Positions 1 through 43,786 of a DNA stretch of 43,786 nucleotides are shown here, one piece after another (within the stretch, counting starts at the first letter, position 1; the number at the start of each line of letters is the position of its first letter). The position numbers were made by a program, and so were the translations under genes. Under the pieces are notes generated by a model. That model made no database searches, was not told the origin of the DNA, and was given only the letters and a program-made list of their open reading frames with translations. This DNA comes from Spirochaetales bacterium (GTDB lineage Bacteria > Spirochaetota > Spirochaetia > Treponematales > UBA12059): positions 4,797 through 48,582 of the forward strand of contig DAIPLR010000002.1 in assembly GCA_036769135.1 (NCBI GenBank), in the 5' to 3' direction.

Positions 1-442
1 TGTCCTTCATCACCTGCTCGGGGGTCATGCTGGCGATGGAGTCGCGCAGGTGGCCCTCGATGATGTCGCCGGCGATGCGCGTCAGGTTGTCGCGGTCGGC
101 GGCCAGGTCCAGGATGCGGGTCACCGCGTGGGAGCGGCCGGCCTCGTTGCCGGCGATCGCGAAGGATACGGTGGCCTTCACGTTCAGGGGCACGATGCCG
201 GCGGCTATGGCGGAGTCGACCACCACCTCGATGGTGATGGGCGTGAGGTCGAACTTACTGAAGCGCTGCAGGAGCGGGATGATGAAGGCCCGGCCGCCCG
301 AGAGCGTGCGGAAGCCCTTCTGGCCGCCCGAGCCGGTGACGACGCCGAGCTCGTTGCCGCCGACGATCTTCATGTTGGTAAGGAGCTGGACGAGCACGGT
401 GACGCCCACCAGGGCGCCGAGCACGGCTACGAAGGCTATCAT
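1..442 (-). CDS. SPFH/band-7 flotillin-like protein, 5' part (N-terminal 147 aa in window; continues past left edge)
   Basis: Not in ORF track. Reverse translation from the ATG at 442..440 gives MIAFVAVLGALVGVTVLVQLL...IVGGNELGVVTGSGG...EGHLRDSIASMTPEQVMKD. This is collinear with the N-terminus of the adjacent flotillin (TM helix, then SPFH core). The ATG overlaps the upstream TGA (ATGA), and an AAAGGAGG RBS lies upstream. Confidence 0.7.
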   Translation of the reverse strand, partial: MIAFVAVLGALVGVTVLVQLLTNMKIVGGNELGVVTGSGGQKGFRTLSGGRAFIIPLLQRFSKFDLTPITIEVVVDSAIAAGIVPLNVKATVSFAIAGNEAGRSHAVTRILDLAADRDNLTRIAGDIIEGHLRDSIASMTPEQVMKD

Positions 443-1770
443 TTGGCCCCTCCTTTGACGGGGGCGGCCGGCATGGCCAGCGCGCGCACGTCGACGCCGA
501 AGGCTTCGGCGAAGGTCTTTAGGAAGTCGGCGAAGGCGCGGGGCCCCCGGTTCACGGCGCCGGAGAAGCCCTCCTCGTCGTCCATCACCACGAGGCTGTC
601 CACGGTCGAGCCCTCCGCGGCCTTAGAGTAGGCCTCGAAGAGCGCCGGCAGCTTCTGCTGCAGGAAGAGCACGCTCGAGGCGTCGTCGCCGTAGCGCGAC
701 AAAAGCTCGGCCTTGGTCTTCAGGATGGCGTTGCGGGCGCTCTTGCGGATGGAGACGGCCTCGCGCTCGCCCTCGGCGACGATGCGCGCGGCCTCCTCGC
801 GGGCCTCCGCCTCCAGGGTTACCGATGACTGGTTGCGCAGCTTCTGCAGCTCCACGAGCTCGCCCTGCACGGCGGCCTCGCCGGCGTTGCGGGCCTCGGC
901 TATGGCCTGGTCGGCGCGCAGCTTGGCCTCCTCCACGAGGCCGGCCGACTCGCGGCGGTATACCTCGAGCTCCTCGCGGGCGGCGATGATCGCCTCGTCG
1001 GCGCGGCTCCTGGCCACCTCGATACGTCGCTGCGCGTCGCTCTCCGCCTGCTCGGCGATGGCCCGCAGCCGCGACTCCTCGATCTCCACCTGCCTACGCT
1101 TCTCGGCCAGGGTCTTCTGCGCCAGGTTGGCTATGTAGTTGGAGGTGTCCCAGATCTTCTGCAGCGAGACGGAGACCACCTTCATGCCGAAGGATCGCAG
1201 GTCGGAGTTGATGTCCTCCAGGAGCTCGGCGCGGAACTGGGCGCGCTCGCCTATGTCCGAGCTCCCGTCGTCGTTGCCGACGTCCTCCATGCCTATGGCC
1301 TGCAGGGGCGTGGCCTTGTTGAGGGCGCCGCGGAAGTTGCCCACCAGGGTCTGCTGGACCTGGTCGTGGATCTGCTTGAGGTCCTTGCCCATGAGGCGCT
1401 CGACGGCGCTGTAGAGCATGGCCTCGTCGTCGTCGTCGATGCAGACGCAGGCGGTGGCGTCGGCGCCGACCGTGATGCCGTTGGCGCTGTTCACGCCCTC
1501 GACGCGCACGTTGATGGGGAAGACCCCTAGGTCCAGGGTGCCGACGGCCTGGAAGTACGGGATCACGTAGGTCCGGCCCCGGTCGACGGTGAAGCCGAAG
1601 CTGCGGCCGTGGCGCTTGGTCTTGCGCCCGGTGACCACCAGGATGCGGTCCGGCGAGGCCACGCGTATCGTGGCTTTCAAGAGCCCTATCAGGGCTACGA
1701 AGGCCAGGACGCCTAGGCCCCCGTACAGGACGCCAGCGACGCTCGAGAACATCTGCGCTAGGTTATCCAT
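439..1770 (-). CDS. flotillin (SPFH/band-7, YqiK/FloT-like) with long coiled-coil, Glu/Ala/Arg-rich C-terminal region
   Basis: 443 aa. It has an N-terminal TM, an SPFH domain and an extended EA-rich helical region typical of flotillins. A strong SD (AAAGGAGGT) precedes the ATG, and the gene lies downstream of NfeD as in classic nfeD-flotillin operons. Confidence 0.85.
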   Translation of the reverse strand: MDNLAQMFSSVAGVLYGGLGVLAFVALIGLLKATIRVASPDRILVVTGRKTKRHGRSFGFTVDRGRTYVIPYFQAVGTLDLGVFPINVRVEGVNSANGITVGADATACVCIDDDDEAMLYSAVERLMGKDLKQIHDQVQQTLVGNFRGALNKATPLQAIGMEDVGNDDGSSDIGERAQFRAELLEDINSDLRSFGMKVVSVSLQKIWDTSNYIANLAQKTLAEKRRQVEIEESRLRAIAEQAESDAQRRIEVARSRADEAIIAAREELEVYRRESAGLVEEAKLRADQAIAEARNAGEAAVQGELVELQKLRNQSSVTLEAEAREEAARIVAEGEREAVSIRKSARNAILKTKAELLSRYGDDASSVLFLQQKLPALFEAYSKAAEGSTVDSLVVMDDEEGFSGAVNRGPRAFADFLKTFAEAFGVDVRALAMPAAPVKGGAK

Positions 1771-1886
1771 CGTGCGGATACCTCCTTTATTTTTAAAGCG
1801 AAGCCCTTGCCCGGGGCCGACGGCGCTTCCGCCCCCGGTCCCTAAGCGCGCCCTTAGGCCGCCGCTATCGCGCGCGGCTCAAGGGC

Positions 1887-2582
1887 CTAGGCCAGCTCTT
1901 CTACCCAATAAAAACCCTCGTCCAGGTCGACGATGCGCACGCGGGCGCCCTTGGACAGGCCGGCCTTCGGGTCCTTGCAGCGCACGTATAGCTCGGCCTC
2001 GCGGCCGTAACGCCTGACGAGGACCCGCCCCATGGCGCCCGGAGCCACCGGTACGGTCACCGCGGCCTCGTCCATGAGGTATTCCTCCTGCCCGACGGTC
2101 GAGTCCAGGTCCCTGCGCGCGAAGGAGCGCAGGGCCTTAACGAGGACGGCGATGAAGGCGCCCGCGCCGGAGGCCCAGGCCAGGCTCGCAGCCGGCGCCA
2201 CGCCCGTGAGCAGGGCGAAGAGCCCGGTAGGCCCGGCGCCGAGGGAGAAATAGACGCCGATTCTAAGCGTACCGATGAGCTTGGCGACGGCGCGGACGCC
2301 CTTCTGGCCGCCGACGACCAGGGAGCCGCGCGCGGCCTGCGAAGCCGCCGGGGCCTCGGGCTCGGCGGCCGGTTCGGCGGCGTCCTCGTCCCCGTCCGGT
2401 CCGGTCTCGCCCTCGGTCCCGCCGTCGTCGAGCGCGTCCGCCGCGTCTCCGGCGTCCGCCGTTCCGTCGGCCTCGCCGCCGTCGGAGGAGGCCCCCTGAT
2501 CGAACGCGCCGAAGAGATCGACGACCATGACGCCCAGGCCGAAGACGGCTAAGGCGCTGTAGAGAACGAATAGGCTTTGCAT
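1887..2582 (-). CDS. NfeD-like membrane protein (short form, C-terminal OB-fold) with acidic low-complexity insert
   Basis: It has N-terminal TM helices and a C-terminal segment GRVLVRRYGREAELYVRCKD...GARVRIVDLDEGFYWVEE typical of the NfeD OB-fold. It sits immediately upstream of the flotillin on the same strand. Confidence 0.7.
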   Translation of the reverse strand: MQSLFVLYSALAVFGLGVMVVDLFGAFDQGASSDGGEADGTADAGDAADALDDGGTEGETGPDGDEDAAEPAAEPEAPAASQAARGSLVVGGQKGVRAVAKLIGTLRIGVYFSLGAGPTGLFALLTGVAPAASLAWASGAGAFIAVLVKALRSFARRDLDSTVGQEEYLMDEAAVTVPVAPGAMGRVLVRRYGREAELYVRCKDPKAGLSKGARVRIVDLDEGFYWVEELA

Positions 2583-2649
2583 AGCCGCGACAGTATGCGG
2601 CCAAACGCGACGGAACGCAAGCTTCTCTATTTTTATAGATATAAATACG

Positions 2650-2679
2650 TTGGCGAAATAGTGTCGAAGACCTTAGAAT
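2650..2679 (+). promoter_or_regulatory. sigma70-like promoter (-35 TTGGCG, -10 TAGAAT) positioned so the transcript would start at or next to the ATG of the sensor kinase (leaderless candidate)
   Basis: This is an AT-rich island in GC-rich DNA. The hexamers have 17-18 bp spacing, and the -10 ends 6 nt before ATG 2686 with no SD. Confidence 0.3.
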
Positions 2680-2685
2680 CGTCGT

Positions 2686-4548
2686 ATGCGTCGCCTGTTC
2701 CTCTACGCCGTCCTCGTCGCCATACTATCGAGCGCCTTGCTGGCGGGGCTCGGCATCGGCGCGTACACCTTGCGCAACAGCCTGGGCATGATGGAGATGC
2801 AGACCCAGGATAGGATGGACGCGATCGAGCGGCGTTTCGAGTCCTTCAGCGCGCTCCTTCGTGGCGGCTTCGAACGGATGAAATACCAGGGGGGGAGCGC
2901 GCTCAAGCGCTTCGCCGAGGCCGTAGGCCCGGACGAATGGGCCGCGAAGGCGGACGACCCCGGCTCCTCGCTCCTCCTCTCGGCCTTGGCCCGCGAGTAC
3001 GGGGTCGACGAGCTCTACTACATCGACAACGAAGGCGTGGTCCGCGCGACGAGCCTAGCGGCGGACCGCGGCCTTAAGCTTTCTTCGTTCGCCGGTATGC
3101 AGCCCTTCCTAGCCCGAGTCTACGGGGCCGGGACGCTCTTCGACCACGGCGTGTCGATCTCGATACGCACCGGCGCCATCAACGGCTACTTTTACTACTC
3201 GCCGCCCGGGGCCGACTACATCCTCGAGGCGTCGATCAACCTGGAAACCTACCTCTCGCGCCTGATCGGCCCCGATTTCTATCGCTCGTTCCTACGGGAG
3301 CTCGTGGGTACCGAGGGGCACGGCCTAGCCGGCCCCCTCCGCGCCGGGCTCTTCGTGTACGACGGCCGACGCGCCTCGCCGCTCCTCGGGAGCGAGCCCC
3401 TGGCCGACGGGGTGGCCCTGGAGGACGTCGCCCGCCTCGCCGAGGAGAAGGCGCTGTCGGTCCGCCGAGGCTTCCAAAGGACGGACCTGCGCGCCTTGGC
3501 CGTCGGCGATATGCCCTTAGGCTTCGTCAACGAGGTCTACGCATGGGTGAGCTTCGACCTGCGGCCGTATTATCGGACCGTCGCCCTGCAGGCCTTGATC
3601 GTCCTCCTGAGCTGCGCCGCGGCGGTCTTCATCTCCTACCGCGTGGCGAGGCGCTTCTTCGCGCGGCGTTACCTCGAACGCGTCGAGCGCCTATCGGCCG
3701 GCATACACGCCATCGCCGACGGGGACCTGGCCCAAGAGCTCGGCGACGATGGCGGCGACGAGCTGGCGCAGATAGCCGGCGACATCCGCCGCATGGTCGA
3801 CGTGCTCCTGGGCGACCAGGAGCGCCTGCGCAGCTCGCAGGGCTACGAGCTCGTCGCCACCCTCTCGGCGGGCCTGGCGCACGACTTCAATAACATCCTG
3901 CAATCCGTAGCCGGCAGCGCCTCGCTCCTGCAAGAGGAGGCCGAGGAGGCGGCTCACGGCGCGGGGGAGGGGGGCGGCGGGAGCCTGCCGGCCGCGAAGG
4001 CGAGCGCCGCCGCGGCCGAGATACTCGCCGCGGTCGGCCGCGCGGGGCAGCTTTTAAAGAGCATGGGCTCGGCGGCCAAGGGGCGCGAGCGGTACATGGA
4101 GGAGCTGAGCCTTGCGGCGCTCGTGATCGAGTGCGCGCGCTTAGCCGAGCGGGTGTTCCGCGGCGGAGTGCGCTATGTCGTCGAGCTCCCCGAGGGCCCG
4201 GCCCCCGCTCGCGGCGACGGGACGAGGCTCAGGCAGGCCATCTTAAACCTCCTCATGAACGCCGGGCAGGCCTGCGGCCGGGCCGACGCCCCCCAGGTGG
4301 CGCTCAGCCTCCGGGCGGTTCCCGGCGGTTGGGAGCTGCGCGTCGAGGACAACGGCCCGGGGATAGAGGCTGCGGAGCCGGCCCGCGTCTTCGAGCCGTT
4401 CTACACGACCAAGGCCGAAGGGAGCGGGCTGGGCCTGCCCATGGCGAGGATGATAGCCCGCGACCACGGCGGCGACCTGGTCGCCGGCCGCTCCGAGGCC
4501 CTGGGCGGGGCGAGCTTTACGCTGAGCCTGCCTGGCCCCGGCGCCTAA
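2686..4548 (+). CDS. sensor histidine kinase (periplasmic sensor domain, HAMP, HisKA, HATPase_c), orphan
   Basis: It has an N-terminal TM, a ~300-aa extracytoplasmic region, a second TM, a HAMP-like GDLAQELGDD...DIRRM segment and the H-box LAHDFNNILQSV. The N/G boxes are LNLLMNAGQA and DNGPGI...GSGLGL. No adjacent response regulator was found. Confidence 0.85.
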   Translation: MRRLFLYAVLVAILSSALLAGLGIGAYTLRNSLGMMEMQTQDRMDAIERRFESFSALLRGGFERMKYQGGSALKRFAEAVGPDEWAAKADDPGSSLLLSALAREYGVDELYYIDNEGVVRATSLAADRGLKLSSFAGMQPFLARVYGAGTLFDHGVSISIRTGAINGYFYYSPPGADYILEASINLETYLSRLIGPDFYRSFLRELVGTEGHGLAGPLRAGLFVYDGRRASPLLGSEPLADGVALEDVARLAEEKALSVRRGFQRTDLRALAVGDMPLGFVNEVYAWVSFDLRPYYRTVALQALIVLLSCAAAVFISYRVARRFFARRYLERVERLSAGIHAIADGDLAQELGDDGGDELAQIAGDIRRMVDVLLGDQERLRSSQGYELVATLSAGLAHDFNNILQSVAGSASLLQEEAEEAAHGAGEGGGGSLPAAKASAAAAEILAAVGRAGQLLKSMGSAAKGRERYMEELSLAALVIECARLAERVFRGGVRYVVELPEGPAPARGDGTRLRQAILNLLMNAGQACGRADAPQVALSLRAVPGGWELRVEDNGPGIEAAEPARVFEPFYTTKAEGSGLGLPMARMIARDHGGDLVAGRSEALGGASFTLSLPGPGA

Positions 4549-5329
4549 GGGCCGCGATGAGCGGCCTCGCGGGCCTCGGCGGCATGGCGGCGGCGAGCGC
4601 CGGCGGCATGGCCCGGCCGTAGGCCCGCGTGAGAGCCGGTAGGTATGAATCCCGCGGATACTCCCTGCCGCCCAGGGCGAGCTTGTAGGGTAGCGGCATG
4701 CCTAAGTCCCAGACTGAGACGCCGAGCTCCGTGAGGAGGCCCGCCAAGGCGTAGAGCTGTACCGTGCCCGCGCCGCTCTCGTCGCTGAAGCCCGAGAGGC
4801 TCGCGTAGCTCGAGCCTAGGGCGTAGCCTATCTCGGCGGCGACCAGGCGGCGCCCCTCCGGCCCGCCGTCCGCGTATAGCTCGACCGAAAGGAAGACGGG
4901 CCGTCCTCGTCGGGGCGGCTCGGCGGCCAAGGCCGTGAACGCCCGTACCAGCGGCTCGGTGAGCCAGCCGTCGCCGTGGGTCCGGACGCAGCCGGCTAAG
5001 GCCGCGCCGAAGTCGAGCTTGAGCGCGACGCTATAGCGAGACGAGCGACCGAGCGCCGTGCGCGTCGGCCGTATAGAGGCCGGGTCGGCTAGGCAACGCA
5101 CGAGGTGCAGCTTCGGCGTTAAGAACGCCCGGGGGCCGTCGGGCGTGACGAGGGTGGCCGACATGGGCATGAAGCCGGCGGCTGCCGCGGCGGCTGCCGC
5201 TTCGGGGTCGAGCCGATCGCAGATGACGAATTCTTCATCATAGCCGCCCGCGGTCAGGCGTTCGGCCAAGGCCGGCCAATCGCGGCCTTCGTTCGAGATG
5301 ATCCTGCCGTACGCATCGTAGACGCCCAT
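4517..5329 (-). CDS. aat: leucyl/phenylalanyl-tRNA--protein transferase family (Aat-like)
   Basis: The C-terminal half aligns by eye to E. coli Aat: EGTWIT/ELVGGMYGV/GESMFS is matched by DGWLTEP/RLVAAEIGYALGSSYASLSGFS/...PRDSYL. An SD GGGGGAAGGA precedes the start. It overlaps the kinase 3' end convergently. Confidence 0.55.
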   Translation of the reverse strand: MGVYDAYGRIISNEGRDWPALAERLTAGGYDEEFVICDRLDPEAAAAAAAAGFMPMSATLVTPDGPRAFLTPKLHLVRCLADPASIRPTRTALGRSSRYSVALKLDFGAALAGCVRTHGDGWLTEPLVRAFTALAAEPPRRGRPVFLSVELYADGGPEGRRLVAAEIGYALGSSYASLSGFSDESGAGTVQLYALAGLLTELGVSVWDLGMPLPYKLALGGREYPRDSYLPALTRAYGRAMPPALAAAMPPRPARPLIAALRRRGQAGSA

Positions 5330-5407
5330 GCGCGATCCTTCCCCCCTCAGCTTGACCCGCTCGCGTCGCGGGGCCTATAGTCGCTCGTACCTTGTAAGGA
5401 GGATACC

Positions 5408-6511
5408 ATGAAACGTATCGTTTTCGCCGCCCTGGCCGTCCTTATGGCCTTGGCGACCCTGTCCTGCGGCGGCAAGCAGGAAGTAGCCGCCCCCCTCAGC
5501 GACATCACCGTCCGGCTCCTCACCGACGCGACCGGCATCGACGACAAGTCGTTCAACGCCGCCGGTTGGCGCGGCATCCTGGCCTACTACGGCGACACCT
5601 GGGAGAACCAGGCTAAGAAGGGCACCTACTATAACTGGGTGACCGCCCAGACCCAGGATATGTACGTCCCGAACCTGAAGCAGGCCTCGGACGAGAAGTA
5701 CGACCTGATCATCGTCACCGGCTTCACCTGGGCCGACGCCTTAGGCGAGGTCGCGCCGCTCTACCCGAACCAGAAGTACCTCATCGTCGACGTGGACTGG
5801 CTCTCCGCCCCGAACGTGATGCAGGCCACCTTCTCCGAGCACGAAGGCTCCTACTTAGTCGGCGTGGCCGCGGCCCTCAAGGCCCAGGCCGAGGGCATCC
5901 AGAACCCGCGCTTCGGCTTCATAGGCGGCGTGCCGGGCCCCGTGATCACCAAGTTCGAGATGGGCTGGGTCCAGGGCATCCTGAGCGTCCTGCCGAACGC
6001 CCAGATCGTGGACTACTACGCCAACGACTGGGGCAAGCCCGACCTGGCCAAGGCCCAGGCTAAGAACTGGTACGACTCCGGCGTCTATGCCATCTTCAGC
6101 GCCGCGGGCGGCACCGGCAACGGCACCATCGCCCAGGCCAAGGAATACCGCCTGCGCGGCCAGAACGTCTGGGCCGTGGGCGTGGACAGCGACCAGTACG
6201 AGGACGGCCTCTACGCCGATAAGATGAGCGCCGTGCTCACCTCCATGATCAAGCGCGTCGAGTCCTCTACCGAGTACGCCCTGCGCGCGGTCAAGGACGG
6301 CAAATTCGAGGGCAAGGTCATCACCTTCGACACCGCCTCCGACGGAGTAGGCTTCTCCACCACCAATCCGGCCCTGACGCCTGACATCGTCGCCAAGGTC
6401 AACCAGGTCCGCCAGGATATCATCGACAAGAAGGTCACCGTCATCCCGACCTACGCCGAGGCCCTGGCCAAGGGCGTCGTGCCCGCCAACCTGCAGGCCA
6501 GCGACAAGTAA
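5408..6511 (+). CDS. BMP-family lipoprotein, nucleoside-binding ABC substrate-binding protein (PnrA/TmpC/Med-like)
   Basis: It has a signal peptide with a lipobox (LATLSCGG) and the conserved BMP fold signature. A strong SD AAGGAGGA precedes it, and an ABC ATPase and two permeases follow. Confidence 0.85.
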   Translation: MKRIVFAALAVLMALATLSCGGKQEVAAPLSDITVRLLTDATGIDDKSFNAAGWRGILAYYGDTWENQAKKGTYYNWVTAQTQDMYVPNLKQASDEKYDLIIVTGFTWADALGEVAPLYPNQKYLIVDVDWLSAPNVMQATFSEHEGSYLVGVAAALKAQAEGIQNPRFGFIGGVPGPVITKFEMGWVQGILSVLPNAQIVDYYANDWGKPDLAKAQAKNWYDSGVYAIFSAAGGTGNGTIAQAKEYRLRGQNVWAVGVDSDQYEDGLYADKMSAVLTSMIKRVESSTEYALRAVKDGKFEGKVITFDTASDGVGFSTTNPALTPDIVAKVNQVRQDIIDKKVTVIPTYAEALAKGVVPANLQASDK

Positions 6512-6564
6512 GGCCCATGCCGCCGTCGCCGGCGGCTACGATCTTGTACTGAATCCCGTCCTGA

Positions 6565-6600
6565 CGGCCCCCGGGCGCTGGCGAAGCCACCCGGGGGCCG
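6565..6600 (+). promoter_or_regulatory. intercistronic GC-rich stem-loop (11-bp perfect stem CGGCCCCCGGG/CCCGGGGGCCG, 14-nt loop) between the SBP gene and the ABC ATPase gene
   Basis: The inverted repeat was read directly. Its position matches the common SBP-gene attenuator or mRNA-stabiliser arrangement. Confidence 0.35.
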
Positions 6601-6615
6601 TGCTATACTGACGCG

Positions 6616-8178
6616 ATGGAAACGTACGCAGTCGAAATGATCGACGTCACGAAGGCCTTCCCCGGCGTCGTGGCGAACGACCGCGTCAGCCTGGCCGTCC
6701 GCGACGGCGAGGCGCACGCGGTCTTGGGCGAGAACGGCGCCGGCAAGAGCACGCTTATGAGCGTGCTCTACGGCTTGTACGAGGCTGACGCCGGGCGGAT
6801 ACGCATACGCGGCGCCGACGCGCGCATCAGGAGCCCGAACGACGCCGTGGCCCTCGGCATAGGCATGGTGTTCCAGCACTTCAAGCTGGTCCGCGACTAT
6901 ACGGTCACCGAGAATATCGTCCTGGGCATGGAGCCGCGCACGCGCTTCGGCCACGTGGACATACGGGGCGCCGAGCGCCGCGTCGCCGAGCTATCCGAGC
7001 GCTACGGCCTAGCCGTCGACCCCAAGGCCAAGATCGAGGACTTGAGCGTCGGCGCCCAGCAGCGCGTCGAGATCCTAAAGACCCTCTACCGCGACGCCGA
7101 CATCCTGATCCTGGACGAGCCCAGCGCCGTCCTGACCCCGCAGGAAGTGGACGAGCTCATGGCCGTCATACGCCGCCTCAAAGGCGAGGGTAAGACCGTC
7201 ATCCTCATCACCCATAAGCTGCGCGAGATCAAGGCCGTGGCCGAGCGATGCACGGTGCTGCGGCGCGGGCGCAACGTGGGTACGGTACAGGTCGCCGCTA
7301 CCGACGAGTCCGAGCTGGCGGCCCTGATGGTCGGCCGCGCCGTCAACTTTACGGTCGACAAGGGCCCGGCTAAGCCCGGCGAGCCGGTGCTTGAGCTCAA
7401 GGGCCTGACCGTGAAGGGCTCCCGGGGCCACGAGGCCGTGAAGGAACTGTCGCTCACGGTGCGCGCCGGCGAGATCGTAGGCTTGGCCGGCGTGGACGGC
7501 AACGGGCAGTCGGAGCTCGTACGAGCCCTGGCAGGTATCGACAGGCCCTCCTCCGGCTCGATCATCCTCAAGGGCCGCGACATCACCAAGGCCGGCGTCC
7601 GCGAGCGCATCGAGGTGGGCCTGGCCCACGTCCCCGAGGACCGCCATAAGCACGGCTTAGTGCTCGGCATGCGCCTGGATGAGAACCTGGCCTTGAAGAC
7701 TTTCTATAAGGCGCCCATTTCCAAGCCCGGCGGCGCCCTGAATTTCCGCGTGATGGCCGAGCGGGCCGAGGGCCTTATCGCCCAGTTCGACGTCCGCGCC
7801 GGCAAGGGCCCCGCGTCCAAGGCGGAGGACCTCTCGGGCGGCAACCAGCAGAAGGCCATCATAGCCCGGGAGCTTGACCTGGACCCTGAGCTCCTCGTGG
7901 TGGCCCAGCCCACCCGCGGCCTGGACGTCGGCGCCATCGAGTATATCCATAAGCGCATCGTCGCCGAGCGCGACAAGGGGCGCGCCGTGCTCCTCGTGTC
8001 CTTCGAGCTCGACGAGGTCATGGCCCTCTGCGACCGCATCGCGGTCATCTCGCGCGGGGCTATCATAGGGGAGCTCGACGCGGCCGGCGCCGACGAGCGT
8101 TACGTCGGCGCCATGATGGCCGGCGTCCATCCCGAAGACTATAAGGCGGCCGCCGCCGGGGAGGCCAGCCATGGCTAA
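6616..8178 (+). CDS. ABC transporter ATP-binding protein with two tandem ABC domains (nucleoside/sugar CUT2-like)
   Basis: Walker A GENGAGKST and a second GVDGNGQSE are present, with signature LSVGAQQR / LSGGNQQK and Walker B ILILDEP / LLVVAQPTRGLDV. Confidence 0.9.
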   Translation: METYAVEMIDVTKAFPGVVANDRVSLAVRDGEAHAVLGENGAGKSTLMSVLYGLYEADAGRIRIRGADARIRSPNDAVALGIGMVFQHFKLVRDYTVTENIVLGMEPRTRFGHVDIRGAERRVAELSERYGLAVDPKAKIEDLSVGAQQRVEILKTLYRDADILILDEPSAVLTPQEVDELMAVIRRLKGEGKTVILITHKLREIKAVAERCTVLRRGRNVGTVQVAATDESELAALMVGRAVNFTVDKGPAKPGEPVLELKGLTVKGSRGHEAVKELSLTVRAGEIVGLAGVDGNGQSELVRALAGIDRPSSGSIILKGRDITKAGVRERIEVGLAHVPEDRHKHGLVLGMRLDENLALKTFYKAPISKPGGALNFRVMAERAEGLIAQFDVRAGKGPASKAEDLSGGNQQKAIIARELDLDPELLVVAQPTRGLDVGAIEYIHKRIVAERDKGRAVLLVSFELDEVMALCDRIAVISRGAIIGELDAAGADERYVGAMMAGVHPEDYKAAAAGEASHG

Positions 8179-9412
8179 GTCGATTAAGAACGCGCCGGGC
8201 GCGACGCCCGGACCGACCCCCGCCGCGCCGGCCGCCGCGAAGCCGTCCGACGGCGCCTTCTTCACGCGCCTCGAGGCCTTCGCCGCCTCGGACTGGCGCA
8301 TGAGCCTCCTCGTGGTGGCCCTGGGCTTCCTGGCCGGAACCCTGATCGTGCTGGCCGTGGGGCGCAACCCCGCCAACATGTTCGCCGCCCTCCTGCAGGC
8401 CATGACCGGCTGGGACCTGACCCGCGGCGTGTTCAACGTGCGCTACGTGGGCGAATGGCTAGCCATCAGCACGCCGCTCATCCTGACCGGCCTGTCCATG
8501 GGCTTCGCCGCCCGCGCCGGCCTCTTCAACATCGGCGCCGAGGGCCAGTACGTGGTCGGCCTCACGGTGGCGCAGTTCGCGGCCCTCTTCCTGCCGCAGA
8601 TCCCGGTCTTGCACGCCGTCCTCTGCGTGCTCTTCGCGGCGCTCGGCGGCGCCGCCTGGGGAGGGCTCGTCGGCTGGCTCAAGGCGCGCTTCAACGCCAG
8701 CGAGGTGGTGGCCACCATCATGCTCAACTACATCGCCTTCTTCCTGTCGCGCTGGGCGACCATGCGCATCCCGGGCGCCAACACCTTCCGCACGCCCAAC
8801 CTGCCCCAGAGCGCGCAGCTGGACGCCGGTTACCTGCAGCGCCTGACCAACGGCTCCAACCTGAACTACGGCTTCTTCATCGCCGTCGCCTGCGTGGTCG
8901 CCTACTGGTGGATCATGGAGCGCACGCGGCTGGGCTTCGCGCTCAGGGCCACCGGCATGAACAAGGACGCCGCCCAGGCCTCGGGCATCAACGCCAAGCG
9001 CTCGGCGGTCACCTCCATGGCCATAGCCGGCGCCTTCGCCGGCCTGGCCGGCGCCGTCGTGGCCCTCGGTTCGTTCAACTACGGCCGCGTGCTCGCGGGC
9101 CAGGATAACTACGGCTTCACCGGCATAGCGGTGGCCCTCGTCGGCAACTCCACGGGCCTGGGCGTCGGGCTCTCGGGCCTCCTTTTCGGGCTCCTAGCCA
9201 GCGGCCAGCCGCTCATGCAGTCGCGCGGCATACCCAAGGAGATCACGCTCATCATCTCGGGCCTGGTCGTCGTGTTCGTATCGCTGCGCGCCGGCCTCCG
9301 GGTCATCTTAGCCTGGAAGCGGCGCGAGCAGCTCGTAGCCCGGGTCGCCGCCGCGCCGGGAGGCTCCGGCTCGCCGGAAGACGCCGCCGCGTCGGACGCG
9401 GGGGAGGAATAA
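8171..9412 (+). CDS. ABC transporter permease (BMP/nucleoside system)
   Basis: It is a multi-TM protein whose start overlaps the ATPase stop by 8 nt. Confidence 0.8.
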   Translation: MAKSIKNAPGATPGPTPAAPAAAKPSDGAFFTRLEAFAASDWRMSLLVVALGFLAGTLIVLAVGRNPANMFAALLQAMTGWDLTRGVFNVRYVGEWLAISTPLILTGLSMGFAARAGLFNIGAEGQYVVGLTVAQFAALFLPQIPVLHAVLCVLFAALGGAAWGGLVGWLKARFNASEVVATIMLNYIAFFLSRWATMRIPGANTFRTPNLPQSAQLDAGYLQRLTNGSNLNYGFFIAVACVVAYWWIMERTRLGFALRATGMNKDAAQASGINAKRSAVTSMAIAGAFAGLAGAVVALGSFNYGRVLAGQDNYGFTGIAVALVGNSTGLGVGLSGLLFGLLASGQPLMQSRGIPKEITLIISGLVVVFVSLRAGLRVILAWKRREQLVARVAAAPGGSGSPEDAAASDAGEE

Positions 9413-9415
9413 TCG

Positions 9416-10321
9416 ATGCGTGACTTTATATTAATCTTGCCTTCCGTCCTCATGATGGCGGCTCCCATACTCATCGCCGCCATGGGCGGCCTCGTGTCCG
9501 AGCGCTCGGGCGTCTCGAATATCGCGCTCGAGGGCCTCATGGGCATCGGCGCCTTTACCGCGGCGACCGCCCATTACTTCATGGAGGCGGGCGCGGGGCC
9601 GGCCTCGGTGTGGCTGGCCCTGGCCTTCGGCCTCTTGGCGGGCATGGCCGTGTCGCTCATACACGCCTTCGCCTCGGTCAGCCTCGGCGCCGACCAGGTT
9701 ATCTCGGGCACGGGCATCAACCTCCTGGCCATAGGCGTGCCGGTATTCCTATCGCAGATCATCTTCCGCATGGAGCGTACCCAGCCCTTCCGCATCGGCA
9801 TGATGCCCGGCCCCGGCGGCGTCTACCCGACGGCCTACGTCGCCCTCGTCGTCGTCCTCCTCACCTGGTACGTCCTCTACAAGCGCCCCCTGGGCCTTAG
9901 GCTCCGGGCTTGCGGCGAGCATCCGCAGGCGGCGGCCGGCGCCGGTATAGACGTGAGGGCGATGCGCTACGGCGCGGTCCTGGCCTCAGGCGCCCTAGCC
10001 GGCCTGGCCGGCGCTTGCCTGGTCCTTACGCAGACCATCCAGTACACGCAGAACACCATCAACGGCGCCGGCTTCATAGCCTTAGCCGCCGTGTCGTTCG
10101 GTCGCTGGCTGCCCAAGGGCGTGACCGGCGCCTCGCTACTCTTTGGCGGCGCGGTCGCGCTGGCCATCTACATGGTTAACGTGGAGGCGTTGCGGCGCTT
10201 GCCGCCCGAGTTCTTCAGCGTACTGCCCTACCTGATAACCCTCGTTACCCTCGTGGCCTTCTCGGGCAAGGACTGGGCGCCCCAGGCGATAGGCAAGGCC
10301 TTCGACAAGGGTAGGAGCTAG
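9416..10321 (+). CDS. ABC transporter permease (second subunit)
   Basis: It is a multi-TM protein 4 nt after the previous permease. Confidence 0.8.
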   Translation: MRDFILILPSVLMMAAPILIAAMGGLVSERSGVSNIALEGLMGIGAFTAATAHYFMEAGAGPASVWLALAFGLLAGMAVSLIHAFASVSLGADQVISGTGINLLAIGVPVFLSQIIFRMERTQPFRIGMMPGPGGVYPTAYVALVVVLLTWYVLYKRPLGLRLRACGEHPQAAAGAGIDVRAMRYGAVLASGALAGLAGACLVLTQTIQYTQNTINGAGFIALAAVSFGRWLPKGVTGASLLFGGAVALAIYMVNVEALRRLPPEFFSVLPYLITLVTLVAFSGKDWAPQAIGKAFDKGRS

Positions 10322-10323
10322 CG

Positions 10324-10950
10324 GTGGAGCTACGCGATGCGATCGAGGCCCGCTGGGCCTGCAAGCTCTACGACGCCGCGGCCCCGCTCACGCGCGACGA
10401 CGAGGACGCCATCCTGGAGGCCGGTCGCCTTACGCCCACGTCCTTCGGCCTGGAGCATTGGCGCTTCGTCTCCGTCCGCGACGAGGCCCTGAAGATGAAG
10501 CTCTTCGGCGCCTGCTTCATGCAGGAGGGCGTGCGCACGGCGCCGCTCACGGTAATCATGCTGGTCAGGACAGCCCGCTTCTATGCGCCTGACTCAGACT
10601 TCGTGAAGGCGCGGGCCGCCCGTTTTCCCGGCGGCCACCCGGTCTTCGTAGACGATTACCGCGGCTACTACGAGTTCCTATCGTCCCGCGGCGAGCTCGA
10701 GTACTGGGCCCGCTCCCAGGCCTACCTGGCCTGCGCCGCGATGATGTACGCGGCGGCCGACCGCGGCTACGCCTCCTGCGCCATCGAGGGCTACGACGAG
10801 GCCAAGGTCATGGACGCCCTTTCCGACCACCTGGCGGGCTTCGACCGCGCGGACTGGCGGGTCGGCATACTTTGCACTTTCGGTCGGCCCGGCGAGCCGC
10901 GCCGCGAGCGTATCCGCGAGCCGCTCGAGGAGCTCGTCACCAGGATATAA
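10324..10950 (+). CDS. NAD(P)H nitroreductase family protein (probable GTG start)
   Basis: The nitroreductase-like N-terminus (LRDAIEARWACKLYD) and overall size fit. The GTG lies 2 nt after the upstream stop. Confidence 0.7.
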   Translation: MELRDAIEARWACKLYDAAAPLTRDDEDAILEAGRLTPTSFGLEHWRFVSVRDEALKMKLFGACFMQEGVRTAPLTVIMLVRTARFYAPDSDFVKARAARFPGGHPVFVDDYRGYYEFLSSRGELEYWARSQAYLACAAMMYAAADRGYASCAIEGYDEAKVMDALSDHLAGFDRADWRVGILCTFGRPGEPRRERIREPLEELVTRI

Positions 10951-10989
10951 GCGGGCCATGACCGGTGCCCAGGGCGGCGAGGAGGCGAT

Positions 10990-11550
10990 ATGGACCTGAT
11001 CGGCAGCTTCTTAGGCGGGCGCCTCGTCGTCGCCGTGGGCGATATATGCGATTTCCAAGGCGACGCGATCGTGAACGCGGCCAACTCGGCCCTGGCCGGC
11101 GGCGGCGGCGTGGACGGCGCGATACACCGCGCGGCCGGCCCGGAATTGGCGGCGGACTGCAAGGCCTTGCGTGACGGGCCCCTGGCGGACGGCCTGCCCG
11201 CCGGCCGCGCGGTCGCCACGACGGCCGGCCGGCTGAAACTCAAGGCCGTTATCCATGCCGTAGGCCCGATCTGGCGCGGCGGCTCGGCCGACGAGGAGCG
11301 CCTGCTCTACGAGGCCTACCGCTCCGCCCTCGCCCTGGCCGAGAAAGAAGGCTGGGAGAGGGTCGCCTTCCCGGCCATATCCACCGGCGTATACGGCTTC
11401 CCTAAGGAACGAGCGGCCGAGCTGTCCTATAAGGCCGTCAGGGAGCATTGCGAGGCGGCGGCGCTGCCCCGCGAGCTCTACTTCGTCTTCTTCTCGGCGG
11501 CCGACGGCGAGCTCTTCAGGGGCTACGCCGCCGGCCGGGAAAGCTCCTAG
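10990..11550 (+). CDS. macro domain protein (MacroD/YmdB-like ADP-ribose / O-acetyl-ADP-ribose hydrolase)
   Basis: The hallmark macro motifs are present: VVAVGDICDFQGDAIVNAANSALAGGGGVDGAIHRAAG and AFPAISTGVYGFP. Confidence 0.85.
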   Translation: MDLIGSFLGGRLVVAVGDICDFQGDAIVNAANSALAGGGGVDGAIHRAAGPELAADCKALRDGPLADGLPAGRAVATTAGRLKLKAVIHAVGPIWRGGSADEERLLYEAYRSALALAEKEGWERVAFPAISTGVYGFPKERAAELSYKAVREHCEAAALPRELYFVFFSAADGELFRGYAAGRESS

Positions 11551-11554
11551 CGGC

Positions 11555-12784
11555 ATGCTCGAGCTCGGCGCGCGCGAGGCCGCGGAGCTCGCCTTCGGCG
11601 CCTCCTTCGATGTACCGGAGCCCCCGGGCGGAGCCGCCGCTTCCGATACCTCCTCCGCGGCCCGGGCCGCGGCCGCGCTCCGACGTATCGGCCACGTCCA
11701 GATCGACACCATCTCGGTGGTCGAGCGCGCCCACCACCACGTCCTATGGTCCCGCGACCGCTCGTACCGGCCCCCGGCGCTCGACGCGCTGCAGCTTTCG
11801 CAGCCCAGGCGCGCCTTCGAGTACTGGGCCCACGCCGCCGCCTACCTCCCTATAGAGGACTATCGTTACTGCCTACCGCGGATGCGGCGGGTCGAGGCCT
11901 CGGGTCACGAATGGTTCCCCCACGACCGGCGCATCGTAGAGGCGGTCATCGACAGGCTACGGGCCGAAGGGCCGCTACGCTCCCAGGATTTTGAAAGCGA
12001 AGGTAAACGCGGCCCCTGGTGGGACTGGAAACCCGCCAAGGCGGCGCTGGAGTACCTCTTCCATGCGGGTACGCTGATCGTGCTCTGGCGACCCGGCTTC
12101 CAGAAGCTCTACGACTTGGCCGAACGCGGCTTGCCGCCCGGCCTGGACCTTCGCTACCCCGACGAAGAAGAGATGGCAGATTATTACCTGGGCCTCGCGG
12201 CCGCCGGGTACGGCGTCTTCTCGCGCTCCGACCTAGCCTATATGAGGAAGGACGCCGTCGGCGGCGTCGACGCCGCGATCGAGCGCGCGGTCGAGGGCGG
12301 GACTTTGGTTCCGGTCGTCGTGAGGCCGGAGGGCGCCGAGGGCCGCCCCTGGAAAGGCTGGGCGGCGCCACGCTATCTGGAGGCAGCGGGGAAGACGGTC
12401 CGCCGGGGGGCGGATGCCCGCCCCATGCGCATACTCTCGCCCTTCGATAACGCTATCATCGACAGGAAGCGCGCCAAGCGCGTCTTCGGCTTGGACTATA
12501 CGATCGAATGCTACGTTCCCGCCGCCAAGCGGCGCTTCGGCTACTTCGCGCTGCCGATTTTCTATGGCTCGACGCCCGTCGGCCTTATCGACTGCAAGGC
12601 CGATCGCAAGGCCAAGGCGCTTCGGGCTCTTCGCTGCGAGCTGCTCGGCCGGACCTGGGCCGGGCCGGCGATGACGGCCGTTCAGGACGGCGCCGCGACG
12701 GACTGCGGGCTCTACGAAAGCCTCTATGACGAGCTCCTCGCCTACGCCGCCTTCAACGGCTGCGAGTCGCTACGCTGGGATTGA
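11555..12784 (+). CDS. YcaQ/AlkZ-like winged-helix DNA-binding protein (DUF1006; DNA glycosylase family)
   Basis: The C-terminal region ILSPFDNAIIDRKRAKRVFGLDYTIECYVPAAKRRFGYFALPIFYG...GLIDCKADRK matches the conserved YcaQ family core. It starts 5 nt after the macro gene. Confidence 0.6.
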   Translation: MLELGAREAAELAFGASFDVPEPPGGAAASDTSSAARAAAALRRIGHVQIDTISVVERAHHHVLWSRDRSYRPPALDALQLSQPRRAFEYWAHAAAYLPIEDYRYCLPRMRRVEASGHEWFPHDRRIVEAVIDRLRAEGPLRSQDFESEGKRGPWWDWKPAKAALEYLFHAGTLIVLWRPGFQKLYDLAERGLPPGLDLRYPDEEEMADYYLGLAAAGYGVFSRSDLAYMRKDAVGGVDAAIERAVEGGTLVPVVVRPEGAEGRPWKGWAAPRYLEAAGKTVRRGADARPMRILSPFDNAIIDRKRAKRVFGLDYTIECYVPAAKRRFGYFALPIFYGSTPVGLIDCKADRKAKALRALRCELLGRTWAGPAMTAVQDGAATDCGLYESLYDELLAYAAFNGCESLRWD

Positions 12785-12891
12785 CGGCCTGCGCCTTCCC
12801 GCGCCGCGGCGAGCCGCTCGGCGCGTCTCCCGCTCGAAGGCTCGTCGTCGGGTGAAAATATCGACCCGACGTTGCTTCCCGCCATCCCTCG

Positions 12892-13740
12892 TTGTATGGT
12901 TACGATAACGGAGGCGGCATGCGCAGGCAGGTTCGGAACTCGGCACTCAGGATAGCGGGGCTTTACGCCGCCATATCGTTCGTTTGGATCCTCTTGTCCG
13001 ACCGCGTCGCCGCCGCCTTGGCAGAGGATCTCGTGGGCCTCGAGCTTTTCCAGACCCTGAAGGGCCTCTTTTTCGTAAGCGCCACCGCGATCGCCCTCTT
13101 CCTCTACGCCCGCAGCCAGATGAAGGCTCTCATGGCCGCCCAGCTCATGAGGGAGCGCGAGGCGTTGGCCGCCTTGGCCGAACGCGAGGAGCTCGTCCGG
13201 GAGATCCACCACCGGGTTAAGAATAACCTGCAGGTGATAGTCAGCCTCATGAATTTGGGGGGCGAGGGCGACCGCGAATCGCTCAAGGATAAGGTGCGCT
13301 CTATGGCTTTGGTCCATGAGTTCCTCTATCAAGCCCAGGACCTGCGCGCCATCGAGGCCAAGAGGTTCATCGAGGCATGCGTACGATCCTCGTCCCTTTC
13401 GCCCGGCCTCGGCTCGGTCGAGGTCGAGGCGGACGAGCTGAGCTTGAGCATCGAACAAGCCGTGCCCTTAGGGCTCTTCTTGAGCGAGGCGATAGAGAAC
13501 GCCAGGCGTCATGCCGGTCACGGGGCTCGGGCTAAGGTCACGCTGAGCCGCGGAGCGGGAGTGGCTACCCTTGAGATACGCGACGACGGGGCCGGCTTCG
13601 GCGAGGCCGATCCCGCCGGCTTAGGCGGCACCGGCTTCACGCTCATGCGCGCCTTGGCGGAGCAGGCGAAGGGAAACCTATTCGCACGGGACGAGGGCGG
13701 CGCGGTCGTGGGTTACCGCTTCCCCCTCGCCGTGAGCTAG
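12892..13740 (+). CDS. sensor histidine kinase, HisKA_2 type (two N-terminal TM helices, HHRVKNNLQ H-box, HATPase)
   Basis: It has the motif EIHHRVKNNLQVIVSLMNL and a C-terminal ATPase region (LSEAIENARRHAGHG...DDGAGF). An SD GGAGG precedes it. Confidence 0.75.
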   Translation: MYGYDNGGGMRRQVRNSALRIAGLYAAISFVWILLSDRVAAALAEDLVGLELFQTLKGLFFVSATAIALFLYARSQMKALMAAQLMREREALAALAEREELVREIHHRVKNNLQVIVSLMNLGGEGDRESLKDKVRSMALVHEFLYQAQDLRAIEAKRFIEACVRSSSLSPGLGSVEVEADELSLSIEQAVPLGLFLSEAIENARRHAGHGARAKVTLSRGAGVATLEIRDDGAGFGEADPAGLGGTGFTLMRALAEQAKGNLFARDEGGAVVGYRFPLAVS

Positions 13741-14984
13741 CGGCTTTCCCAGGCCGATACGATCCTGGAGACCTCGACGCGGGCTCGGTCTACGGCCCCC
13801 GTATTCGCGGCGCCGCCCGCGGCTAGGAGGGCGTCGACGGCCGCGCCGAGCTCGGCCTGGCGGGCGGCGAGCTCCGCGGCGAAGGCTGCGGCCAGCTCGG
13901 GCTTCTTTGCCGCGGCGCCGGCCGCCTTCCGGCGTCGCTCCCAGTAGCCGGCCGCCCTGGCGTCGTCGCCCAGCGGATAGCCTTCCCACAGTTGGACGAA
14001 GCCGCCGTCGATCAGCGCGGGCTTGAACAGGTTCAGGCAGGGGTACGAGGCGCCGGTGAACCAGGCTATCGCCGCTCCCCCGGCCCGCCGCTCCAGCAGC
14101 ATGGAGCCGGTCGTCGCGTTGCCCCAATTGTCCCGGTCGTGGCAGCAGACGTTCCTGGCGCGGGACGGTTCGGCGGGGTCGGGCGCCGCATGGGCGCGTA
14201 GGACGGCGAAGGCCGCCTGCCTGCCGCCGCCTGATGCCGCCGCCGCCGCCAGGACGGACTCGAGCGCCCGCCGCCTGGATTCTCCGGCGGTCATGCGGGC
14301 CATGAAGCGGTCGGCCACGTAGGCCTTCCACGACTCCTTATCGGCTAAGCGCCCGGCGTCGGCCTCGTCCAGGCAGGCCATACGTTCGTTGACCGGCGCG
14401 ATGGCCTTGCGTGTGGCCGGGTCCAGGCGCTTATAGTCGGCTTCGAGGCTATAGGCGTTGGATATCGCGGCCGGGCCCTCGAGCTGCTTCCAGGCCCAGC
14501 GCTTCCCGGCCGTCTCCAGCACGTAGGCGCCGTCGGGGCCCCCGATCAGGTAGCTGTTGTCGTAGACGAGCTTGCCTTTATAGGCGCCGTTGCCGCCCTG
14601 GTCGTAGCGCTCGGTCAGGGCGATGAGCGCGTCGCGCGCGGATTCGGCCGAGTCGGCGTGGGCAAGCGCCGCCCTGAGGAAGTCCATGCCTAAGACGCCG
14701 TCGGCGGGGCGCTTGAAGCGCGAGAACACGGCCTCGTTTCCTATCGCGACGCCGCGTTCGTTCACGCCCATCTCGGCGCCCTGCATCCAGGCCGGGCAGG
14801 AGAGGAGGAGGGCGTAGCCCTTATCATCAAGTTCGAAGCGCCGCGACCCTACGGTGATCGACGCGCTCGGCTCGCGCTCGGCTATGGCCCTGATCACTTG
14901 GGCCTCGGCGGGGTTCCTATCTGAGTTTTTGCCGAAGAAGCTCCCTTCGGCGGCGGGCATAAAGAAGGTGTCGCACATAAGCAC
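13737..14984 (-). CDS. peptidase C69 family (secernin-like Ntn-hydrolase dipeptidase)
   Basis: The N-terminus MCDTFF...FGKNSDRNP...SCPAWMQGAEMGVNERGVAIGNEAV aligns with secernin/C69 (CDTF...GKNSDR...RPAWLWGAEMGANEHGV). Cys is the Ntn nucleophile, and the true start is probably the third codon. Confidence 0.7.
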   Translation of the reverse strand: MLMCDTFFMPAAEGSFFGKNSDRNPAEAQVIRAIAEREPSASITVGSRRFELDDKGYALLLSCPAWMQGAEMGVNERGVAIGNEAVFSRFKRPADGVLGMDFLRAALAHADSAESARDALIALTERYDQGGNGAYKGKLVYDNSYLIGGPDGAYVLETAGKRWAWKQLEGPAAISNAYSLEADYKRLDPATRKAIAPVNERMACLDEADAGRLADKESWKAYVADRFMARMTAGESRRRALESVLAAAAASGGGRQAAFAVLRAHAAPDPAEPSRARNVCCHDRDNWGNATTGSMLLERRAGGAAIAWFTGASYPCLNLFKPALIDGGFVQLWEGYPLGDDARAAGYWERRRKAAGAAAKKPELAAAFAAELAARQAELGAAVDALLAAGGAANTGAVDRARVEVSRIVSAWESR

Positions 14985-15110
14985 CTAGTATCGCGCCGGC
15001 GGGCCGCGGCCGCAAGTGGCCCGCTCCGATTTGTAACCCGCCTAAGGCCGGCGGCCAGACGCGTTTATTATCCTGGCGCGTTCCGCTCCGGCGGCTTACA
15101 ATGGACGCGT

Positions 15111-16733
15111 ATGCATTCCATCCATGATCGCCTCGGCGCGCGCGTCGCCTATACCTTGGCCGCCGTCCTCCTCGTCTTAGGCGCGGTTCAAGCCGCGATA
15201 CTCGGCGTATCCACGGCCGCGAGCTACGAGGCGATCGAGGCCCAAATCAGCGCCGAGGATCTGGCTAGGCTCGAGGCGGCCTTCGCCGCGGAGCTGCAGG
15301 CCCTAGCGGATATAGCGAGGGAATTCGGCGCCTGGGACGATACCCGCGCCTTCGTCGAAGGGCGCGCGCCCGATTATCCCGACTCGACCTTCAGCCCGGC
15401 ATGGCTGGGCCAGATCGCGCTCGACAGCATCCTTATCTGCGATCTAGACGCCCGCGTCGTTTGGGCCTGGCATGCGCGTCCCGGCTCGGCGCTGACGGAA
15501 GGCGTCGCCCTCGGGTCCTTGCCGACCGGCGTCGAACCCGTCCCCGTATCGGCCTACGACCTAAGCCGCGGCGAGCCCGTAGCGGTCGCCGCCTGGCCTA
15601 TCACCAGTAACGATTTCCTGGCGCCGCCGGTCGGCTGGTTCGTGATGACGCGGACCTTCGGCCAGGCCATGCTCGGGCGCATCGAGAGCCGTACCGGCCT
15701 CAGGTCCGAAGGCGTCTTCGCCCAAGCCCCCATCCCCGACGGCGAGCGCCTCGGCGAAGGCGGCGTAGCGGCGAGCTACCGGGACGAGCTCGGAAGGCGC
15801 ATTTTATCCCTGGCTATACTGAATCGGCGGGGCGAGGAGCTCGGCTATAGCTCCTGGTCCAGGCCGCGGCGCCTCGACCCCGTGCTCGGTCGCACCATAG
15901 CGGGCATCACGATCATGACCCTCGTTTCGTCGCTCATCTCCGCGCTCATCCTGATTTGGGTGCTGCGCGGCCTCGTGGTCCGGCCTTTGGAGCTCATCAG
16001 CGCCCACCTGGAGCGCAGCGAGCGGGAGGGGCGCGTCGGCGGGCGGCTCGGGCTCGGCGGCGCGGCGGGGCGCCTGGACGAGCTCGGAGCGGCCGCCGAC
16101 CATATAGACGCCATGCTCGAGGCTTTGGAACGCCGCCGTGACGAGCTCGAGCTGGCCAACGCCGAGCTCAAACGCCTGGCGGCCACCGACCCCTTGACCG
16201 GCTTGGCCAATCGCCGGAGCTTCAACGAGCACGTCGGCAAGGAGATGCGCAGGCTGGCGCGGCTCCACAGGCAACGCTCGCAGAGCTTCACGAGCGCCGT
16301 CCTCCTCTGCGATATCGATTACTTCAAGGCCTTTAACGACCTCTACGGCCATCTGGCGGGCGACGCCTGCCTCAAGGCCATAGCCCTGGCTATCGCGGGC
16401 GAGGTGCATAGGCCAGGCGACATAGCCTGCCGCTACGGCGGGGAGGAGTTCCTTATCCTCCTGCCGGGTACGAACCTGGAGGGCGCCCTCGTCGTGGCCG
16501 AACGCGTCAGGCTCGCCGTCAAGCAACTGGGCATTCCGCACGGCGGATCGACGGCCTCGGAGGCGGTTACCATGAGCATCGGCGTGGCCGTCTCCCGTTT
16601 CGAGGCCGACGGCCCGAGCATGGAACGGGCGATCAGCGCCGCGGATCAGGCCCTCTACAAGGCGAAACAAAACGGGCGCGACCGCGTGGCGGTAGCGCCC
16701 GAAGAATCGTCCGAACTAGGACCCGAGGATTAG
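15111..16733 (+). CDS. diguanylate cyclase (GGDEF) with N-terminal TM-bounded extracytoplasmic sensor domain and HAMP-like linker
   Basis: It has an N-terminal TM and a second TM around residue 270. A coiled-coil linker is followed by a GGDEF domain with intact RYGGEEF and DxLTGLxNRR. Confidence 0.85.
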   Translation: MHSIHDRLGARVAYTLAAVLLVLGAVQAAILGVSTAASYEAIEAQISAEDLARLEAAFAAELQALADIAREFGAWDDTRAFVEGRAPDYPDSTFSPAWLGQIALDSILICDLDARVVWAWHARPGSALTEGVALGSLPTGVEPVPVSAYDLSRGEPVAVAAWPITSNDFLAPPVGWFVMTRTFGQAMLGRIESRTGLRSEGVFAQAPIPDGERLGEGGVAASYRDELGRRILSLAILNRRGEELGYSSWSRPRRLDPVLGRTIAGITIMTLVSSLISALILIWVLRGLVVRPLELISAHLERSEREGRVGGRLGLGGAAGRLDELGAAADHIDAMLEALERRRDELELANAELKRLAATDPLTGLANRRSFNEHVGKEMRRLARLHRQRSQSFTSAVLLCDIDYFKAFNDLYGHLAGDACLKAIALAIAGEVHRPGDIACRYGGEEFLILLPGTNLEGALVVAERVRLAVKQLGIPHGGSTASEAVTMSIGVAVSRFEADGPSMERAISAADQALYKAKQNGRDRVAVAPEESSELGPED

Positions 16734-16754
16734 GGGCGCCGACGACCGGCGCCC
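16734..16754. terminator. GC hairpin (GGGCGCCG-acgac-CGGCGCCC) between convergent GGDEF and ferritin genes; possible bidirectional terminator
   Basis: It is a perfect 8-bp stem with no clear U-tract. Confidence 0.3.
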
Positions 16755-16761
16755 GCGCGGA

Positions 16762-17292
16762 TTAATCCTCCCCGCCGAGCGAGGTGAAGTCGAGGGGGAT
16801 GGAGGGCTTGCGCTTGCCGAGCTCGATGTTGAGCATGAACACGCCCTGCTTGCCGTCGCCTAAGAGCTCCAGGGTCTGCAGGATGTCGGTGGCGTTCTTC
16901 TCCTCCTCGACCTGCTCGTTGACGTACCAGCGGACGAGGTTCTCGGTGGCGTAGTCCTTCTCGGCCAGGGCCAGCTCGAGGAGCTCCCTGATGCTCGCGG
17001 TCACGAACTTCTCGTGCTCGAGCGTGGCTTCGAAGAATTCCTTGACGGTCTTAGCCTTTATCTCCGGCTTGTCGATCTGGGCCAGGGTCGGCGAGGCGCC
17101 CTGGTCGATCAGGTAGCCGTAGAGCTTCATGGCGTGGAACATCTCCTCGTGGTACTGCACCATGAGCCAGTTCGCGACGCCGTTGTAGCCCTGCTCGGCC
17201 ATTTTGGCCGACATCGCCATGTACAGGTAGGCGGAGTACATCTCGCGGTTGATTTGTAGGTTTATCCTGTCGACGATTTTCTTAGAAAGCAT
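16762..17292 (-). CDS. ferritin (non-haem, Ftn-like)
   Basis: The ferritin di-iron site pattern is present (INREMYSAYLYMAMS...EEMFHAMKLYGYL...EHEKFVT), and the protein is 176 aa. Confidence 0.85.
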   Translation of the reverse strand: MLSKKIVDRINLQINREMYSAYLYMAMSAKMAEQGYNGVANWLMVQYHEEMFHAMKLYGYLIDQGASPTLAQIDKPEIKAKTVKEFFEATLEHEKFVTASIRELLELALAEKDYATENLVRWYVNEQVEEEKNATDILQTLELLGDGKQGVFMLNIELGKRKPSIPLDFTSLGGED

Positions 17293-17394
17293 ATGAAGCG
17301 CTCCTTTCAGTGCTTTAGATCCGTATGCGACGGGCCATCGAGCCCGCCGGATACATGATACTGCTAATCGGCTTCCCGGGCAAATCAGCCGCCT

Positions 17395-18255
17395 TTAGCA
17401 TAGTTCGAAGCTGGCGATATAGCGTAGCGGAGGCGTCGCCGGGACTGGATCGGCGTCGAGCCTACGCCAGGAGCCCTTGACGCCGACGGCCCCGGCGCCT
17501 ATCTCCAGGTGTCGCATGGCGATGCCGGCGTCCATGTCCTGCAGGACTATGCCGGGTATGGCCCTGCTGTAGAGCGCGTCCTCCATGAGGTATAGATGGT
17601 ACGCATCGCCGCCGCGCGCGCCGCCGGCGCGAATGATACGCCACGGCTGCTTATTCGAGGCGGAGGGGCCGCGGCGGACGGCTTCGAGGGCGGTGGCCAC
17701 GGGGTCGCCTTGGTCCAGCGGCCTATCCCAAGCGCCGGCGAAGAAGAGCTCGCCGAAGGGCTTGCGTGACGACGAACGGGCGGAGAACCGTATGAGCCTA
17801 TCGGCCAGGCTCGCGTTTTCGGCGGGATAGCCTACGGGGGTGATGGCCGGCACGAGCTCGTCCGTTTTTAACCCCAAGGCCGCCCCCGAAGCCTTACGGT
17901 CGAAGATGCCTCCCAGCCAGCAGGTCCCTAAGCCCAGGGCGGCGGCGCTAAGGATTATGCCTTCAAGCAGGTAGCCGTAGTCTACGAAGGCCAGGGGGCC
18001 GGGCTTAACGCAGCCCACGATATAGGCCGGCGCGCCTTTGATGACGCCGTAGGTACCGATCCGACCGGACTTCAAGGCGGATCCGCCGGCGAACTCGGGG
18101 CCGACGAGGGCGAAGCGCGCCGCCGTCCCGAAGGGGGCCGAGCCGGGGGCGGCGACGAGCTCGGCCAGCGCGTCGCGCTCGGTCGCGGCGATGGCTTTCG
18201 GTAGATAGCTGCGCGTCGAACGGCGCGCCATGACGGTTTCGATGCTTATCTTCAT
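17395..18255 (-). CDS. nitroreductase-family protein (two half-domains, SagB/McbC-like size)
   Basis: It carries the RRSTRSY motif and has a second nitroreductase-like half with SASNKQPW. Confidence 0.6.
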   Translation of the reverse strand: MKISIETVMARRSTRSYLPKAIAATERDALAELVAAPGSAPFGTAARFALVGPEFAGGSALKSGRIGTYGVIKGAPAYIVGCVKPGPLAFVDYGYLLEGIILSAAALGLGTCWLGGIFDRKASGAALGLKTDELVPAITPVGYPAENASLADRLIRFSARSSSRKPFGELFFAGAWDRPLDQGDPVATALEAVRRGPSASNKQPWRIIRAGGARGGDAYHLYLMEDALYSRAIPGIVLQDMDAGIAMRHLEIGAGAVGVKGSWRRLDADPVPATPPLRYIASFELC

Positions 18256-18323
18256 AGACCTAAGGATAACGCTTCGCCGGCGCCGGGACTAGGCCGCCTC
18301 GCCGTCTGCGCCCCGCTTCGCCC

Positions 18324-19319
18324 CTAAGCCTTGATCGCGACCCCGAGGGAGGCCAGCTCGCCGACCGTCTCCAGCCCCGCGGGGGCGGCCCGGCCTTCGA
18401 ACAGGAGCGAGCCGCCCCTCTCGAGCCGTACCGTCATGACGGCGTCCACCGACTCGGCGATGCGCCGCTCCATGGAACCGGCTACGGGCGCGAGGAGCAG
18501 GCCTCCCCGGCCGCGCTCGAGGCCTAGAGCAAGGCGCTCGTCTCCCTGAGCTAGCTCGATCTCTATGCGCGCGTCCGAGGCTTCCGCGCGGGCGATGCGG
18601 GCGCCCGTCCAGCTGGCCCAGACGCGGACCGGCGCCTCGGCGGCCGGCCTGCCGGCCTCGGGTAGCCTGGCTGCGCAGAGGAAGCCGGGGAAGCTCCCCC
18701 CCAGCCAGGGTATGTTGGCCAGCGAGAACATGAGGGAGGCGCCGGGCTCGTCGAAGCCGTTGGATTGGGTCCAAATCCAGGCCGAGGGCATGGAGCTGCC
18801 CCAGTCCTTCTCAATATAGCCGCGTCCCCGCCCCAGCTCGAGGCGCTCGCCGCCGGGCTCTATCCAGCCGGCGACCTCATGGTCGAGCGACACGAGCCCG
18901 TGCCGGCACTCCATGAAGGGGACGAAGCTGTACGGCCCCATGATGCCGGGGCGCCAGGGCCGAGAGGGGAAGGGCGTCGTCGGCCCGTAGCGTAGCGAGG
19001 CCTTGAGGCGGCCGTCGGGGCCGTCCAGGTCCAGCTCGACGCCGCCTAGGCTGAAACGATTGGGCCCGACCGCGAGCTCGAGCCGCTTCGGGTGGCAAGA
19101 GAAGGAATCGAAGGGGAACGCATACCAGCGCGTGCGCCCGCTTGAGCCGTCGATGGCTTGGACGAAGGCCCGCTTAGAGCCGCCGTCGGCGCTTATCGAG
19201 ATCCCGGGTATGAAAGACCAGGCTCGGCCGTCCTCGGCGACCTGTTTGAAGTACCAGCCTTCGAAGTAGCGGCGGCGCCTACCGGCGCCTTGGAACAGGT
19301 TCGGTTGAAAGAGGGGCAT
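18324..19319 (-). CDS. tocopherol-cyclase-like protein (VTE1/SXD1 family, bacterial homologue of unknown function)
   Basis: The N-terminal motif RRRRYFEGWYFKQV matches the tocopherol cyclase signature RRFFEGWYFKV. Confidence 0.6.
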   Translation of the reverse strand: MPLFQPNLFQGAGRRRRYFEGWYFKQVAEDGRAWSFIPGISISADGGSKRAFVQAIDGSSGRTRWYAFPFDSFSCHPKRLELAVGPNRFSLGGVELDLDGPDGRLKASLRYGPTTPFPSRPWRPGIMGPYSFVPFMECRHGLVSLDHEVAGWIEPGGERLELGRGRGYIEKDWGSSMPSAWIWTQSNGFDEPGASLMFSLANIPWLGGSFPGFLCAARLPEAGRPAAEAPVRVWASWTGARIARAEASDARIEIELAQGDERLALGLERGRGGLLLAPVAGSMERRIAESVDAVMTVRLERGGSLLFEGRAAPAGLETVGELASLGVAIKA

Positions 19320-19389
19320 CGTTCCGTCCTTTCTTCTCGTTCCCGCGCGGCACGCGGCTCGCGGGAGCGCGCTCCGCCGCGGGCGTCCA

Positions 19390-19950
19390 TCAGGGGCAAG
19401 CGGCGCCGCCGCGGGCGCCGAATAGCTTCCTCAGGCCGATGGCCGCGGCCGCCAAGCCGAGGGCGAAGACGCAGCCGAGTATCACGAAGGCGGCGCGCTC
19501 CAGGGCGGCTTGGCTCGGCGTGAAGCCGGCGACGTTGCCCGCCCCCGCGCTCATCACGATCACCATGGCGGCCAGGGCCGAGCGGGTCGCCTTGCGAATC
19601 CCTAAGGCGGAGGCCGCTAGGATGACGGCCGGAGCGGCCAGCAGCACCTGCGCGATCAGGTCTAGGCCCGTGAGCGAGGCGGCCCAGCCTAGGGCCGAAC
19701 CTAAGGCGTTGGCCGCCATGCGCTCGACGCCGAAGCGGAAGGTGTCCTTGTCCTCCGGCGAGAGGACCAGGCCGACGGAGACCGCGCTCCAGATTAGGCT
19801 GGTCTTGGGGAAGACGCGCCATAGGACGACGAAGAAGGTAATGCCTAGGCTCGCCTTTAGGATGTATTCGCGGAACGAAGGGCAGAGGAGGTCGTCGCGC
19901 AGGGCGACCAAGCACCCCGGCCCCCTCGCTCCGCCGGCTGATGATCTCAT
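19390..19950 (-). CDS. small multi-TM membrane protein (FUSC/ArAE-like?)
   Basis: It is hydrophobic with about 5 TM helices and normal composition. The overlapping 300-aa Arg-rich ORF 19193..20095 was rejected. Confidence 0.4.
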   Translation of the reverse strand: MRSSAGGARGPGCLVALRDDLLCPSFREYILKASLGITFFVVLWRVFPKTSLIWSAVSVGLVLSPEDKDTFRFGVERMAANALGSALGWAASLTGLDLIAQVLLAAPAVILAASALGIRKATRSALAAMVIVMSAGAGNVAGFTPSQAALERAAFVILGCVFALGLAAAAIGLRKLFGARGGAACP

Positions 19951-20000
19951 GCGTCGAATATAGATTGACGGCTAGGGCGGGGGCTAGTACGCTCTGCCCC

Positions 20001-21410
20001 ATGTTCGAAGCACAGGTATACGAAAGCCGGCGCCGCGCGCTGGCGAAGGCCCTCGCCGAAGGCGGCGCCCGGGGCGTGGTCCTCTTCGCCGGCAACGGCG
20101 AAGCCCCGATGAACTACGCCGACAACTGCTATCGCTTTAGGCAGGACTCCTCCTTCCTCTACTTCTTCGGAATCGCCGAGCCGGGGCTCTGGGCGACCAT
20201 GGACCTGGACGGCGGCGTATCGGCGCTCTACGTCGACGAGCTGTCCGAGGCGGCCCTGGTCTGGACCGGGCCGCGCCCGAGCCCCGCCGAGTTGGCGGCG
20301 GCCTGCGCGGCCGATCGGCACGCGCCCGCGGCCGCCGTCGCCGACGAGCTCCGCGAGGCCGCCGCGAGCTCGCGGCGGGTCCATTACCTCCCGCCCTATC
20401 GCGCTGAGACCACCATCGAGCTGGCGCGGCTCCTCGGCGTCGATCACGCCGCCGTCGGCCCCGGCGCCTCCATGGCGCTTATACGGGCCGTCGTGGCCCT
20501 ACGCGAGCTCAAAGAGCCGCGGGAGATAGCCGAGATCGAAAAGGCCGTCGATATATCGATCGGCATGCACGAGGCCGTCATCGCGGCGGCCAGGCCGGGC
20601 ATGAGCGAGGCGGAGCTCATGGCGATAGCCTACGGCCGGGCCTTGGCCGGCGGCGGCATGCCGTCCTTCCCGCCCATAGCCACGGTCCGGGGCGACGTGC
20701 TCCATAACCACGGCTACGCGGGCTTCCTCCGCGAGGGGGCGGGCTTCCTCCTCGATTGCGGCGCCGAGACGGCCGAGGGCTACGCCGGGGACCTGACGAG
20801 CAGCTTCCCCGTCGGGCGGCGCTTCGATGCCAGGCAAGCAGCCGCTTACGAGCTCGTCCTGCAGGCGGGACGGGCGGCCTCCGCCGCCATGAAGCCCGGC
20901 GTCCCCTTCCTCGAGGCGCACCTGGCCGCTTCGAAGGCCTTGGCGGCCGGGCTGCGCTCGCTCGGCCTCTTAAAGGGCGAGGTCGACGAGGCCGTGGCCG
21001 CCGGCGCGCACGCGCTCTTCTTCCCCCACGGGCTGGGCCACCAGATGGGCCTGGACGTCCATGACATGGAATCCTTAGGCGAGGATAACGTGGGCTACGG
21101 CGAGGGCTTCGAGCGGAGCGCGCTCTTCGGCTACCGAAGCCTCCGCATGGCTAAGCCTTTGAAGGCCGGCATGGTCATGACCGTCGAGCCGGGGCTGTAC
21201 TTCATAGAGGGCCTCATAGCCGCCTGGAAACGGGCCGGCCGCCACGAGGCTTATATAAACTACGATGAGGCGGAGCGCTGGGTAGGGACGGGCGGCTTCA
21301 GGAACGAAGAAGATTGGCTCGTCGTAGAAGGCGGCGCGCGGCGCCTAGGCCGCGCCTTCGACAAGGGCCTCGCCGCCATGGAGGCGAGGCGGGCGGCCGC
21401 CCTCGAGTAA
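20001..21410 (+). CDS. pepP: Xaa-Pro aminopeptidase (M24B, PepP)
   Basis: The metal-ligand motifs are present (DCGAETAEGYAGDLTS, HGLGHQMGLDVHD, VMTVEPGLY). I use the start at ATG 20001 rather than the track start 19941, which would overlap the divergent gene. Confidence 0.85.
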   Translation: MFEAQVYESRRRALAKALAEGGARGVVLFAGNGEAPMNYADNCYRFRQDSSFLYFFGIAEPGLWATMDLDGGVSALYVDELSEAALVWTGPRPSPAELAAACAADRHAPAAAVADELREAAASSRRVHYLPPYRAETTIELARLLGVDHAAVGPGASMALIRAVVALRELKEPREIAEIEKAVDISIGMHEAVIAAARPGMSEAELMAIAYGRALAGGGMPSFPPIATVRGDVLHNHGYAGFLREGAGFLLDCGAETAEGYAGDLTSSFPVGRRFDARQAAAYELVLQAGRAASAAMKPGVPFLEAHLAASKALAAGLRSLGLLKGEVDEAVAAGAHALFFPHGLGHQMGLDVHDMESLGEDNVGYGEGFERSALFGYRSLRMAKPLKAGMVMTVEPGLYFIEGLIAAWKRAGRHEAYINYDEAERWVGTGGFRNEEDWLVVEGGARRLGRAFDKGLAAMEARRAAALE

Positions 21411-21449
21411 AAAAGGACGGGCGCCTCGCGGCGCCCGTCTTCATCTCGG
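21409..21449. terminator. bidirectional rho-independent terminator (A-tract, GACGGGCGCC-tcgc-GGCGCCCGTC, T-rich tail)
   Basis: It is a perfect 10-bp GC stem flanked by AAAAAA on one side and TCTTCATCTC on the other. It lies between pepP (+) and the small lipoprotein gene (-). Confidence 0.55.
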
Positions 21450-21460
21450 CCTTAGGCCGT

Positions 21461-21619
21461 TTACCAGTCGCCCTCGCCGGTGGCGGCGGAGGTGGCGTCG
21501 GACACGGCGTCCGCCTCTTCGACGATGGCCGTCTCCTCGGCCTTCGGCTCGGAGACGCAGGACGCGGCGAAGAAACCGAACACGACAGCCAGGCTCAGCA
21601 CGGCGAATATTCTCTTCAT
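21461..21619 (-). CDS. small secreted lipoprotein (52 aa; MKRIFAVLSLAVVFGFFAASC...acidic tail), not in ORF track
   Basis: An RBS AAGGAG lies 6 nt before the ATG. It has an n-h-c signal peptide with lipobox FAASC and a terminator hairpin immediately downstream. The + strand ORF 21314..21625 over the same DNA is Arg/Gly-rich nonsense. Confidence 0.45.
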   Translation of the reverse strand: MKRIFAVLSLAVVFGFFAASCVSEPKAEETAIVEEADAVSDATSAATGEGDW

Positions 21620-21711
21620 GGCTAACTCCTTATTTTACTAGATTACCAATTATCGCCACGAGGCGCAAGCGCGCGATTATTTGCCGCGGCGCGACTACTG
21701 TCGCGATGTGG

Positions 21712-22044
21712 CTATTTGCCGCGAATGAGCTCCAGGTACATTTGGTCGGCCAGGCCGAAGCCGGCGGTCTTGGTCATGTCCTTGGCCCGCTCCTGGTAGA
21801 GCATATCCTCGAAGATCTCCTGGGCGAAGCCGCCGTCTAAGAGGTCGGTCTTGTTGACCGTCGCGCGCATCTCCTTGAGCATCATCTGCACGAAGATCGA
21901 CTCGAACTCGCGGCACTGCTCATAGAGCTTGCTGCCGCGGTCGATGCCCTTGCTCTTGTCGATCTTGGCGCCCGAGCCCTGCAGCTCCGGCGGCGTCAGC
22001 GGCTGGTACTTATAGGCGAGCGCGGCGCTCGTATCGATCGTCAT
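21712..22044 (-). CDS. flgJ: flagellar rod-binding protein (FlgJ N-terminal Rod_binding domain type)
   Basis: It is 110 aa. The motif SIFVQMMLKEMRATV...FAQEIFEDMLYQE is typical of the FlgJ rod-binding domain. It lies downstream of flgG. Confidence 0.65.
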   Translation of the reverse strand: MTIDTSAALAYKYQPLTPPELQGSGAKIDKSKGIDRGSKLYEQCREFESIFVQMMLKEMRATVNKTDLLDGGFAQEIFEDMLYQERAKDMTKTAGFGLADQMYLELIRGK

Positions 22045-22053
22045 GGCTTATCC

Positions 22054-22848
22054 CTATCGCTTCAAGTTGGTGGCGGTGCCGAGCATGTTATCGCTCGTCT
22101 GTATGGCCTTGGAGTTGAACTCGTAGGCGCGCTGCGCGGTGATCATATTGACCATCTCGCGGACGACCGAGACGTTGGACATCTCCAAGAAGCGGTGGAT
22201 GGTCTTGCCCATGCCGTCGAAGCCGGGGCGGCCGGGCAGGGGGTCGCCGGAGGCCACGGTCACCTTGAAGAGGTTCTCGCCGATCGCCGTGAGGCCGACC
22301 GGGTTGGGGAAACGGTAGAGCTCCAGGCGGCCCACGTCTATCGGGTCGTCGAAGCCGGGTATCTTCACGTTGATGCGGCCGTCCTGGCTGATCGATAGGG
22401 TCTCGGGGATGAAGTTCTCGGGGAGTATCACCTCGGGCATGAGCTTGTAGCCGTTTGAGGTGACGAACTGGCCGTTCGCGTCGATCTTGAAGGCGCCGTC
22501 CCGGCTATAGCCGTAGCTGCCGTCGTAGAGCATGACGCGGAAGAAGCCGTCGCCCATGATGGCGATGTCGGAGACGTTCTCGGTGTTCTGCAGGTTGCCC
22601 TGGGTGAACTGCCGCTGGGTGGCCGCCAGCTTCACGCCGTGGCCCATCTGCACGGGCACGGGGACCACGGTGTCCTCGGTCGCCGGGGTGCCCGCGACGC
22701 GCACGGTCTGATAGATCAGGTCCTCGAAGTCGGCGCGCATGCGCTTATAGCCGGAGGTGTTGACGTTGGCCAGGTTGTTCGAGATCGTGTCTATGCTGGC
22801 CTGTTGGCCAATCATGCCGCTCGCGGCGGTCCATAAGCTTCGTACCAT
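22054..22848 (-). CDS. flgG: flagellar basal-body rod protein FlgG
   Basis: The termini SGMIGQQASIDTISNNLANVNTSGYKR ... ITAQRAYEFNSKAIQTSDNML are canonical, and the protein is 264 aa. Confidence 0.9.
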   Translation of the reverse strand: MVRSLWTAASGMIGQQASIDTISNNLANVNTSGYKRMRADFEDLIYQTVRVAGTPATEDTVVPVPVQMGHGVKLAATQRQFTQGNLQNTENVSDIAIMGDGFFRVMLYDGSYGYSRDGAFKIDANGQFVTSNGYKLMPEVILPENFIPETLSISQDGRINVKIPGFDDPIDVGRLELYRFPNPVGLTAIGENLFKVTVASGDPLPGRPGFDGMGKTIHRFLEMSNVSVVREMVNMITAQRAYEFNSKAIQTSDNMLGTATNLKR

Positions 22849-22860
22849 ACCTTACTCCCC

Positions 22861-23709
22861 TTACACCTTGACGACTTCGTTGATCAGCTTGCCCAGGGCG
22901 GCGTCCTGGCTCTGGATAGTCTTCTGGTTGGCCTCGTAGGCGCGGTTCACCTCGATCATGCGCACCATCTCGGTCACTACGTTGACGTTGGCAGCCTCGG
23001 TAAAGCCCTGGAGCACGGTCGGGCGCCCCTCCGGCGGCATCACGCGGGCGGGGCCGGAGAGCTCGGTGTCCTTCCAGAGGCTGGAGCCCTGCTTGGCTAT
23101 GAAGCGGTCCAGCTCGAAGTCCACGATCTTCAGGGTGTCCAGGAGCACCGTGTTGTTCCACTCGTTCTGCTCGCGGCCTACGAGGAGCTCCGGGTCGTCG
23201 ATATAGTCGGCGTTGACCCAGACGCGGCCCTGCTTGTCTATCTGGAAGTTGTTGGCCTTGACGCGTATGGGGCCGTCGACGCCCAGGACCGGGAAGCCTT
23301 CCTTGGTCTCGAGGTAGCCTTCCTTGCCCAGTATGAAGGAGCCGTTGCGGGTATAGCGCTCGCCGTATGGCGTCTGTACCGAGAGCCAGCCCTTGCCGTC
23401 CAAGGCTATGTCGAAGTCGCTTTCGGTGCCCTTGAGCGCGCCCTGCTCGAGCTCGGTGAAGATTTCGTTCGACTCCACGCCGGTGCCGAGCTTGCCTATG
23501 ACCGGAGCCATGTCGCCAGAGCCTAGGGGATGCAGGTACACGCCGTCGTCGTTCATCCGGCGTAGGAGGAGCTGGGCGAAGGCCTTGCTCACCGCGACCT
23601 CGCGCTTATAGCCGTCGGTATCCACGTTGGCCAGATTATTGGCCACCGTATCGAGCCTGACTTGTTGGGCGGCCATGCCGCTCGCTCCCGTATACCATCC
23701 TCGTAACAT
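22861..23709 (-). CDS. flgF: flagellar basal-body rod protein FlgF (FlgG paralogue)
   Basis: It has the same Flg_bb_rod N- and C-terminal motifs (SGMAAQQVRLDTVANNLANVDTDGYKR ... NRAYEANQKTIQSQD). An SD GGAGGT precedes it, and it lies upstream of flgG. Confidence 0.8.
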   Translation of the reverse strand: MLRGWYTGASGMAAQQVRLDTVANNLANVDTDGYKREVAVSKAFAQLLLRRMNDDGVYLHPLGSGDMAPVIGKLGTGVESNEIFTELEQGALKGTESDFDIALDGKGWLSVQTPYGERYTRNGSFILGKEGYLETKEGFPVLGVDGPIRVKANNFQIDKQGRVWVNADYIDDPELLVGREQNEWNNTVLLDTLKIVDFELDRFIAKQGSSLWKDTELSGPARVMPPEGRPTVLQGFTEAANVNVVTEMVRMIEVNRAYEANQKTIQSQDAALGKLINEVVKV

Positions 23710-23733
23710 GGGGCCGTACCTCCGACACTCTAG

Positions 23734-23760
23734 GTATCGGCTCGTACGGCTGGAGTTTGA
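23734..23760 (-). promoter_or_regulatory. candidate sigma-28-like promoter (CAAA-N14-GCCGATAC) upstream of flgF
   Basis: On the minus strand it reads tcAAACtccagccgtacgaGCCGATAC, resembling TAAA-N15-GCCGATAA. It was matched by eye only. Confidence 0.25.
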
Positions 23761-23810
23761 AGCGGAAACGGGGGCGCTCTGCGGCCGAGGCGAGCGCTTG
23801 GGCCGACAGA

Positions 23811-24257
23811 TTAAATCGTGGTGAGCTTGCCCTCGTCCAGCTCTTTGACGAAGATCCGCCCGTAGCGGCCCGAATGGGGCGGCGGCGCGCCGTGGGGCGT
23901 ATAGGTGGTCAGGAAGAAGTACATGACGTCGGACATGTCGTCTTGGGATTCGACCAAGGCGTAGCGGTAGAAGATCTTGCCCTCGTGCTCAAGGAGTATG
24001 GCGCGCCGCCGCTCGTCGCGCTCCTCCTCGGGGTCGGTGGCGACGCGCAGGGTGGCCCTGAGCCCGCCGTAGTACGAGCGGGCCAGCATATACAGGTTGA
24101 GCTTGCCGCGCTCGTCCTGGTAATAGAGCTCGGCGATGCCGCCCATGGCCGGCACCGAGCCGATGATGAGGTATTTATCAGCCTTGACGATGGGCGACCA
24201 TCGTATGGCGTAGTACGCGTCCCCGTCGCGCAGGGATTTCCTTATCTCGTAACGCAT
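23811..24257 (-). CDS. hypothetical protein (148 aa, normal composition), upstream of flagellar rod genes
   Basis: The ORF has non-biased composition (MRYEIRKSLRDGDAYYAIRWSPIVKADKYLIIGSV...). I recognise no motif. Confidence 0.45.
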   Translation of the reverse strand: MRYEIRKSLRDGDAYYAIRWSPIVKADKYLIIGSVPAMGGIAELYYQDERGKLNLYMLARSYYGGLRATLRVATDPEEERDERRRAILLEHEGKIFYRYALVESQDDMSDVMYFFLTTYTPHGAPPPHSGRYGRIFVKELDEGKLTTI

Positions 24258-24357
24258 TCAACCGTAGGATAGCATACGGCCCGGATACGGGGCAACGAAA
24301 GCGGGCCGCGCCGGCCGTCTTGACTCCGGCGCCCCGCCCGTCGGATACTGGACTTCC

Positions 24358-25974
24358 ATGAAGAAGCTTATCTTCGTGACCGGCGGCGTGTGCTCGTCCC
24401 TGGGCAAAGGCATAACGGCCTCGTCCATCGGCACCCTGCTCGAGGCCCGCGGGCTCAACGTCCGCATGATGAAGATCGACCCGTACCTGAACGTGGACGC
24501 GGGCACGATGAATCCATACCAGCACGGCGAAGTGTACGTGACCGACGACGGGGCGGAGACCGACCTGGACCTCGGGAACTACGCGCGCTTCACCGACGCC
24601 CCGATTTCCAAGGCCAATTCCATCACCACGGGGCAGGTCTATCGGGACGTCATCAACAAGGAGCGCGAAGGCCGCTTCCTCGGCCGGACCGTCCAGGTCG
24701 TTCCCCATATCACCGACGAGATCAAGTCGCGGATCCTGGCCATAGGCAAGGAGCCGGACGTCGACGTGACCATCGTCGAGATAGGCGGGACCGTCGGCGA
24801 CATGGAGAGCGTGCCTTTCCTTGAGGCCGCGCGCCAGCTCATCCACGAGCAGGGCCATGCCAATGCCGCGAGCGTGCACGTCACCTTGGTGCCCGCCGTC
24901 GCCGGCGGCGAACTTAAGACTAAGCCGACCCAGCATTCGGTCAAGGAGCTCCAGGAGGTCGGCATCCAGCCCGACGTCCTCGTGTGCCGCTCCGAGAAGC
25001 CTCTGGACGAGTCCCTGCGCCGCAAGCTGGCCGCCTTCACCAACGTGGAGTACGAGGGCGTGGTCTCCGCCCATGACGTGGCCTCCACCATCTACGAGAT
25101 CCCCCTGGTCTTCAGCGAGCAGGGCCTGGACGTCTTCCTCCTCAAGAAGATGAACGTCGAGAGCCGGCACGCCGACCTTAGGGCCTGGAAGGACGTGGTG
25201 CGCCGCGTAAGCGAGCCTAAGCGCCGCGTGCGCATCGCCGTGGTCGGCAAATACATGGAGCTTCACGACGCCTATAAGTCGGTCTGGGAGGCCCTCTGCC
25301 ACGGCGGCATAGCCAACGACGCCGGCGTCGACATCGTCCGCGTCGATTCCGGGCGGCTGGAGGAGGCCGGCGTCGAGCTTGACGCCCTCTTCGAAGGCAT
25401 AGACGGTATCCTCGTGCCCGGCGGCTTCGGCCAGCGCGGCATAGGCGGCATGGTCGCCGCCGCCCGCTACGCCCGCGAGAAGAAGCTGCCGTACTTCGGC
25501 ATCTGCCTCGGCATGCAGATCATGGCCATCGAATGGGCCCGCGACGTGCTCGGCTGGGCCGACGCCGACTCCGCCGAGTTCAACCAGGACGCCGGCCATG
25601 CGGTGGTCAGCCTCCTCGAGGACCAGGTGGACGTGAAGAACTACGGCGGCACCATGCGCCTGGGGCGCAACGACACGGCCTTCAAGGAGGGCTCCAAGCC
25701 GGCGCTCGCCTACGGCTCGACCCTGGTCTCCGAGCGCCACCGCCATCGCTACGAGTTCTCTAACGCCTATCGCGCCGAATTCGAGAAGTCGGGCATCGTC
25801 ATAGCGGGGCTTACGCCCGACGGCGAGCTGGTCGAGAGCCTGGAGTGGCCCGAGCACCCCTGGGGCGTCGGCGTCCAATTCCACCCCGAGTTCAAGTCCC
25901 GGCCGGTGGCGGCGCACCCCCTGTTCGCCGCCTTCATCAAGGCCGGCCTGGAGCATGGTAAAAAACGGGCTTAG
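24358..25974 (+). CDS. pyrG: CTP synthase
   Basis: The N-terminus MKKLIFVTGGVCSSLGKGITASSIG is canonical, and the glutamine amidotransferase C-terminal domain has GICLGMQ. The 616-aa antisense ORF 24178..26028 was rejected. Confidence 0.95.
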   Translation: MKKLIFVTGGVCSSLGKGITASSIGTLLEARGLNVRMMKIDPYLNVDAGTMNPYQHGEVYVTDDGAETDLDLGNYARFTDAPISKANSITTGQVYRDVINKEREGRFLGRTVQVVPHITDEIKSRILAIGKEPDVDVTIVEIGGTVGDMESVPFLEAARQLIHEQGHANAASVHVTLVPAVAGGELKTKPTQHSVKELQEVGIQPDVLVCRSEKPLDESLRRKLAAFTNVEYEGVVSAHDVASTIYEIPLVFSEQGLDVFLLKKMNVESRHADLRAWKDVVRRVSEPKRRVRIAVVGKYMELHDAYKSVWEALCHGGIANDAGVDIVRVDSGRLEEAGVELDALFEGIDGILVPGGFGQRGIGGMVAAARYAREKKLPYFGICLGMQIMAIEWARDVLGWADADSAEFNQDAGHAVVSLLEDQVDVKNYGGTMRLGRNDTAFKEGSKPALAYGSTLVSERHRHRYEFSNAYRAEFEKSGIVIAGLTPDGELVESLEWPEHPWGVGVQFHPEFKSRPVAAHPLFAAFIKAGLEHGKKRA

Positions 25975-26638
25975 ACCCCGAGGCCTCGCGGCCGGACCGG
26001 GCCGAGGCCTCGCGGCCGCCTTCGCCATGGCGCTCCTCGGGTCGTGCAGCCTGGATTACGGCCAGGCCATGCTCAAGGAGCTGGAGGCGAGCCTGCCCGA
26101 CCTCGTCCTCTACGACTTCACCCATACCGTCGTTGAGGGCGGGAGCCCGCGCTTCAGGCTTCGGGCGGAGCTCGGCGAGAGCTATAGGCGCGACCAGCGC
26201 ATGGAGCTTTTCGGCGTCGAATTTACCGAATTCGACGCCGAAGGCGAGCCGCTCGCCGAAGGCCGAGTCGACCGCGCCACCTTCTTTACCGATACCGAGA
26301 GCGTCGTCCTGGACGGCGAGCTGCGCTTCGTCAGGAAGAGCGACGGCCTGGCTTTCGAATCGAGCTACCTGCGCTGGAACGCGGGCCAGCGCTACTTATC
26401 GAGCCGCGGCGACGCGCTCACGACGATCGAGGACGGCTCGGGCGCCCGCGTCTCCGGCGGCGGCTTCTCAGCCGACGCGGCCCGGCGCAGCTTCTCATTC
26501 GCCGGCGGCGCCGAGGGGACGATCGGCCTGGCCGACGGGGCTGCTGACGGGACGGCCGGCGACGACGCTTCAGGCGGCGACGACGCTTCAGGCGGCGACG
26601 ACGCTTCAGGCGGCGAAGCGGGCGCGGGCTCGCCGTGA
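25955..26638 (+). CDS. LptC-like periplasmic lipoprotein with C-terminal (GDDASG)x3 repeat
   Basis: Position is immediately upstream of lptA-lptB. The size and beta-rich composition fit, and a signal peptide with lipobox LLGSC is present. This is a synteny-based call. Confidence 0.45.
   Translation: MVKNGLRPRGLAAGPGRGLAAAFAMALLGSCSLDYGQAMLKELEASLPDLVLYDFTHTVVEGGSPRFRLRAELGESYRRDQRMELFGVEFTEFDAEGEPLAEGRVDRATFFTDTESVVLDGELRFVRKSDGLAFESSYLRWNAGQRYLSSRGDALTTIEDGSGARVSGGGFSADAARRSFSFAGGAEGTIGLADGAADGTAGDDASGGDDASGGDDASGGEAGAGSP
26558..26611 (+). repeat. perfect 18-bp tandem repeat x3 (GGCGACGACGCTTCAGGC) inside the lptC-like gene, encoding GDDASG x3
   Basis: The repeat was read directly from the sequence. 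Confidence 0.9.
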
Positions 26639-27288
26639 GGCGCTTCAAGGCGGCCGCCGTCGCGGCCATGATCGCGCTCGCCGCGCTATCGATCGGGGCC
26701 TCGGCCGATGATATCTCCTTCGCGGCCGACTCCATGAGCGGCTCGATGCGGCGGGGCGAGGGGCGGGTGAGCCTCGTCGGACGGGCTTGGGTCCGGGCCG
26801 GCGCCGTTACCATCCGCGCCGATCGTATAACGCTCTGGGGCGATGATTATCGCTACGTAGAGTGCTCTGGCGCGGTGACGGCATCCGATGAGGAGCGGGG
26901 GCTCTCGCTCGCCGCCGACGCCCTGTTCTATGATCGGCGGCAGAAGCTCATGCGGCTGTCGGGGGGCGCGTCCATGGAGGACGCCAAGAACGAGACGGTC
27001 GTGAAGGCGGAGTTCATCGAATACGACGACCTGAAGGACCTGGCCTTGGCCCAGATCGGCGCCCGCATCCTCAAGGGCGAGATAGCGGCGCGCGCGGAGT
27101 TCGTGCGCTTCGACCGCGCCGCTGAAACCTTGGAGCTCTCCGGCCAGCCCTACGTCCGCAGGGGCGGCGACGAGTACCGCGCCCAGCGCATCAGCGTCAA
27201 GCTGGATACCGAGGCCATACGCCTCGAGGGCGCCGTTAGCGGCACGGTCCTCGACCGGGGCGGTTCCGCCGAAGGCGGCGGCCGGTGA
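26635..27288 (+). CDS. lptA: LptA/OstA-N-like periplasmic LPS transport protein
   Basis: It has a signal peptide and an OstA-like beta-jellyroll sequence pattern. It is translationally coupled (4-nt overlaps) between the lptC-like gene and lptB. Confidence 0.6.
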   Translation: MRRFKAAAVAAMIALAALSIGASADDISFAADSMSGSMRRGEGRVSLVGRAWVRAGAVTIRADRITLWGDDYRYVECSGAVTASDEERGLSLAADALFYDRRQKLMRLSGGASMEDAKNETVVKAEFIEYDDLKDLALAQIGARILKGEIAARAEFVRFDRAAETLELSGQPYVRRGGDEYRAQRISVKLDTEAIRLEGAVSGTVLDRGGSAEGGGR

Positions 27289-28055
27289 GCGGCGCGCTTC
27301 CGGCCGCGCCCGCCCTCAGGGAGGGCGGGGACCACGTCCTTGCGGCGGAGGGCCTAGCCAAGCGTTTCGGTAAGAAGGTCGCCGTCAAGTCGGTCGGTTT
27401 CTCGATGAGATCCGGCCGCATCGTCGGGCTCCTGGGCCCGAACGGCGCCGGGAAGACGACCGTGTTCTATATGACGGTCGGCTTCTTAAAGCCCGACGCC
27501 GGACAGGTGCTCCTGGACGGCCGGCGCTTGACCGGCCTCCCGATGTACCGACGCGCCCGGCTGGGCATCGCCTACCTGCCCCAGGAGCCTTCGGTATTCC
27601 GTAAGCTCACGGTCGAGGCGAACGTCCGCGCCATCCTGGAGACGCGCCCGGACTTGAACGCCGCGGAGCGGACGAGGACGCTCGAGGCGCTCCTCTACGA
27701 ATTCGGCATAGAATCGCTACGGAAGCAGCCGGCCTATACGCTCTCGGGCGGCGAGCGGCGCCGCACCGAGATAGCCCGGGCCCTCGCGCTCGAGCCTAAG
27801 TTCCTCCTCTTGGACGAGCCCTTCGCCGGCATCGACCCCATAGCCGTGCACGAGATCAAGGGCATCGTGGCCAAGCTCGCCGCCCGCGGCATCGGCGTCC
27901 TCATCACCGACCATAACGTCCGCGATACGCTCGATATCACCCACGAGGCGCACATTATCCACCGCGGCGAGCTCCTGGTCTCGGGCGACCGCGCCGCCAT
28001 CCTGGAGTCGGAGCTGGCCAGGCAAATCTACCTAGGCGAATCCTTCAGGATGTAG
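27285..28055 (+). CDS. lptB: LPS export ABC transporter ATP-binding protein LptB
   Basis: Motifs GPNGAGKTT, LSGGERRRTEIARAL and LLLDEPFAGIDP are present, and the ~240-aa size is typical of LptB. Confidence 0.85.
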   Translation: MSGALPAAPALREGGDHVLAAEGLAKRFGKKVAVKSVGFSMRSGRIVGLLGPNGAGKTTVFYMTVGFLKPDAGQVLLDGRRLTGLPMYRRARLGIAYLPQEPSVFRKLTVEANVRAILETRPDLNAAERTRTLEALLYEFGIESLRKQPAYTLSGGERRRTEIARALALEPKFLLLDEPFAGIDPIAVHEIKGIVAKLAARGIGVLITDHNVRDTLDITHEAHIIHRGELLVSGDRAAILESELARQIYLGESFRM

Positions 28056-28152
28056 GCGGGACCCGAGCGCCCGCCCTCGCCGCGCGTCGGCGATTCTTCG
28101 CGTAGAAATCTATTTACTAATCGACGTTCTCGTTGTATACCTAGCGTTAACC

Positions 28153-29358
28153 ATGTATAAAGTTTTATTTATTGATAGAAAAACTAAGCAAATCGACGCG
28201 CTCCGCGATCTCTTAGCTCCCGAGTTCCAGCTACTGGCGAGCGCCGATTTCGACGAAGGGCTCGAGCGACTGAAGGCGCAGGGCGTCGATTGCGTCGTCG
28301 TCGACCTGGATTCCATCGACCCCGCCTGGGGCGTCAGGCCCCTGGCGAGGCTCGGCAGGCTCTCCCCGGGCAGCGCCGTCATCGTCACGCAAGCCAAGCT
28401 CGAGCCGCGGGCGGTCCTGCCGTGGCTGGAGGCGGGCGTCGCGAGCTTCTACGCCCAGCCGTACGAGGCCGATAGGCTCGCCGACGCGCTGCGCTACGGC
28501 CTAGCCGTCCGGCTCTCGGGCGGCCGTATGCGGCCCTTCCCTATCCGTTCGCCGTCGCCCCCGTGGGCTCGGCCCGGGAACGAGGCCGGCGGCGACGAGC
28601 TCCCGCCCATGATCGGCCTGAGCGAGCCGATGCGCAAGGTCCGGGTGACGCTCGCCTGCTACGCGGCCGCCGACGAATGCGTCCTGATCCGCGGCGAGAC
28701 GGGAACCGGCAAGGACCTGGCCGCCTACGAGATCCATCGCGCGTCGAACCGTCGCGAAGGCCCGTTCCGATCCATTAATTGCGCCGCTATCGCCGAAACC
28801 CTCGCCGACAGCGAGCTCTTCGGCACGACGAAGGGCGCCTTTACCGGCGCCGTCGACAAGCCGGGGCTCTTCGAGGCGGCGCGGGGCGGGACCCTCTTCC
28901 TCGACGAGGTCGGCGAGCTGTCCCTCCCTATCCAAGCTAAGCTCCTGCGGGCCATCGAGAATAAGGAGGGCGTCCGCGTAGGGAGCATGAAGACGATACG
29001 CTACGACGTCCGCCTGATCTGCGCCACCAACGCTCCCCTTACGCCGCCGGGCTTCAGGCAGGACCTGTTCCATAGGATCAGCGTGCTTCCCATAGCCATG
29101 CCCCCGCTTCGCGCACGCGACGGCGACGTGGAGCTCTTGGCGCGCGAATTCCTACGCCAGGAGGCGCCGGGAGCCCGCCTATCCGCGGAGGCCGTCGAGG
29201 AGCTCAAGGCGCGCGCCTGGTACGGCAACGTCCGCGAGCTCAAGAACTGCATCAAGCGCGCGGCGATCTTGAGCTTCGGCGCGACGGCCATAGGGCGGGA
29301 CGAGCTCCGGGACTGCCTGGACGCGGCCGACGGAGCGGGCCAGAAATACCTGGGCTAA
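28153..29358 (+). CDS. sigma-54-dependent transcriptional activator (NtrC family) with atypical N-terminal receiver-like domain
   Basis: The AAA+ sigma54-interaction domain has GETGTGKDL, the GAFTGA motif and ESELFGT. The N-terminal ~120 aa are receiver-like (VVVDLD), and the C-terminal HTH is weak. A low-GC leader and start precede it. Confidence 0.8.
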   Translation: MYKVLFIDRKTKQIDALRDLLAPEFQLLASADFDEGLERLKAQGVDCVVVDLDSIDPAWGVRPLARLGRLSPGSAVIVTQAKLEPRAVLPWLEAGVASFYAQPYEADRLADALRYGLAVRLSGGRMRPFPIRSPSPPWARPGNEAGGDELPPMIGLSEPMRKVRVTLACYAAADECVLIRGETGTGKDLAAYEIHRASNRREGPFRSINCAAIAETLADSELFGTTKGAFTGAVDKPGLFEAARGGTLFLDEVGELSLPIQAKLLRAIENKEGVRVGSMKTIRYDVRLICATNAPLTPPGFRQDLFHRISVLPIAMPPLRARDGDVELLAREFLRQEAPGARLSAEAVEELKARAWYGNVRELKNCIKRAAILSFGATAIGRDELRDCLDAADGAGQKYLG

Positions 29359-29816
29359 CGGATTATTTGGATAGAGATCGCCCTGAGGAGCACGGCCGGC
29401 TCGCCGTCCGGGCCGGAGCCGACCATGGGCCGGTCGGCCACGACGACCGCCCGTACGCCGTCGGCCACGCCGTCGAGCGCCCTGAACGCCTCTCCGTCGG
29501 CGACCAGGAGGAGCTTGAACAGCTCGATGCGCGAGGTTCCGACCCAACGCCCCTGGCTCAACTCGATGACGGAGCGCGGCGGGTCGTCGGAGACGACGAG
29601 CGGGCGCGAGAGGCTGCCGACGAGCAGGAAGGCCCGGCCGCGGGCGAAGGCGTCCAGGCTCGCCTGGCTTTGCCCGGCGAATCGGGCCAGCTCGATGATC
29701 GATTGATCCAAGGCGACGGTGCCGGCGTAGCTTTCCGCCCCCACGGCCCGGTCTTGGGCGAAGGCCGCGAACGCGGCCATGACGAGAACCAAGCTGGCGA
29801 GCGTCGTACGGCGCAT
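29355..29816 (-). CDS. secreted hypothetical protein (signal peptide MRRTTLASLVLVMAAFAAFA)
   Basis: I chose the internal start at 29816 with SD GGGAGGA. It has a signal peptide and no recognisable domain. Confidence 0.45.
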   Translation of the reverse strand: MRRTTLASLVLVMAAFAAFAQDRAVGAESYAGTVALDQSIIELARFAGQSQASLDAFARGRAFLLVGSLSRPLVVSDDPPRSVIELSQGRWVGTSRIELFKLLLVADGEAFRALDGVADGVRAVVVADRPMVGSGPDGEPAVLLRAISIQIIR

Positions 29817-29947
29817 GAATCCTCCCTCGCGGAGCGGCTTCGCGAGCCGCTTGCAGAAACGGGCCCGGCTTCGTAGCGGCCCCGCCATGAAAGCCTAGCT
29901 CCTGAATCGCCCGGGGTCAAGCGCCGTCGGCGAAGCGCCGTCGGCGA

Positions 29948-30700
29948 TCAGCCTCGATCGCCCCCGCGGTTCGAGGCGTCGCGGCTCAAGGCGGTGAATT
30001 TCGTGAAGATGCCCTCGAAGCGCGTAAGCTCCGCCGGGCTCAAGGCCGCGCGGGCGGCGACGCCGGCTATGAAGCGTTCCTGGTCCTCGCGGCCGGCGAT
30101 CTTGTAGAAGCCGGCATCCTGGAGGGCGTCGGCTATCCGCCGAGCCGCCCCTTCGGCCTCATCGCGCCCGGCCGGCCGAGCCGCCGCCGCGGAGCTTCCG
30201 ACCCCGCCGTTCGCGGGGGCGCCGGCCAGCCAAGTCCGCCTGAGCTCCCAAAAGCACAGTTGGACCGCGTGGGAGAGGTTGAGCGAGGGGAAGAGCTCCG
30301 AGCTCGGGATATGCGCCGCCAGGTCGCAGAGGGCCAGTTCGTCGTCGGAGAGTCCGTCCCGCTCGTTGCCGAATACGAGGCCGATCCGTCCCGGGCGGGC
30401 GGCGGCCTCCTCGGCGAAGCGCCGTATATCGACGCTTTCCTTGCGACGCCTGCCTAGGCGTCGGCTTAGGCCCGCGGCGAGGCTTAGATCCGCGAGCGCG
30501 TCCTTAAGCGAGTCGAAACGCCCCGCCCGCTCGTAGAGCGAGAAGGCCCCGAGGGCGTAGGTCTTGACCGTATCCGGGTCGAAGCCGGGGCAGGCGGCTA
30601 GGCGTAGCTCGGTCACGCCCATGCTTAAGAGGGCGCGGCACGAAGCCCCGACGTTCACGGCCCCCTCGGCGCGGCAGAGGACGGCGACATAGTTATCCAT
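29948..30700 (-). CDS. SpoU/TrmH-family RNA 2'-O-methyltransferase
   Basis: Motifs GLVFGNERDGLS and CDLAAHIPSSELFPSLNLSHAV (SPOUT knot) are present. I chose the start at MDNYVAV and rejected the Arg-rich N-terminal extension of the track ORF. Confidence 0.7.
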   Translation of the reverse strand: MDNYVAVLCRAEGAVNVGASCRALLSMGVTELRLAACPGFDPDTVKTYALGAFSLYERAGRFDSLKDALADLSLAAGLSRRLGRRRKESVDIRRFAEEAAARPGRIGLVFGNERDGLSDDELALCDLAAHIPSSELFPSLNLSHAVQLCFWELRRTWLAGAPANGGVGSSAAAARPAGRDEAEGAARRIADALQDAGFYKIAGREDQERFIAGVAARAALSPAELTRFEGIFTKFTALSRDASNRGGDRG

Positions 30701-30719
30701 GGGCTGTATACTAACCCGC

Positions 30720-31478
30720 ATGAGTTCGCGAAATACAGCCGTCGGCCTAGCGGGCCTGCGTTGCCTGGTCGTAGGCGCTAGCGGCGGCATCGGCCTCGCT
30801 TTAAGCCTGGAGCTGGCGCGCGGCGGCGCGTCGCTGACCCTGCACGGCCGCGACGCGACCCGTTTAGGGGCGGCGGCGGAGGCCGTGCGCCGCGCCTCGC
30901 CCGACGGGGCCGTCACGGGTGTACTCGTCGGCCCGGTCGAGCCGCGCGGCGAGCTCCTCCCCGGGCCCTTGCTCGCCGCTGCGCGCGAATGCGACGCGCT
31001 GGCGCTTTGCTACGGCCCGTTTATCCATGCGTCGATAGCCGAGACGGCCCCCGCCGACTGGGCGCTCATGGCGGCCGCCAATCTGGCCTTCCCCGCCGCC
31101 TTGGCGGCGGAGGCGGCCAAGGCGATGGCCGACCGGGGTTTCGGGCGCATACTCCTCTTCGGCGGCACGAGGACTGACGCCATCCGGGCGTATCGGCGGA
31201 ACGCCGCGTACGCGGCCGCTAAGACAGGCTTGGCCGTGGCCGCTAAGTCGCTAGCGGCCGAGTTCGCCCCGCGCGGCGTCTCATGCGCGCTCGTTTGCCC
31301 AGGCTACGTCGATACCGAGTACCTTGACGCCGCGTTCAGGGCCAGTATGGAGCGCGGCTCGCCGCGCGGACGCTTAATCGCGGCTTCCCGCGTGGCCGAG
31401 TTCGCGGCTCGGCTTCTTGCGGGCGGCATGGATCTAGCGAACGGAGCGGTGATCAATCTTGATGAAGGTTTGGTATAG
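30720..31478 (+). CDS. short-chain dehydrogenase/reductase (SDR)
   Basis: It has the Rossmann motif VVGASGGIG and YAAAK (YxxxK). It is divergent from the TrmH-like gene. Confidence 0.7.
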   Translation: MSSRNTAVGLAGLRCLVVGASGGIGLALSLELARGGASLTLHGRDATRLGAAAEAVRRASPDGAVTGVLVGPVEPRGELLPGPLLAAARECDALALCYGPFIHASIAETAPADWALMAAANLAFPAALAAEAAKAMADRGFGRILLFGGTRTDAIRAYRRNAAYAAAKTGLAVAAKSLAAEFAPRGVSCALVCPGYVDTEYLDAAFRASMERGSPRGRLIAASRVAEFAARLLAGGMDLANGAVINLDEGLV

Positions 31479-31551
31479 AGTGAATAGCTCATACAATCGT
31501 TGAATGGGCTGGATTTTTCGACTTTCATAGCCGAAAATATTGTCGATAGTT

Positions 31552-31680
31552 TAGCCAATTTCAAAAGTCGGTTACTTTTGAAATTGGCTTTGCGATTGCT
31601 TGCGTTTGCGTTGCAAACGCTGCGCCCAATCGCAGTTTTCTAAGGTAGCTCTTTCAAAACTCGCTGAGTTTTGAAAGAGC
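31552..31680. repeat. 129-bp structured intergenic repeat, copy 1 (three perfect hairpins; AT-rich relative to genome)
   Basis: It is 100% identical to 37322..37450. Hairpin 1 is 31554-31588 (15-bp stem GCCAATTTCAAAAGT/ACTTTTGAAATTGGC). Hairpin 2 is 31592-31633 (GCGATTG...[GCGTTTGC gtt GCAAACGC]...CAATCGC). Hairpin 3 is 31648-31680 (GCTCTTTCAAAACTC gct GAGTTTTGAAAGAGC). Confidence 0.95.
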
Positions 31681-31726
31681 TTCAGTTGAATTAAAGCTCG
31701 ATTGAGGCATTATTAAGCCGGCTTGT

Positions 31727-31755
31727 TTGACAGGCCATTGACGGCGAATTATTAT
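31727..31755 (+). promoter_or_regulatory. sigma70-type promoter (-35 TTGACA, 17-bp spacer, -10 TATTAT) upstream of the STAS-YbjN-PspA cluster
   Basis: The -35 is an exact consensus hexamer with ideal spacing. It lies 57 bp upstream of ATG 31812, and an SD GGAAGAGGAG follows. Confidence 0.5.
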
Positions 31756-31811
31756 GTTCATACAATCGGGCGATATAAACGATCTATGTTGTACCTTGGA
31801 AGAGGAGTATC

Positions 31812-32363
31812 ATGACCAACAACGATATCGTTCCTGGTTTCGATGATGAGAAGGACGATAGCCTTAAGATCAGGCTCCAGAAAATCGACACCGTCGAGAA
31901 CTGCTTAGCCCTCTTCCTCACCGGCTATATCGATACCTACAACTCCAACTTTTTCCAAAAACGGGTCGGCAAGGCCATAGACGCTGGTTTTTCTAAGTTA
32001 GTATTTAACTGCGGCGGCTTGAATTACGTGTCTTCGACCGGCATAGGTTCGTTTACCGCCTTTTTAAAGGCCGTGAAGCCCCGTAACGGCGATATCGTCC
32101 TTCTAGAGATTCAGCCCAAGGTTTACGAGGTCTTCCAGCTCCTGGGCTTCTCCCAGTTCTTCAATATCAAAGATAATCTCGATGAGGCGGTCTCCTACTT
32201 CCAGCAAGGCTCTCAGCAGAGCACGCAAACCATCTTCCCCAAAATATTCTCTTGCCCCATATGCAATAAGAAGCTTCGGGCCGCCCGTCCGGGCCGCTTC
32301 CGCTGTTCTGAATGCAAGACCATCTTGGCCATCGACAACTCCGGGCAGGTCTTCCTCGGTTAA
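31812..32363 (+). CDS. STAS-domain protein (anti-sigma-factor antagonist-like) fused to C-terminal C4 zinc ribbon; low-GC gene
   Basis: The STAS core LVFNCGGLNYVSSTGIGSFTAF...IVLLEIQPKVYEVFQLLGF is present. The C-terminus has CPICNKK...CSECK. Its GC is ~50% against ~70% surroundings, with A/T-ending codons. Confidence 0.7.
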   Translation: MTNNDIVPGFDDEKDDSLKIRLQKIDTVENCLALFLTGYIDTYNSNFFQKRVGKAIDAGFSKLVFNCGGLNYVSSTGIGSFTAFLKAVKPRNGDIVLLEIQPKVYEVFQLLGFSQFFNIKDNLDEAVSYFQQGSQQSTQTIFPKIFSCPICNKKLRAARPGRFRCSECKTILAIDNSGQVFLG

Positions 32364-32416
32364 TCGGCCTCGCTCGCCGGAAGCTCGTCGTATGGCAGAA
32401 TAGAAGGAGATAGCCG

Positions 32417-32800
32417 ATGCAGGGACTCAGCAAGGTCGAGGCCTACCTCATGGAACTGGATATATCGTACCAAGAGGTCGCCCCCGGGACCTTCTTCATC
32501 GAGGACGAGACCCGCGGGCTCCCCGGCGTCGCCGTGACCATAGACGAGCCGGTCGTCTTCATCCGCACCAAGGTGATGGCCCTGCCTAAGGCCAAATACT
32601 GCGAGCTCTTCGAGAGCCTCCTGAGGCTCAACGCGACCGATATACTCCACGGCGCCTACGGCATCGACGGGGACGACGTCGTGCTCGTCGATACCTTGGA
32701 GTACGACAATATGGATAAGAACGAGTTCGAGGCGGCCCTCGACTCGATTGGCATGGCCCTCTCCAAGCACTACGCGGTGCTCGGGGCATACCGCGACTAA
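32417..32800 (+). CDS. YbjN-domain protein (putative sensory transduction regulator / chaperone-like)
   Basis: It is 127 aa and acidic, with a YbjN-like pattern. The family is typically found next to pspA. Confidence 0.6.
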   Translation: MQGLSKVEAYLMELDISYQEVAPGTFFIEDETRGLPGVAVTIDEPVVFIRTKVMALPKAKYCELFESLLRLNATDILHGAYGIDGDDVVLVDTLEYDNMDKNEFEAALDSIGMALSKHYAVLGAYRD

Positions 32801-32817
32801 GGATTAGGAGGCTCGCC

Positions 32818-33516
32818 GTGGGCATATTCGACCGCTTTAAGACCGTCATATCATCGAACATCAACGATATGATCTCCAAGGCTGAGAATCCCGAGAAGAT
32901 GCTCAACCAGTTGATCATCGACATGAACCAGCAGATGGTCGAGTCCAAGAAGGCCGTGGCCATGGCCATAGCCGACGAGAAGAAGATCGAGCGCGAGCTC
33001 CTCGAGCAGAAGCGCCAAGCCGAGGAATGGGAACGCAAGGCCGTCATCGCCGTCAAGGCGGGCCGCGACGACCTGGCGAAGGAAGCTTTGCTGCGCAAGC
33101 AGGAGGCGGAGAACTACTACCTGCAGCTCAAGCCCCAGTGGGAGAGCCAGAAGGCGGCCGTCGAGAAGCTCAAGGAGACGCTCAGGCAGCTCCAGAACAA
33201 GATCGACGAGGCGACCCGGAAGAAGAATATCCTCATCGCCCGCGCTAAGCGCGCCGAGGCCCAGCAGAAGATTCAGAAAACCCTGACCAGCATGTCGGGC
33301 AATACCAGCGCCTTCGAGACCTTCGACCGCATGGCCAAGAAGGTGGACGAGATGGAGGCCCGCGCCGAGGCGCACGCCGAGCTCGCCGACCTGTCCCAAT
33401 CTTCCTCGCTCGAGAAGGAGTTCTCTAAGCTGGAGAGCTCCGGCGCCGGCGCGGATCTCCTCCTGGAGGAGCTCAAGCAGAAGATGCTCGGCGAGGGCGG
33501 GACCAGCCAAGGCTAA
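32818..33516 (+). CDS. pspA: phage shock protein A / IM30 / Vipp1 family
   Basis: The N-terminus MGIFDRFKTVISSNINDMISKAENPEKMLNQLIIDMNQ is canonical. It has long coiled-coil heptads and is 232 aa. Confidence 0.9.
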   Translation: MGIFDRFKTVISSNINDMISKAENPEKMLNQLIIDMNQQMVESKKAVAMAIADEKKIERELLEQKRQAEEWERKAVIAVKAGRDDLAKEALLRKQEAENYYLQLKPQWESQKAAVEKLKETLRQLQNKIDEATRKKNILIARAKRAEAQQKIQKTLTSMSGNTSAFETFDRMAKKVDEMEARAEAHAELADLSQSSSLEKEFSKLESSGAGADLLLEELKQKMLGEGGTSQG

Positions 33517-33519
33517 TCC

Positions 33520-34191
33520 GTGCGCGCGCTGTTCGTCGGCGACGAAGGACGGTACCGCGCATTGTTCGAGGGGAGCGACCCGCTACCGGGTTGCTCCCTA
33601 TTTTTTCGCGCCGCGCTCGGCGCTCCCGACCGGGAGGCCGACCGGGAGACCGACTGCCTGATCATGCCGGCGGAGGCCTTCCTGTCGGCCGGCTTCGATC
33701 TCGAGCGGCCGCCGGTCATAGGCTACGGAGAGGGGAGCCTCCTGCCGCTCTGCCTCGGCGCGGGCGCCTTCGACTATCTTCGTGAGCCCTGGGGCCTGCC
33801 GGAGCTGGAGGCGCGGGTCCGTAGGCTCCGCGGTCGAGGCTTCGCGCTCGCCGGCGCCCGTTGCGAGCTGCGGCCCCATGAGCTGCTCGGCCCCCTGAGG
33901 GGCGTGCCTCTCTCGCCGCAGGCTTATGAGGCGCTGAGGCTGCTCGTCGATCATGCTCCCCGCGCGCTCTCGGCCGAAACCCTGCATCGAGTTCTCGGCA
34001 CGAAAGCGCCGAGCGCCTTGCCTATGGCCGTGTCGCGCCTTCGAAAAGCCATCGGGATGGCCGCCGGGAGCGAGGCGGCGAGGCGACTACGCGGAACGCG
34101 GGCCGATGCGATGCGCCTACGCGCGGATACCGAAGGCCGCTGCGCGAGCGAACGGGCCTATGCGTCATACTACCTGGCCTTGGATGCCTAA
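33520..34191 (+). CDS. atypical OmpR/PhoB-like winged-helix protein with degenerate/truncated receiver-like N-terminus (GTG start)
   Basis: The C-terminal region LSPQAYEALRLLVDHAPRALSAETLHRVLG...AVSRLRKAIG resembles trans_reg_C (LTPxEFxLLxxL...RxxLxxxVWG...RLRKKL). The N-terminus lacks the canonical acid pocket. It starts 4 nt after pspA. Confidence 0.45.
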   Translation: MRALFVGDEGRYRALFEGSDPLPGCSLFFRAALGAPDREADRETDCLIMPAEAFLSAGFDLERPPVIGYGEGSLLPLCLGAGAFDYLREPWGLPELEARVRRLRGRGFALAGARCELRPHELLGPLRGVPLSPQAYEALRLLVDHAPRALSAETLHRVLGTKAPSALPMAVSRLRKAIGMAAGSEAARRLRGTRADAMRLRADTEGRCASERAYASYYLALDA

Positions 34192-34208
34192 AGGCTGCGT
34201 TCCTATGC

Positions 34209-34440
34209 CTGTGGATAAGTGGTTGATAGCTTTGAAGTGTTAAGTAAATCTCGTCTATAGACATGTAGAATCTCGATGGGCAAACGATGATATTTGAGTT
34301 TTTTGTCGCAGTTGCATGTAATTGTATGTATAGAAAGAGAATAAAATCAGGTAACTATGTAAATAAATACCGCGGCCCGTGTTCGCGCCCAACATGATTA
34401 TTTTTATTATTCTTCCGGTATGTGCGTTACTTGTGGATAA
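34209..34440. promoter_or_regulatory. AT-rich 320-bp intergenic region containing two perfect DnaA-box 9-mers (TGTGGATAA = reverse complement of TTATCCACA) at 34209-34217 and 34432-34440, each within an 11-mer TGTGGATAAGT
   Basis: The 9-mers were read directly and are in the same orientation 223 bp apart. The surrounding sequence is <40% GC in a 70% GC genome. Confidence 0.5.
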
Positions 34441-34480
34441 GTTGTGAGGCGCCTTCTGTATAACTGCCTTTGGGCTTTGC

Positions 34481-34509
34481 TTGTCAACGAGTTAGAGCCA
34501 TGCTAGAGT
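34481..34509 (+). promoter_or_regulatory. sigma70-like promoter (-35 TTGTCA, 17 bp, -10 TAGAGT) placing the TSS within ~2 nt of ATG 34518 (leaderless candidate)
   Basis: The hexamers and spacing were read directly. No SD lies before ATG 34518. Confidence 0.35.
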
Positions 34510-34517
34510 TTGACGTC

Positions 34518-35207
34518 ATGAAACGCGTCGCGGCCCTCATTGGGAAAGCCATCGGCCTCTATCTAGCCGCGTCGCTCGCGCTCGCCGTTTACGTCGGCCT
34601 GCGCGCCTACCTCGACGCCTGGCCTATGCCCTTGGCATTAGCGGCCCTCAAGGCCGGCTATACCCTGCCGCTCCTAGCCTGGACCCCGACCGCGCTCGTG
34701 TTGTACTACTCCATGAACAGGGTCATGCGGAATCGACCGCTCGGCTACCTTCTTCTCCTGGTCTGCGGGGCTTTTTTGATAGCTTGGCCGCTGGCGTTAG
34801 CGCGCTTCGGGCTCCTCAGCCTGGATACCGAGGCGACGGAGGCCTTCAGGGGAGCGGGGCGCTCGCTATCGGCCTGGTACATAAGCCTGACGGAACTCGC
34901 GCCGGCCCAGGCCGCGCTCGCCGTCGTCGGCGTCGCGTGGCTCTTGGCCTCGGCCTGGGGGCTTACGCGCCTGGTCGGCTCAAGGCCCCTGGTGGGGGCC
35001 TTCATAGCGCCGGGCGCGGTATTCGGCTTGTGGCGTCTCGCCGAGGCCTACGCCGGCGGCGCCCTCTCGCCGGCGTTCTCCTTCGTCGGCTTGAACATAA
35101 CGCCTGCCATGCAGGCCGCGGCGCTCTGCGGCCTGACGGGCTTGGGGTTCATCGGGTTGGATTTCCTGGTCGCCGCGAAGCCGGGCGCCGAGGCCGGCCG
35201 TGGCTAA
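34518..35207 (+). CDS. polytopic membrane protein (hypothetical)
   Basis: It has 6-7 predicted TM helices. I chose the start at MKRVAAL (ATG 34518) because the track's upstream start is TTG and overlaps the promoter. ATG 34500 is an alternative. Confidence 0.5.
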   Translation: MKRVAALIGKAIGLYLAASLALAVYVGLRAYLDAWPMPLALAALKAGYTLPLLAWTPTALVLYYSMNRVMRNRPLGYLLLLVCGAFLIAWPLALARFGLLSLDTEATEAFRGAGRSLSAWYISLTELAPAQAALAVVGVAWLLASAWGLTRLVGSRPLVGAFIAPGAVFGLWRLAEAYAGGALSPAFSFVGLNITPAMQAAALCGLTGLGFIGLDFLVAAKPGAEAGRG

Positions 35208-36855
35208 GCGCGGCTCGCTCTTCATCGCCTACGCCTTAGGGATCATGGCCGCGGCCTACGCGGCGGCTTTCTTCTGGCGGCTCTTGAACGTCGGCCGCGC
35301 CGACCTGCTCTTTATCTTCGCCCTGCGTTGGGAGCTCATGGGCGCCGCGCTCACCTTCGCGGCCTGGGCCCCGGCCCTGCTCCTCGTGGCGGCCGCGCTC
35401 GCGGCCGAATCCGCCGAGGGGCCGCCCGACTTCCACGCCACGGCATACGCGGTGCTCCTGCCCGGCTTCTTCTTCGCCGCGGCGCTCTCGATCCTCTTCC
35501 TCGTGGTACAGCCCTACGCCGAGGGACGCGTCGCCTTCTATGAGCGGGCGAGCGCGGAGTTCGGCGCGCGCCTGGGCGCCGCGCGCGAGCGCTACGCCCG
35601 CGGCGACTACCGGGCGGCCGAGCTCTTCGCCCGCGACGCCCGGGCCATAGACCGGGACCATCCCGAGCTTGAGAAAGTCTACGGGCTCATCCAAGAAGCC
35701 CTCCTACGGCAGGCCGACGAGGAGGCCGAGCGCGCGGCCCGCGCCCGCCCCGAGGATCCGCCCGCGCCGAACTGGCTCGTGGCCAACCGTTTCTACCTCG
35801 AGGCGCAGGCGGCGATGCGCGACGGGCGCTATTTCGACGCCCACTACCTGGCGCGGCGCTCGCTGGCGGTTTACGGAGGTCGGCGTGAGGTCCTTAGGCT
35901 CATAGACGAGAGCTGGGCGGCAATGCGCAGCCTCGAGCCGTCGGCCGAGCAAAGGGCCGACGCCGATTACTATAAGCGCAAGCTCGAGGCCTACGAGTAT
36001 TTCGCGCGCGACGACGCGCTCGAGGCCTTCAGGCGCTTCTCCGCCCTGGCGGCCGAGCGCCCCGACGATAAGGACGCGGCTGATTTCCTCGCCTTGAGCG
36101 CCCAGAGCCTCGAGCGCCGCGGTTTCTTCCTGGAGGAGAGCGAGCTGGCCTTCGGCTCGGGCGGCGGCCGCCCTCTGTCGCTTTCGATCGCGGGCGCCGA
36201 GCTCCGCGCCGAGGCGGCGGCGGAGTCGGCCTCCGGGGTCTACCTGCGCGGCGTCGCCTTCGACGACGGCGGGCGGAGCTACCGGGCCGAGCATGCGCGG
36301 CTGAACGGCGACGTACTGCAGCTGCTCGCGGTGAGCCGGCGCGACCCGTCGCTGACATGGCGGGCGCGGGCGGCCGACGGCGGCGCGCCGCCGAGTTACC
36401 TCGAGCTAGGGGGGGCCGAGGCCGCGGCGCGCCGTTACCTGGAGCTCTCCGCGCCGCCGCACGAGCTGACCCTCCTCACGCTGATAAATGGCATGGACGA
36501 CGCGCGCGAGCTCGGCGTGGACGGCGCGGGGCTGTACGCCGACCTGGCTCGCCGCCTCTCCTATCCCTTCGTCTGCGTCATCTTAATACTCATGGGCGCG
36601 GGTCTGGGGCTGCGCTTCAGGCCCCGCTCGCGTCCGAGCGCGGTCTCGTCGATATTCTGGGCCCCGGTCATGGCCGCCTTGGTCCAGCCCGTCTTCGGCC
36701 TCGCCGAGGAGCTGTCTAAGACGCCCTTGGACCTGCTGTCGCGAGCGCTGCCCGGCGGTACCTTCATAGCCGCTTGGCTAGCCTTCCTCGGCGCGGCCGT
36801 CGCCTGCTCGCTCTTCGTCGCGGAGCGCATCGCGCGCCATGCGCCGCGCTCTTGA
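35200..36855 (+). CDS. large membrane protein: N-terminal TM bundle, ~370-aa Ala/Arg/Glu-rich helical (TPR-like) soluble domain, C-terminal TM bundle
   Basis: The hydropathy pattern was read from the translation. It overlaps its neighbours by 8 and 17 nt, suggesting coupling. I recognise no family. Confidence 0.5.
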   Translation: MAKRGSLFIAYALGIMAAAYAAAFFWRLLNVGRADLLFIFALRWELMGAALTFAAWAPALLLVAAALAAESAEGPPDFHATAYAVLLPGFFFAAALSILFLVVQPYAEGRVAFYERASAEFGARLGAARERYARGDYRAAELFARDARAIDRDHPELEKVYGLIQEALLRQADEEAERAARARPEDPPAPNWLVANRFYLEAQAAMRDGRYFDAHYLARRSLAVYGGRREVLRLIDESWAAMRSLEPSAEQRADADYYKRKLEAYEYFARDDALEAFRRFSALAAERPDDKDAADFLALSAQSLERRGFFLEESELAFGSGGGRPLSLSIAGAELRAEAAAESASGVYLRGVAFDDGGRSYRAEHARLNGDVLQLLAVSRRDPSLTWRARAADGGAPPSYLELGGAEAAARRYLELSAPPHELTLLTLINGMDDARELGVDGAGLYADLARRLSYPFVCVILILMGAGLGLRFRPRSRPSAVSSIFWAPVMAALVQPVFGLAEELSKTPLDLLSRALPGGTFIAAWLAFLGAAVACSLFVAERIARHAPRS

Positions 36856-37312
36856 GTCGGCTATCCGCGCCCTCCGCTCGGCCGCGGCCCTCGCCTTCGA
36901 ACGATCGCGCGGCCGACGCGGGCGCATCGCGGGGACCTGCCTAGGCGCGCTGAGCGGCGGCCGCCACTTTACCTTCGGCGCGCTCGCCGGCTACGTACTC
37001 GGCGCCCTGGTCGACGCGTACTTCGAGAGGCGCGCCGCGCCGGGCGACGGATACCGCGATGAGGCGGCCGCCGGCCGCGGGGCCGAACGGCGGGGCGATG
37101 CCGAGGCCGAAACGGCGGAGCGCGCTAGGCTCTACGCCCTCTTCGGGCTCGAACCCGGCGCGCCTCCCGACGAGCTAAAACGGGCGTACCGCCGCCTCTG
37201 CCGTGACATGCATCCCGATAGAAGCGGCGGCTCCGAGGAAGGCTTCCGCGCCATCAAAGCCGCCTATGACAGGCTCGCCGACGCCCCCTCCGGGGCGAAG
37301 CCGGATAGCTAG
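36839..37312 (+). CDS. membrane-anchored J-domain co-chaperone (DjlA-like)
   Basis: It has an N-terminal TM (FTFGALAGYVLGALVDAYF) and a C-terminal J domain LYALFGLEPGAPPDELKRAYRRLCRDMHPDRSGG with the HPD motif. Confidence 0.65.
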   Translation: MRRALESAIRALRSAAALAFERSRGRRGRIAGTCLGALSGGRHFTFGALAGYVLGALVDAYFERRAAPGDGYRDEAAAGRGAERRGDAEAETAERARLYALFGLEPGAPPDELKRAYRRLCRDMHPDRSGGSEEGFRAIKAAYDRLADAPSGAKPDS

Positions 37313-37321
37313 TACGAACCG

Positions 37322-37450
37322 TAGCCAATTTCAAAAGTCGGTTACTTTTGAAATTGGCTTTGCGATTGCTTGCGTTTGCGTTGCAAACGCTGCGCCCAAT
37401 CGCAGTTTTCTAAGGTAGCTCTTTCAAAACTCGCTGAGTTTTGAAAGAGC
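37322..37450. repeat. 129-bp structured intergenic repeat, copy 2 (identical to 31552..31680); overlaps the last 8 codons of sppA
   Basis: It is an exact 129/129 match in direct orientation 5,770 bp from copy 1. It lies between the convergent djlA-like and sppA genes. Confidence 0.95.
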
Positions 37451-39871
37451 CTCACTGAGCAGGGACGAGGGCTCCAGGAGGAGCGGACCCGTGCCCATCG
37501 CCTGTATCGTATCCGCCGCCGAGCCGAGCTCGGTTAAACTCCGGATAAGCCCCGAGCGCGCCAGGCCGCTAGCCGACATGAGCCACGGTCCCCAGTCCAT
37601 GAGCGAGCCAGGCGACTCGTAGCGTAGCTTTATCGGGCCGCCGAGCCTCAGGCGCATCGCCCCTACGGCGGCGTCTAAGCCGCCTATCTCGTCGACCAAG
37701 CCCAGCTCCTTGGCCTCGGCCCCGAGCCAGACCTGACCCTTGCCTAGTTCGTCGGCCCGCTCCAGGCTCAGACCGCGGCCCTGGCTCACCGTCGCGACGA
37801 AGCGGCCGTAGATAGACGCGATGGCCTCGTTCAAGGCCGCGGCATCGCCCGGCCTGTGGGGCAAGAGGGGATTGGCGAAGGCGGCGTTGTCGCCGGGACC
37901 TACGCTCTCCGCCTTGACGCCGAGCTTATCGACCAAGCCGCTCGCGTCCGGCATGAGTCCGGTGACGCCGATCGAGCCGGTGATCGTGCCCTCCTCGGCC
38001 CAGATGCGCTCGGCGAAGGCCGAGATATAGTAGCCGCCCGAGGCGGCGTAGCCGCCCATGGAGACGAACAGGGGCTTGCCGGCCTCGCGGAAGCGTCGTA
38101 CCTCCCGCGCTATGTAGTCGCTGACCGCGGCGCTTCCGCCGCCCGAATCGACGCGCAGGATGACGCCGGCCACGGCCGCGTCTTCGCGCAGCTCGGCCAG
38201 CCTGGCGGCGGCCGATTCGCCTATGCTGGCGCCGGCGACGCCGGGGCCTTCGATGATGGAGCCCGAGAGCCCCAGCACGACCACGGCCTTGGCCAGCGGG
38301 TGCGCGCCCCACGCCCCGTCCCGGGCCGCGCGATAGGCCTCGATGCCGATGCGCTTCGTCCAGCCGCGTCCTTCGAGCCCTTCCAAGAACTCGTCGCGGT
38401 AGGAGAGCTCCTCCGCCAGGCCGGCGGCGACGGCCTTGGCCGAGACCAGGTAAGGGCCGGCGGCGATGACGGCCGAGGCCTCCGCGCCTAGCCTTCCGGT
38501 GCGCCCTGCGGCTAGCCTGGCGGCCGCCTGGCGCGACAGCCCGCCTAGGTAGCGCTCGAGGCCCTCCCGCTCGGCGGCGGTCATGCCGTATTCGGTGAAG
38601 GCGTTATAGGCGGTTTTCTCGTCATGGGAGCGCAGGGTATGGAAGCGCAGCCCGAGCTTATCGAAGAGCCCCCTAAAATACAGCCGCGCGCCGCCTAACT
38701 CGACGAGCGCCACGGAACCGTTGGGGTCGATCGCCAGATAGTCGGCTTGGGAGGCTAGGTAGAGATAGGCGCCGCGCCCGGCGTTTCGTACGTAGGCGTA
38801 GACGGGCTTTCCGGTAGCGCGGAAGGCGTCCAGGGCGCGGGCGAAAGCCTGACCGGCCGCATCGGAGGGCGGCTCCGGGGGTTCGAGGAGGACCAGGGCG
38901 CCGATGCGCGGGTCTTCCGCGGCCGCCAGCACCGATTCGACGTAGAGGTCGAAGCTCGCGCGGCCGCTCCGCCTGGCCGCCATACCGGCCGGTAGGACGA
39001 GCCCGGCGTCCTCGGCGCCGTCGATGACCAGCGCCGCGGCTTGGGGCGCTACGAAGGCGGGCCGCGCCTTGAAGCGGGGATCGGCGCGCAGGGCCGCGCC
39101 GAAGCCCAGGCGCTCGCCGGCCGGGGAGGCCGCGGCGGCCGCCAAGTCGGGGACGGCCAGGGTCGTCTCCGTCGGCCCGAGCGCCATCGAGAGGCTCAGG
39201 CTTACGGCGCCCGAGCCGAAGTCGTAGGACGCCCCTATCCTGGCCGCGTCGTCCAGGCGGAGGCGGGCGCCCGCCTCCCGCCAGCTAAAGCCGGCGTCGC
39301 CGTAGCGGGCCGTGGCCGAGAGGGTCAAGACGGAGCTAAGCTCGGGCCGCGACTCGATGAAGGCCAGCGGCCGGACGGCCAGGCCGAAGTCCCAGGACGG
39401 CGAGGCCGATAGGGCATCCGTCAGGCCTAGGCCGAGCGATAGGGCTGCGTTCGGGCGGATCAGGTAGCTGAAGTCCCAGGCGCCCCCGCTTCGGTAGCGC
39501 AGGCCGCTCGAGAACGCCTTGCCCATGGCGAAGGAAACGACGAGCTCCTGGCTCGGCGAGCCCTGCCCGTCGTCGGCGTAGCGGTAGAGGAGGCCCGGGA
39601 GGCCGAAGGCCAAGGCGTAGGGCGCGCCTTCGAGCCGGCGGGCGGCCAGCTCGTCGAGAGAAGCCTGGGTATAGAAGCCGGCGGCGAATTCGAGTGTCCG
39701 ACCCCAGGCCGCAGGGTTGTAGAACTGGTCCCAGAGGCTATCGGGATCGGGCTCGGCGCTGAAGGCCGGCGCTTCGAGGTAAGCCCGGCTGGCCTGGGCT
39801 CCGACGCCTGAAACGGCGAACAGGACGAGGAGTATGCCCGCGATCGCGGCGGCGAATCGAGTTTTGCTCAT
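37424..39871 (-). CDS. sppA: signal peptide peptidase SppA (tandem S49 domains, 67K type) with ~300-aa N-terminal signal-peptide-bearing beta-rich extension
   Basis: Two S49/ClpP-fold regions are present (GKPVYAYVRNAGRGAYLYLASQADYL...; GKPLFVSMGGYAASGGYYISAFAERIWAEEGTITGSIGV). I chose the start at MSKTRFAAAIAGILL (RBS GAAAGG). The C-terminal ALSKLSEF* is encoded by hairpin 3 of the repeat. Confidence 0.8.
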   Translation of the reverse strand: MSKTRFAAAIAGILLVLFAVSGVGAQASRAYLEAPAFSAEPDPDSLWDQFYNPAAWGRTLEFAAGFYTQASLDELAARRLEGAPYALAFGLPGLLYRYADDGQGSPSQELVVSFAMGKAFSSGLRYRSGGAWDFSYLIRPNAALSLGLGLTDALSASPSWDFGLAVRPLAFIESRPELSSVLTLSATARYGDAGFSWREAGARLRLDDAARIGASYDFGSGAVSLSLSMALGPTETTLAVPDLAAAAASPAGERLGFGAALRADPRFKARPAFVAPQAAALVIDGAEDAGLVLPAGMAARRSGRASFDLYVESVLAAAEDPRIGALVLLEPPEPPSDAAGQAFARALDAFRATGKPVYAYVRNAGRGAYLYLASQADYLAIDPNGSVALVELGGARLYFRGLFDKLGLRFHTLRSHDEKTAYNAFTEYGMTAAEREGLERYLGGLSRQAAARLAAGRTGRLGAEASAVIAAGPYLVSAKAVAAGLAEELSYRDEFLEGLEGRGWTKRIGIEAYRAARDGAWGAHPLAKAVVVLGLSGSIIEGPGVAGASIGESAAARLAELREDAAVAGVILRVDSGGGSAAVSDYIAREVRRFREAGKPLFVSMGGYAASGGYYISAFAERIWAEEGTITGSIGVTGLMPDASGLVDKLGVKAESVGPGDNAAFANPLLPHRPGDAAALNEAIASIYGRFVATVSQGRGLSLERADELGKGQVWLGAEAKELGLVDEIGGLDAAVGAMRLRLGGPIKLRYESPGSLMDWGPWLMSASGLARSGLIRSLTELGSAADTIQAMGTGPLLLEPSSLLSEALSKLSEF

Positions 39872-39978
39872 ACTGACCTTTCTTTCGATGGATCGTATCG
39901 GGCCGTCGGCCCGCGCTGATACAACGGTATCGCCGCCGACGGGAAAAACCAAATTCGATCGCCGCGATTCAGGCGGGA

Positions 39979-41001
39979 TTATTCAGCGACGCGCCAGCGG
40001 AGGGTCCGCCCCGCGGCGAGCGGTACGGCGCCGTCCATGAGCTCGGGGACGCGCCACGGCGAGCGCTCGAGGCGGAGGAGGCCTTCGTTTAGCGGAAGGC
40101 CGTAGAACGCGGCGCCGGCCCGGCTCACGAAGCCCTCGAGCGCATCCAGCCGGCCGAGCTCCTCGAAGGCCTCGGCCAGGAGGGCCAGGGCGGTCGGGGC
40201 CGCGTAGCAGCCGGCGGCGCCCGCCGCCTTGGCTTCGGGCGGGTGGGGAGCCGAGTCGCTGCCGAAGAAGAACTTGGGCGAGCCCGAGCTCGCCGCCTGG
40301 CGCAGGTCGTCGCGGCTGCGCTCGGACTTGAGGACGGGCTTACAGTAGAGCGACGGCGTAAGGCGCTCGCCTAGGAGGTCGTCTATAGTGAACGAGAGGT
40401 GGTGGGCGGTGATCGTGGCGGCGACGCGATCGGGCCAGGCCTTGACGGCCTGTACCCCGGCCCGCGACGAGACGTGCTCCATGACGAGCTTCAGGCGCGG
40501 GTAACGTCCGATCACGCGCTCCAGGACGGGCAGGAAGGCCTCCTCGCGCTCCAGGACGGGGCGGGACGGATCCTCGGCGTGCACGGAGAGGACGAGGCCG
40601 AGCTCCTCCATAGCCGCCAGCTCCTCGGCTACGGACTCGGGCGAGGGGACGCCGTCGGCGGCGTTCGTGGTGGAGCCGATCGGATAGTACTTCCCGGCTA
40701 GGGCGCCGGCGGCGGCGCAGTCGCGCACGGCGGCCGCGCCCATGCCCGGCAGGAGCTTGAAGGCGAAGAGCGGCGCGCAGGCGTAGCCCGCCATGCCCGC
40801 CAGGACGGCGCGGCGGTAGTCGCCCAGGGCGCGGCCGGACGAGATCGGGGGGACGGTGTTGGGCATGGCGAGCGCGCGGCCGAAGTGGCGCGCGCTGCGG
40901 GCCGCGTAGGCGGCCAGGGGCGGCCCCTGCCGCAGGTGGACGTGGAAGTCGTCCGGGCGCCGGAGCTCCAGGAAGGCGCCCGCGGCGCTATCGCCCGCCA
41001 T
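39979..41001 (-). CDS. pyrC: dihydroorotase (homodimeric type, PyrC)
   Basis: The motif ELRRPDDFHVHLRQG...ALAMPNTVPPI aligns with E. coli PyrC KIRRPDDWHLHLRDG...AIVMPNLAPP. I chose the start at MAGDSAAG (41001) and rejected the upstream Arg/Ser-rich extension. Confidence 0.85.
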   Translation of the reverse strand: MAGDSAAGAFLELRRPDDFHVHLRQGPPLAAYAARSARHFGRALAMPNTVPPISSGRALGDYRRAVLAGMAGYACAPLFAFKLLPGMGAAAVRDCAAAGALAGKYYPIGSTTNAADGVPSPESVAEELAAMEELGLVLSVHAEDPSRPVLEREEAFLPVLERVIGRYPRLKLVMEHVSSRAGVQAVKAWPDRVAATITAHHLSFTIDDLLGERLTPSLYCKPVLKSERSRDDLRQAASSGSPKFFFGSDSAPHPPEAKAAGAAGCYAAPTALALLAEAFEELGRLDALEGFVSRAGAAFYGLPLNEGLLRLERSPWRVPELMDGAVPLAAGRTLRWRVAE

Positions 41002-42664
41002 GGAAGGAGAGCTCCAGGATCGAGACGTCGTCCGCGAAGGGCTCCCGGGCGCTCCGCTCGCGTACCGCGTCGACGATGCGGCGTATGGGCGAGATGCAGT
41101 CGGGCGAGCGCGCGCAGTCGGCGCTATGGGCCTCGAAGAGCGCGACGAAATCGGCCCAGCGCAGGAGCGAGCCATCCTTGAGGCGCACCTCGTAGAGGCC
41201 GTCGCTGAACAGGTAGAGCTGCGAGCCCAGCGGCACGAAGGCTTCCCGCTCGGGGAAGGCGGCTGTATCGTCGACGCCGATGATCGGCCCCTCCGACACC
41301 AGCTCCTCAGCCTTCTCCCCGGGCCTGCAGAGCAGGGCCGGCGGCGCCCCGCCGGTGGCGTAGCGTACGGCGCGGCGGGTCGGATCCCAGACGCCGTACC
41401 ATATCGTAAAGTACATATTGTTTTGATCCTCGATGCGGAACGACTCGTTGAGCCACGCGAGCACCGAGCGAGGCGAGCCGTAGTCCAGGCCGCCCAGGCT
41501 CTTGGCCTTGAGCAGGTTCATGACCGTCACCGAGAGGAGGGCCGCCTCGATACCATGGCCGCTCACGTCGATCAGGAAGAAGGCCAGGCGGCCGTCTTCC
41601 AGGCGCTGGTACGAGAAGCTGTCGCCGCCGAGGCTCAGCGAGGGGATGAACTCCCAATCGATGGCCAGGCCCGGCCAGCGCACCCGTTGCGGCAGGAGGC
41701 TCCGAACGTACGCGGCCGCGTCGCGCAGCTCCGCGTTGAGCCTGGACTGGGCCCTGGCCAGGCTCGCGAGCGCCTCCTCGTTCCGCCGCTTGTACTCCCG
41801 CTTCTCCAGGATGTTGTTGATGCGCGCCTTAAGTATGATCGGGTTGAAATCGCGTGGTAGGTAATCCTCGGCGCCCAGCTCGAGGCAGCGCGCTATCGAG
41901 GCGTCGTCCTCCAAGGCGCTCACCATGATCACGGAGACCTCGCGTAGGGCCTCGTCTGCATGTATCGAATCTAAGAACTGAAAGCCGTTCATGCCCGGCA
42001 TCATGAGGTCCACGAGGGCTATGTCGAAGGACGCTTGGCGCAGGATCGACAGCGCCTCCTGCCCGTCCGCGGCCTGGCAGCTCAGGTGGCCCTGGCGTTC
42101 CAAGAGGCGTACGAGGAGCTCGCGGTTGATCGCGTCGTCGTCCACCACCAGGATGCGGCCGGGCCGGACCGCCTTGCCGGCCTCATCGCCGAGGGCGACG
42201 GACGCGGCGTCGGGCACGAAGGCGCCGCGCTCCTCCCGGTCGCGCATGAGGTCGACGAGCGAGTTTACGGCGTCCTGGACGCGGCGGAGATCCTCCTCCG
42301 GGCCGGGCTCGAGGCGCAGGCGCTTGACGGCTTGGATGGCGTTCATCAGGTCATAGATGCGGCCGTAGGCCTCGTCACGCAGCGCCTCGACGCGGGCGGA
42401 GTCCGGGGCCGCCGGTTCGACGCCCGCCGGGGCGGCCGGCGCGGCGGCCGTCGATACGTCGGCGTCGAGGGCCAGGAGGTAGGCTAGCATCGGCGCTTTA
42501 AGGGCGGCCGCCGCCGCCTTGAAGCGCGCGACGGCAGGCTCGGCGTCCGGCGGCGCGGCGGCCTCGGCGACCATCTCGGCGTAGCCTAAGGCATGATTAA
42601 GGAAGGTCCTCGCCTCGTGCCTGAACCGGAGCTGCCCGCCCGCTTCGCTACGTTCGCTCGGCAT
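40988..42664 (-). CDS. response-regulator receiver fused to PP2C/SpoIIE serine phosphatase (RsbU/RsbP-like), with N-terminal HisKA-like H-box helix
   Basis: The receiver is RILVVDDDAINRELL...DIALVDLMMPGMNGFQF. The PP2C region is LIDVSGHGIEAAL...LYLFSDGLYE. The N-terminal ~110 aa contain LRFRHEARTFLNHALGYAEMV, resembling the HisKA phospho-acceptor motif (H-E-x-R-T-P-L-N). Confidence 0.8.
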   Translation of the reverse strand: MPSERSEAGGQLRFRHEARTFLNHALGYAEMVAEAAAPPDAEPAVARFKAAAAALKAPMLAYLLALDADVSTAAAPAAPAGVEPAAPDSARVEALRDEAYGRIYDLMNAIQAVKRLRLEPGPEEDLRRVQDAVNSLVDLMRDREERGAFVPDAASVALGDEAGKAVRPGRILVVDDDAINRELLVRLLERQGHLSCQAADGQEALSILRQASFDIALVDLMMPGMNGFQFLDSIHADEALREVSVIMVSALEDDASIARCLELGAEDYLPRDFNPIILKARINNILEKREYKRRNEEALASLARAQSRLNAELRDAAAYVRSLLPQRVRWPGLAIDWEFIPSLSLGGDSFSYQRLEDGRLAFFLIDVSGHGIEAALLSVTVMNLLKAKSLGGLDYGSPRSVLAWLNESFRIEDQNNMYFTIWYGVWDPTRRAVRYATGGAPPALLCRPGEKAEELVSEGPIIGVDDTAAFPEREAFVPLGSQLYLFSDGLYEVRLKDGSLLRWADFVALFEAHSADCARSPDCISPIRRIVDAVRERSAREPFADDVSILELSFHGGR

Positions 42665-42783
42665 GCTCTTCAGCGTACTTCCTGAATTCCTCTTCCGACA
42701 TCGTATCGGCGTACATCGGATAGAGGGCCTCGACTAGCTCCTCGAGGGTGGGGAACTTCGCGCCATCGAGCTTATAAGCCATT
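42648..42783 (-). CDS. possible 44-aa small ORF (MAYKLDGAKFPTLEELVEALYPMYADTMSEEEFRKYAEEHAERT) overlapping the start of the receiver-PP2C gene by 17 nt
   Basis: An SD-like GGGAG lies 6 nt upstream. It is not in the ORF track, which has a length cut-off. The call is speculative. Confidence 0.2.
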
Positions 42784-42945
42784 CCGTACTCCCTGCGCCA
42801 TTTCTCTAATCGTTATCATCCTAGCCCATGGTATCGCATTTATCAACGCCGAATTCGGCGTCGCGGCCGGCGCCGCCGCGCTTGCCCGCCCCGGCGGACC
42901 ATGCTATGCTGGTATATCCCTTTTTGTATCGATAGGACGAAGCGC

Positions 42946-43305
42946 ATGACCGTACGCGAGATCGTAAGCACCCTCGACGGCGTGCTCCTGACCGGCGAGG
43001 AGCTCCTGGACCTGGATATCAAGGCCGCCTGCGGCGCCGATCTGATGTCCGACGTCATGGCCTTCGTTAAAGAAGGCGTGGTGCTCTTAACCGGGCTCGT
43101 GAATCCCCAGGCCATACGCACCGCCGAGCTCATGGATATCAAGGTCGTGGTCTTCGTGCGCGGCAAGAAGCCGCCGAAGGACATGCTGGATGAGGCGGCC
43201 GCCAACGGTATGGCCGTCGTCGCTACTAAGTATTCCATGTTCCTAGCCTGCGGCCGCCTCTACGAGGCCGGCCTGCGCTCCGGCGGCACCCGGGACATCC
43301 AGTAG
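42946..43305 (+). CDS. DRTGG-domain protein
   Basis: It is ~120 aa (MTVREIVSTLDGVLLTGEELLDLDIKAACGADLMSDVMAFVKEGVVLLTGLVNPQAIRTAELMDIKVVVFVRGKKPP) and fits DRTGG domain proteins that pair with HATPase anti-sigma-like kinases. I chose the start at ATG 42946 with AGGA upstream. Confidence 0.55.
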   Translation: MTVREIVSTLDGVLLTGEELLDLDIKAACGADLMSDVMAFVKEGVVLLTGLVNPQAIRTAELMDIKVVVFVRGKKPPKDMLDEAAANGMAVVATKYSMFLACGRLYEAGLRSGGTRDIQ

Positions 43306-43309
43306 GCCC

Positions 43310-43759
43310 ATGAAGCTCCGCTACGAGGTGCCCGGCGACGATCTGTCGCTGGCCGGCCGAGCCAGCACCGAGGTCAAGCGCGCCTTGGGCCGCTTAGGCA
43401 TAGACCCCGCCGACGTCAAGCGCGTCGCGGTGGCCATGTACGAGGCCGAGATCAACATGGCCATTCACGCCGGCGGCGGCGTCGCCGAGGCCGAGATCAG
43501 CCCCGGCCGCGTCGTCGTGGTGATGGAAGACCGCGGGCCGGGCATCGCCGACCTGGAGCTGGCCATGCAGGAGGGCTACTCGACCGCGCCCGAGAGCGTC
43601 CGCGAGCTGGGCTTCGGCGCCGGCATGGGCCTGCCGAACATTAAGCGCAACGCCGACGAGCTACGCATCGATACCGAGCCCGGCCGCGGCACGACGGTGA
43701 CCATATCCATAGGGTTGAAGCCGGCGATTAGCGATGATGCGTCGGGAGGCTCGGCCTAG
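43310..43759 (+). CDS. anti-sigma regulatory factor-type Ser/Thr protein kinase (HATPase_c_2, RsbW/SpoIIAB-like)
   Basis: It has the N-box YEAEINMAIHAGGG and G-boxes EDRGPGI / GFGAGMGL. It is 149 aa and lies 4 nt after the DRTGG gene. Confidence 0.75.
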   Translation: MKLRYEVPGDDLSLAGRASTEVKRALGRLGIDPADVKRVAVAMYEAEINMAIHAGGGVAEAEISPGRVVVVMEDRGPGIADLELAMQEGYSTAPESVRELGFGAGMGLPNIKRNADELRIDTEPGRGTTVTISIGLKPAISDDASGGSA

Positions 43760-43760
43760 C

Positions 43761-43786
43761 GTGGGCGACTTCAGCTTCCATTCGGT
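43761..43786 (+). CDS. possible start of a PHP-domain protein (GTG; VGDFSFHS...), truncated by window end
   Basis: Only 8 codons are visible. D-x-H-x-HS resembles the PHP N-terminal motif, and DRTGG-HATPase-PHP is a recurrent gene trio. Confidence 0.2.

Follow-up and report, generated by a model that had tools for sequence, protein, structure and literature searches.

An identical pair of three-hairpin repeats in a Treponematales chromosome, most plausibly two independent insertions of one MITE

The two identical repeats which bracket a group of stress genes in a Spirochaetales contig were, with little doubt, inserted independently and recently, as two copies of a single non-autonomous transposable element (MITE), a known and ordinary kind of element. 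The 5.6-kb stress-gene cassette between them is ordinary conserved chromosome, and its position between two insertion sites is accidental. The whole stretch of DNA analysed, 43,786 nucleotides long, is referred to as the window.

Results

As originally predicted, the sequences at 31552-31680 and 37322-37450 are identical at 129/129 positions, in direct orientation and with a spacing of 5,770 bp, and are low in GC (43.4% vs 67.4% for the window). When extended, the pair reaches 133 nt with one mismatch; the repeat search revealed no comparable second pair in the window, the runner-up family being 108 nt at 71%. Three strong hairpins are predicted on either strand (MFE -67.2 and -65.9 kcal/mol), with z scores of -7.9 and -8.8 against dinucleotide shuffles, none of 200 of which was equally stable. 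The triple hairpin of the original prediction thus folds, but hairpin 1 has a terminal stem of 16 bp and hairpin 3 one of 15-16 bp, rather than 15. Both copies are located 3' of + strand genes, as had been claimed: copy 1 starts 73 nt past the SDR stop, with the STAS start following 128 nt beyond its end, and copy 2 begins 9 nt past the stop of a DnaJ-like gene. The copy count of the source organism, taken within the window, is two.

The borders of the mobile unit were set by empty alleles found in other assemblies of the locus. Site 1 is empty in six of them (L006, L002, L003, L004, L005 and L008), which read ...TCGAT AGTT GAATTAAAGC, with one AGTT. Assembly L006 matches the window at 100% over 986 bp upstream and at 99.6% on the downstream side, and yet lacks copy 1; L002-L005 and L008, 93-94% identical to the window, lack it as well, and in L002 site 2 is empty too. 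All six carry the STAS-YbjN-PspA...DnaJ cassette in the same gene order. The identity of the 129 bp stands, but the mobile unit is 132 bp long, with a 4-bp target duplication on each side (Table 1). The duplications are private to each copy, AGTT/AGTT for copy 1 and ACCG/ACTG for copy 2, the latter being imperfect by one mismatch. The insertions are reproduced in two independent assemblies, L001 and L009; the Logan contigs L007 and L010 break within the insertions, L007 stopping 30 nt into copy 2.

Table 1. Features of the two insertions (positions in the window)
Feature	Position	Strand	Basis
Copy 1, left target-site duplication AGTT	31548..31551		AGTT single in empty allele, on both sides of the element in filled allele
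MITE copy 1, 132 bp (TAGCC...GAGCTTC), between SDR and STAS genes	31552..31683	+	131/132 identical to copy 2; site empty in six other assemblies
Terminal hairpin A, 16-bp stem AGCCAATTTCAAAAGT / ACTTTTGAAATTGGCT, loop CGGTT	31553..31589		Folds; outer arm forms the left terminal inverted repeat
Central hairpin, outer stem GCGATTG/CAATCGC, inner stem GCGTTTGC/GCAAACGC, loop GTT	31592..31633		Folds; variable module of the family
Conserved linker CTAAGGTAGC, central hairpin to hairpin B	31640..31649	+	Kept as (C/T)TAAGGT(A/T)GC in copies whose centres otherwise differ
Terminal hairpin B, (A)GCTCTTTCAAAACTC gct GAGTTTTGAAAGAGC(T)	31647..31681		Folds; outer arm forms the right terminal inverted repeat
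Copy 1, right target-site duplication AGTT	31684..31687		Filled vs empty allele
Copy 2, left target-site duplication ACCG	37318..37321		L002 empty allele ...GTACCGAGCAGG...; filled ...GAACCG[element]ACTGAGCAGG
MITE copy 2, 132 bp (TAGCC...GAGCCTC), in last sppA codons, 9 nt past DnaJ-like stop	37322..37453	+	Absent in L002, present in L001
New sppA 3' end from the element (EALSKLSEF + stop)	37424..37453	-	Filled vs empty allele
Copy 2, right target-site duplication ACTG (one mismatch to ACCG)	37454..37457		Filled vs empty allele

The 132-bp unit is non-coding. It is bounded by imperfect inverted repeats, for which the family consensus is GAGSC(W)N-TTTCAAAA; each repeat belongs to a separate perfect palindrome (hairpin A or hairpin B), with the third, variable hairpin in the middle.

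A hairpin-pattern scan of genome contigs showed that the element is widespread. At least 113 sequence blocks contain the terminal motif, and the matches listed come from 36 genomes; 35 of these 36 are labelled Spirochaetota, mostly Treponematales. The matches listed include the complete genome of Brucepastera parasyntrophica RmG11 (Treponemataceae), and one Treponemataceae MAG accounts for 47 of the blocks among them, its contigs often ending within the element. Full-length copies, copy 1 included, align end to end across spirochaete genomes, at 70-95% identity. The family comprises three-hairpin elements of 107-159 bp and solo hairpins of 37-39 bp; the latter consist of left repeat, loop and right repeat, and have duplications of their own (as an example, AGTT at L071 4960-4998). 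Unrelated central hairpins occupy the same place in other subfamilies; in both termini, positions 1-3, 5 and 8-15 hardly vary. Perfect 4-bp repeats flank 38/85 terminal-motif pairs, vs 0/85 at a control offset. Among 47 testable elements of 100-165 bp the duplication is perfect in 32 and carries one mismatch in 9; a few family members show repeats of 3, 5 or 8 bp, or none. The target tetramers are varied (33 different among 39) and AT-rich, A+T content being 76% in duplications and 75% in flanks, vs 49% in the loci. Of the copies in relatives, 13 lie in divergent spacers and 10 each in convergent and co-directional ones, all classes of intergenic spacer being represented.

The terminal stems are maintained by compensatory change across copies. 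In 22 family members 98.4% of the cells of the hairpin A helix are paired, with compensatory changes at 5 pairs, and the loop TCGGTTA is conserved across the family; for hairpin B the family alignment gives 96.7% and 6 pairs, and for both terminal hairpins 97.6%. Cells changed on both sides number 51, vs 11.1 in shuffles, and none of 500 shuffles reached 51; shifting the partner, even by a single column, abolishes the signal. The inner stem of the central hairpin covaries within the window subfamily. Nearly all compensatory changes are from Watson-Crick to Watson-Crick pairs, and G-U pairs are few. Since, in addition, both strands fold equally well, the alignment points to a constraint acting on DNA rather than on RNA.

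Discussion

The original prediction of a multi-copy element of the REP/BOX/MITE kind proved right in substance: the element has terminal inverted repeats and 4-bp duplications, exists in filled and empty alleles and is present many times over in related genomes. In the process that we envisage, a transposase acting in trans would bind the two termini, a 4-bp staggered cut would be made in AT-rich target DNA and the element joined to it, and gap repair would produce the 4-bp duplication. We infer that movement relies on DDE-type chemistry, either cut-and-paste or copy-paste. On this view, both copies lie just past gene ends because AT-rich targets in a 67% GC genome are mostly intergenic spacers. 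The hairpin form of both ends and the conserved loop are not explained by the standard model of an inverted-repeat-binding transposase, for which they are not obviously needed. No ORF was found between hairpin pairs with matching duplications in the loci of relatives examined, no recurrent ORF family emerged from ~0.7 Mb of such loci, and the window Pfam matches listed include no transposase. Groups of the IS5 family (IS427/IS1031/ISL2-like) have terminal repeats beginning with GAG..., a ...GAAA-type core and 2-4-bp AT-rich duplications. We take them to be a possible source of the transposase, as a lead and not an assignment; no IS5-type transposase gene was found beside matching ends in any locus of relatives examined.

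The element conforms to bacterial MITEs, as defined in a review (PMC3184786), in being small, non-coding, mostly intergenic and stably folded, in having terminal inverted repeats, target duplications and filled or empty sites between close strains, and in needing a transposase in trans. In a census (NAR 2024, PMC11602168), conserved MITEs averaged 145 per genome in a cluster of Spirochaetes genomes, mainly Leptospira, Sediminispirochaeta and Treponema. The present family may be represented among the clusters of that census; no published description or name for it was found in the papers searched. In contrast to MITEs in general, each terminus is here a perfect palindrome, mobile also as a solo unit of 37-39 bp, and the centre is a third hairpin exchanged between subfamilies.

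Correia elements duplicate TA and carry 26-bp terminal repeats, and we know of no firmly identified transposase for them. The varied, AT-rich 4-bp duplication and the different host phylum set the spirochaete element apart from them by description. Both nevertheless have inverted-repeat termini and long and short forms, in a similar size range (~104-157 bp for CREE/NEMIS of Neisseria; PMC3184786). They further resemble each other in inserting into gene ends or close to them, where promoter effects are possible. BOX elements are without target duplications, RUP duplicates TA and has an IS630-type partner, and SPRITE is terminator-like, unlike the spirochaete element, which has no T-tract. With these pneumococcal repeats the element shares a modular, small, intergenic make-up and predicted stem-loops, and with boxA-boxB-boxC conserved outer modules around a variable middle (PMC3184786).

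That the element also serves as a transcribed structured RNA module, whether 3'-UTR stabiliser, terminator or portable promoter, is unlikely. Very stable hairpins on both strands, the location of both window copies just 3' of + strand genes and outward-pointing -35-like TTGAAA hexamers at both ends would suit such a role, and functional promoters are known from Correia elements (PMC3184786). A sigma54-like TGGC-N7-TTGCT motif is present in the window subfamily, but it counts as a single independent event where 0.34 matches per window would be expected, and other subfamilies lack it. The terminator or sRNA originally envisaged has found no support: neither copy holds or adjoins a stem-plus-T-tract terminator, the element matches no Rfam family, and copies in relatives occupy spacers of all orientations. 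Avoidance of G-U pairs in compensatory changes and the alike folding of the strands fit a constraint on DNA.

Palindromic ends kept by compensatory change, a conserved hairpin A loop and the failure to find an inverted-repeat-type transposase in the loci of relatives could alternatively denote a REP/REPIN- or IS200/IS605-type element, moved as single-stranded DNA by a hairpin-recognising HUH (Y1) transposase. Single-strand transposition of this kind produces no duplication, and inserts beside a fixed tetra- or pentanucleotide. Here, true duplications, 4 bp present once in empty and twice in filled alleles, recur family-wide, the targets are varied AT-rich tetramers, and the two termini are inverted repeats of each other, which makes this origin very improbable.

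It is scarcely credible that the copies and the intervening DNA moved, or can move, as one 5.9-kb composite unit by their outermost ends. Cargo between two MITE copies can be mobilised in trans, as in the IMU-integron of Enterobacter cloacae, and near-identical MITE pairs surround several genes in IMU units (PMC3184786), much like the two intact, near-identical copies of the window. Yet strains that lack the copies possess the cargo; in L006 the cargo region accompanies an empty site 1, so that the cargo is older than the insertions. Duplications surround the individual copies, not the composite. The copies are in direct orientation, although this in itself is no bar, because each end is palindromic. 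The arrangement in the window is a coincidence of two insertions, not a moved unit.

The original proposal that the repeats are att-like borders of a horizontally acquired or excisable 5.6-kb island, prompted by identical direct repeats around related genes (STAS, YbjN/CesT, PspA, winged-helix, membrane proteins, DnaJ-domain protein) and by low-GC patches in the bracketed DNA, is refuted by the very check on relatives that was put forward with it and retains practically no credibility, since strains with clean single-copy target sites hold the full cassette without one or both repeats, the outer flanks differ (AGTT vs ACTG), no integrase or recombinase was found in the window, and other genomes contain the same element in dozens of unrelated places.

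Two local effects of the insertions are evident. The 3' end of sppA does derive from copy 2, as had been noted. With 132-bp borders the element supplies 9 codons and the stop (30 nt; Table 1); the earlier figure of 8 codons stems from the use of 129-bp borders. The protein ends ...LLLEPSSLLSEALSKLSEF in the filled allele and ...LLLEPLSLLGTY in the empty allele of L002, hence ...GTY* has become ...SEALSKLSEF*: the last three residues are replaced by ten new ones, a net extension of seven. Copy 1, in turn, has lengthened the SDR-STAS spacer by 136 bp, upstream of a sigma70-like promoter match at 31727-31766.

Insertion sites

As first described, the two direct repeats, at 31552-31680 and 37322-37450, match at all 129 positions and are spaced 5,770 bp apart, and a repeat search of the window extends the match to 133 nt with one mismatch. 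Their low GC content is confirmed as well (43.4% vs 67.4% for the window). It had also been predicted that each repeat folds into three hairpins. Both strands do so, with predicted free energies of -67.2 and -65.9 kcal/mol (z = -7.9 and -8.8; none of 200 shuffled sequences equally stable). In turn, stem lengths and borders of the original description had to be revised, the stems measuring 16 bp rather than 15, and the unit being set at 132 bp by alleles from which it is missing. Searching the window with the repeat by low-stringency BLAST revealed no third copy, nor any fragment.

Ten other assemblies of the locus, retrieved via the STAS protein, were compared. Two of them (L001 and L009) derive practically from the same strain as the window, with 99.9-100% identity, and have the repeat in the same position. 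Copy 1 is absent from L002-L005 and L008, which are 93-94% identical to the window, and also from L006, despite 100% identity across 986 bp upstream and 99.6% downstream. Site 1, located between the SDR and STAS genes, is filled in the window, L001, L009 and L010; it appears filled in L007 as well, since this contig begins two bases short of the end of copy 1. The empty allele reads ...TCGAT AGTT GAATTAAAGC, the filled one ...TCGAT AGTT (132 bp) AGTT GAATTAAAGC. AGTT is single in the former and doubled in the latter, and the inserted unit therefore corresponds to 31552-31683, accompanied by a 4-bp duplication. L002 is empty at both sites. At site 2, in the 3' end of sppA, the empty allele of L002 reads ...GTACCGAGCAGG, the filled allele ...GAACCG (132 bp) ACTGAGCAGG, and the 4-bp duplication has one mismatch. 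The empty state is ancestral, because it is displayed by all more distant strains.

Transposition activity is recent, since the two copies match at 131 of 132 positions, and the insertion is polymorphic at less than 0.5% strain divergence. The element is still mobile between strains less than 0.5% apart, and may therefore be exploited as a strain marker. Two copies can be counted in the source organism, both within the window; the Logan contigs L007 and L010 end or begin within the repeat, as is to be expected of assemblies that run into multi-copy sequences. Independent assemblies are concordant, which rules out an assembly artefact.

The repeats had been regarded also as possible boundaries of an excisable island encompassing the 5.6-kb cassette of stress genes. 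This notion does not hold. The full cassette is found, in the same gene order, in strains lacking copy 1 or both copies, and therefore each repeat was inserted independently into a neighbourhood already in place. Neither the cassette nor the window families listed include any integrase, recombinase or transposase domain, as the original prediction had stated for integrases and transposases. Empty sites and separate duplications rule out both an att-bounded island and a composite transposon. The psp-like stress cassette is conserved chromosome rather than mobile DNA, and a false lead is removed.

Genes flanking the repeats

The gene assignments proposed for the neighbourhood are supported by ORFs and Pfam matches (see Table); the remainder of the window hosts housekeeping genes, such as those encoding CTP synthase, flagellar rod proteins and ABC transporters. 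Downstream of copy 1, and ahead of the STAS gene, are a strong sigma70-like match (TTGACA-17-TATTAT) and a second one overlapping it; these putative promoter sites are therefore intact after the insertion. Copy 2 leaves the stop codon of the DnaJ-like gene unaltered, and struck sppA, on the opposite strand, three codons ahead of its stop. That copy 2 supplies the 3' end of sppA had been noticed; the final 30 nt of the gene derive from it, and the C-terminus of the protein changed from ...LLLEPLSLLGTY in the empty allele to ...LLLEPSSLLSEALSKLSEF in the filled allele. This captured tail is the sole coding use of the element, which represents a source of small gene changes, in this case a new C-terminus of SppA.

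The STAS/zinc-ribbon gene has a 50% GC content, and a GC3 of 70% vs 79-90% of its neighbours. The STAS protein is identical across strains in which the flanking DNA is 93-94% identical; loci were fetched by exact protein match, and the sample is biased accordingly. The 278-bp spacer separating the winged-helix and membrane-protein genes (40% GC, no Rfam match) has a comparable counterpart of about 308-309 bp between called genes in other strains, and may host a regulatory region or promoter serving the membrane-protein genes downstream.

Table. Coordinates of genes, repeats and motifs in the window and in fetched loci
Feature	Sequence	Position	Strand	Basis
Flagellar rod gene	window	22057-22848	-	Pfam, FlgF/FlgG-type
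Flagellar rod gene	window	22864-23709	-	Pfam, FlgF/FlgG-type
ORF with tandem array	window	25955-26635		
Tandem array	window	26546-26616		
Sigma54-type activator gene	window	28153-29358		
SDR	window	30699-31478	+	ORF/Pfam
Copy 1	window	31552-31683		empty allele
TTGAAA-17-AATATT	window	31564..31536	-	promoter scan
TTGAAA, copy 1	window	31559-31564; 31671-31676		
Sigma54-like core, copy 1	window	31585-31600	+	
Sigma70-like match	window	31727-31755		
Second sigma70-like match	window	end at 31766		
STAS	window	31812-32363	+	ORF/Pfam
YbjN/CesT-like	window	32417-32800	+	ORF/Pfam
PspA/IM30	window	32818-33516	+	ORF/Pfam
Trans_reg_C winged helix (weak)	window	33520-34191	+	ORF/Pfam
A+T-rich spacer	window	34192-34469		
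Membrane protein	window	34470-35207	+	ORF/Pfam
LptF/LptG-like (weak)	window	35200-36855	+	ORF/Pfam
DnaJ-domain protein	window	36839-37312	+	ORF/Pfam
Stop of DnaJ-like gene	window	37310-37312		
Copy 2	window	37322-37453		empty allele
Sigma54-like core, copy 2	window	37355-37370	+	
SppA (Peptidase_S49)	window	37424-39952	-	ORF/Pfam
pspA homologue with element downstream	L049	233-706; 947-1088		
Three-hairpin copy	L123	about 6660-6800		
Solo hairpin	L071	4960-4998		
Elements with nested mini-hairpin	L096	3508-3666		
	L054	2624-2782		
	L022	1-159		
	L115	2-160		
	L079	334-468		
Adjoining copies	L028	594-745 and following bases		
	L122	23-140; 168-200		

Organization of the family

The 132-bp unit contains no transposase gene, and belongs to a family whose members range from 37 to 159 bp. 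Of the first 20 nt of copy 2, 14 match the reverse complement of the last 20. Pooling the ends of 39 elements gave the terminal repeat GAGSC(W)N-TTTCAAAA, in which positions 1-3, 5 and 8-15 are almost invariant at both ends. Family elements begin with GAGCC and finish with GGCTC; the window subfamily begins with TAGCC. A perfect 4-bp repeat flanks 38 of 85 pairs of terminal motifs, vs 0 of 85 when a control offset is used. Of the 47 elements of 100-165 bp that are testable, 32 have perfect duplications, and nine have duplications with one base different. The duplications are heterogeneous (33 different tetramers among 39) and rich in A+T (76%), as are the 14-nt flanks (75% A+T vs 49% for the loci).

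Elements fall into distinct classes. Solo hairpins of 37-39 bp consist of left repeat, loop and right repeat, each with its own duplication. Three-hairpin forms span 107-159 bp, and share the left terminal hairpin (hairpin A), with its conserved loop TCGGTTA, a short TTGC-type junction, the linker (C/T)TAAGGT(A/T)GC and the right terminal hairpin (hairpin B). The central hairpin is wholly different between subfamilies. In a third class of variants a small G+C-rich hairpin is nested in the loop of hairpin B. This mini-hairpin, CGGACC(NNNN)GGTCCG, is a fourth module, carried by elements of about 159 bp (135 bp in L079). In two loci copies adjoin another copy or a solo hairpin, in tandem or nearly so, which suggests insertion into or beside existing copies.

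The comparison of copies disclosed compensatory changes in the terminal helices, in agreement with a conserved fold. In 22 diverse copies 97.6% of the cells are paired, and 11 of 32 pairs are altered on both sides in at least one sequence. Double-sided changes occur in 51 cells, vs 11.1 +/- 2.7 in shuffles, none of 500 of which reaches this value; sliding the partner by one to three columns lowers the pairing to 32-61%. In the window-type subfamily the inner central stem covaries too, and in the outer central stem GCGATTG/CAATCGC is replaced by GCATTTG/CAAATGC. Stem changes convert nearly always one Watson-Crick pair into another, G-U pairs are very few, and both strands are equally foldable. 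These features would be better accounted for by constraints acting on DNA, double-stranded or cruciform, for instance at symmetric protein-binding sites, than by constraints on a single RNA strand. The family provides a clean case to ask why both ends of a mobile element are kept as perfect palindromes.

Distribution among spirochaetes

A 25-nt pattern common to both terminal hairpins, TTTCAAAASTCGNNNASTTTTGAAA, was used to scan one genome per species. Matches were found in at least 113 blocks from at least 36 genomes, including entries labelled Treponema, Treponemataceae, Rectinema, Rectinemataceae, Gracilinema, Spirochaetales and the cultured Brucepastera parasyntrophica RmG11 (Treponematales). 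GC content of the sampled blocks varies from 33% to 68%. The A+T-rich core is nearly invariant, and the family is common to hosts of very different GC; this explains the low GC of the element in a 67% GC host. Relatives of full length can be aligned with the window element over their entire extent, at 70-95% identity. A metagenome scan for the window-type centre retrieved two contigs, both carrying family members, flanked by GATA and TGTT duplications. At least 47 blocks reside in the Treponemataceae MAG EPI_MAG_00133, in which many contigs terminate in the element; metagenome assemblies of spirochaetes have contigs interrupted by it.

Among the matches listed, the only one not labelled as spirochaete is a 2.6-kb termite-gut contig (WQVX01000233.1, L014) binned as Defluviitaleaceae (Firmicutes), which hosts a three-hairpin element; a mis-binned spirochaete contig is likelier than transfer. 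BLAST of the element against plasmid and phage collections gave no match, and the hairpin-pattern scan of IMG/VR viral contigs gave zero matches, hence no sign of a phage vector.

In the complete genome of B. parasyntrophica RmG11 (NZ_CP084606), an isolate usable for experiments, a three-hairpin copy flanked by AACT duplications directly follows the stop of a sigma-factor-like gene. In EPI_MAG_00133 one element lies 85 nt downstream of an ORF holding a pspA homologue, 69% identical to the window pspA at the nucleotide level; this is probably a coincidence.

Position relative to genes

Gene context was assessed in the fetched loci by a simple long-ORF model. Spacers hosting copies separate divergent starts (13), convergent ends (10) and co-directional genes (10), and no bias toward the 3' side of genes is apparent in these loci. 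Ten copies extend more than 30 nt into an ORF of the model, for the most part in loci of high G+C content, in which ORFs of this kind are not reliable. The repeats had been indicated as possible terminators or structured sRNAs. No stem with a subsequent T-tract, nor any other terminator-like site, is present in or at either window copy, the stems are A+T-rich and copies occur in all spacer classes, so that the terminator reading is rejected, and SPRITE-like intrinsic terminators are discarded on the same grounds. No Rfam 15 family matched the window at gathering thresholds, and nothing credible emerged for the element at E values up to 10 (best sub-threshold score 19.1 bits vs a cut-off of 39.8, E = 0.21).

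Both window copies carry a sigma54-like -24/-12 core, TGGCTTTGCGATTGCT, where hairpin A joins the central hairpin. TGGC-N7-TTGCW has only these two matches in the window (0.34 expected), and one sequence present twice counts as a single independent event. The motif in copy 1 faces the STAS-YbjN-PspA operon, and a sigma54-type activator gene is also located in the window. Some subfamilies retain the motif (TGGCTTTGCATTTGCT), others miss it; as a regulatory feature it is putative, a lead. In addition, the invariant core TTTCAAAA/TTTTGAAA holds a -35-like TTGAAA hexamer 7 nt inside each terminus, with counterparts in copy 2. The hexamers face outward, and insertion beside a -10-like sequence could thus create a hybrid promoter. 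A promoter scan retrieved one such match across the border of the element and its flank.

Classification and mobilization

REP, BOX and MITE sequences had been indicated as possible relatives. We are highly confident that the repeats are MITEs, that is, non-autonomous inverted-repeat transposable elements, in view of inverted termini, 4-bp duplications, insertion polymorphism and copies in relatives. The element displays the defining features of bacterial MITEs (PMC3184786) except for a partner IS, its copy number in the source organism being seen for the window alone. According to a 2024 census (PMC11602168), conserved MITEs abound in genomes of Spirochaetes, Treponema included, with a mean of 145 per genome in that cluster, and MITEs are therefore expected in this group. 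No paper describing or naming the family was found among those searched. Borders, terminal repeats, target preference, solo and three-hairpin forms of a MITE family of Treponema-like spirochaetes are now defined.

An affiliation to REPs, part of the original prediction, is not sustained, nor is one to REPINs or to IS200/IS605-type elements. Elements of this type make no duplication and use a fixed short target, whereas duplications and varied targets are found here, and the 33 tetramers rule them out. As to RAYT or TnpA(Y1) genes, no recurrent ORF family adjoins the copies in the fetched loci. By their description, Correia elements of Neisseria are set apart by a TA duplication and a 26-bp terminal repeat, in contrast to the varied 4 bp and the GAGSC..TTTCAAAA termini observed here, and are likewise excluded.

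Inverted termini, 4-bp duplications, the non-coding nature of the unit, insertion polymorphism, the many copies in relatives and the A+T-rich targets delineate a plausible mechanism. A transposase acting in trans would bind both ends, and the element would be inserted after a 4-bp staggered cut. As the solo hairpins suggest, each end of the three-hairpin form may be a minimal mobile unit, and the three-hairpin form may correspond to two such units that captured a middle piece. The linker is shared, and capture would therefore have occurred once, the centre having later diverged or been exchanged.

No autonomous IS with matching ends was detected among the window families listed or in the approximately 0.7 Mb of loci fetched by the hairpin motif. 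Where hairpins lie 0.5-7 kb from each other, the genes in between are ordinary (among them a RecQ-like gene and argininosuccinate lyase), and no pair of motifs more than 200 bp apart in the fetched loci shows a matching duplication. All-against-all BLAST of 1,221 ORFs from the loci revealed no recurrent transposase-like family. Terminal repeats lacking a partner hairpin are uncommon; one was inspected, and it is not beside a transposase. The GAG... terminus and the short A+T-rich duplication presumably recall some groups of the IS5 family, which we take as a candidate likeness.

Two further possibilities would make the family more than a routine MITE. The hairpins may be, rather than a by-product, the functional substrate of a structure-guided transposase, which would recognize ends that are palindromic or folded and have the conserved TCGGTTA loop, and yet would make 4-bp duplications; alternatively, the family may have been co-opted as a portable regulatory cassette across Treponematales. 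We consider either scenario improbable. No enzyme of the predicted kind was seen in the fetched loci; the regulatory reading draws on the sigma54-like motif of the window subfamily and on the outward TTGAAA hexamers at both ends. Turning back to the MITE assignment, three traits go beyond routine: both ends are palindromic, with a conserved loop, the central hairpin can be exchanged, and no transposase was found in the loci searched. They leave a slim chance that the mechanism is unusual.

Other repeats in the window

A 108-nt direct repeat, 71% identical, is located in two adjacent paralogous flagellar rod genes, and is unrelated to the MITE. A tandem array with an 18-bp period, made of at least three GACGCTTCAGGCGGCGAC-like units, is located inside an ORF.

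Follow-up and report, generated by a model that had tools for sequence, protein, structure and literature searches.

Seven plus-strand genes, arranged in two operons, occupy positions 31812 to 37312 of the window, by which we mean the whole 43,786-nt stretch of spirochaete DNA that was analysed. All seven reading frames are real, they carry the domains that the sequence-only reading had named in them, and independent assemblies of the same organism gave the same gene calls. The features of the locus are:

31552..31684, no strand: 133-nt three-hairpin repeat (REP/MITE-like), copy 1, between an SDR gene and the STAS promoter
31727..31766, +: tandem overlapping sigma-70 promoters P1 (TTGACA-17-TATTAT) and P2 (TTGACG-17-TACAAT), offset by 11 nt
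31812..32363, +: STAS-ZnR protein, 183 aa (STAS Pfam 1.8e-21)
32417..32800, +: CesT/Tir-like (YbjN-clan) chaperone-fold protein, 127 aa (CesT_Tir_1 3.8e-29)
32818..33516, +: PspA/IM30 family protein, 232 aa (PspA_IM30 2.7e-54)
33520..34191, +: atypical OmpR/PhoB-family regulator, 223 aa, pseudo-receiver plus winged helix, starting 3 nt past the pspA stop
33570..33609, +: hairpin resembling an intrinsic terminator (13 pairs, -26 kcal/mol) with a T-run behind it, inside regulator codons ~17-30
34210..34218, +: box 1, TGTGGATAA, complement of the DnaA box TTATCCACA
34219..34431, no strand: AT-rich spacer between box 1 and box 2, GC 0.37
34432..34440, +: box 2, TGTGGATAA, same orientation as box 1
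34481..34509, +: promoter P3 with extended -10, TTGTCA-17-(TG)cTAGAGT, conserved across clades
34518..35207, +: orphan-family membrane protein, polytopic, 229 aa when started at ATG 34518 (ORF 34470-35207)
35200..36855, +: LptG/LptF-superfamily permease-like protein, 551 aa (LptF_LptG 1.5e-7)
36839..37312, +: DjlA-like membrane-anchored J-domain protein, 157 aa, J-domain with HPD motif
37322..37454, no strand: 133-nt repeat, copy 2, containing the last ~10 codons and stop of a convergent SppA gene

In the product of the first gene, a STAS domain of the SpoIIAA/RsbV type follows a conserved acidic tail at the N-terminus; a variable linker then leads to the C4 zinc ribbon at the C-terminus (CPxC-x13-CxxC), whose matches to generic zinc-ribbon models are weak, all below cut-off. 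The STAS fold has its nearest PDB counterparts in RsbV and in SpoIIAA as complexed with SpoIIAB (target TM-scores 0.88-0.91), and its invariant Ser75 aligns with the phospho-serine of the SpoIIAA/RsbV type. STAS-ZnR is an unusually conserved, uncharacterised protein: it is encoded in at least 513 species genomes, with identities of 79-96% across orders (80 genome-collection loci) and of 79-80% to its counterparts in Spirochaeta thermophila, Salinispira pacifica and Gracilinema caldarium, exceeding the conservation of PspA (47-94%) and of all other neighbours. As had been anticipated for STAS-ZnR homologues elsewhere, pspA lies downstream in 69 of the 74 assessable loci, across orders, with a CesT-like gene between the two in 57/74. 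The known PspA-YbjN pairing invoked for this locus holds as a pairing, but the partner is better named CesT/Tir (CesT_Tir_1 3.8e-29 vs. YbjN 9.6e-07), as in the CesT/Tir-PspA dyad described by Ravi et al. 2024 in mSystems (PMC11237479), a paper in which the word STAS is absent. The presence of pspA beside regulatory genes in Spirochaetota has already been noted (PMC9239133).

Co-transcription of the STAS, CesT-like and pspA genes, as proposed from the sequence, fits with: 1) the short intergenic gaps among the first four genes (53, 17 and 3 nt); 2) a single conserved promoter; 3) a terminator after pspA. The near-consensus sigma-70 promoter that the same reading had placed before the STAS gene (TTGACA-17-TATTAT at 31727-31755) was confirmed; it is kept in ~84 of 86 related loci, and its tandem P1/P2 arrangement is kept in the closest clade. 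A promoter so near consensus suggests constitutive expression of operon 1 rather than stress induction. As for the supposed absence of the PspF/sigma-54 arrangement, we found no conserved sigma-54 promoter at related loci, in keeping with the claim, but a gene for a REC-AAA+ sigma-54 activator that lacks an HTH is a conserved neighbour, lying 1.5-3.5 kb upstream in 45/55 loci.

The wider neighbourhood, comprising this activator, SpoU and SDR, is likewise syntenic, and adjacency alone is therefore weak evidence. One may then ask whether STAS-ZnR is a highly expressed factor of general use in Spirochaetia, in partner switching or housekeeping, which simply lies upstream of a self-contained CesT-PspA dyad in a long conserved block, with synteny but no shared function. 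At least four loci (L042, L045, L058 and L059) keep STAS-ZnR without pspA, so its core role may be PspA-independent; its conservation above PspA and every other neighbour, the synteny of the functionally unrelated SDR, SpoU and sigma-54 activator genes, and the finding that more distant STAS-ZnR paralogues adjoin a HATPase_c_2 protein rather than PspA would all agree with this reading. On the other hand, the genes share a single conserved promoter, are separated by very small gaps and meet a terminator only once pspA has been passed, all of which argues for one transcript, and the STAS-pspA pairing recurs across orders at the frequency given above; we regard synteny without shared function as rather unlikely, albeit worth keeping in view.

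The fourth gene encodes a regulator which, taken alone, matches Trans_reg_C at 1.3e-4, below the Pfam cut-off; a profile of 22 positional orthologues matches OmpR/PhoB regulators at 1e-22, with the full-length matches including the atypical orphan regulator 2hqr. The winged-helix ORF is genuine, as attested by 56 positional orthologues, and its receiver is degenerate as first described, with the phospho-acceptor Asp missing and the conserved Lys replaced by Glu in a DYLREPW motif. Since the protein is not phosphorylatable at the usual Asp, it is probably controlled through protein contacts. In the window's copy, the recognition region is degraded (ALPMAVSRLR vs. family RxVDxxVSRLR). An equivalent of the embedded hairpin and T-run occurs at the same place in 47/76 loci, against a background of 6.5%, with differing, unrelated stem sequences; the terminator was not recovered as a consensus structure by RNAalifold on a MAFFT alignment, in which stems differ in length and register. 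The regulator reading frame remains open and conserved across the hairpin, and the N-terminus, (M/V)RxLFVGxEEEY, is conserved. We surmise that this intrinsic terminator in the first ~30 regulator codons would stop most operon 1 transcripts, and the regulator would therefore be made by read-through only, at a low level.

The locus as a whole, two operons led by STAS-ZnR, has been inherited vertically throughout the spirochaetes and is ancestral in Spirochaetia. Gene order is identical in three complete genomes and the LptG-like gene is kept in 50 of 62 loci; the conserved gene module postulated earlier has held up, and nothing that had been named as speaking against it was found. A foreign origin, read from the ~50% GC of the STAS gene, had to be given up in light of the synteny across Spirochaetia; the low GC (GC1 0.47, GC2 0.35, and GC3 0.70 vs. 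0.80-0.90 in adjoining genes) is due to amino-acid composition and hence does not indicate foreign DNA. Likewise, the suggested link to the HATPase kinase and RR-PP2C of the window was not upheld, with homologues near the locus in 0/80 and 4/80 genomes, respectively, and no conserved kinase or phosphatase partner near the STAS-ZnR locus among these 80 genomes. The two copies of the 133-nt repeat are identical at 132/133 positions (99%) and are also present in independent assemblies of the organism; folding of the repeat gave z-scores of -8 and -10. As direct repeats bracketing exactly the seven genes, in a block with low GC at the STAS gene and the gap, they could be taken for attachment sites of a horizontally acquired island, but this proposition is refuted in practice and we give it almost no credence: other Spirochaetia have the same gene order, with upstream SDR and SpoU, but no repeat there; the 133-nt element belongs to a dispersed family showing compensatory changes, whose members occur on 64 metagenome stretches, in either orientation and among unrelated genes; an integrase is absent from the block; and the GC3 of the block genes is 0.70-0.90.

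The initial impression of only one promoter did not stand, as a further conserved promoter, P3, serves the membrane-protein operon. An ATG with a conserved start position lies 8 nt past the P3 -10 element, implying a leaderless mRNA; this ATG at 34518 is most likely the start of the membrane-protein gene, the alternatives being TTG 34470 and ATG 34501. Domain and homology searches found no known family for this small membrane protein, nor was a relation to LptF/G detectable. The 551-aa protein comprises 3 TM, a TPR domain, a beta-rich domain and 3 TM, and the best PDB matches of its AlphaFold model are all LptG/LptF. The DjlA-like protein, with 157 aa, is short compared to its orthologues, which usually have 260-290 aa. 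Taken together, the products of operon 2 suggest a unit for envelope-lipid export and proteostasis.

Given these structural matches, STAS-ZnR might instead be the regulatory subunit of an ABC lipid transporter made of the LptG-like permease, the orphan membrane protein and an LptB-type ATPase, as MlaB is for MlaFE. In line with this, the STAS gene remains beside the membrane-protein/LptG-like/DjlA operon also in loci that have lost pspA, and lptC, lptA-like and lptB genes lie 4-6 kb upstream in this genome. We nevertheless deem an MlaB-like function improbable on the following grounds: 1) the STAS model is nearest to SpoIIAA/RsbV, with no MlaB chain among its 50 best PDB matches; 2) the phospho-serine is invariant; 3) STAS and permease belong to different operons, separated by a terminator and a regulatory gap; 4) the lptCAB adjacency is not kept in other genomes.

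The AT-rich gap between the operons, 210-250 bp long, is bracketed by DnaA-box-like TGTGGATAA repeats. These are kept throughout the class, in many cases as tandem copies at 11-nt intervals; gap and boxes are absent from S. thermophila. Box 1 and box 2 are 222 nt apart, start to start, and over 61 distinct loci the spacing is quantised at ~210, 221, 232 and 246 nt. Exact 9-mers number 116 in 1.18 Mb (~9 expected by chance), ~95 of which fall within this gap alone, every one on the + strand, and conservation runs past the 9-mer (cyTGTG) to give the extended consensus TGTGGATAAcyTGTG. We predict that the arrays are sites for DnaA or another DNA-binding protein that would control operon 2. A replication origin or a DnaA-titrating (datA/DARS-like) locus, as opposed to promoter control, would also account for perfect DnaA-box matches in direct orientation around an AT-rich stretch of ~220 bp, for the class-wide tandem boxes, and for the location ~46, 73 and 262 kb from record position 1 in three complete genomes. 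However, the GC skew does not change over from one side of the gap to the other (49 loci; mean -0.008 left, -0.018 right), flanking genes are co-directional on both sides, S. thermophila does without, neither dnaA nor dnaN is among the window's listed ORFs, and the conservation past the 9-mer fits tandem sites of another protein equally well; an origin or titration function thus appears highly improbable to us.

Overall, we lean slightly towards a two-operon Spirochaetia locus for inner-membrane and envelope upkeep, that is, a Psp-type system with STAS-ZnR as a new partner. Counting against it are the hint of constitutive expression from the promoter, the retention of STAS-ZnR where pspA is missing, the synteny of unrelated neighbours, the want of a conserved kinase or phosphatase close by, the degraded recognition region of the window's regulator, the absence of a detectable LptF/G relation for the small membrane protein and the RNAalifold outcome. 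In this scheme, the strong sigma-70 promoter, which is conserved and, in this clade, doubled in tandem, would drive a transcript for STAS-ZnR, the chaperone-fold protein and PspA, with PspA probably being the effector that stabilises the membrane and the chaperone-fold protein its dedicated partner, as in the dyad. STAS-ZnR, presumably a SpoIIAA/RsbV-type switch with its phosphorylatable serine intact, in line with the HATPase_c_2 neighbour of its more distant paralogues, may act as a regulated adaptor replacing the PspB/C-PspF logic, and would bind PspA, the chaperone or the regulator via its ultra-conserved tail and zinc ribbon; we infer these binding partners, as we do the signal sensed by the locus. 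Operon 2, from its own extended -10 promoter and a putatively leaderless first gene, would supply the orphan membrane protein, the TPR-bearing LptG-like permease and the DjlA-like J-protein, with the helically phased TGTGGATAA arrays around the gap as candidate sites for DnaA or another controlling protein.

Among known systems, the closest are the CesT/Tir-PspA dyad operons (yjfI-yjfJ type; PMC11237479), which likewise have a CesT/Tir gene directly before the one for PspA/IM30, within a single operon and without PspB/C or a PspF-dependent promoter; here, in contrast, a STAS-ZnR gene precedes the dyad and a pseudo-receiver regulator follows it, whereas their band-7/flotillin, polyamine and AAA+ partners are absent from this block. 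The E. coli psp system (pspF-pspABCDE) resembles the locus in having a PspA-family effector with a dedicated regulator gene adjoining, a bEBP (sigma-54 activator) gene nearby and a hairpin after pspA that would favour pspA-rich transcripts. It differs in that the promoter here is of sigma-70 type, with no conserved sigma-54 promoter found and PspB/C absent, the adjoining regulator is an OmpR-type pseudo-receiver, and the bEBP carries a receiver domain but no HTH, with three genes between it and the operon. This regulator is akin to orphan OmpR regulators of the HP1043 type (PDB 2hqr) in its full-length OmpR/PhoB similarity, a receiver without phospho-acceptor chemistry and no cognate histidine kinase gene nearby, but it forms a separate family, is translationally abutted to pspA and carries a terminator in its 5' coding region. 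In operon 2, the 551-aa protein parallels LptB2FG in its LptF_LptG Pfam match, LptG/LptF structural matches and order of 3 TM, periplasmic beta domain and 3 TM, but has a TPR insert of ~190 residues before the beta domain, a partner not detectably LptF-like and no ATPase gene in the operon; the last gene product shares with the DjlA co-chaperone a membrane-anchored J-domain with HPD motif, but scores far below NCBI's DjlA cut-off. Like the clusters of DnaA boxes known away from origins (datA/DARS in E. coli and those of B. subtilis), the gap has consensus boxes clustered in a conserved non-coding stretch away from dnaA, but a locus has no more than two strong boxes, or else short tandem arrays, conservation reaches 6 nt past the box and a promoter lies directly downstream. 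Lastly, STAS-ZnR has the same fold as the anti-sigma-factor antagonists SpoIIAA/RsbV (target TM-score 0.88-0.91) and a serine at the phosphorylation position, but no conserved adjacent kinase, phosphatase or sigma factor; with its 183 aa it extends that fold by a conserved tail at the N-terminus and a C4 zinc ribbon at the C-terminus, and its sequence conservation is far above what is usual for them.

The stretch from 31812 to 37312 is filled by seven open reading frames on the + strand, in a window of about 68% GC, and metagenome assemblies made independently for this organism, which are 99.9% identical, gave the same gene calls. The sequence-only reading had placed here a STAS protein, YbjN, PspA, an orphan winged-helix regulator, two membrane proteins and a DjlA-like J-protein, and these domain calls were largely borne out by Pfam and NCBIfam.

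Genes of the block, with their domain matches
31812-32363, + strand, STAS protein with a C4 zinc ribbon (STAS-ZnR, 183 aa); Pfam STAS 1.8e-21
32417-32800, + strand, CesT/Tir-like protein; CesT_Tir_1 3.8e-29, YbjN weaker at 9.6e-07
32818-33516, + strand, PspA/IM30; PspA_IM30 2.7e-54
33520-34191, + strand, regulator; Trans_reg_C 1.3e-4, under the Pfam cut-off
34470-35207 (start revised to 34518), + strand, membrane protein, no family
35200-36855, + strand, LptG-like protein; LptF_LptG 1.5e-7, C-terminal half only
36839-37312, + strand, J-protein; DnaJ domain 5.6e-11, HPD motif

This anatomy is that of a variant of the Psp-type system, in which we infer roles for STAS-ZnR, for the pseudo-receiver regulator and for a pair of DnaA-box-like 9-mers. 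More than 2,700 homologues of STAS-ZnR were found, with a relative encoded in at least 513 species genomes; the best 120 homologues are 181-194 aa long and 78-94% identical, and include those of Spirochaeta thermophila, S. cellobiosiphila, Salinispira pacifica and Gracilinema caldarium. The order SDR - STAS - (CesT) - PspA - Trans_reg_C - membrane protein - LptF_LptG-like - DnaJ is common to three complete genomes (CP001698, CP002868 and CP006939). When synteny was counted at 80 loci from the genome collection, with assessable loci as denominators, pspA followed STAS in 69/74, a CesT-like gene lay between the two in 57/74 and the LptG-like gene was found downstream in 50/62. Relative to the window proteins, the genome-collection loci encode STAS at 79-96% identity, PspA at 47-94%, CesT at 36-84%, the regulator at 24-46% and the LptG-like protein at 20-43%. 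A foreign origin had been proposed for the STAS gene from its 50% GC. This value arises because GC1 (0.47) and GC2 (0.35) reflect an amino-acid composition that is fixed in a very constrained protein, with GC3 (0.70) only mildly below that of the neighbours; codon-position GC and synteny together rule out that proposal and indicate that the locus is ancestral.

The STAS match of STAS-ZnR is above the Pfam cut-off, and NCBIfam ant_ant_sig scored 58.3 vs. a cut-off of 53.45; in addition, the family profile matched TM1442, SpoIIAA and RsbV in the PDB. An AlphaFold model (pLDDT 81.8) searched with Foldseek superposed best on the SpoIIAA-SpoIIAB and RsbV-RsbW complexes (target TM-scores 0.88-0.91), with no MlaB chain among the best 50 PDB structural matches and with the zinc ribbon covered by no solved structure among these matches. 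In an alignment of 12 orthologues, 108 of the 183 columns are invariant; they fall in the N-terminal tail, which is acidic (NNDIVPGFDDEKDDSLKI), in the STAS core and in the ribbon, CPIC-x13-CSxCKTILAIDNxGQVFLG, the linker at 131-141 being the sole variable part. Ser75 in LNYVSSTGIG is invariant and aligns with the phosphorylated serine of SpoIIAA, TM1442 and RsbV (part of a DS(S/A)G motif in the first two), and is the predicted phospho-site at the start of helix 2 of the STAS domain. The ribbon could not be assigned to a named family, as it drew generic zinc-ribbon matches that were all below cut-off, including the DUF2089 ribbon, which has been tied to Psp partner systems (PMC11237479). The same ribbon motif recurs about 10 times in a 2,731-aa protein (listed under protein P0189).

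About 180 clusters (at 50% identity) match STAS-ZnR at E 1e-30 or better, and most of the matching clusters among those listed share its ~180-aa architecture. Distant paralogues occur as three tandem genes adjoining a 465-aa HATPase_c_2 protein (related locus L087, 6842-8552), and because of this arrangement partner switching appears plausible for the wider family. The sequence-only reading had gone further and linked the STAS protein to a HATPase kinase and an RR-PP2C protein encoded in the window itself. The former, an RsbW-like HATPase_c_2 gene at 43310-43759 that directly follows a DRTGG-domain gene (pair 42901-43759), and the latter, at 40988-42664, are 3.7-6 kb from the STAS block and unlinked to it; their homologues were found near 0/80 and 4/80 orthologous loci, respectively, which gives that link no comparative support. 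By that count of homologues, no cognate RsbW/SpoIIAB-type kinase or PP2C phosphatase gene is conserved beside STAS-ZnR.

Operon 1 (STAS-ZnR, the CesT/Tir-like protein and PspA, then the regulator) is preceded by tandem sigma-70 promoters, in which TTGACA-17-TATTAT (31727-31755) overlaps a second promoter, TTGACG-17-TACAAT, at an offset of 11 nt. In about 84 of 86 loci, the form TTGACA-17-TAnnAT precedes the STAS start by 60-140 nt, and the tandem arrangement is kept throughout the clade with STAS at least 85% identical. The first four genes are separated by 53, 17 and 3 nt. The CesT-like protein, encoded 17 nt upstream of pspA, scored 101.7 bits with CesT_Tir_1 vs. a cut-off of 27, while the PspA_IM30 domain spans residues 2-221 of the 232 in PspA; against the NCBIfam equivalog for E. 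coli PspA, TIGR02977, this protein reached 167 bits, below the cut-off of 243.

Past the pspA stop we noticed a 13-pair hairpin (33570-33609, -26 kcal/mol) followed by TTTTTT, positioned 54-93 nt beyond the stop and within codons ~17-30 of the regulator ORF. In the window's clade this ORF begins 0-7 nt past the pspA stop and shows the conserved N-terminus (M/V)RxLFVGxEEEY, and the hairpin and T-run translate as ...PFSLFF... in its frame; the terminator therefore lies within a coding region. A similar hairpin and T-run within 160 nt after pspA was present in 47 of 76 loci, 42 of them at -15 kcal/mol or stronger, vs. a background of 6.5% at the -15 kcal/mol threshold in the same loci. Position and structure are kept in many genomes and the stem sequences differ from locus to locus; as these stems are not alignable, an RNAalifold consensus was uninformative, and the embedded terminators were scored by per-sequence folding and background rate. 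We surmise that the terminator would end most transcripts after pspA, so that the regulator stays scarce, and would thereby set the effector-to-regulator ratio.

The window regulator alone yields 22.4 bits with Trans_reg_C (cut-off 26.2). Alignment of 56 positional orthologues and a 22-member profile, which matches OmpR/PhoB regulators at up to 1e-21 (9.9e-22), with some of the matches full-length and the atypical orphan regulator 2hqr among them, accompany our conclusion that the ORF is real. Its receiver is degenerate: the acceptor position is not Asp, and DYLREPW stands where typical regulators have DYLxKPF, the regulator alignment thus lacking the phospho-acceptor Asp plus conserved Lys of OmpR/PhoB receivers. 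The window copy diverges from its family in the recognition region (degraded at RxVDxxVSRLR), and we are less certain that the regulator is active in this particular genome.

Between the regulator gene and operon 2 (the orphan membrane protein, the LptG-like permease and the J-protein) lies a 280-nt AT-rich gap of conserved length and low GC, which harbors two DnaA-box-like 9-mers on either side of an AT-rich spacer.

Boxes in the gap, in direct orientation
34210-34218, + strand, box 1, TGTGGATAA, complement of the DnaA box
34432-34440, + strand, box 2, the same 9-mer

Exact copies of this 9-mer numbered 116 vs. about 9 expected in 1.18 Mb of loci plus the window, and about 95 of the 116 were within this gap, where each lies on the + strand and most occur in pairs. 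The consensus TGTGGATAAcyTGTG was found in 61 distinct loci, often as tandem units 11 nt apart, and the spacing between the two box sites in these loci clusters at ~210, 221, 232 and 246 nt, values close to whole turns of the helix. The boxes are retained in loci without pspA and the regulator; in S. thermophila, the gap and boxes are both missing. A replication origin would be one explanation for such an array. There is no GC-skew switch across the gap and the flanking genes are co-directional, which makes an origin unlikely, and S. thermophila lacks the element. The ligand of the boxes would likely be DnaA or another direct-repeat-binding protein, and if they do bind DnaA, control of replication and biogenesis of the envelope would be linked in a conserved way.

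Downstream of box 2 is a conserved promoter for operon 2 (P3, window 34481-34509) of the form TTG(T/C)CA-17-TGcTA(C/G)AGT with an extended -10, and the start codon of operon 2, (A/G)TGAAA, is located 6-9 nt past the -10 element; this spacing predicts a leaderless mRNA and places the start of the membrane-protein gene at 34518. Rfam had no match for the window, the gap or the 133-nt repeat that flanks the block.

The small membrane protein of operon 2 belongs to an orphan family. Pfam, a PDB profile search and hhalign gave no support for this protein as an LptF partner, and profile-profile comparison with the 551-aa LptG-like family (probability 2.4%) detected no relation of the kind expected of paired LptF/LptG. 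The 551-aa protein itself scored 31.2 bits with LptF_LptG vs. a cut-off of 27.9, again in its C-terminal half only, and its model (pLDDT 82.8) starts and ends with three helices, between which lie a TPR stretch of ~190 residues and then a beta-rich domain; TPR matches were also found by sequence. LptG/LptF account for all of its 12 best PDB matches (E-values to 2e-5), with TM-scores of 0.13-0.40 that are low because of the TPR insert. The J-protein has 157 aa vs. 260-290 aa in most orthologues and keeps its HPD motif; the J-domain match is 5.6e-11, the NCBIfam DjlA equivalog reached 28 bits vs. a cut-off of 162, and DjlA_TM matches the orthologue from Salinispira weakly.

The seven genes are bracketed exactly by two copies of a 133-nt repeat, identical at 132/133 positions.

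Copies of the 133-nt repeat
31552-31684, copy 1
37322-37454, copy 2

The repeat folds as three near-perfect hairpins and is present in independent assemblies. Members of its family were found in 64 metagenome stretches (L088-L151), on contigs of 37-69% GC and in unrelated intergenic contexts, with no orientation bias relative to neighbouring genes; identity to the window copy is 73-92% for full-length copies and up to 99% for partial ones, and compensatory changes affect 12 of 39 base pairs. By these features the element reads as a dispersed REP/MITE-like repeat. That the copies are attachment sites was rejected, since the family is dispersed and the repeat is missing at the orthologous loci of other genomes. 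The convergent SppA gene has its last ~10 codons (ALSKLSEF) and stop inside copy 2 (37424-37454), and the repeat may therefore have reshaped the SppA C-terminus.

A sigma-54-like match within the repeat, TGGCTTTGCGATTGCT, is at chance level (8 found vs. 9.3 expected) and is not retained in divergent repeat copies. Scans across loci revealed no conserved sigma-54 promoter upstream of STAS or of operon 2, and there was no PspB/C among the neighbours. In 45 of 55 assessable loci, synteny upstream of STAS extends to the gene for a REC-AAA+ sigma-54 activator that has no HTH (28153-29358 in the window). Directly before it in the window are lptC, lptA-like and lptB genes (25955-28055), an order that recalls the lptCAB-rpoN arrangement of proteobacteria; this adjacency is not conserved in the other loci. 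The lptC-like ORF contains three direct copies of a GACGCTTCAGGCGGCGAC-like unit at an offset of 18 nt (26546-26616). At 439-2582 on the - strand, 30 kb from pspA, a Band_7/SPFH (flotillin-like) gene adjoins that of a 231-aa membrane protein without a Pfam match; companions of PspA in other phyla include Band-7 proteins.

PspA/IM30 proteins are bacterial relatives of ESCRT-III that keep the inner membrane sealed, and their control is known largely from proteobacteria and firmicutes. The locus provides a defined and testable candidate for such control in the 183-aa STAS-ZnR, which is always encoded by the first gene of the pspA operon and is ~80% identical across whole spirochaete orders. It also provides three testable cis-elements, namely: 1) the coding-embedded terminator; 2) the phased DnaA-box-like arrays; and 3) the leaderless promoter, all of which can be approached in cultivable relatives, e.g. 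Gracilinema caldarium and Salinispira pacifica. A more ambitious reading, in which an ultra-conserved STAS-ZnR phospho-switch is the missing PspA regulator or adaptor in Spirochaetia that replaces PspB/C-PspF, and the adjacent Lpt-like/DjlA operon is under DnaA-box control, strikes us as improbable when taken as a whole; if true, the export of envelope lipids would be tied directly to the initiator of replication.

Neither this STAS protein nor the regulation of pspA in spirochaetes was the subject of any study found in our literature search; the occurrence of pspA beside regulatory genes in Spirochaetota has been noted without detail (PMC9239133). The classical Psp regulon has a sigma-54 promoter, a PspF-type activator and PspB/PspC; at this locus no conserved sigma-54 promoter and no PspB/C were found, and the bEBP encoded upstream lacks an HTH. 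Unlike the SpoIIAA/RsbV antagonists, which are single domains of about 110 aa, STAS-ZnR carries an N-terminal tail and a C4 zinc ribbon in its 183 aa. A CesT/Tir-PspA dyad has been described in a study that leaves STAS unmentioned (PMC11237479), and the feature that marks this dyad is also present here, in that pspA directly follows a CesT/Tir-superfamily gene.

Follow-up and report, generated by a model that had tools for sequence, protein, structure and literature searches.

To our knowledge, non-origin DnaA control is understood in two model organisms only, namely in Escherichia coli with its datA and DARS loci and in Bacillus subtilis with its DnaA-box clusters, and we are not aware of more than a poor definition of the DnaA box in Spirochaetota. 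The established consensus of the box is TT(A/T)TNCACA with the degenerate positions 3 and 5, and head-to-tail boxes with a spacing of 2 bp represent the arrangement of DnaA oligomerisation regions. The clusters of B. subtilis contain more strong boxes than the locus described here and these are present in mixed orientations, while a rigid two-array geometry or a central element is not known to us from any of them. The datA element of E. coli comprises two high-affinity boxes and one low-affinity box in a single direction with one site for a bending protein between them, and the function of this element of about 180-260 bp depends on the orientation of the boxes and the length of the intervals (PMC5742627). 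The non-origin clusters of B. subtilis regulate neighbouring genes and affect the timing of initiation (PMC3245932). In the spirochaete Borrelia, DnaA is a regulator of transcription with dnaX-ebfC as a DnaA-regulated promoter, and work on this genus suggests that the specificity of spirochaetal DnaA can deviate (PMC9879097, PMC11185795).

The intergenic island at positions 34192-34517 of the window, i.e. of the whole 43.8-kb stretch of spirochaetal DNA that was analysed, most likely represents a dedicated DnaA docking site beside a gene promoter, as judged from its comparison with orthologous loci. Like datA, it is a non-coding module with two strong boxes in the same direction and weak neighbours, and its intervals are fixed as well (221-223 bp between the strong boxes in 20 of 21 loci), which is a likeness of conservation only and not of function. 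Unlike datA, which is found in Gammaproteobacteria, the module belongs to Spirochaetota and abuts a promoter; it has no sequence homology with the E. coli element, and inspection of its central element retrieved no match to the IHF consensus WATCAANNNNTTR, which is that of E. coli and may not be valid for the spirochaetal HU/IHF. With the DnaA-box clusters in the sda, ywlC and yydA regions of B. subtilis it shares the intergenic location outside of oriC, but it differs from them by the presence of exactly two strong boxes about 21 helical turns apart. If it acts in the manner of datA and sequesters or inactivates ATP-DnaA, the module would be the first such locus that has been defined outside the proteobacterial and firmicute model organisms, and this from comparative genomics alone. 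It is a candidate for DnaA homeostasis or for the coupling of replication and envelope biogenesis in this group of uncultured spirochaetes.

The box pair and its conservation

Both boxes are located between the stop codon of an OmpR-like gene (34189-34191) and the ATG of the next gene, and the region is thus intergenic, as had been proposed in the sequence-only reading; small open reading frames within the island are just unconserved frames of 20-46 aa. Box 1 (34210-34218) lies 18 bp past the stop codon and box 2 is found at 34432-34440. Each of them is a perfect match, with TTATCCACA on the minus strand, which equals TGTGGATAA on the plus strand. The earlier claim of two exact copies in one orientation, embedded in an identical 11-mer (TGTGGATAAGT) and separated by an A/T tract (TTATTTTTATTATT, at about 34399-34412), was accurate apart from two numbers: the first box starts one position later than the 34209 given there, and the measured start-to-start distance is 222 bp instead of 223 bp. 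Its statement of a GC content below 40% applies to the spacer between the boxes (34219-34431; 36.6%), but not to the whole interval 34192-34517 (40.8%); the value for the window is 67.4%.

The window contains these two perfect boxes and no more. Dinucleotide shuffles of its sequence (n = 100) harbored a mean of 0.05 boxes and never two of them (0/100), and based on the base composition of the island itself 0.004 boxes are expected, corresponding to a probability of about 7e-6 for at least two. The pair of perfect boxes is far beyond chance, in agreement with the initial estimate. Only one other island of comparable AT-richness is present in the window (31.45-31.95 kb), and it does not contain a DnaA box.

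Our comparison set comprised 21 orthologous loci of uncultured Spirochaetota. L075, which might have indicated that the module is dispensable, was left out. Its contig runs from the central element into an IS4-like transposase and does not come back to spirochaetal DNA, and may therefore be chimeric. The flanking synteny is strongly conserved among the orthologous loci, and the identity of the flanking proteins amounts to 33-48% only. Both boxes are retained in the same orientation in all 21 loci. Box 1 is present as TGTGGATAA in 14 loci, as TGTGGAAAA in six and as TGTGCATAA in a single one, and the corresponding forms of box 2 are TGTGGATAA (13 loci), TGTGGAAAA (five), TGTGGATAT, TGTGCATAA and TGTGGAAAT (one each). 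Perfect strong boxes account for 27 of the 42 sites. Among the 15 variants, 13 are changed at position 3 (A/T) or 5 (N) and none is affected in TGTG/CACA, and a fit to TTWTNCACA was found for 40 of the 42 orthologous boxes, with the remaining two deviating at the first T alone. The sole exception from the box-to-box distance of 221-223 bp is L031 with 226 bp. The spacer sequence has mostly diverged among the loci although its length has been kept; its AT profile is highest at the centre, and a GC-rich patch at 34371-34391 is lineage-specific. We regard the deep conservation of the box pair together with its spacing as the strongest fact about this locus, and the alignment indicates that the TTATCCACA box is under selection in Spirochaetota.

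Head-to-tail arrays, central element and identity of the probable binder

Further degenerate boxes, for which a search had been suggested in the sequence-only reading, are present at +11 and +22 of each strong box. Array 1 (34210-34240, plus strand) has the structure TGTGGATAA gt GGTTGATAG ct TTGAAGTGT, i.e. a strong box that is followed by two degenerate 9-mers with a period of 11 bp. Array 2 (34421-34463, plus strand) comprises box 2 and the degenerate box-like 9-mers TGTGCGTTA (34421-34429), TGTGAGGCG (34443-34451) and TCTGTATAA (34455-34463), the first of which is specific to the lineage of the window; the block as a whole is invariant among close relatives. The mean similarity to TGTGNAWAA across 20 loci is 5.4/8 at +11 and 4.85/8 at +22 in array 1 (background 2.5, sd 0.6) and 5.2/8 at +11 and 3.55-3.6 at +22/+23 in array 2 (background 2.3, sd 0.5), and a box-like signal is missing at -11 and -22 in the same 20 loci. 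Strong and weak boxes all share one orientation, with an inverted box in L026 and L145 only, which distinguishes the module from a DARS. The consensus of array 1 in the distant loci is TGTGGAWAAnnTGTTSATTnnTTGTG. Its second 9-mer (TGTTSATT) is conserved as well as the strong box, and this exceeds the expectation for a merely weak DnaA site, thus suggesting that a second protein may share it.

The unusual conservation of TGTTSATT and the recurrence of TGT every 11 bp, which the Pho box resembles, would also be expected if the repeats were operators for another DNA-binding protein and their likeness to DnaA boxes were coincidental. The top candidate is the product of the upstream OmpR-like gene (33520-34191), a degenerate winged-helix protein of the OmpR family with a length of 223 aa that weakly resembles Trans_reg_C as well as KdpE, PrrA and BasR. 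Its gene is always located directly upstream of box 1 with the stop codon 14-33 bp away, and OmpR-family proteins bind direct repeats with a period of 10-11 bp. However, there is no or hardly any change at the seven positions that the DnaA consensus specifies and the variation is confined to the two degenerate ones, and the composite array is also found in the absence of this gene. Our scan of metagenomes with the composite motif retrieved at least 120 loci, six of which, among the matches listed, correspond to the spirochaete locus of the current study. Most of the other listed loci contain tandem boxes at 0/+11/+22, and dnaA or dnaN is located within 2.5 kb in seven of the 39 listed loci with visible flanks. 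Among the matches listed, the composite array frequently occurs in unrelated low-GC bacteria without the OmpR-like gene context, which argues for a DnaA-array motif of general distribution that does not depend on this gene. The enrichment of the array beside dnaA and dnaN among these matches supports DnaA rather than the OmpR-like protein as the probable binder, and we consider a coincidental likeness of operators for another protein to be improbable. The OmpR-like protein could also bind alongside DnaA, and the two explanations are compatible.

The midpoint between the strong boxes is spanned by a central AT-rich element (34319-34344; GTAATTGTATGTATAGAAAGAGAATA) that is conserved in register. 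Its clade consensus TTAATTnCATnTATnAAAAGnAATTA is a partial palindrome (TAATT...AATTA), and in the ungapped register of 20 loci it gives rise to peaks of information content between +108 and +133 relative to box 1. In alignment A4 the positions T120, A121, T124, T143 and A144 are invariant. Intrinsic curvature was considered as well and rejected, because phased AA/TT (A-tracts) did not show a specific peak at 10-11 bp.

Comparison with replication origins

Replication origins classically combine conserved boxes at a rigid distance with a spacer of variable sequence. The perfect and deeply conserved boxes of the module, their rigid spacing, the AT-rich spacer with its variable sequence and the highly conserved flanking synteny are all in accordance with a chromosomal oriC of this clade that has moved away from dnaA, whose two arrays would flank an AT-rich unwinding region with a site for an architectural protein. 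Head-to-tail weak boxes, AT-rich DNA and a probable architectural-protein site are also shared with bacterial oriC, in particular with the dnaA-dnaN origin of Borrelia burgdorferi and with the BUS core (DnaA box, DnaA-trio and AT-rich DNA), as are the conserved spacing with a variable spacer and, in the case of Borrelia, the number of boxes. The mapped origin of Borrelia is an intergenic region of 240 bp with two hypothesised DnaA boxes only (PMC9879097, PMC11185795). The oriC region of Borrelia binds the bending protein Hbb. The published BUS rule asks for a box and three or more NAN DnaA-trios, separated by no more than 16 bp, with AT-rich DNA after them (PMC8287927), and the window conforms to it, with box 2 (minus strand), 16 nt and six NAN trios (GAA GAA TAA TAA AAA TAA) in this order.

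However, known and predicted origins of spirochaetes adjoin dnaA, whereas neither dnaA nor dnaN is present in the window (-34/+9.5 kb around the site), in the flanking 10 kb of L012 and L014 or in the flanking 5-6 kb (approximately) of 16 genomes, in each case to both sides; overall, about 5-10 kb per side were covered in 20 relatives. Searches by tblastn with DnaA and DnaN had no match in the window or in L001-L033, Pfam scans of all genes of the window retrieved neither dnaA nor dnaN, and the annotated stretches (window, L012, L014) do not contain other origin-linked genes. The lack of both genes nearby had already been noted from the sequence alone. The trio pattern is not conserved, with two trios only in the closest relatives L007, L009 and L012 and at least three in 9 of 20 loci, and the BUS/DnaA-trio reading was rejected for this reason. 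Two strong boxes per module contrast with a median of 5.5 in those dnaA-adjacent regions with the same array that are among the metagenome matches listed, and if one mismatch is allowed, 18 of the 19 loci counted contain two to three boxes per 830 bp and L014 contains one. The AT-richest DNA is central and about 100 bp away from either strong box instead of adjoining it; an unwinding element beside a box was not found, and the 40-60 bp next to box 2 are only about 50% AT and even GC-rich in the window. In the left 34 kb, roughly two thirds of all coding DNA is directed towards the site.

The pooled GC skew of 18 loci (5 kb per side) amounts to +0.003 (left) and -0.005 (right) without any switch, and the orientation-corrected GC3 skew in the window is about zero on both sides. 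These values were not counted against an origin, because the lineage has no usable replication skew to which the refutation by GC skew from the sequence-only reading could be applied. The role as a replication origin, one of the options of the sequence-only reading, was not borne out in view of the distance to dnaA and dnaN, the presence of two strong boxes only, the unconserved trios and the location of the AT maximum. The module is unlikely to be the chromosome origin; we ascribe a slim chance to an oriC that has been displaced from dnaA, and conclude from indirect evidence that the site is probably not the chromosome origin.

The downstream promoter and the proposed module

A promoter scan of the island retrieved one promoter-like site only, namely a sigma-70 promoter at 34481-34509 on the plus strand, with a -35 box TTGTCA (34481-34486), a 17-nt spacer and a -10 box TAGAGT (34504-34509). 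The spacer ends in TGC and thereby provides the TG of an extended -10 box, and TTG[T/C]CA-N17-TAnnGT was found in all 21 loci. The start codon ATG of the membrane-protein gene (34518-34520, plus strand) is located 8 nt past the -10 box without a Shine-Dalgarno sequence, which suggests that the mRNA is leaderless; the gap has a length of 7-9 nt in 21 of 21 loci, and the neighbouring genes carry Shine-Dalgarno sequences. Another ATG further upstream (34500) is part of the promoter, and the reading frame is not kept from there in those loci that have a gap of 7 or 9 nt. For annotation, the start of the gene was corrected to the ATG at 34518 and the gene was flagged as leaderless. The operon on the plus strand encodes a membrane protein (34518-35207), an LptF/G-like protein (35200-36855) and a J-domain protein (36839-37312).

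The conserved length of the spacer and a -10-like TCGTATA about 50 bp past box 1 in many loci might point to an RNA-coding island (small RNA or structured 5' leader) in which the boxes are incidental. However, an internal promoter at TCGTATA or at the central element was rejected, as a consistent -35 box and a conserved final T are missing. Rfam searches at gathering as well as E-value thresholds were negative, and their best matches stay far below the gathering scores (sroD, 16.5 bits, E = 1; S10-Clostridia leader, 14.1 bits, E = 2.2). The terminator scan of the island was negative, and shuffled sequences fold more stably than the island on either strand (minimum free energy, z = +1.2 and +1.1). 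Moreover, the operon transcript would not have a leader because it starts at the ATG. An RNA as the reason for the conservation of the island is accordingly extremely improbable, and the divergent small RNA that had been considered before has neither an Rfam match nor a terminator nor a fold signal in its favour.

DnaA-regulated promoters are well established and include those of dnaA, nrdAB, guaB and mioC in E. coli. The module shares with them the location of boxes upstream of a sigma-70 promoter and, potentially, the use of DnaA as a sensor of the replication status. It could thus be an ordinary operator, with the repression or activation of the adjacent promoter via box 2 as its only function, box 1 as an auxiliary site and no contribution to DnaA homeostasis. 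The promoter is invariant, and array 2, which is located at about -86 to -56 with the start codon/transcription start site as the reference, points at the -35 box. Effects of DnaA on envelope and morphology genes have been described in Borrelia (PMC9879097, PMC11185795). However, the internal spacing of 222 bp varies much less among the loci than the interval between module and promoter does. The -35 box is located 49 bp past box 2 in the window and 46-53 bp past it across the loci, with the exception of three loci with 74, 97 and 148 bp; insertions of 25-100 bp between module and promoter are present in L033, L031 and L024, and the module is nevertheless intact there. A single operator requires neither a second array 21 helical turns away nor a central element. 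In contrast to the DnaA-regulated promoters, there is no overlap between boxes and promoter here and the interval between them is unphased, a second array is located 222 bp upstream, a central element is present, and the target mRNA appears to be leaderless. We regard it as rather unlikely that promoter control via box 2 is the only function.

The insertions in three loci suggest that promoter control may be secondary, and the rigid spacing of the boxes in combination with the variable distance between box 2 and the promoter is indicative of a self-contained architectural unit. The location of the promoter outside the putative loop and the unphased distance to box 2 argue against a direct contact with RNA polymerase, and the transcriptional output is uncertain. 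The DnaA-controlled promoter that had been proposed in the sequence-only reading is nevertheless viable, based on the conserved promoter TTGTCA-N17-TAGAGT and the presence of box 2 49 bp upstream of its -35 box, with the control by DnaA as the conjectural part of the claim.

We infer DnaA binding, looping and a regulatory output from the features that were observed, namely sites with a degeneracy of the DnaA type, arrays at a rigid distance, an element at the centre and a promoter that is followed by a leaderless start. The explanation that we prefer with some confidence is a conserved non-origin DnaA-assembly module that couples the DnaA status to the operon, buffers DnaA or does both. Each high-affinity box would nucleate a short directional head-to-tail array of weaker boxes with a period of 11 bp, and both arrays should face the same side of the helix because 222 bp correspond to about 21 helical turns. 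Folding of the spacer, either by an architectural protein of the HU/IHF/Hbb type or by the flexibility of the DNA itself, would allow the two DnaA oligomers to touch each other and to form one higher-order complex, comparable to the situation at E. coli datA. Array 2, which ends about 17 bp before the -35 box, would grow towards the promoter, and its occupancy, presumably by ATP-DnaA, would tune the transcription of the membrane-protein, LptF/G-like and J-domain operon according to the replication status. The complex may retain a pool of DnaA as well and possibly inactivate it.

A more specific version of this DnaA-assembly module is a datA-like machine, in which two phased DnaA oligomers, brought together at the central element by an architectural protein of the spirochaete, sequester or inactivate ATP-DnaA after initiation. 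We put it forward tentatively and by analogy, as a possible rather than a likely scenario. The titration or datA-like site of the sequence-only reading is viable in so far as strong boxes in the same orientation, weak neighbours, a central element and rigid spacing are all present.

Genes for tRNAs were not found in the window. A sigma-54 promoter was not detected in the island by inspection, and a sigma-54-like motif in the other AT-rich region falls in a strain-specific insertion. The envelope-related operon is adjoined by a PspA stress operon.

The box pair, its arrays and the central element

The GC content of the window (67.4%) drops to 40.8% in the intergenic island at 34192-34517 and to 36.6% in the 213 bp between two perfect DnaA boxes (TTATCCACA, minus strand) at 34210-34218 (box 1) and 34432-34440 (box 2). 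A sequence-only reading had placed the whole island below 40% GC, which holds for the segment between the boxes; its coordinates were exact for box 2 and one nucleotide off for box 1, and the spacing is 222 bp instead of 223 bp. Its observation of two perfect boxes in an AT-rich intergenic island is confirmed by sequence matching, by shuffles of the window (mean 0.05 perfect boxes, two never obtained) and by the 0.004 boxes expected from the base composition of the island itself. The identical 11-mer that it saw around each of the two boxes is TGTGGATAAGT, and no further perfect DnaA box is found anywhere in the window (43.8 kb).

The proposed search for additional degenerate boxes revealed weaker 9-mers at +11 and +22 of both strong boxes. 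DnaA-box similarity amounts to 5.4 (box 1) and 5.2 (box 2) of 8 at +11 and to 4.85 and 3.55 of 8 at +22, with a background of 2.3-2.5 (sd ~0.5), and there is no signal at -11 and -22. Each site thus represents a directional strong-to-weak head-to-tail array, whose consensus in distant loci is TGTGGAWAAnnTGTTSATTnnTTGTG. A 26-bp, AT-rich and partly palindromic central element (consensus TTAATTnCATnTATnAAAAGnAATTA; 34319-34344) is conserved at +108 to +133 in the ungapped register of the loci and covers the midpoint between the boxes. It shows no match to the IHF consensus and was rejected as a promoter, whose features are inconsistent across loci. The A-tracts of the island show no helical phasing. 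Neither support for a structured RNA nor a terminator nor a conserved small ORF was found in the island, and the divergent sRNA suggested from the sequence alone is accordingly not supported.

The structural conservation of the island was investigated in 21 orthologous loci; some come from near-identical strains, and in the most distant genomes the identity of the LptF/G-like protein falls to 33-48%. The order of PspA, OmpR-like gene, intergenic region, membrane protein and LptF/G-like gene is retained in all of them, the length of the intergenic region is ~310-340 bp in most, and every locus has both boxes, pointing the same way. Measured between their starts, the boxes lie 221-223 bp apart in 20 loci and 226 bp apart in the remaining one, and the spacer sequence is largely unalignable. 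Perfect boxes account for 27 of the 42; the variants comprise 11 T->A exchanges at W of TTWTNCACA, two at N, two at the first T and none in CACA. This variation follows the degeneracy pattern of DnaA boxes and is hard to explain by other constraints.

An activated-sludge contig (L075, 1-1750) begins with sequence of the L033/L045 type, in which the GC-rich 3' end of the OmpR-like gene precedes array 1 and the spacer; the 34-nt array 1 core is identical by search, and the remainder was compared by eye. The match is exact as far as the central element and is followed by an IS4-like transposase and unrelated low-GC genes; either an IS element has inserted at the central AT-rich element here or the contig is an assembly chimera.

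Promoter geometry and the candidate binder

The promoter scan detected a sole sigma-70 promoter in the island (TTGTCA-N17-TAGAGT, with the N17 ending in TGC; 34481-34509), which is conserved in 21/21 loci. In these loci an ATG follows 7-9 nt past the -10 without a Shine-Dalgarno sequence, while such sequences are present at neighbouring genes. The short gap and the missing Shine-Dalgarno sequence are indicative of a leaderless membrane-protein mRNA with its true start at the conserved ATG 34518 (229 aa); the start of the gene callers, ATG 34500 (235 aa), lies inside the extended -10 region (CATGCTA). The distance from box 2 to the -35 is 46-53 bp in 18 loci and 74, 97 and 148 bp in three others, and comparison with the box spacing of 221-223 bp documents that the geometry of the module, i.e. 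both arrays, spacer and central element, is constrained far more than its distance to the promoter.

A scan of public metagenomes for the composite motif retrieved at least 120 loci. Among the matches listed, six represent this spirochaete locus and most others are located on unrelated, mostly low-GC contigs with tandem boxes at 0/+11/+22, typically TGTGGATAAnnTGTTGATAAnnTGTG; dnaA or dnaN is found within 2.5 kb in seven of the 39 listed loci whose flanks are visible for at least 1.5 kb in both directions. The same arrays on unrelated contigs, some of them beside dnaA or dnaN, indicate that the composite is a general DnaA-array motif, and the small proportion of dnaA/dnaN neighbours shows that many such arrays occupy other, uncharacterised loci. 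Binding of DnaA to the module is highly probable when the readings as an assembly module, a simple operator and an origin are taken together. The OmpR-like 223-aa protein encoded next to box 1 is unlikely to be the sole binder of the arrays and may be a co-factor; its similarity to OmpR-family regulators is weak, and the sites can be explained without it.

Many unrelated bacteria carry head-to-tail triplets at 0/+11/+22 (L034-L153, among the matches listed). The related contigs L063 and L066 exhibit an unusually dense periodic cluster of 22-24 DnaA boxes per 830 bp with a repeating unit of ~106 bp.

Origin or non-origin module

Perfect and conserved boxes at rigid spacing, together with an AT-rich spacer containing a possible architectural-protein site, are features that the replication origin of the clade might show, and the mapped origin of Borrelia provides a precedent, being a 240-bp intergenic region with just two hypothesised boxes, where the bending protein Hbb binds the oriC region. 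On the minus strand of the window, 16 nt and then six NAN trios come after box 2, an arrangement that formally conforms to the BUS rule of DnaA-box, DnaA-trio and AT-rich origin core (Pelliciari et al.). However, this trio run is missing in the closest relatives, at least three trios occur in only 9/20 loci, and the AT content peaks in the centre, ~100 bp away from each box, with ~50% AT in the DNA adjoining box 2. The module contains two strong boxes compared with a median of 5.5 near dnaA genes with the same array (among the matches listed), and transcription runs towards it in about two thirds of the coding DNA on its left. Spirochaete origins described so far are dnaA-linked, but tblastn with DnaA and DnaN gave no match in the window or the collected loci, and Pfam scans detected no dnaA, dnaN, parAB, gidA or rpmH among the window ORFs, which bears out the earlier remark that dnaA and dnaN are not nearby. 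Hence, we regard an origin at this position as very unlikely.

The GC-skew test proposed in the sequence-only reading was run and is too weak in this lineage to decide for or against an origin. Raw skew shows no switch at the module in 18 loci, and correction for the strong preference for C3 on the coding strand leaves a skew of ~0 on both sides. The missing replication-strand component indicates a lineage without usable skew signal, thereby weakening skew-based origin finding. Every window gene uniformly shows a third-codon-position GC skew of about -0.22 on its coding strand, which represents a preference for C-ending codons.

The reading that we favour with moderate confidence is a predicted non-origin DnaA-assembly module. 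The high-affinity boxes would anchor DnaA, and ATP-DnaA would extend along the phased weak boxes; the arrays, 21 turns apart, would share the same helix face and may be brought together if the AT-rich spacer folds at the central element. Array 2 would grow towards the -35 of the leaderless promoter, so that DnaA occupancy plausibly modulates the envelope-related operon, consistent with the regulator function of DnaA in Borrelia (PMC9879097, PMC11185795). The main output may be control of transcription, or the buffering and inactivation of DnaA. DnaA sites outside origins are already known as a class: the proposed logic matches that of E. coli datA, in which high- and low-affinity boxes share one direction, a single site for a bending protein lies between them and the intervals are critical (PMC5742627), and it also matches the B. 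subtilis DnaA-box clusters, which regulate neighbouring genes and tune initiation (PMC3245932). A two-array, fixed-spacing, centrally marked module that is joined to a leaderless promoter and conserved throughout a clade of uncultured spirochaetes would represent a new form of such sites, of which the literature searched contains no description.

Genomic neighbourhood

The window ORFs, essentially all of which were scanned against Pfam, represent ordinary chromosomal DNA of a flagellated diderm; they include flagellar rod genes and pyrG-lptC-lptA-lptB and then a sigma-54 activator. tRNA genes and Rfam families are absent from the window. On the plus strand, the island is preceded by an envelope-stress operon (31812-34191) for STAS, YbjN-like, PspA and degenerate OmpR-like winged-helix proteins and followed by an operon with overlapping stop/start codons (34518-37312) for the 229-aa membrane protein, a 551-aa LptF/G-like protein and a J-domain protein. 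For the downstream proteins, all homologues found belong to uncultured Spirochaetota whose genomes are labelled Treponematales or Spirochaetales.

The PspA operon ends with the gene for the 223-aa OmpR-like protein (33520-34191), whose N-terminus resembles a degenerate receiver and which has a weak OmpR-type winged helix; the gene keeps its position in all relatives. The STAS-domain protein (31812-32363) ends with a CxxC...CxxC zinc-ribbon-like tail CPICNKKLRAARPGRFRCSECKT (32230-32330); anti-sigma-factor antagonists do not usually have such a tail. A near-consensus sigma-70 promoter (TTGACA-N17-TATTAT, 31727-31755) is located ~85 bp upstream of the STAS gene and at the same distance in 6/6 other loci checked (L007, L009, L012, L014, L015, L017; the -10 of L014 is TAAGAT). 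This site probably drives the PspA operon, in which case the operon, unlike its E. coli equivalent, would not depend on sigma-54. Further upstream, a 136-bp intergenic insertion (31548-31683) is present in the window, L001 and L002 and absent from the otherwise near-identical L005 and L003 and from L012. The insertion contains a pair of long palindromes, TTTCAAAAGT...ACTTTTGAAA and TTTCAAAACT...AGTTTTGAAA, as well as a sigma-54-like TGGCTTTGCGATTGCT, is flanked by AGTT on both sides and looks like a miniature mobile element.
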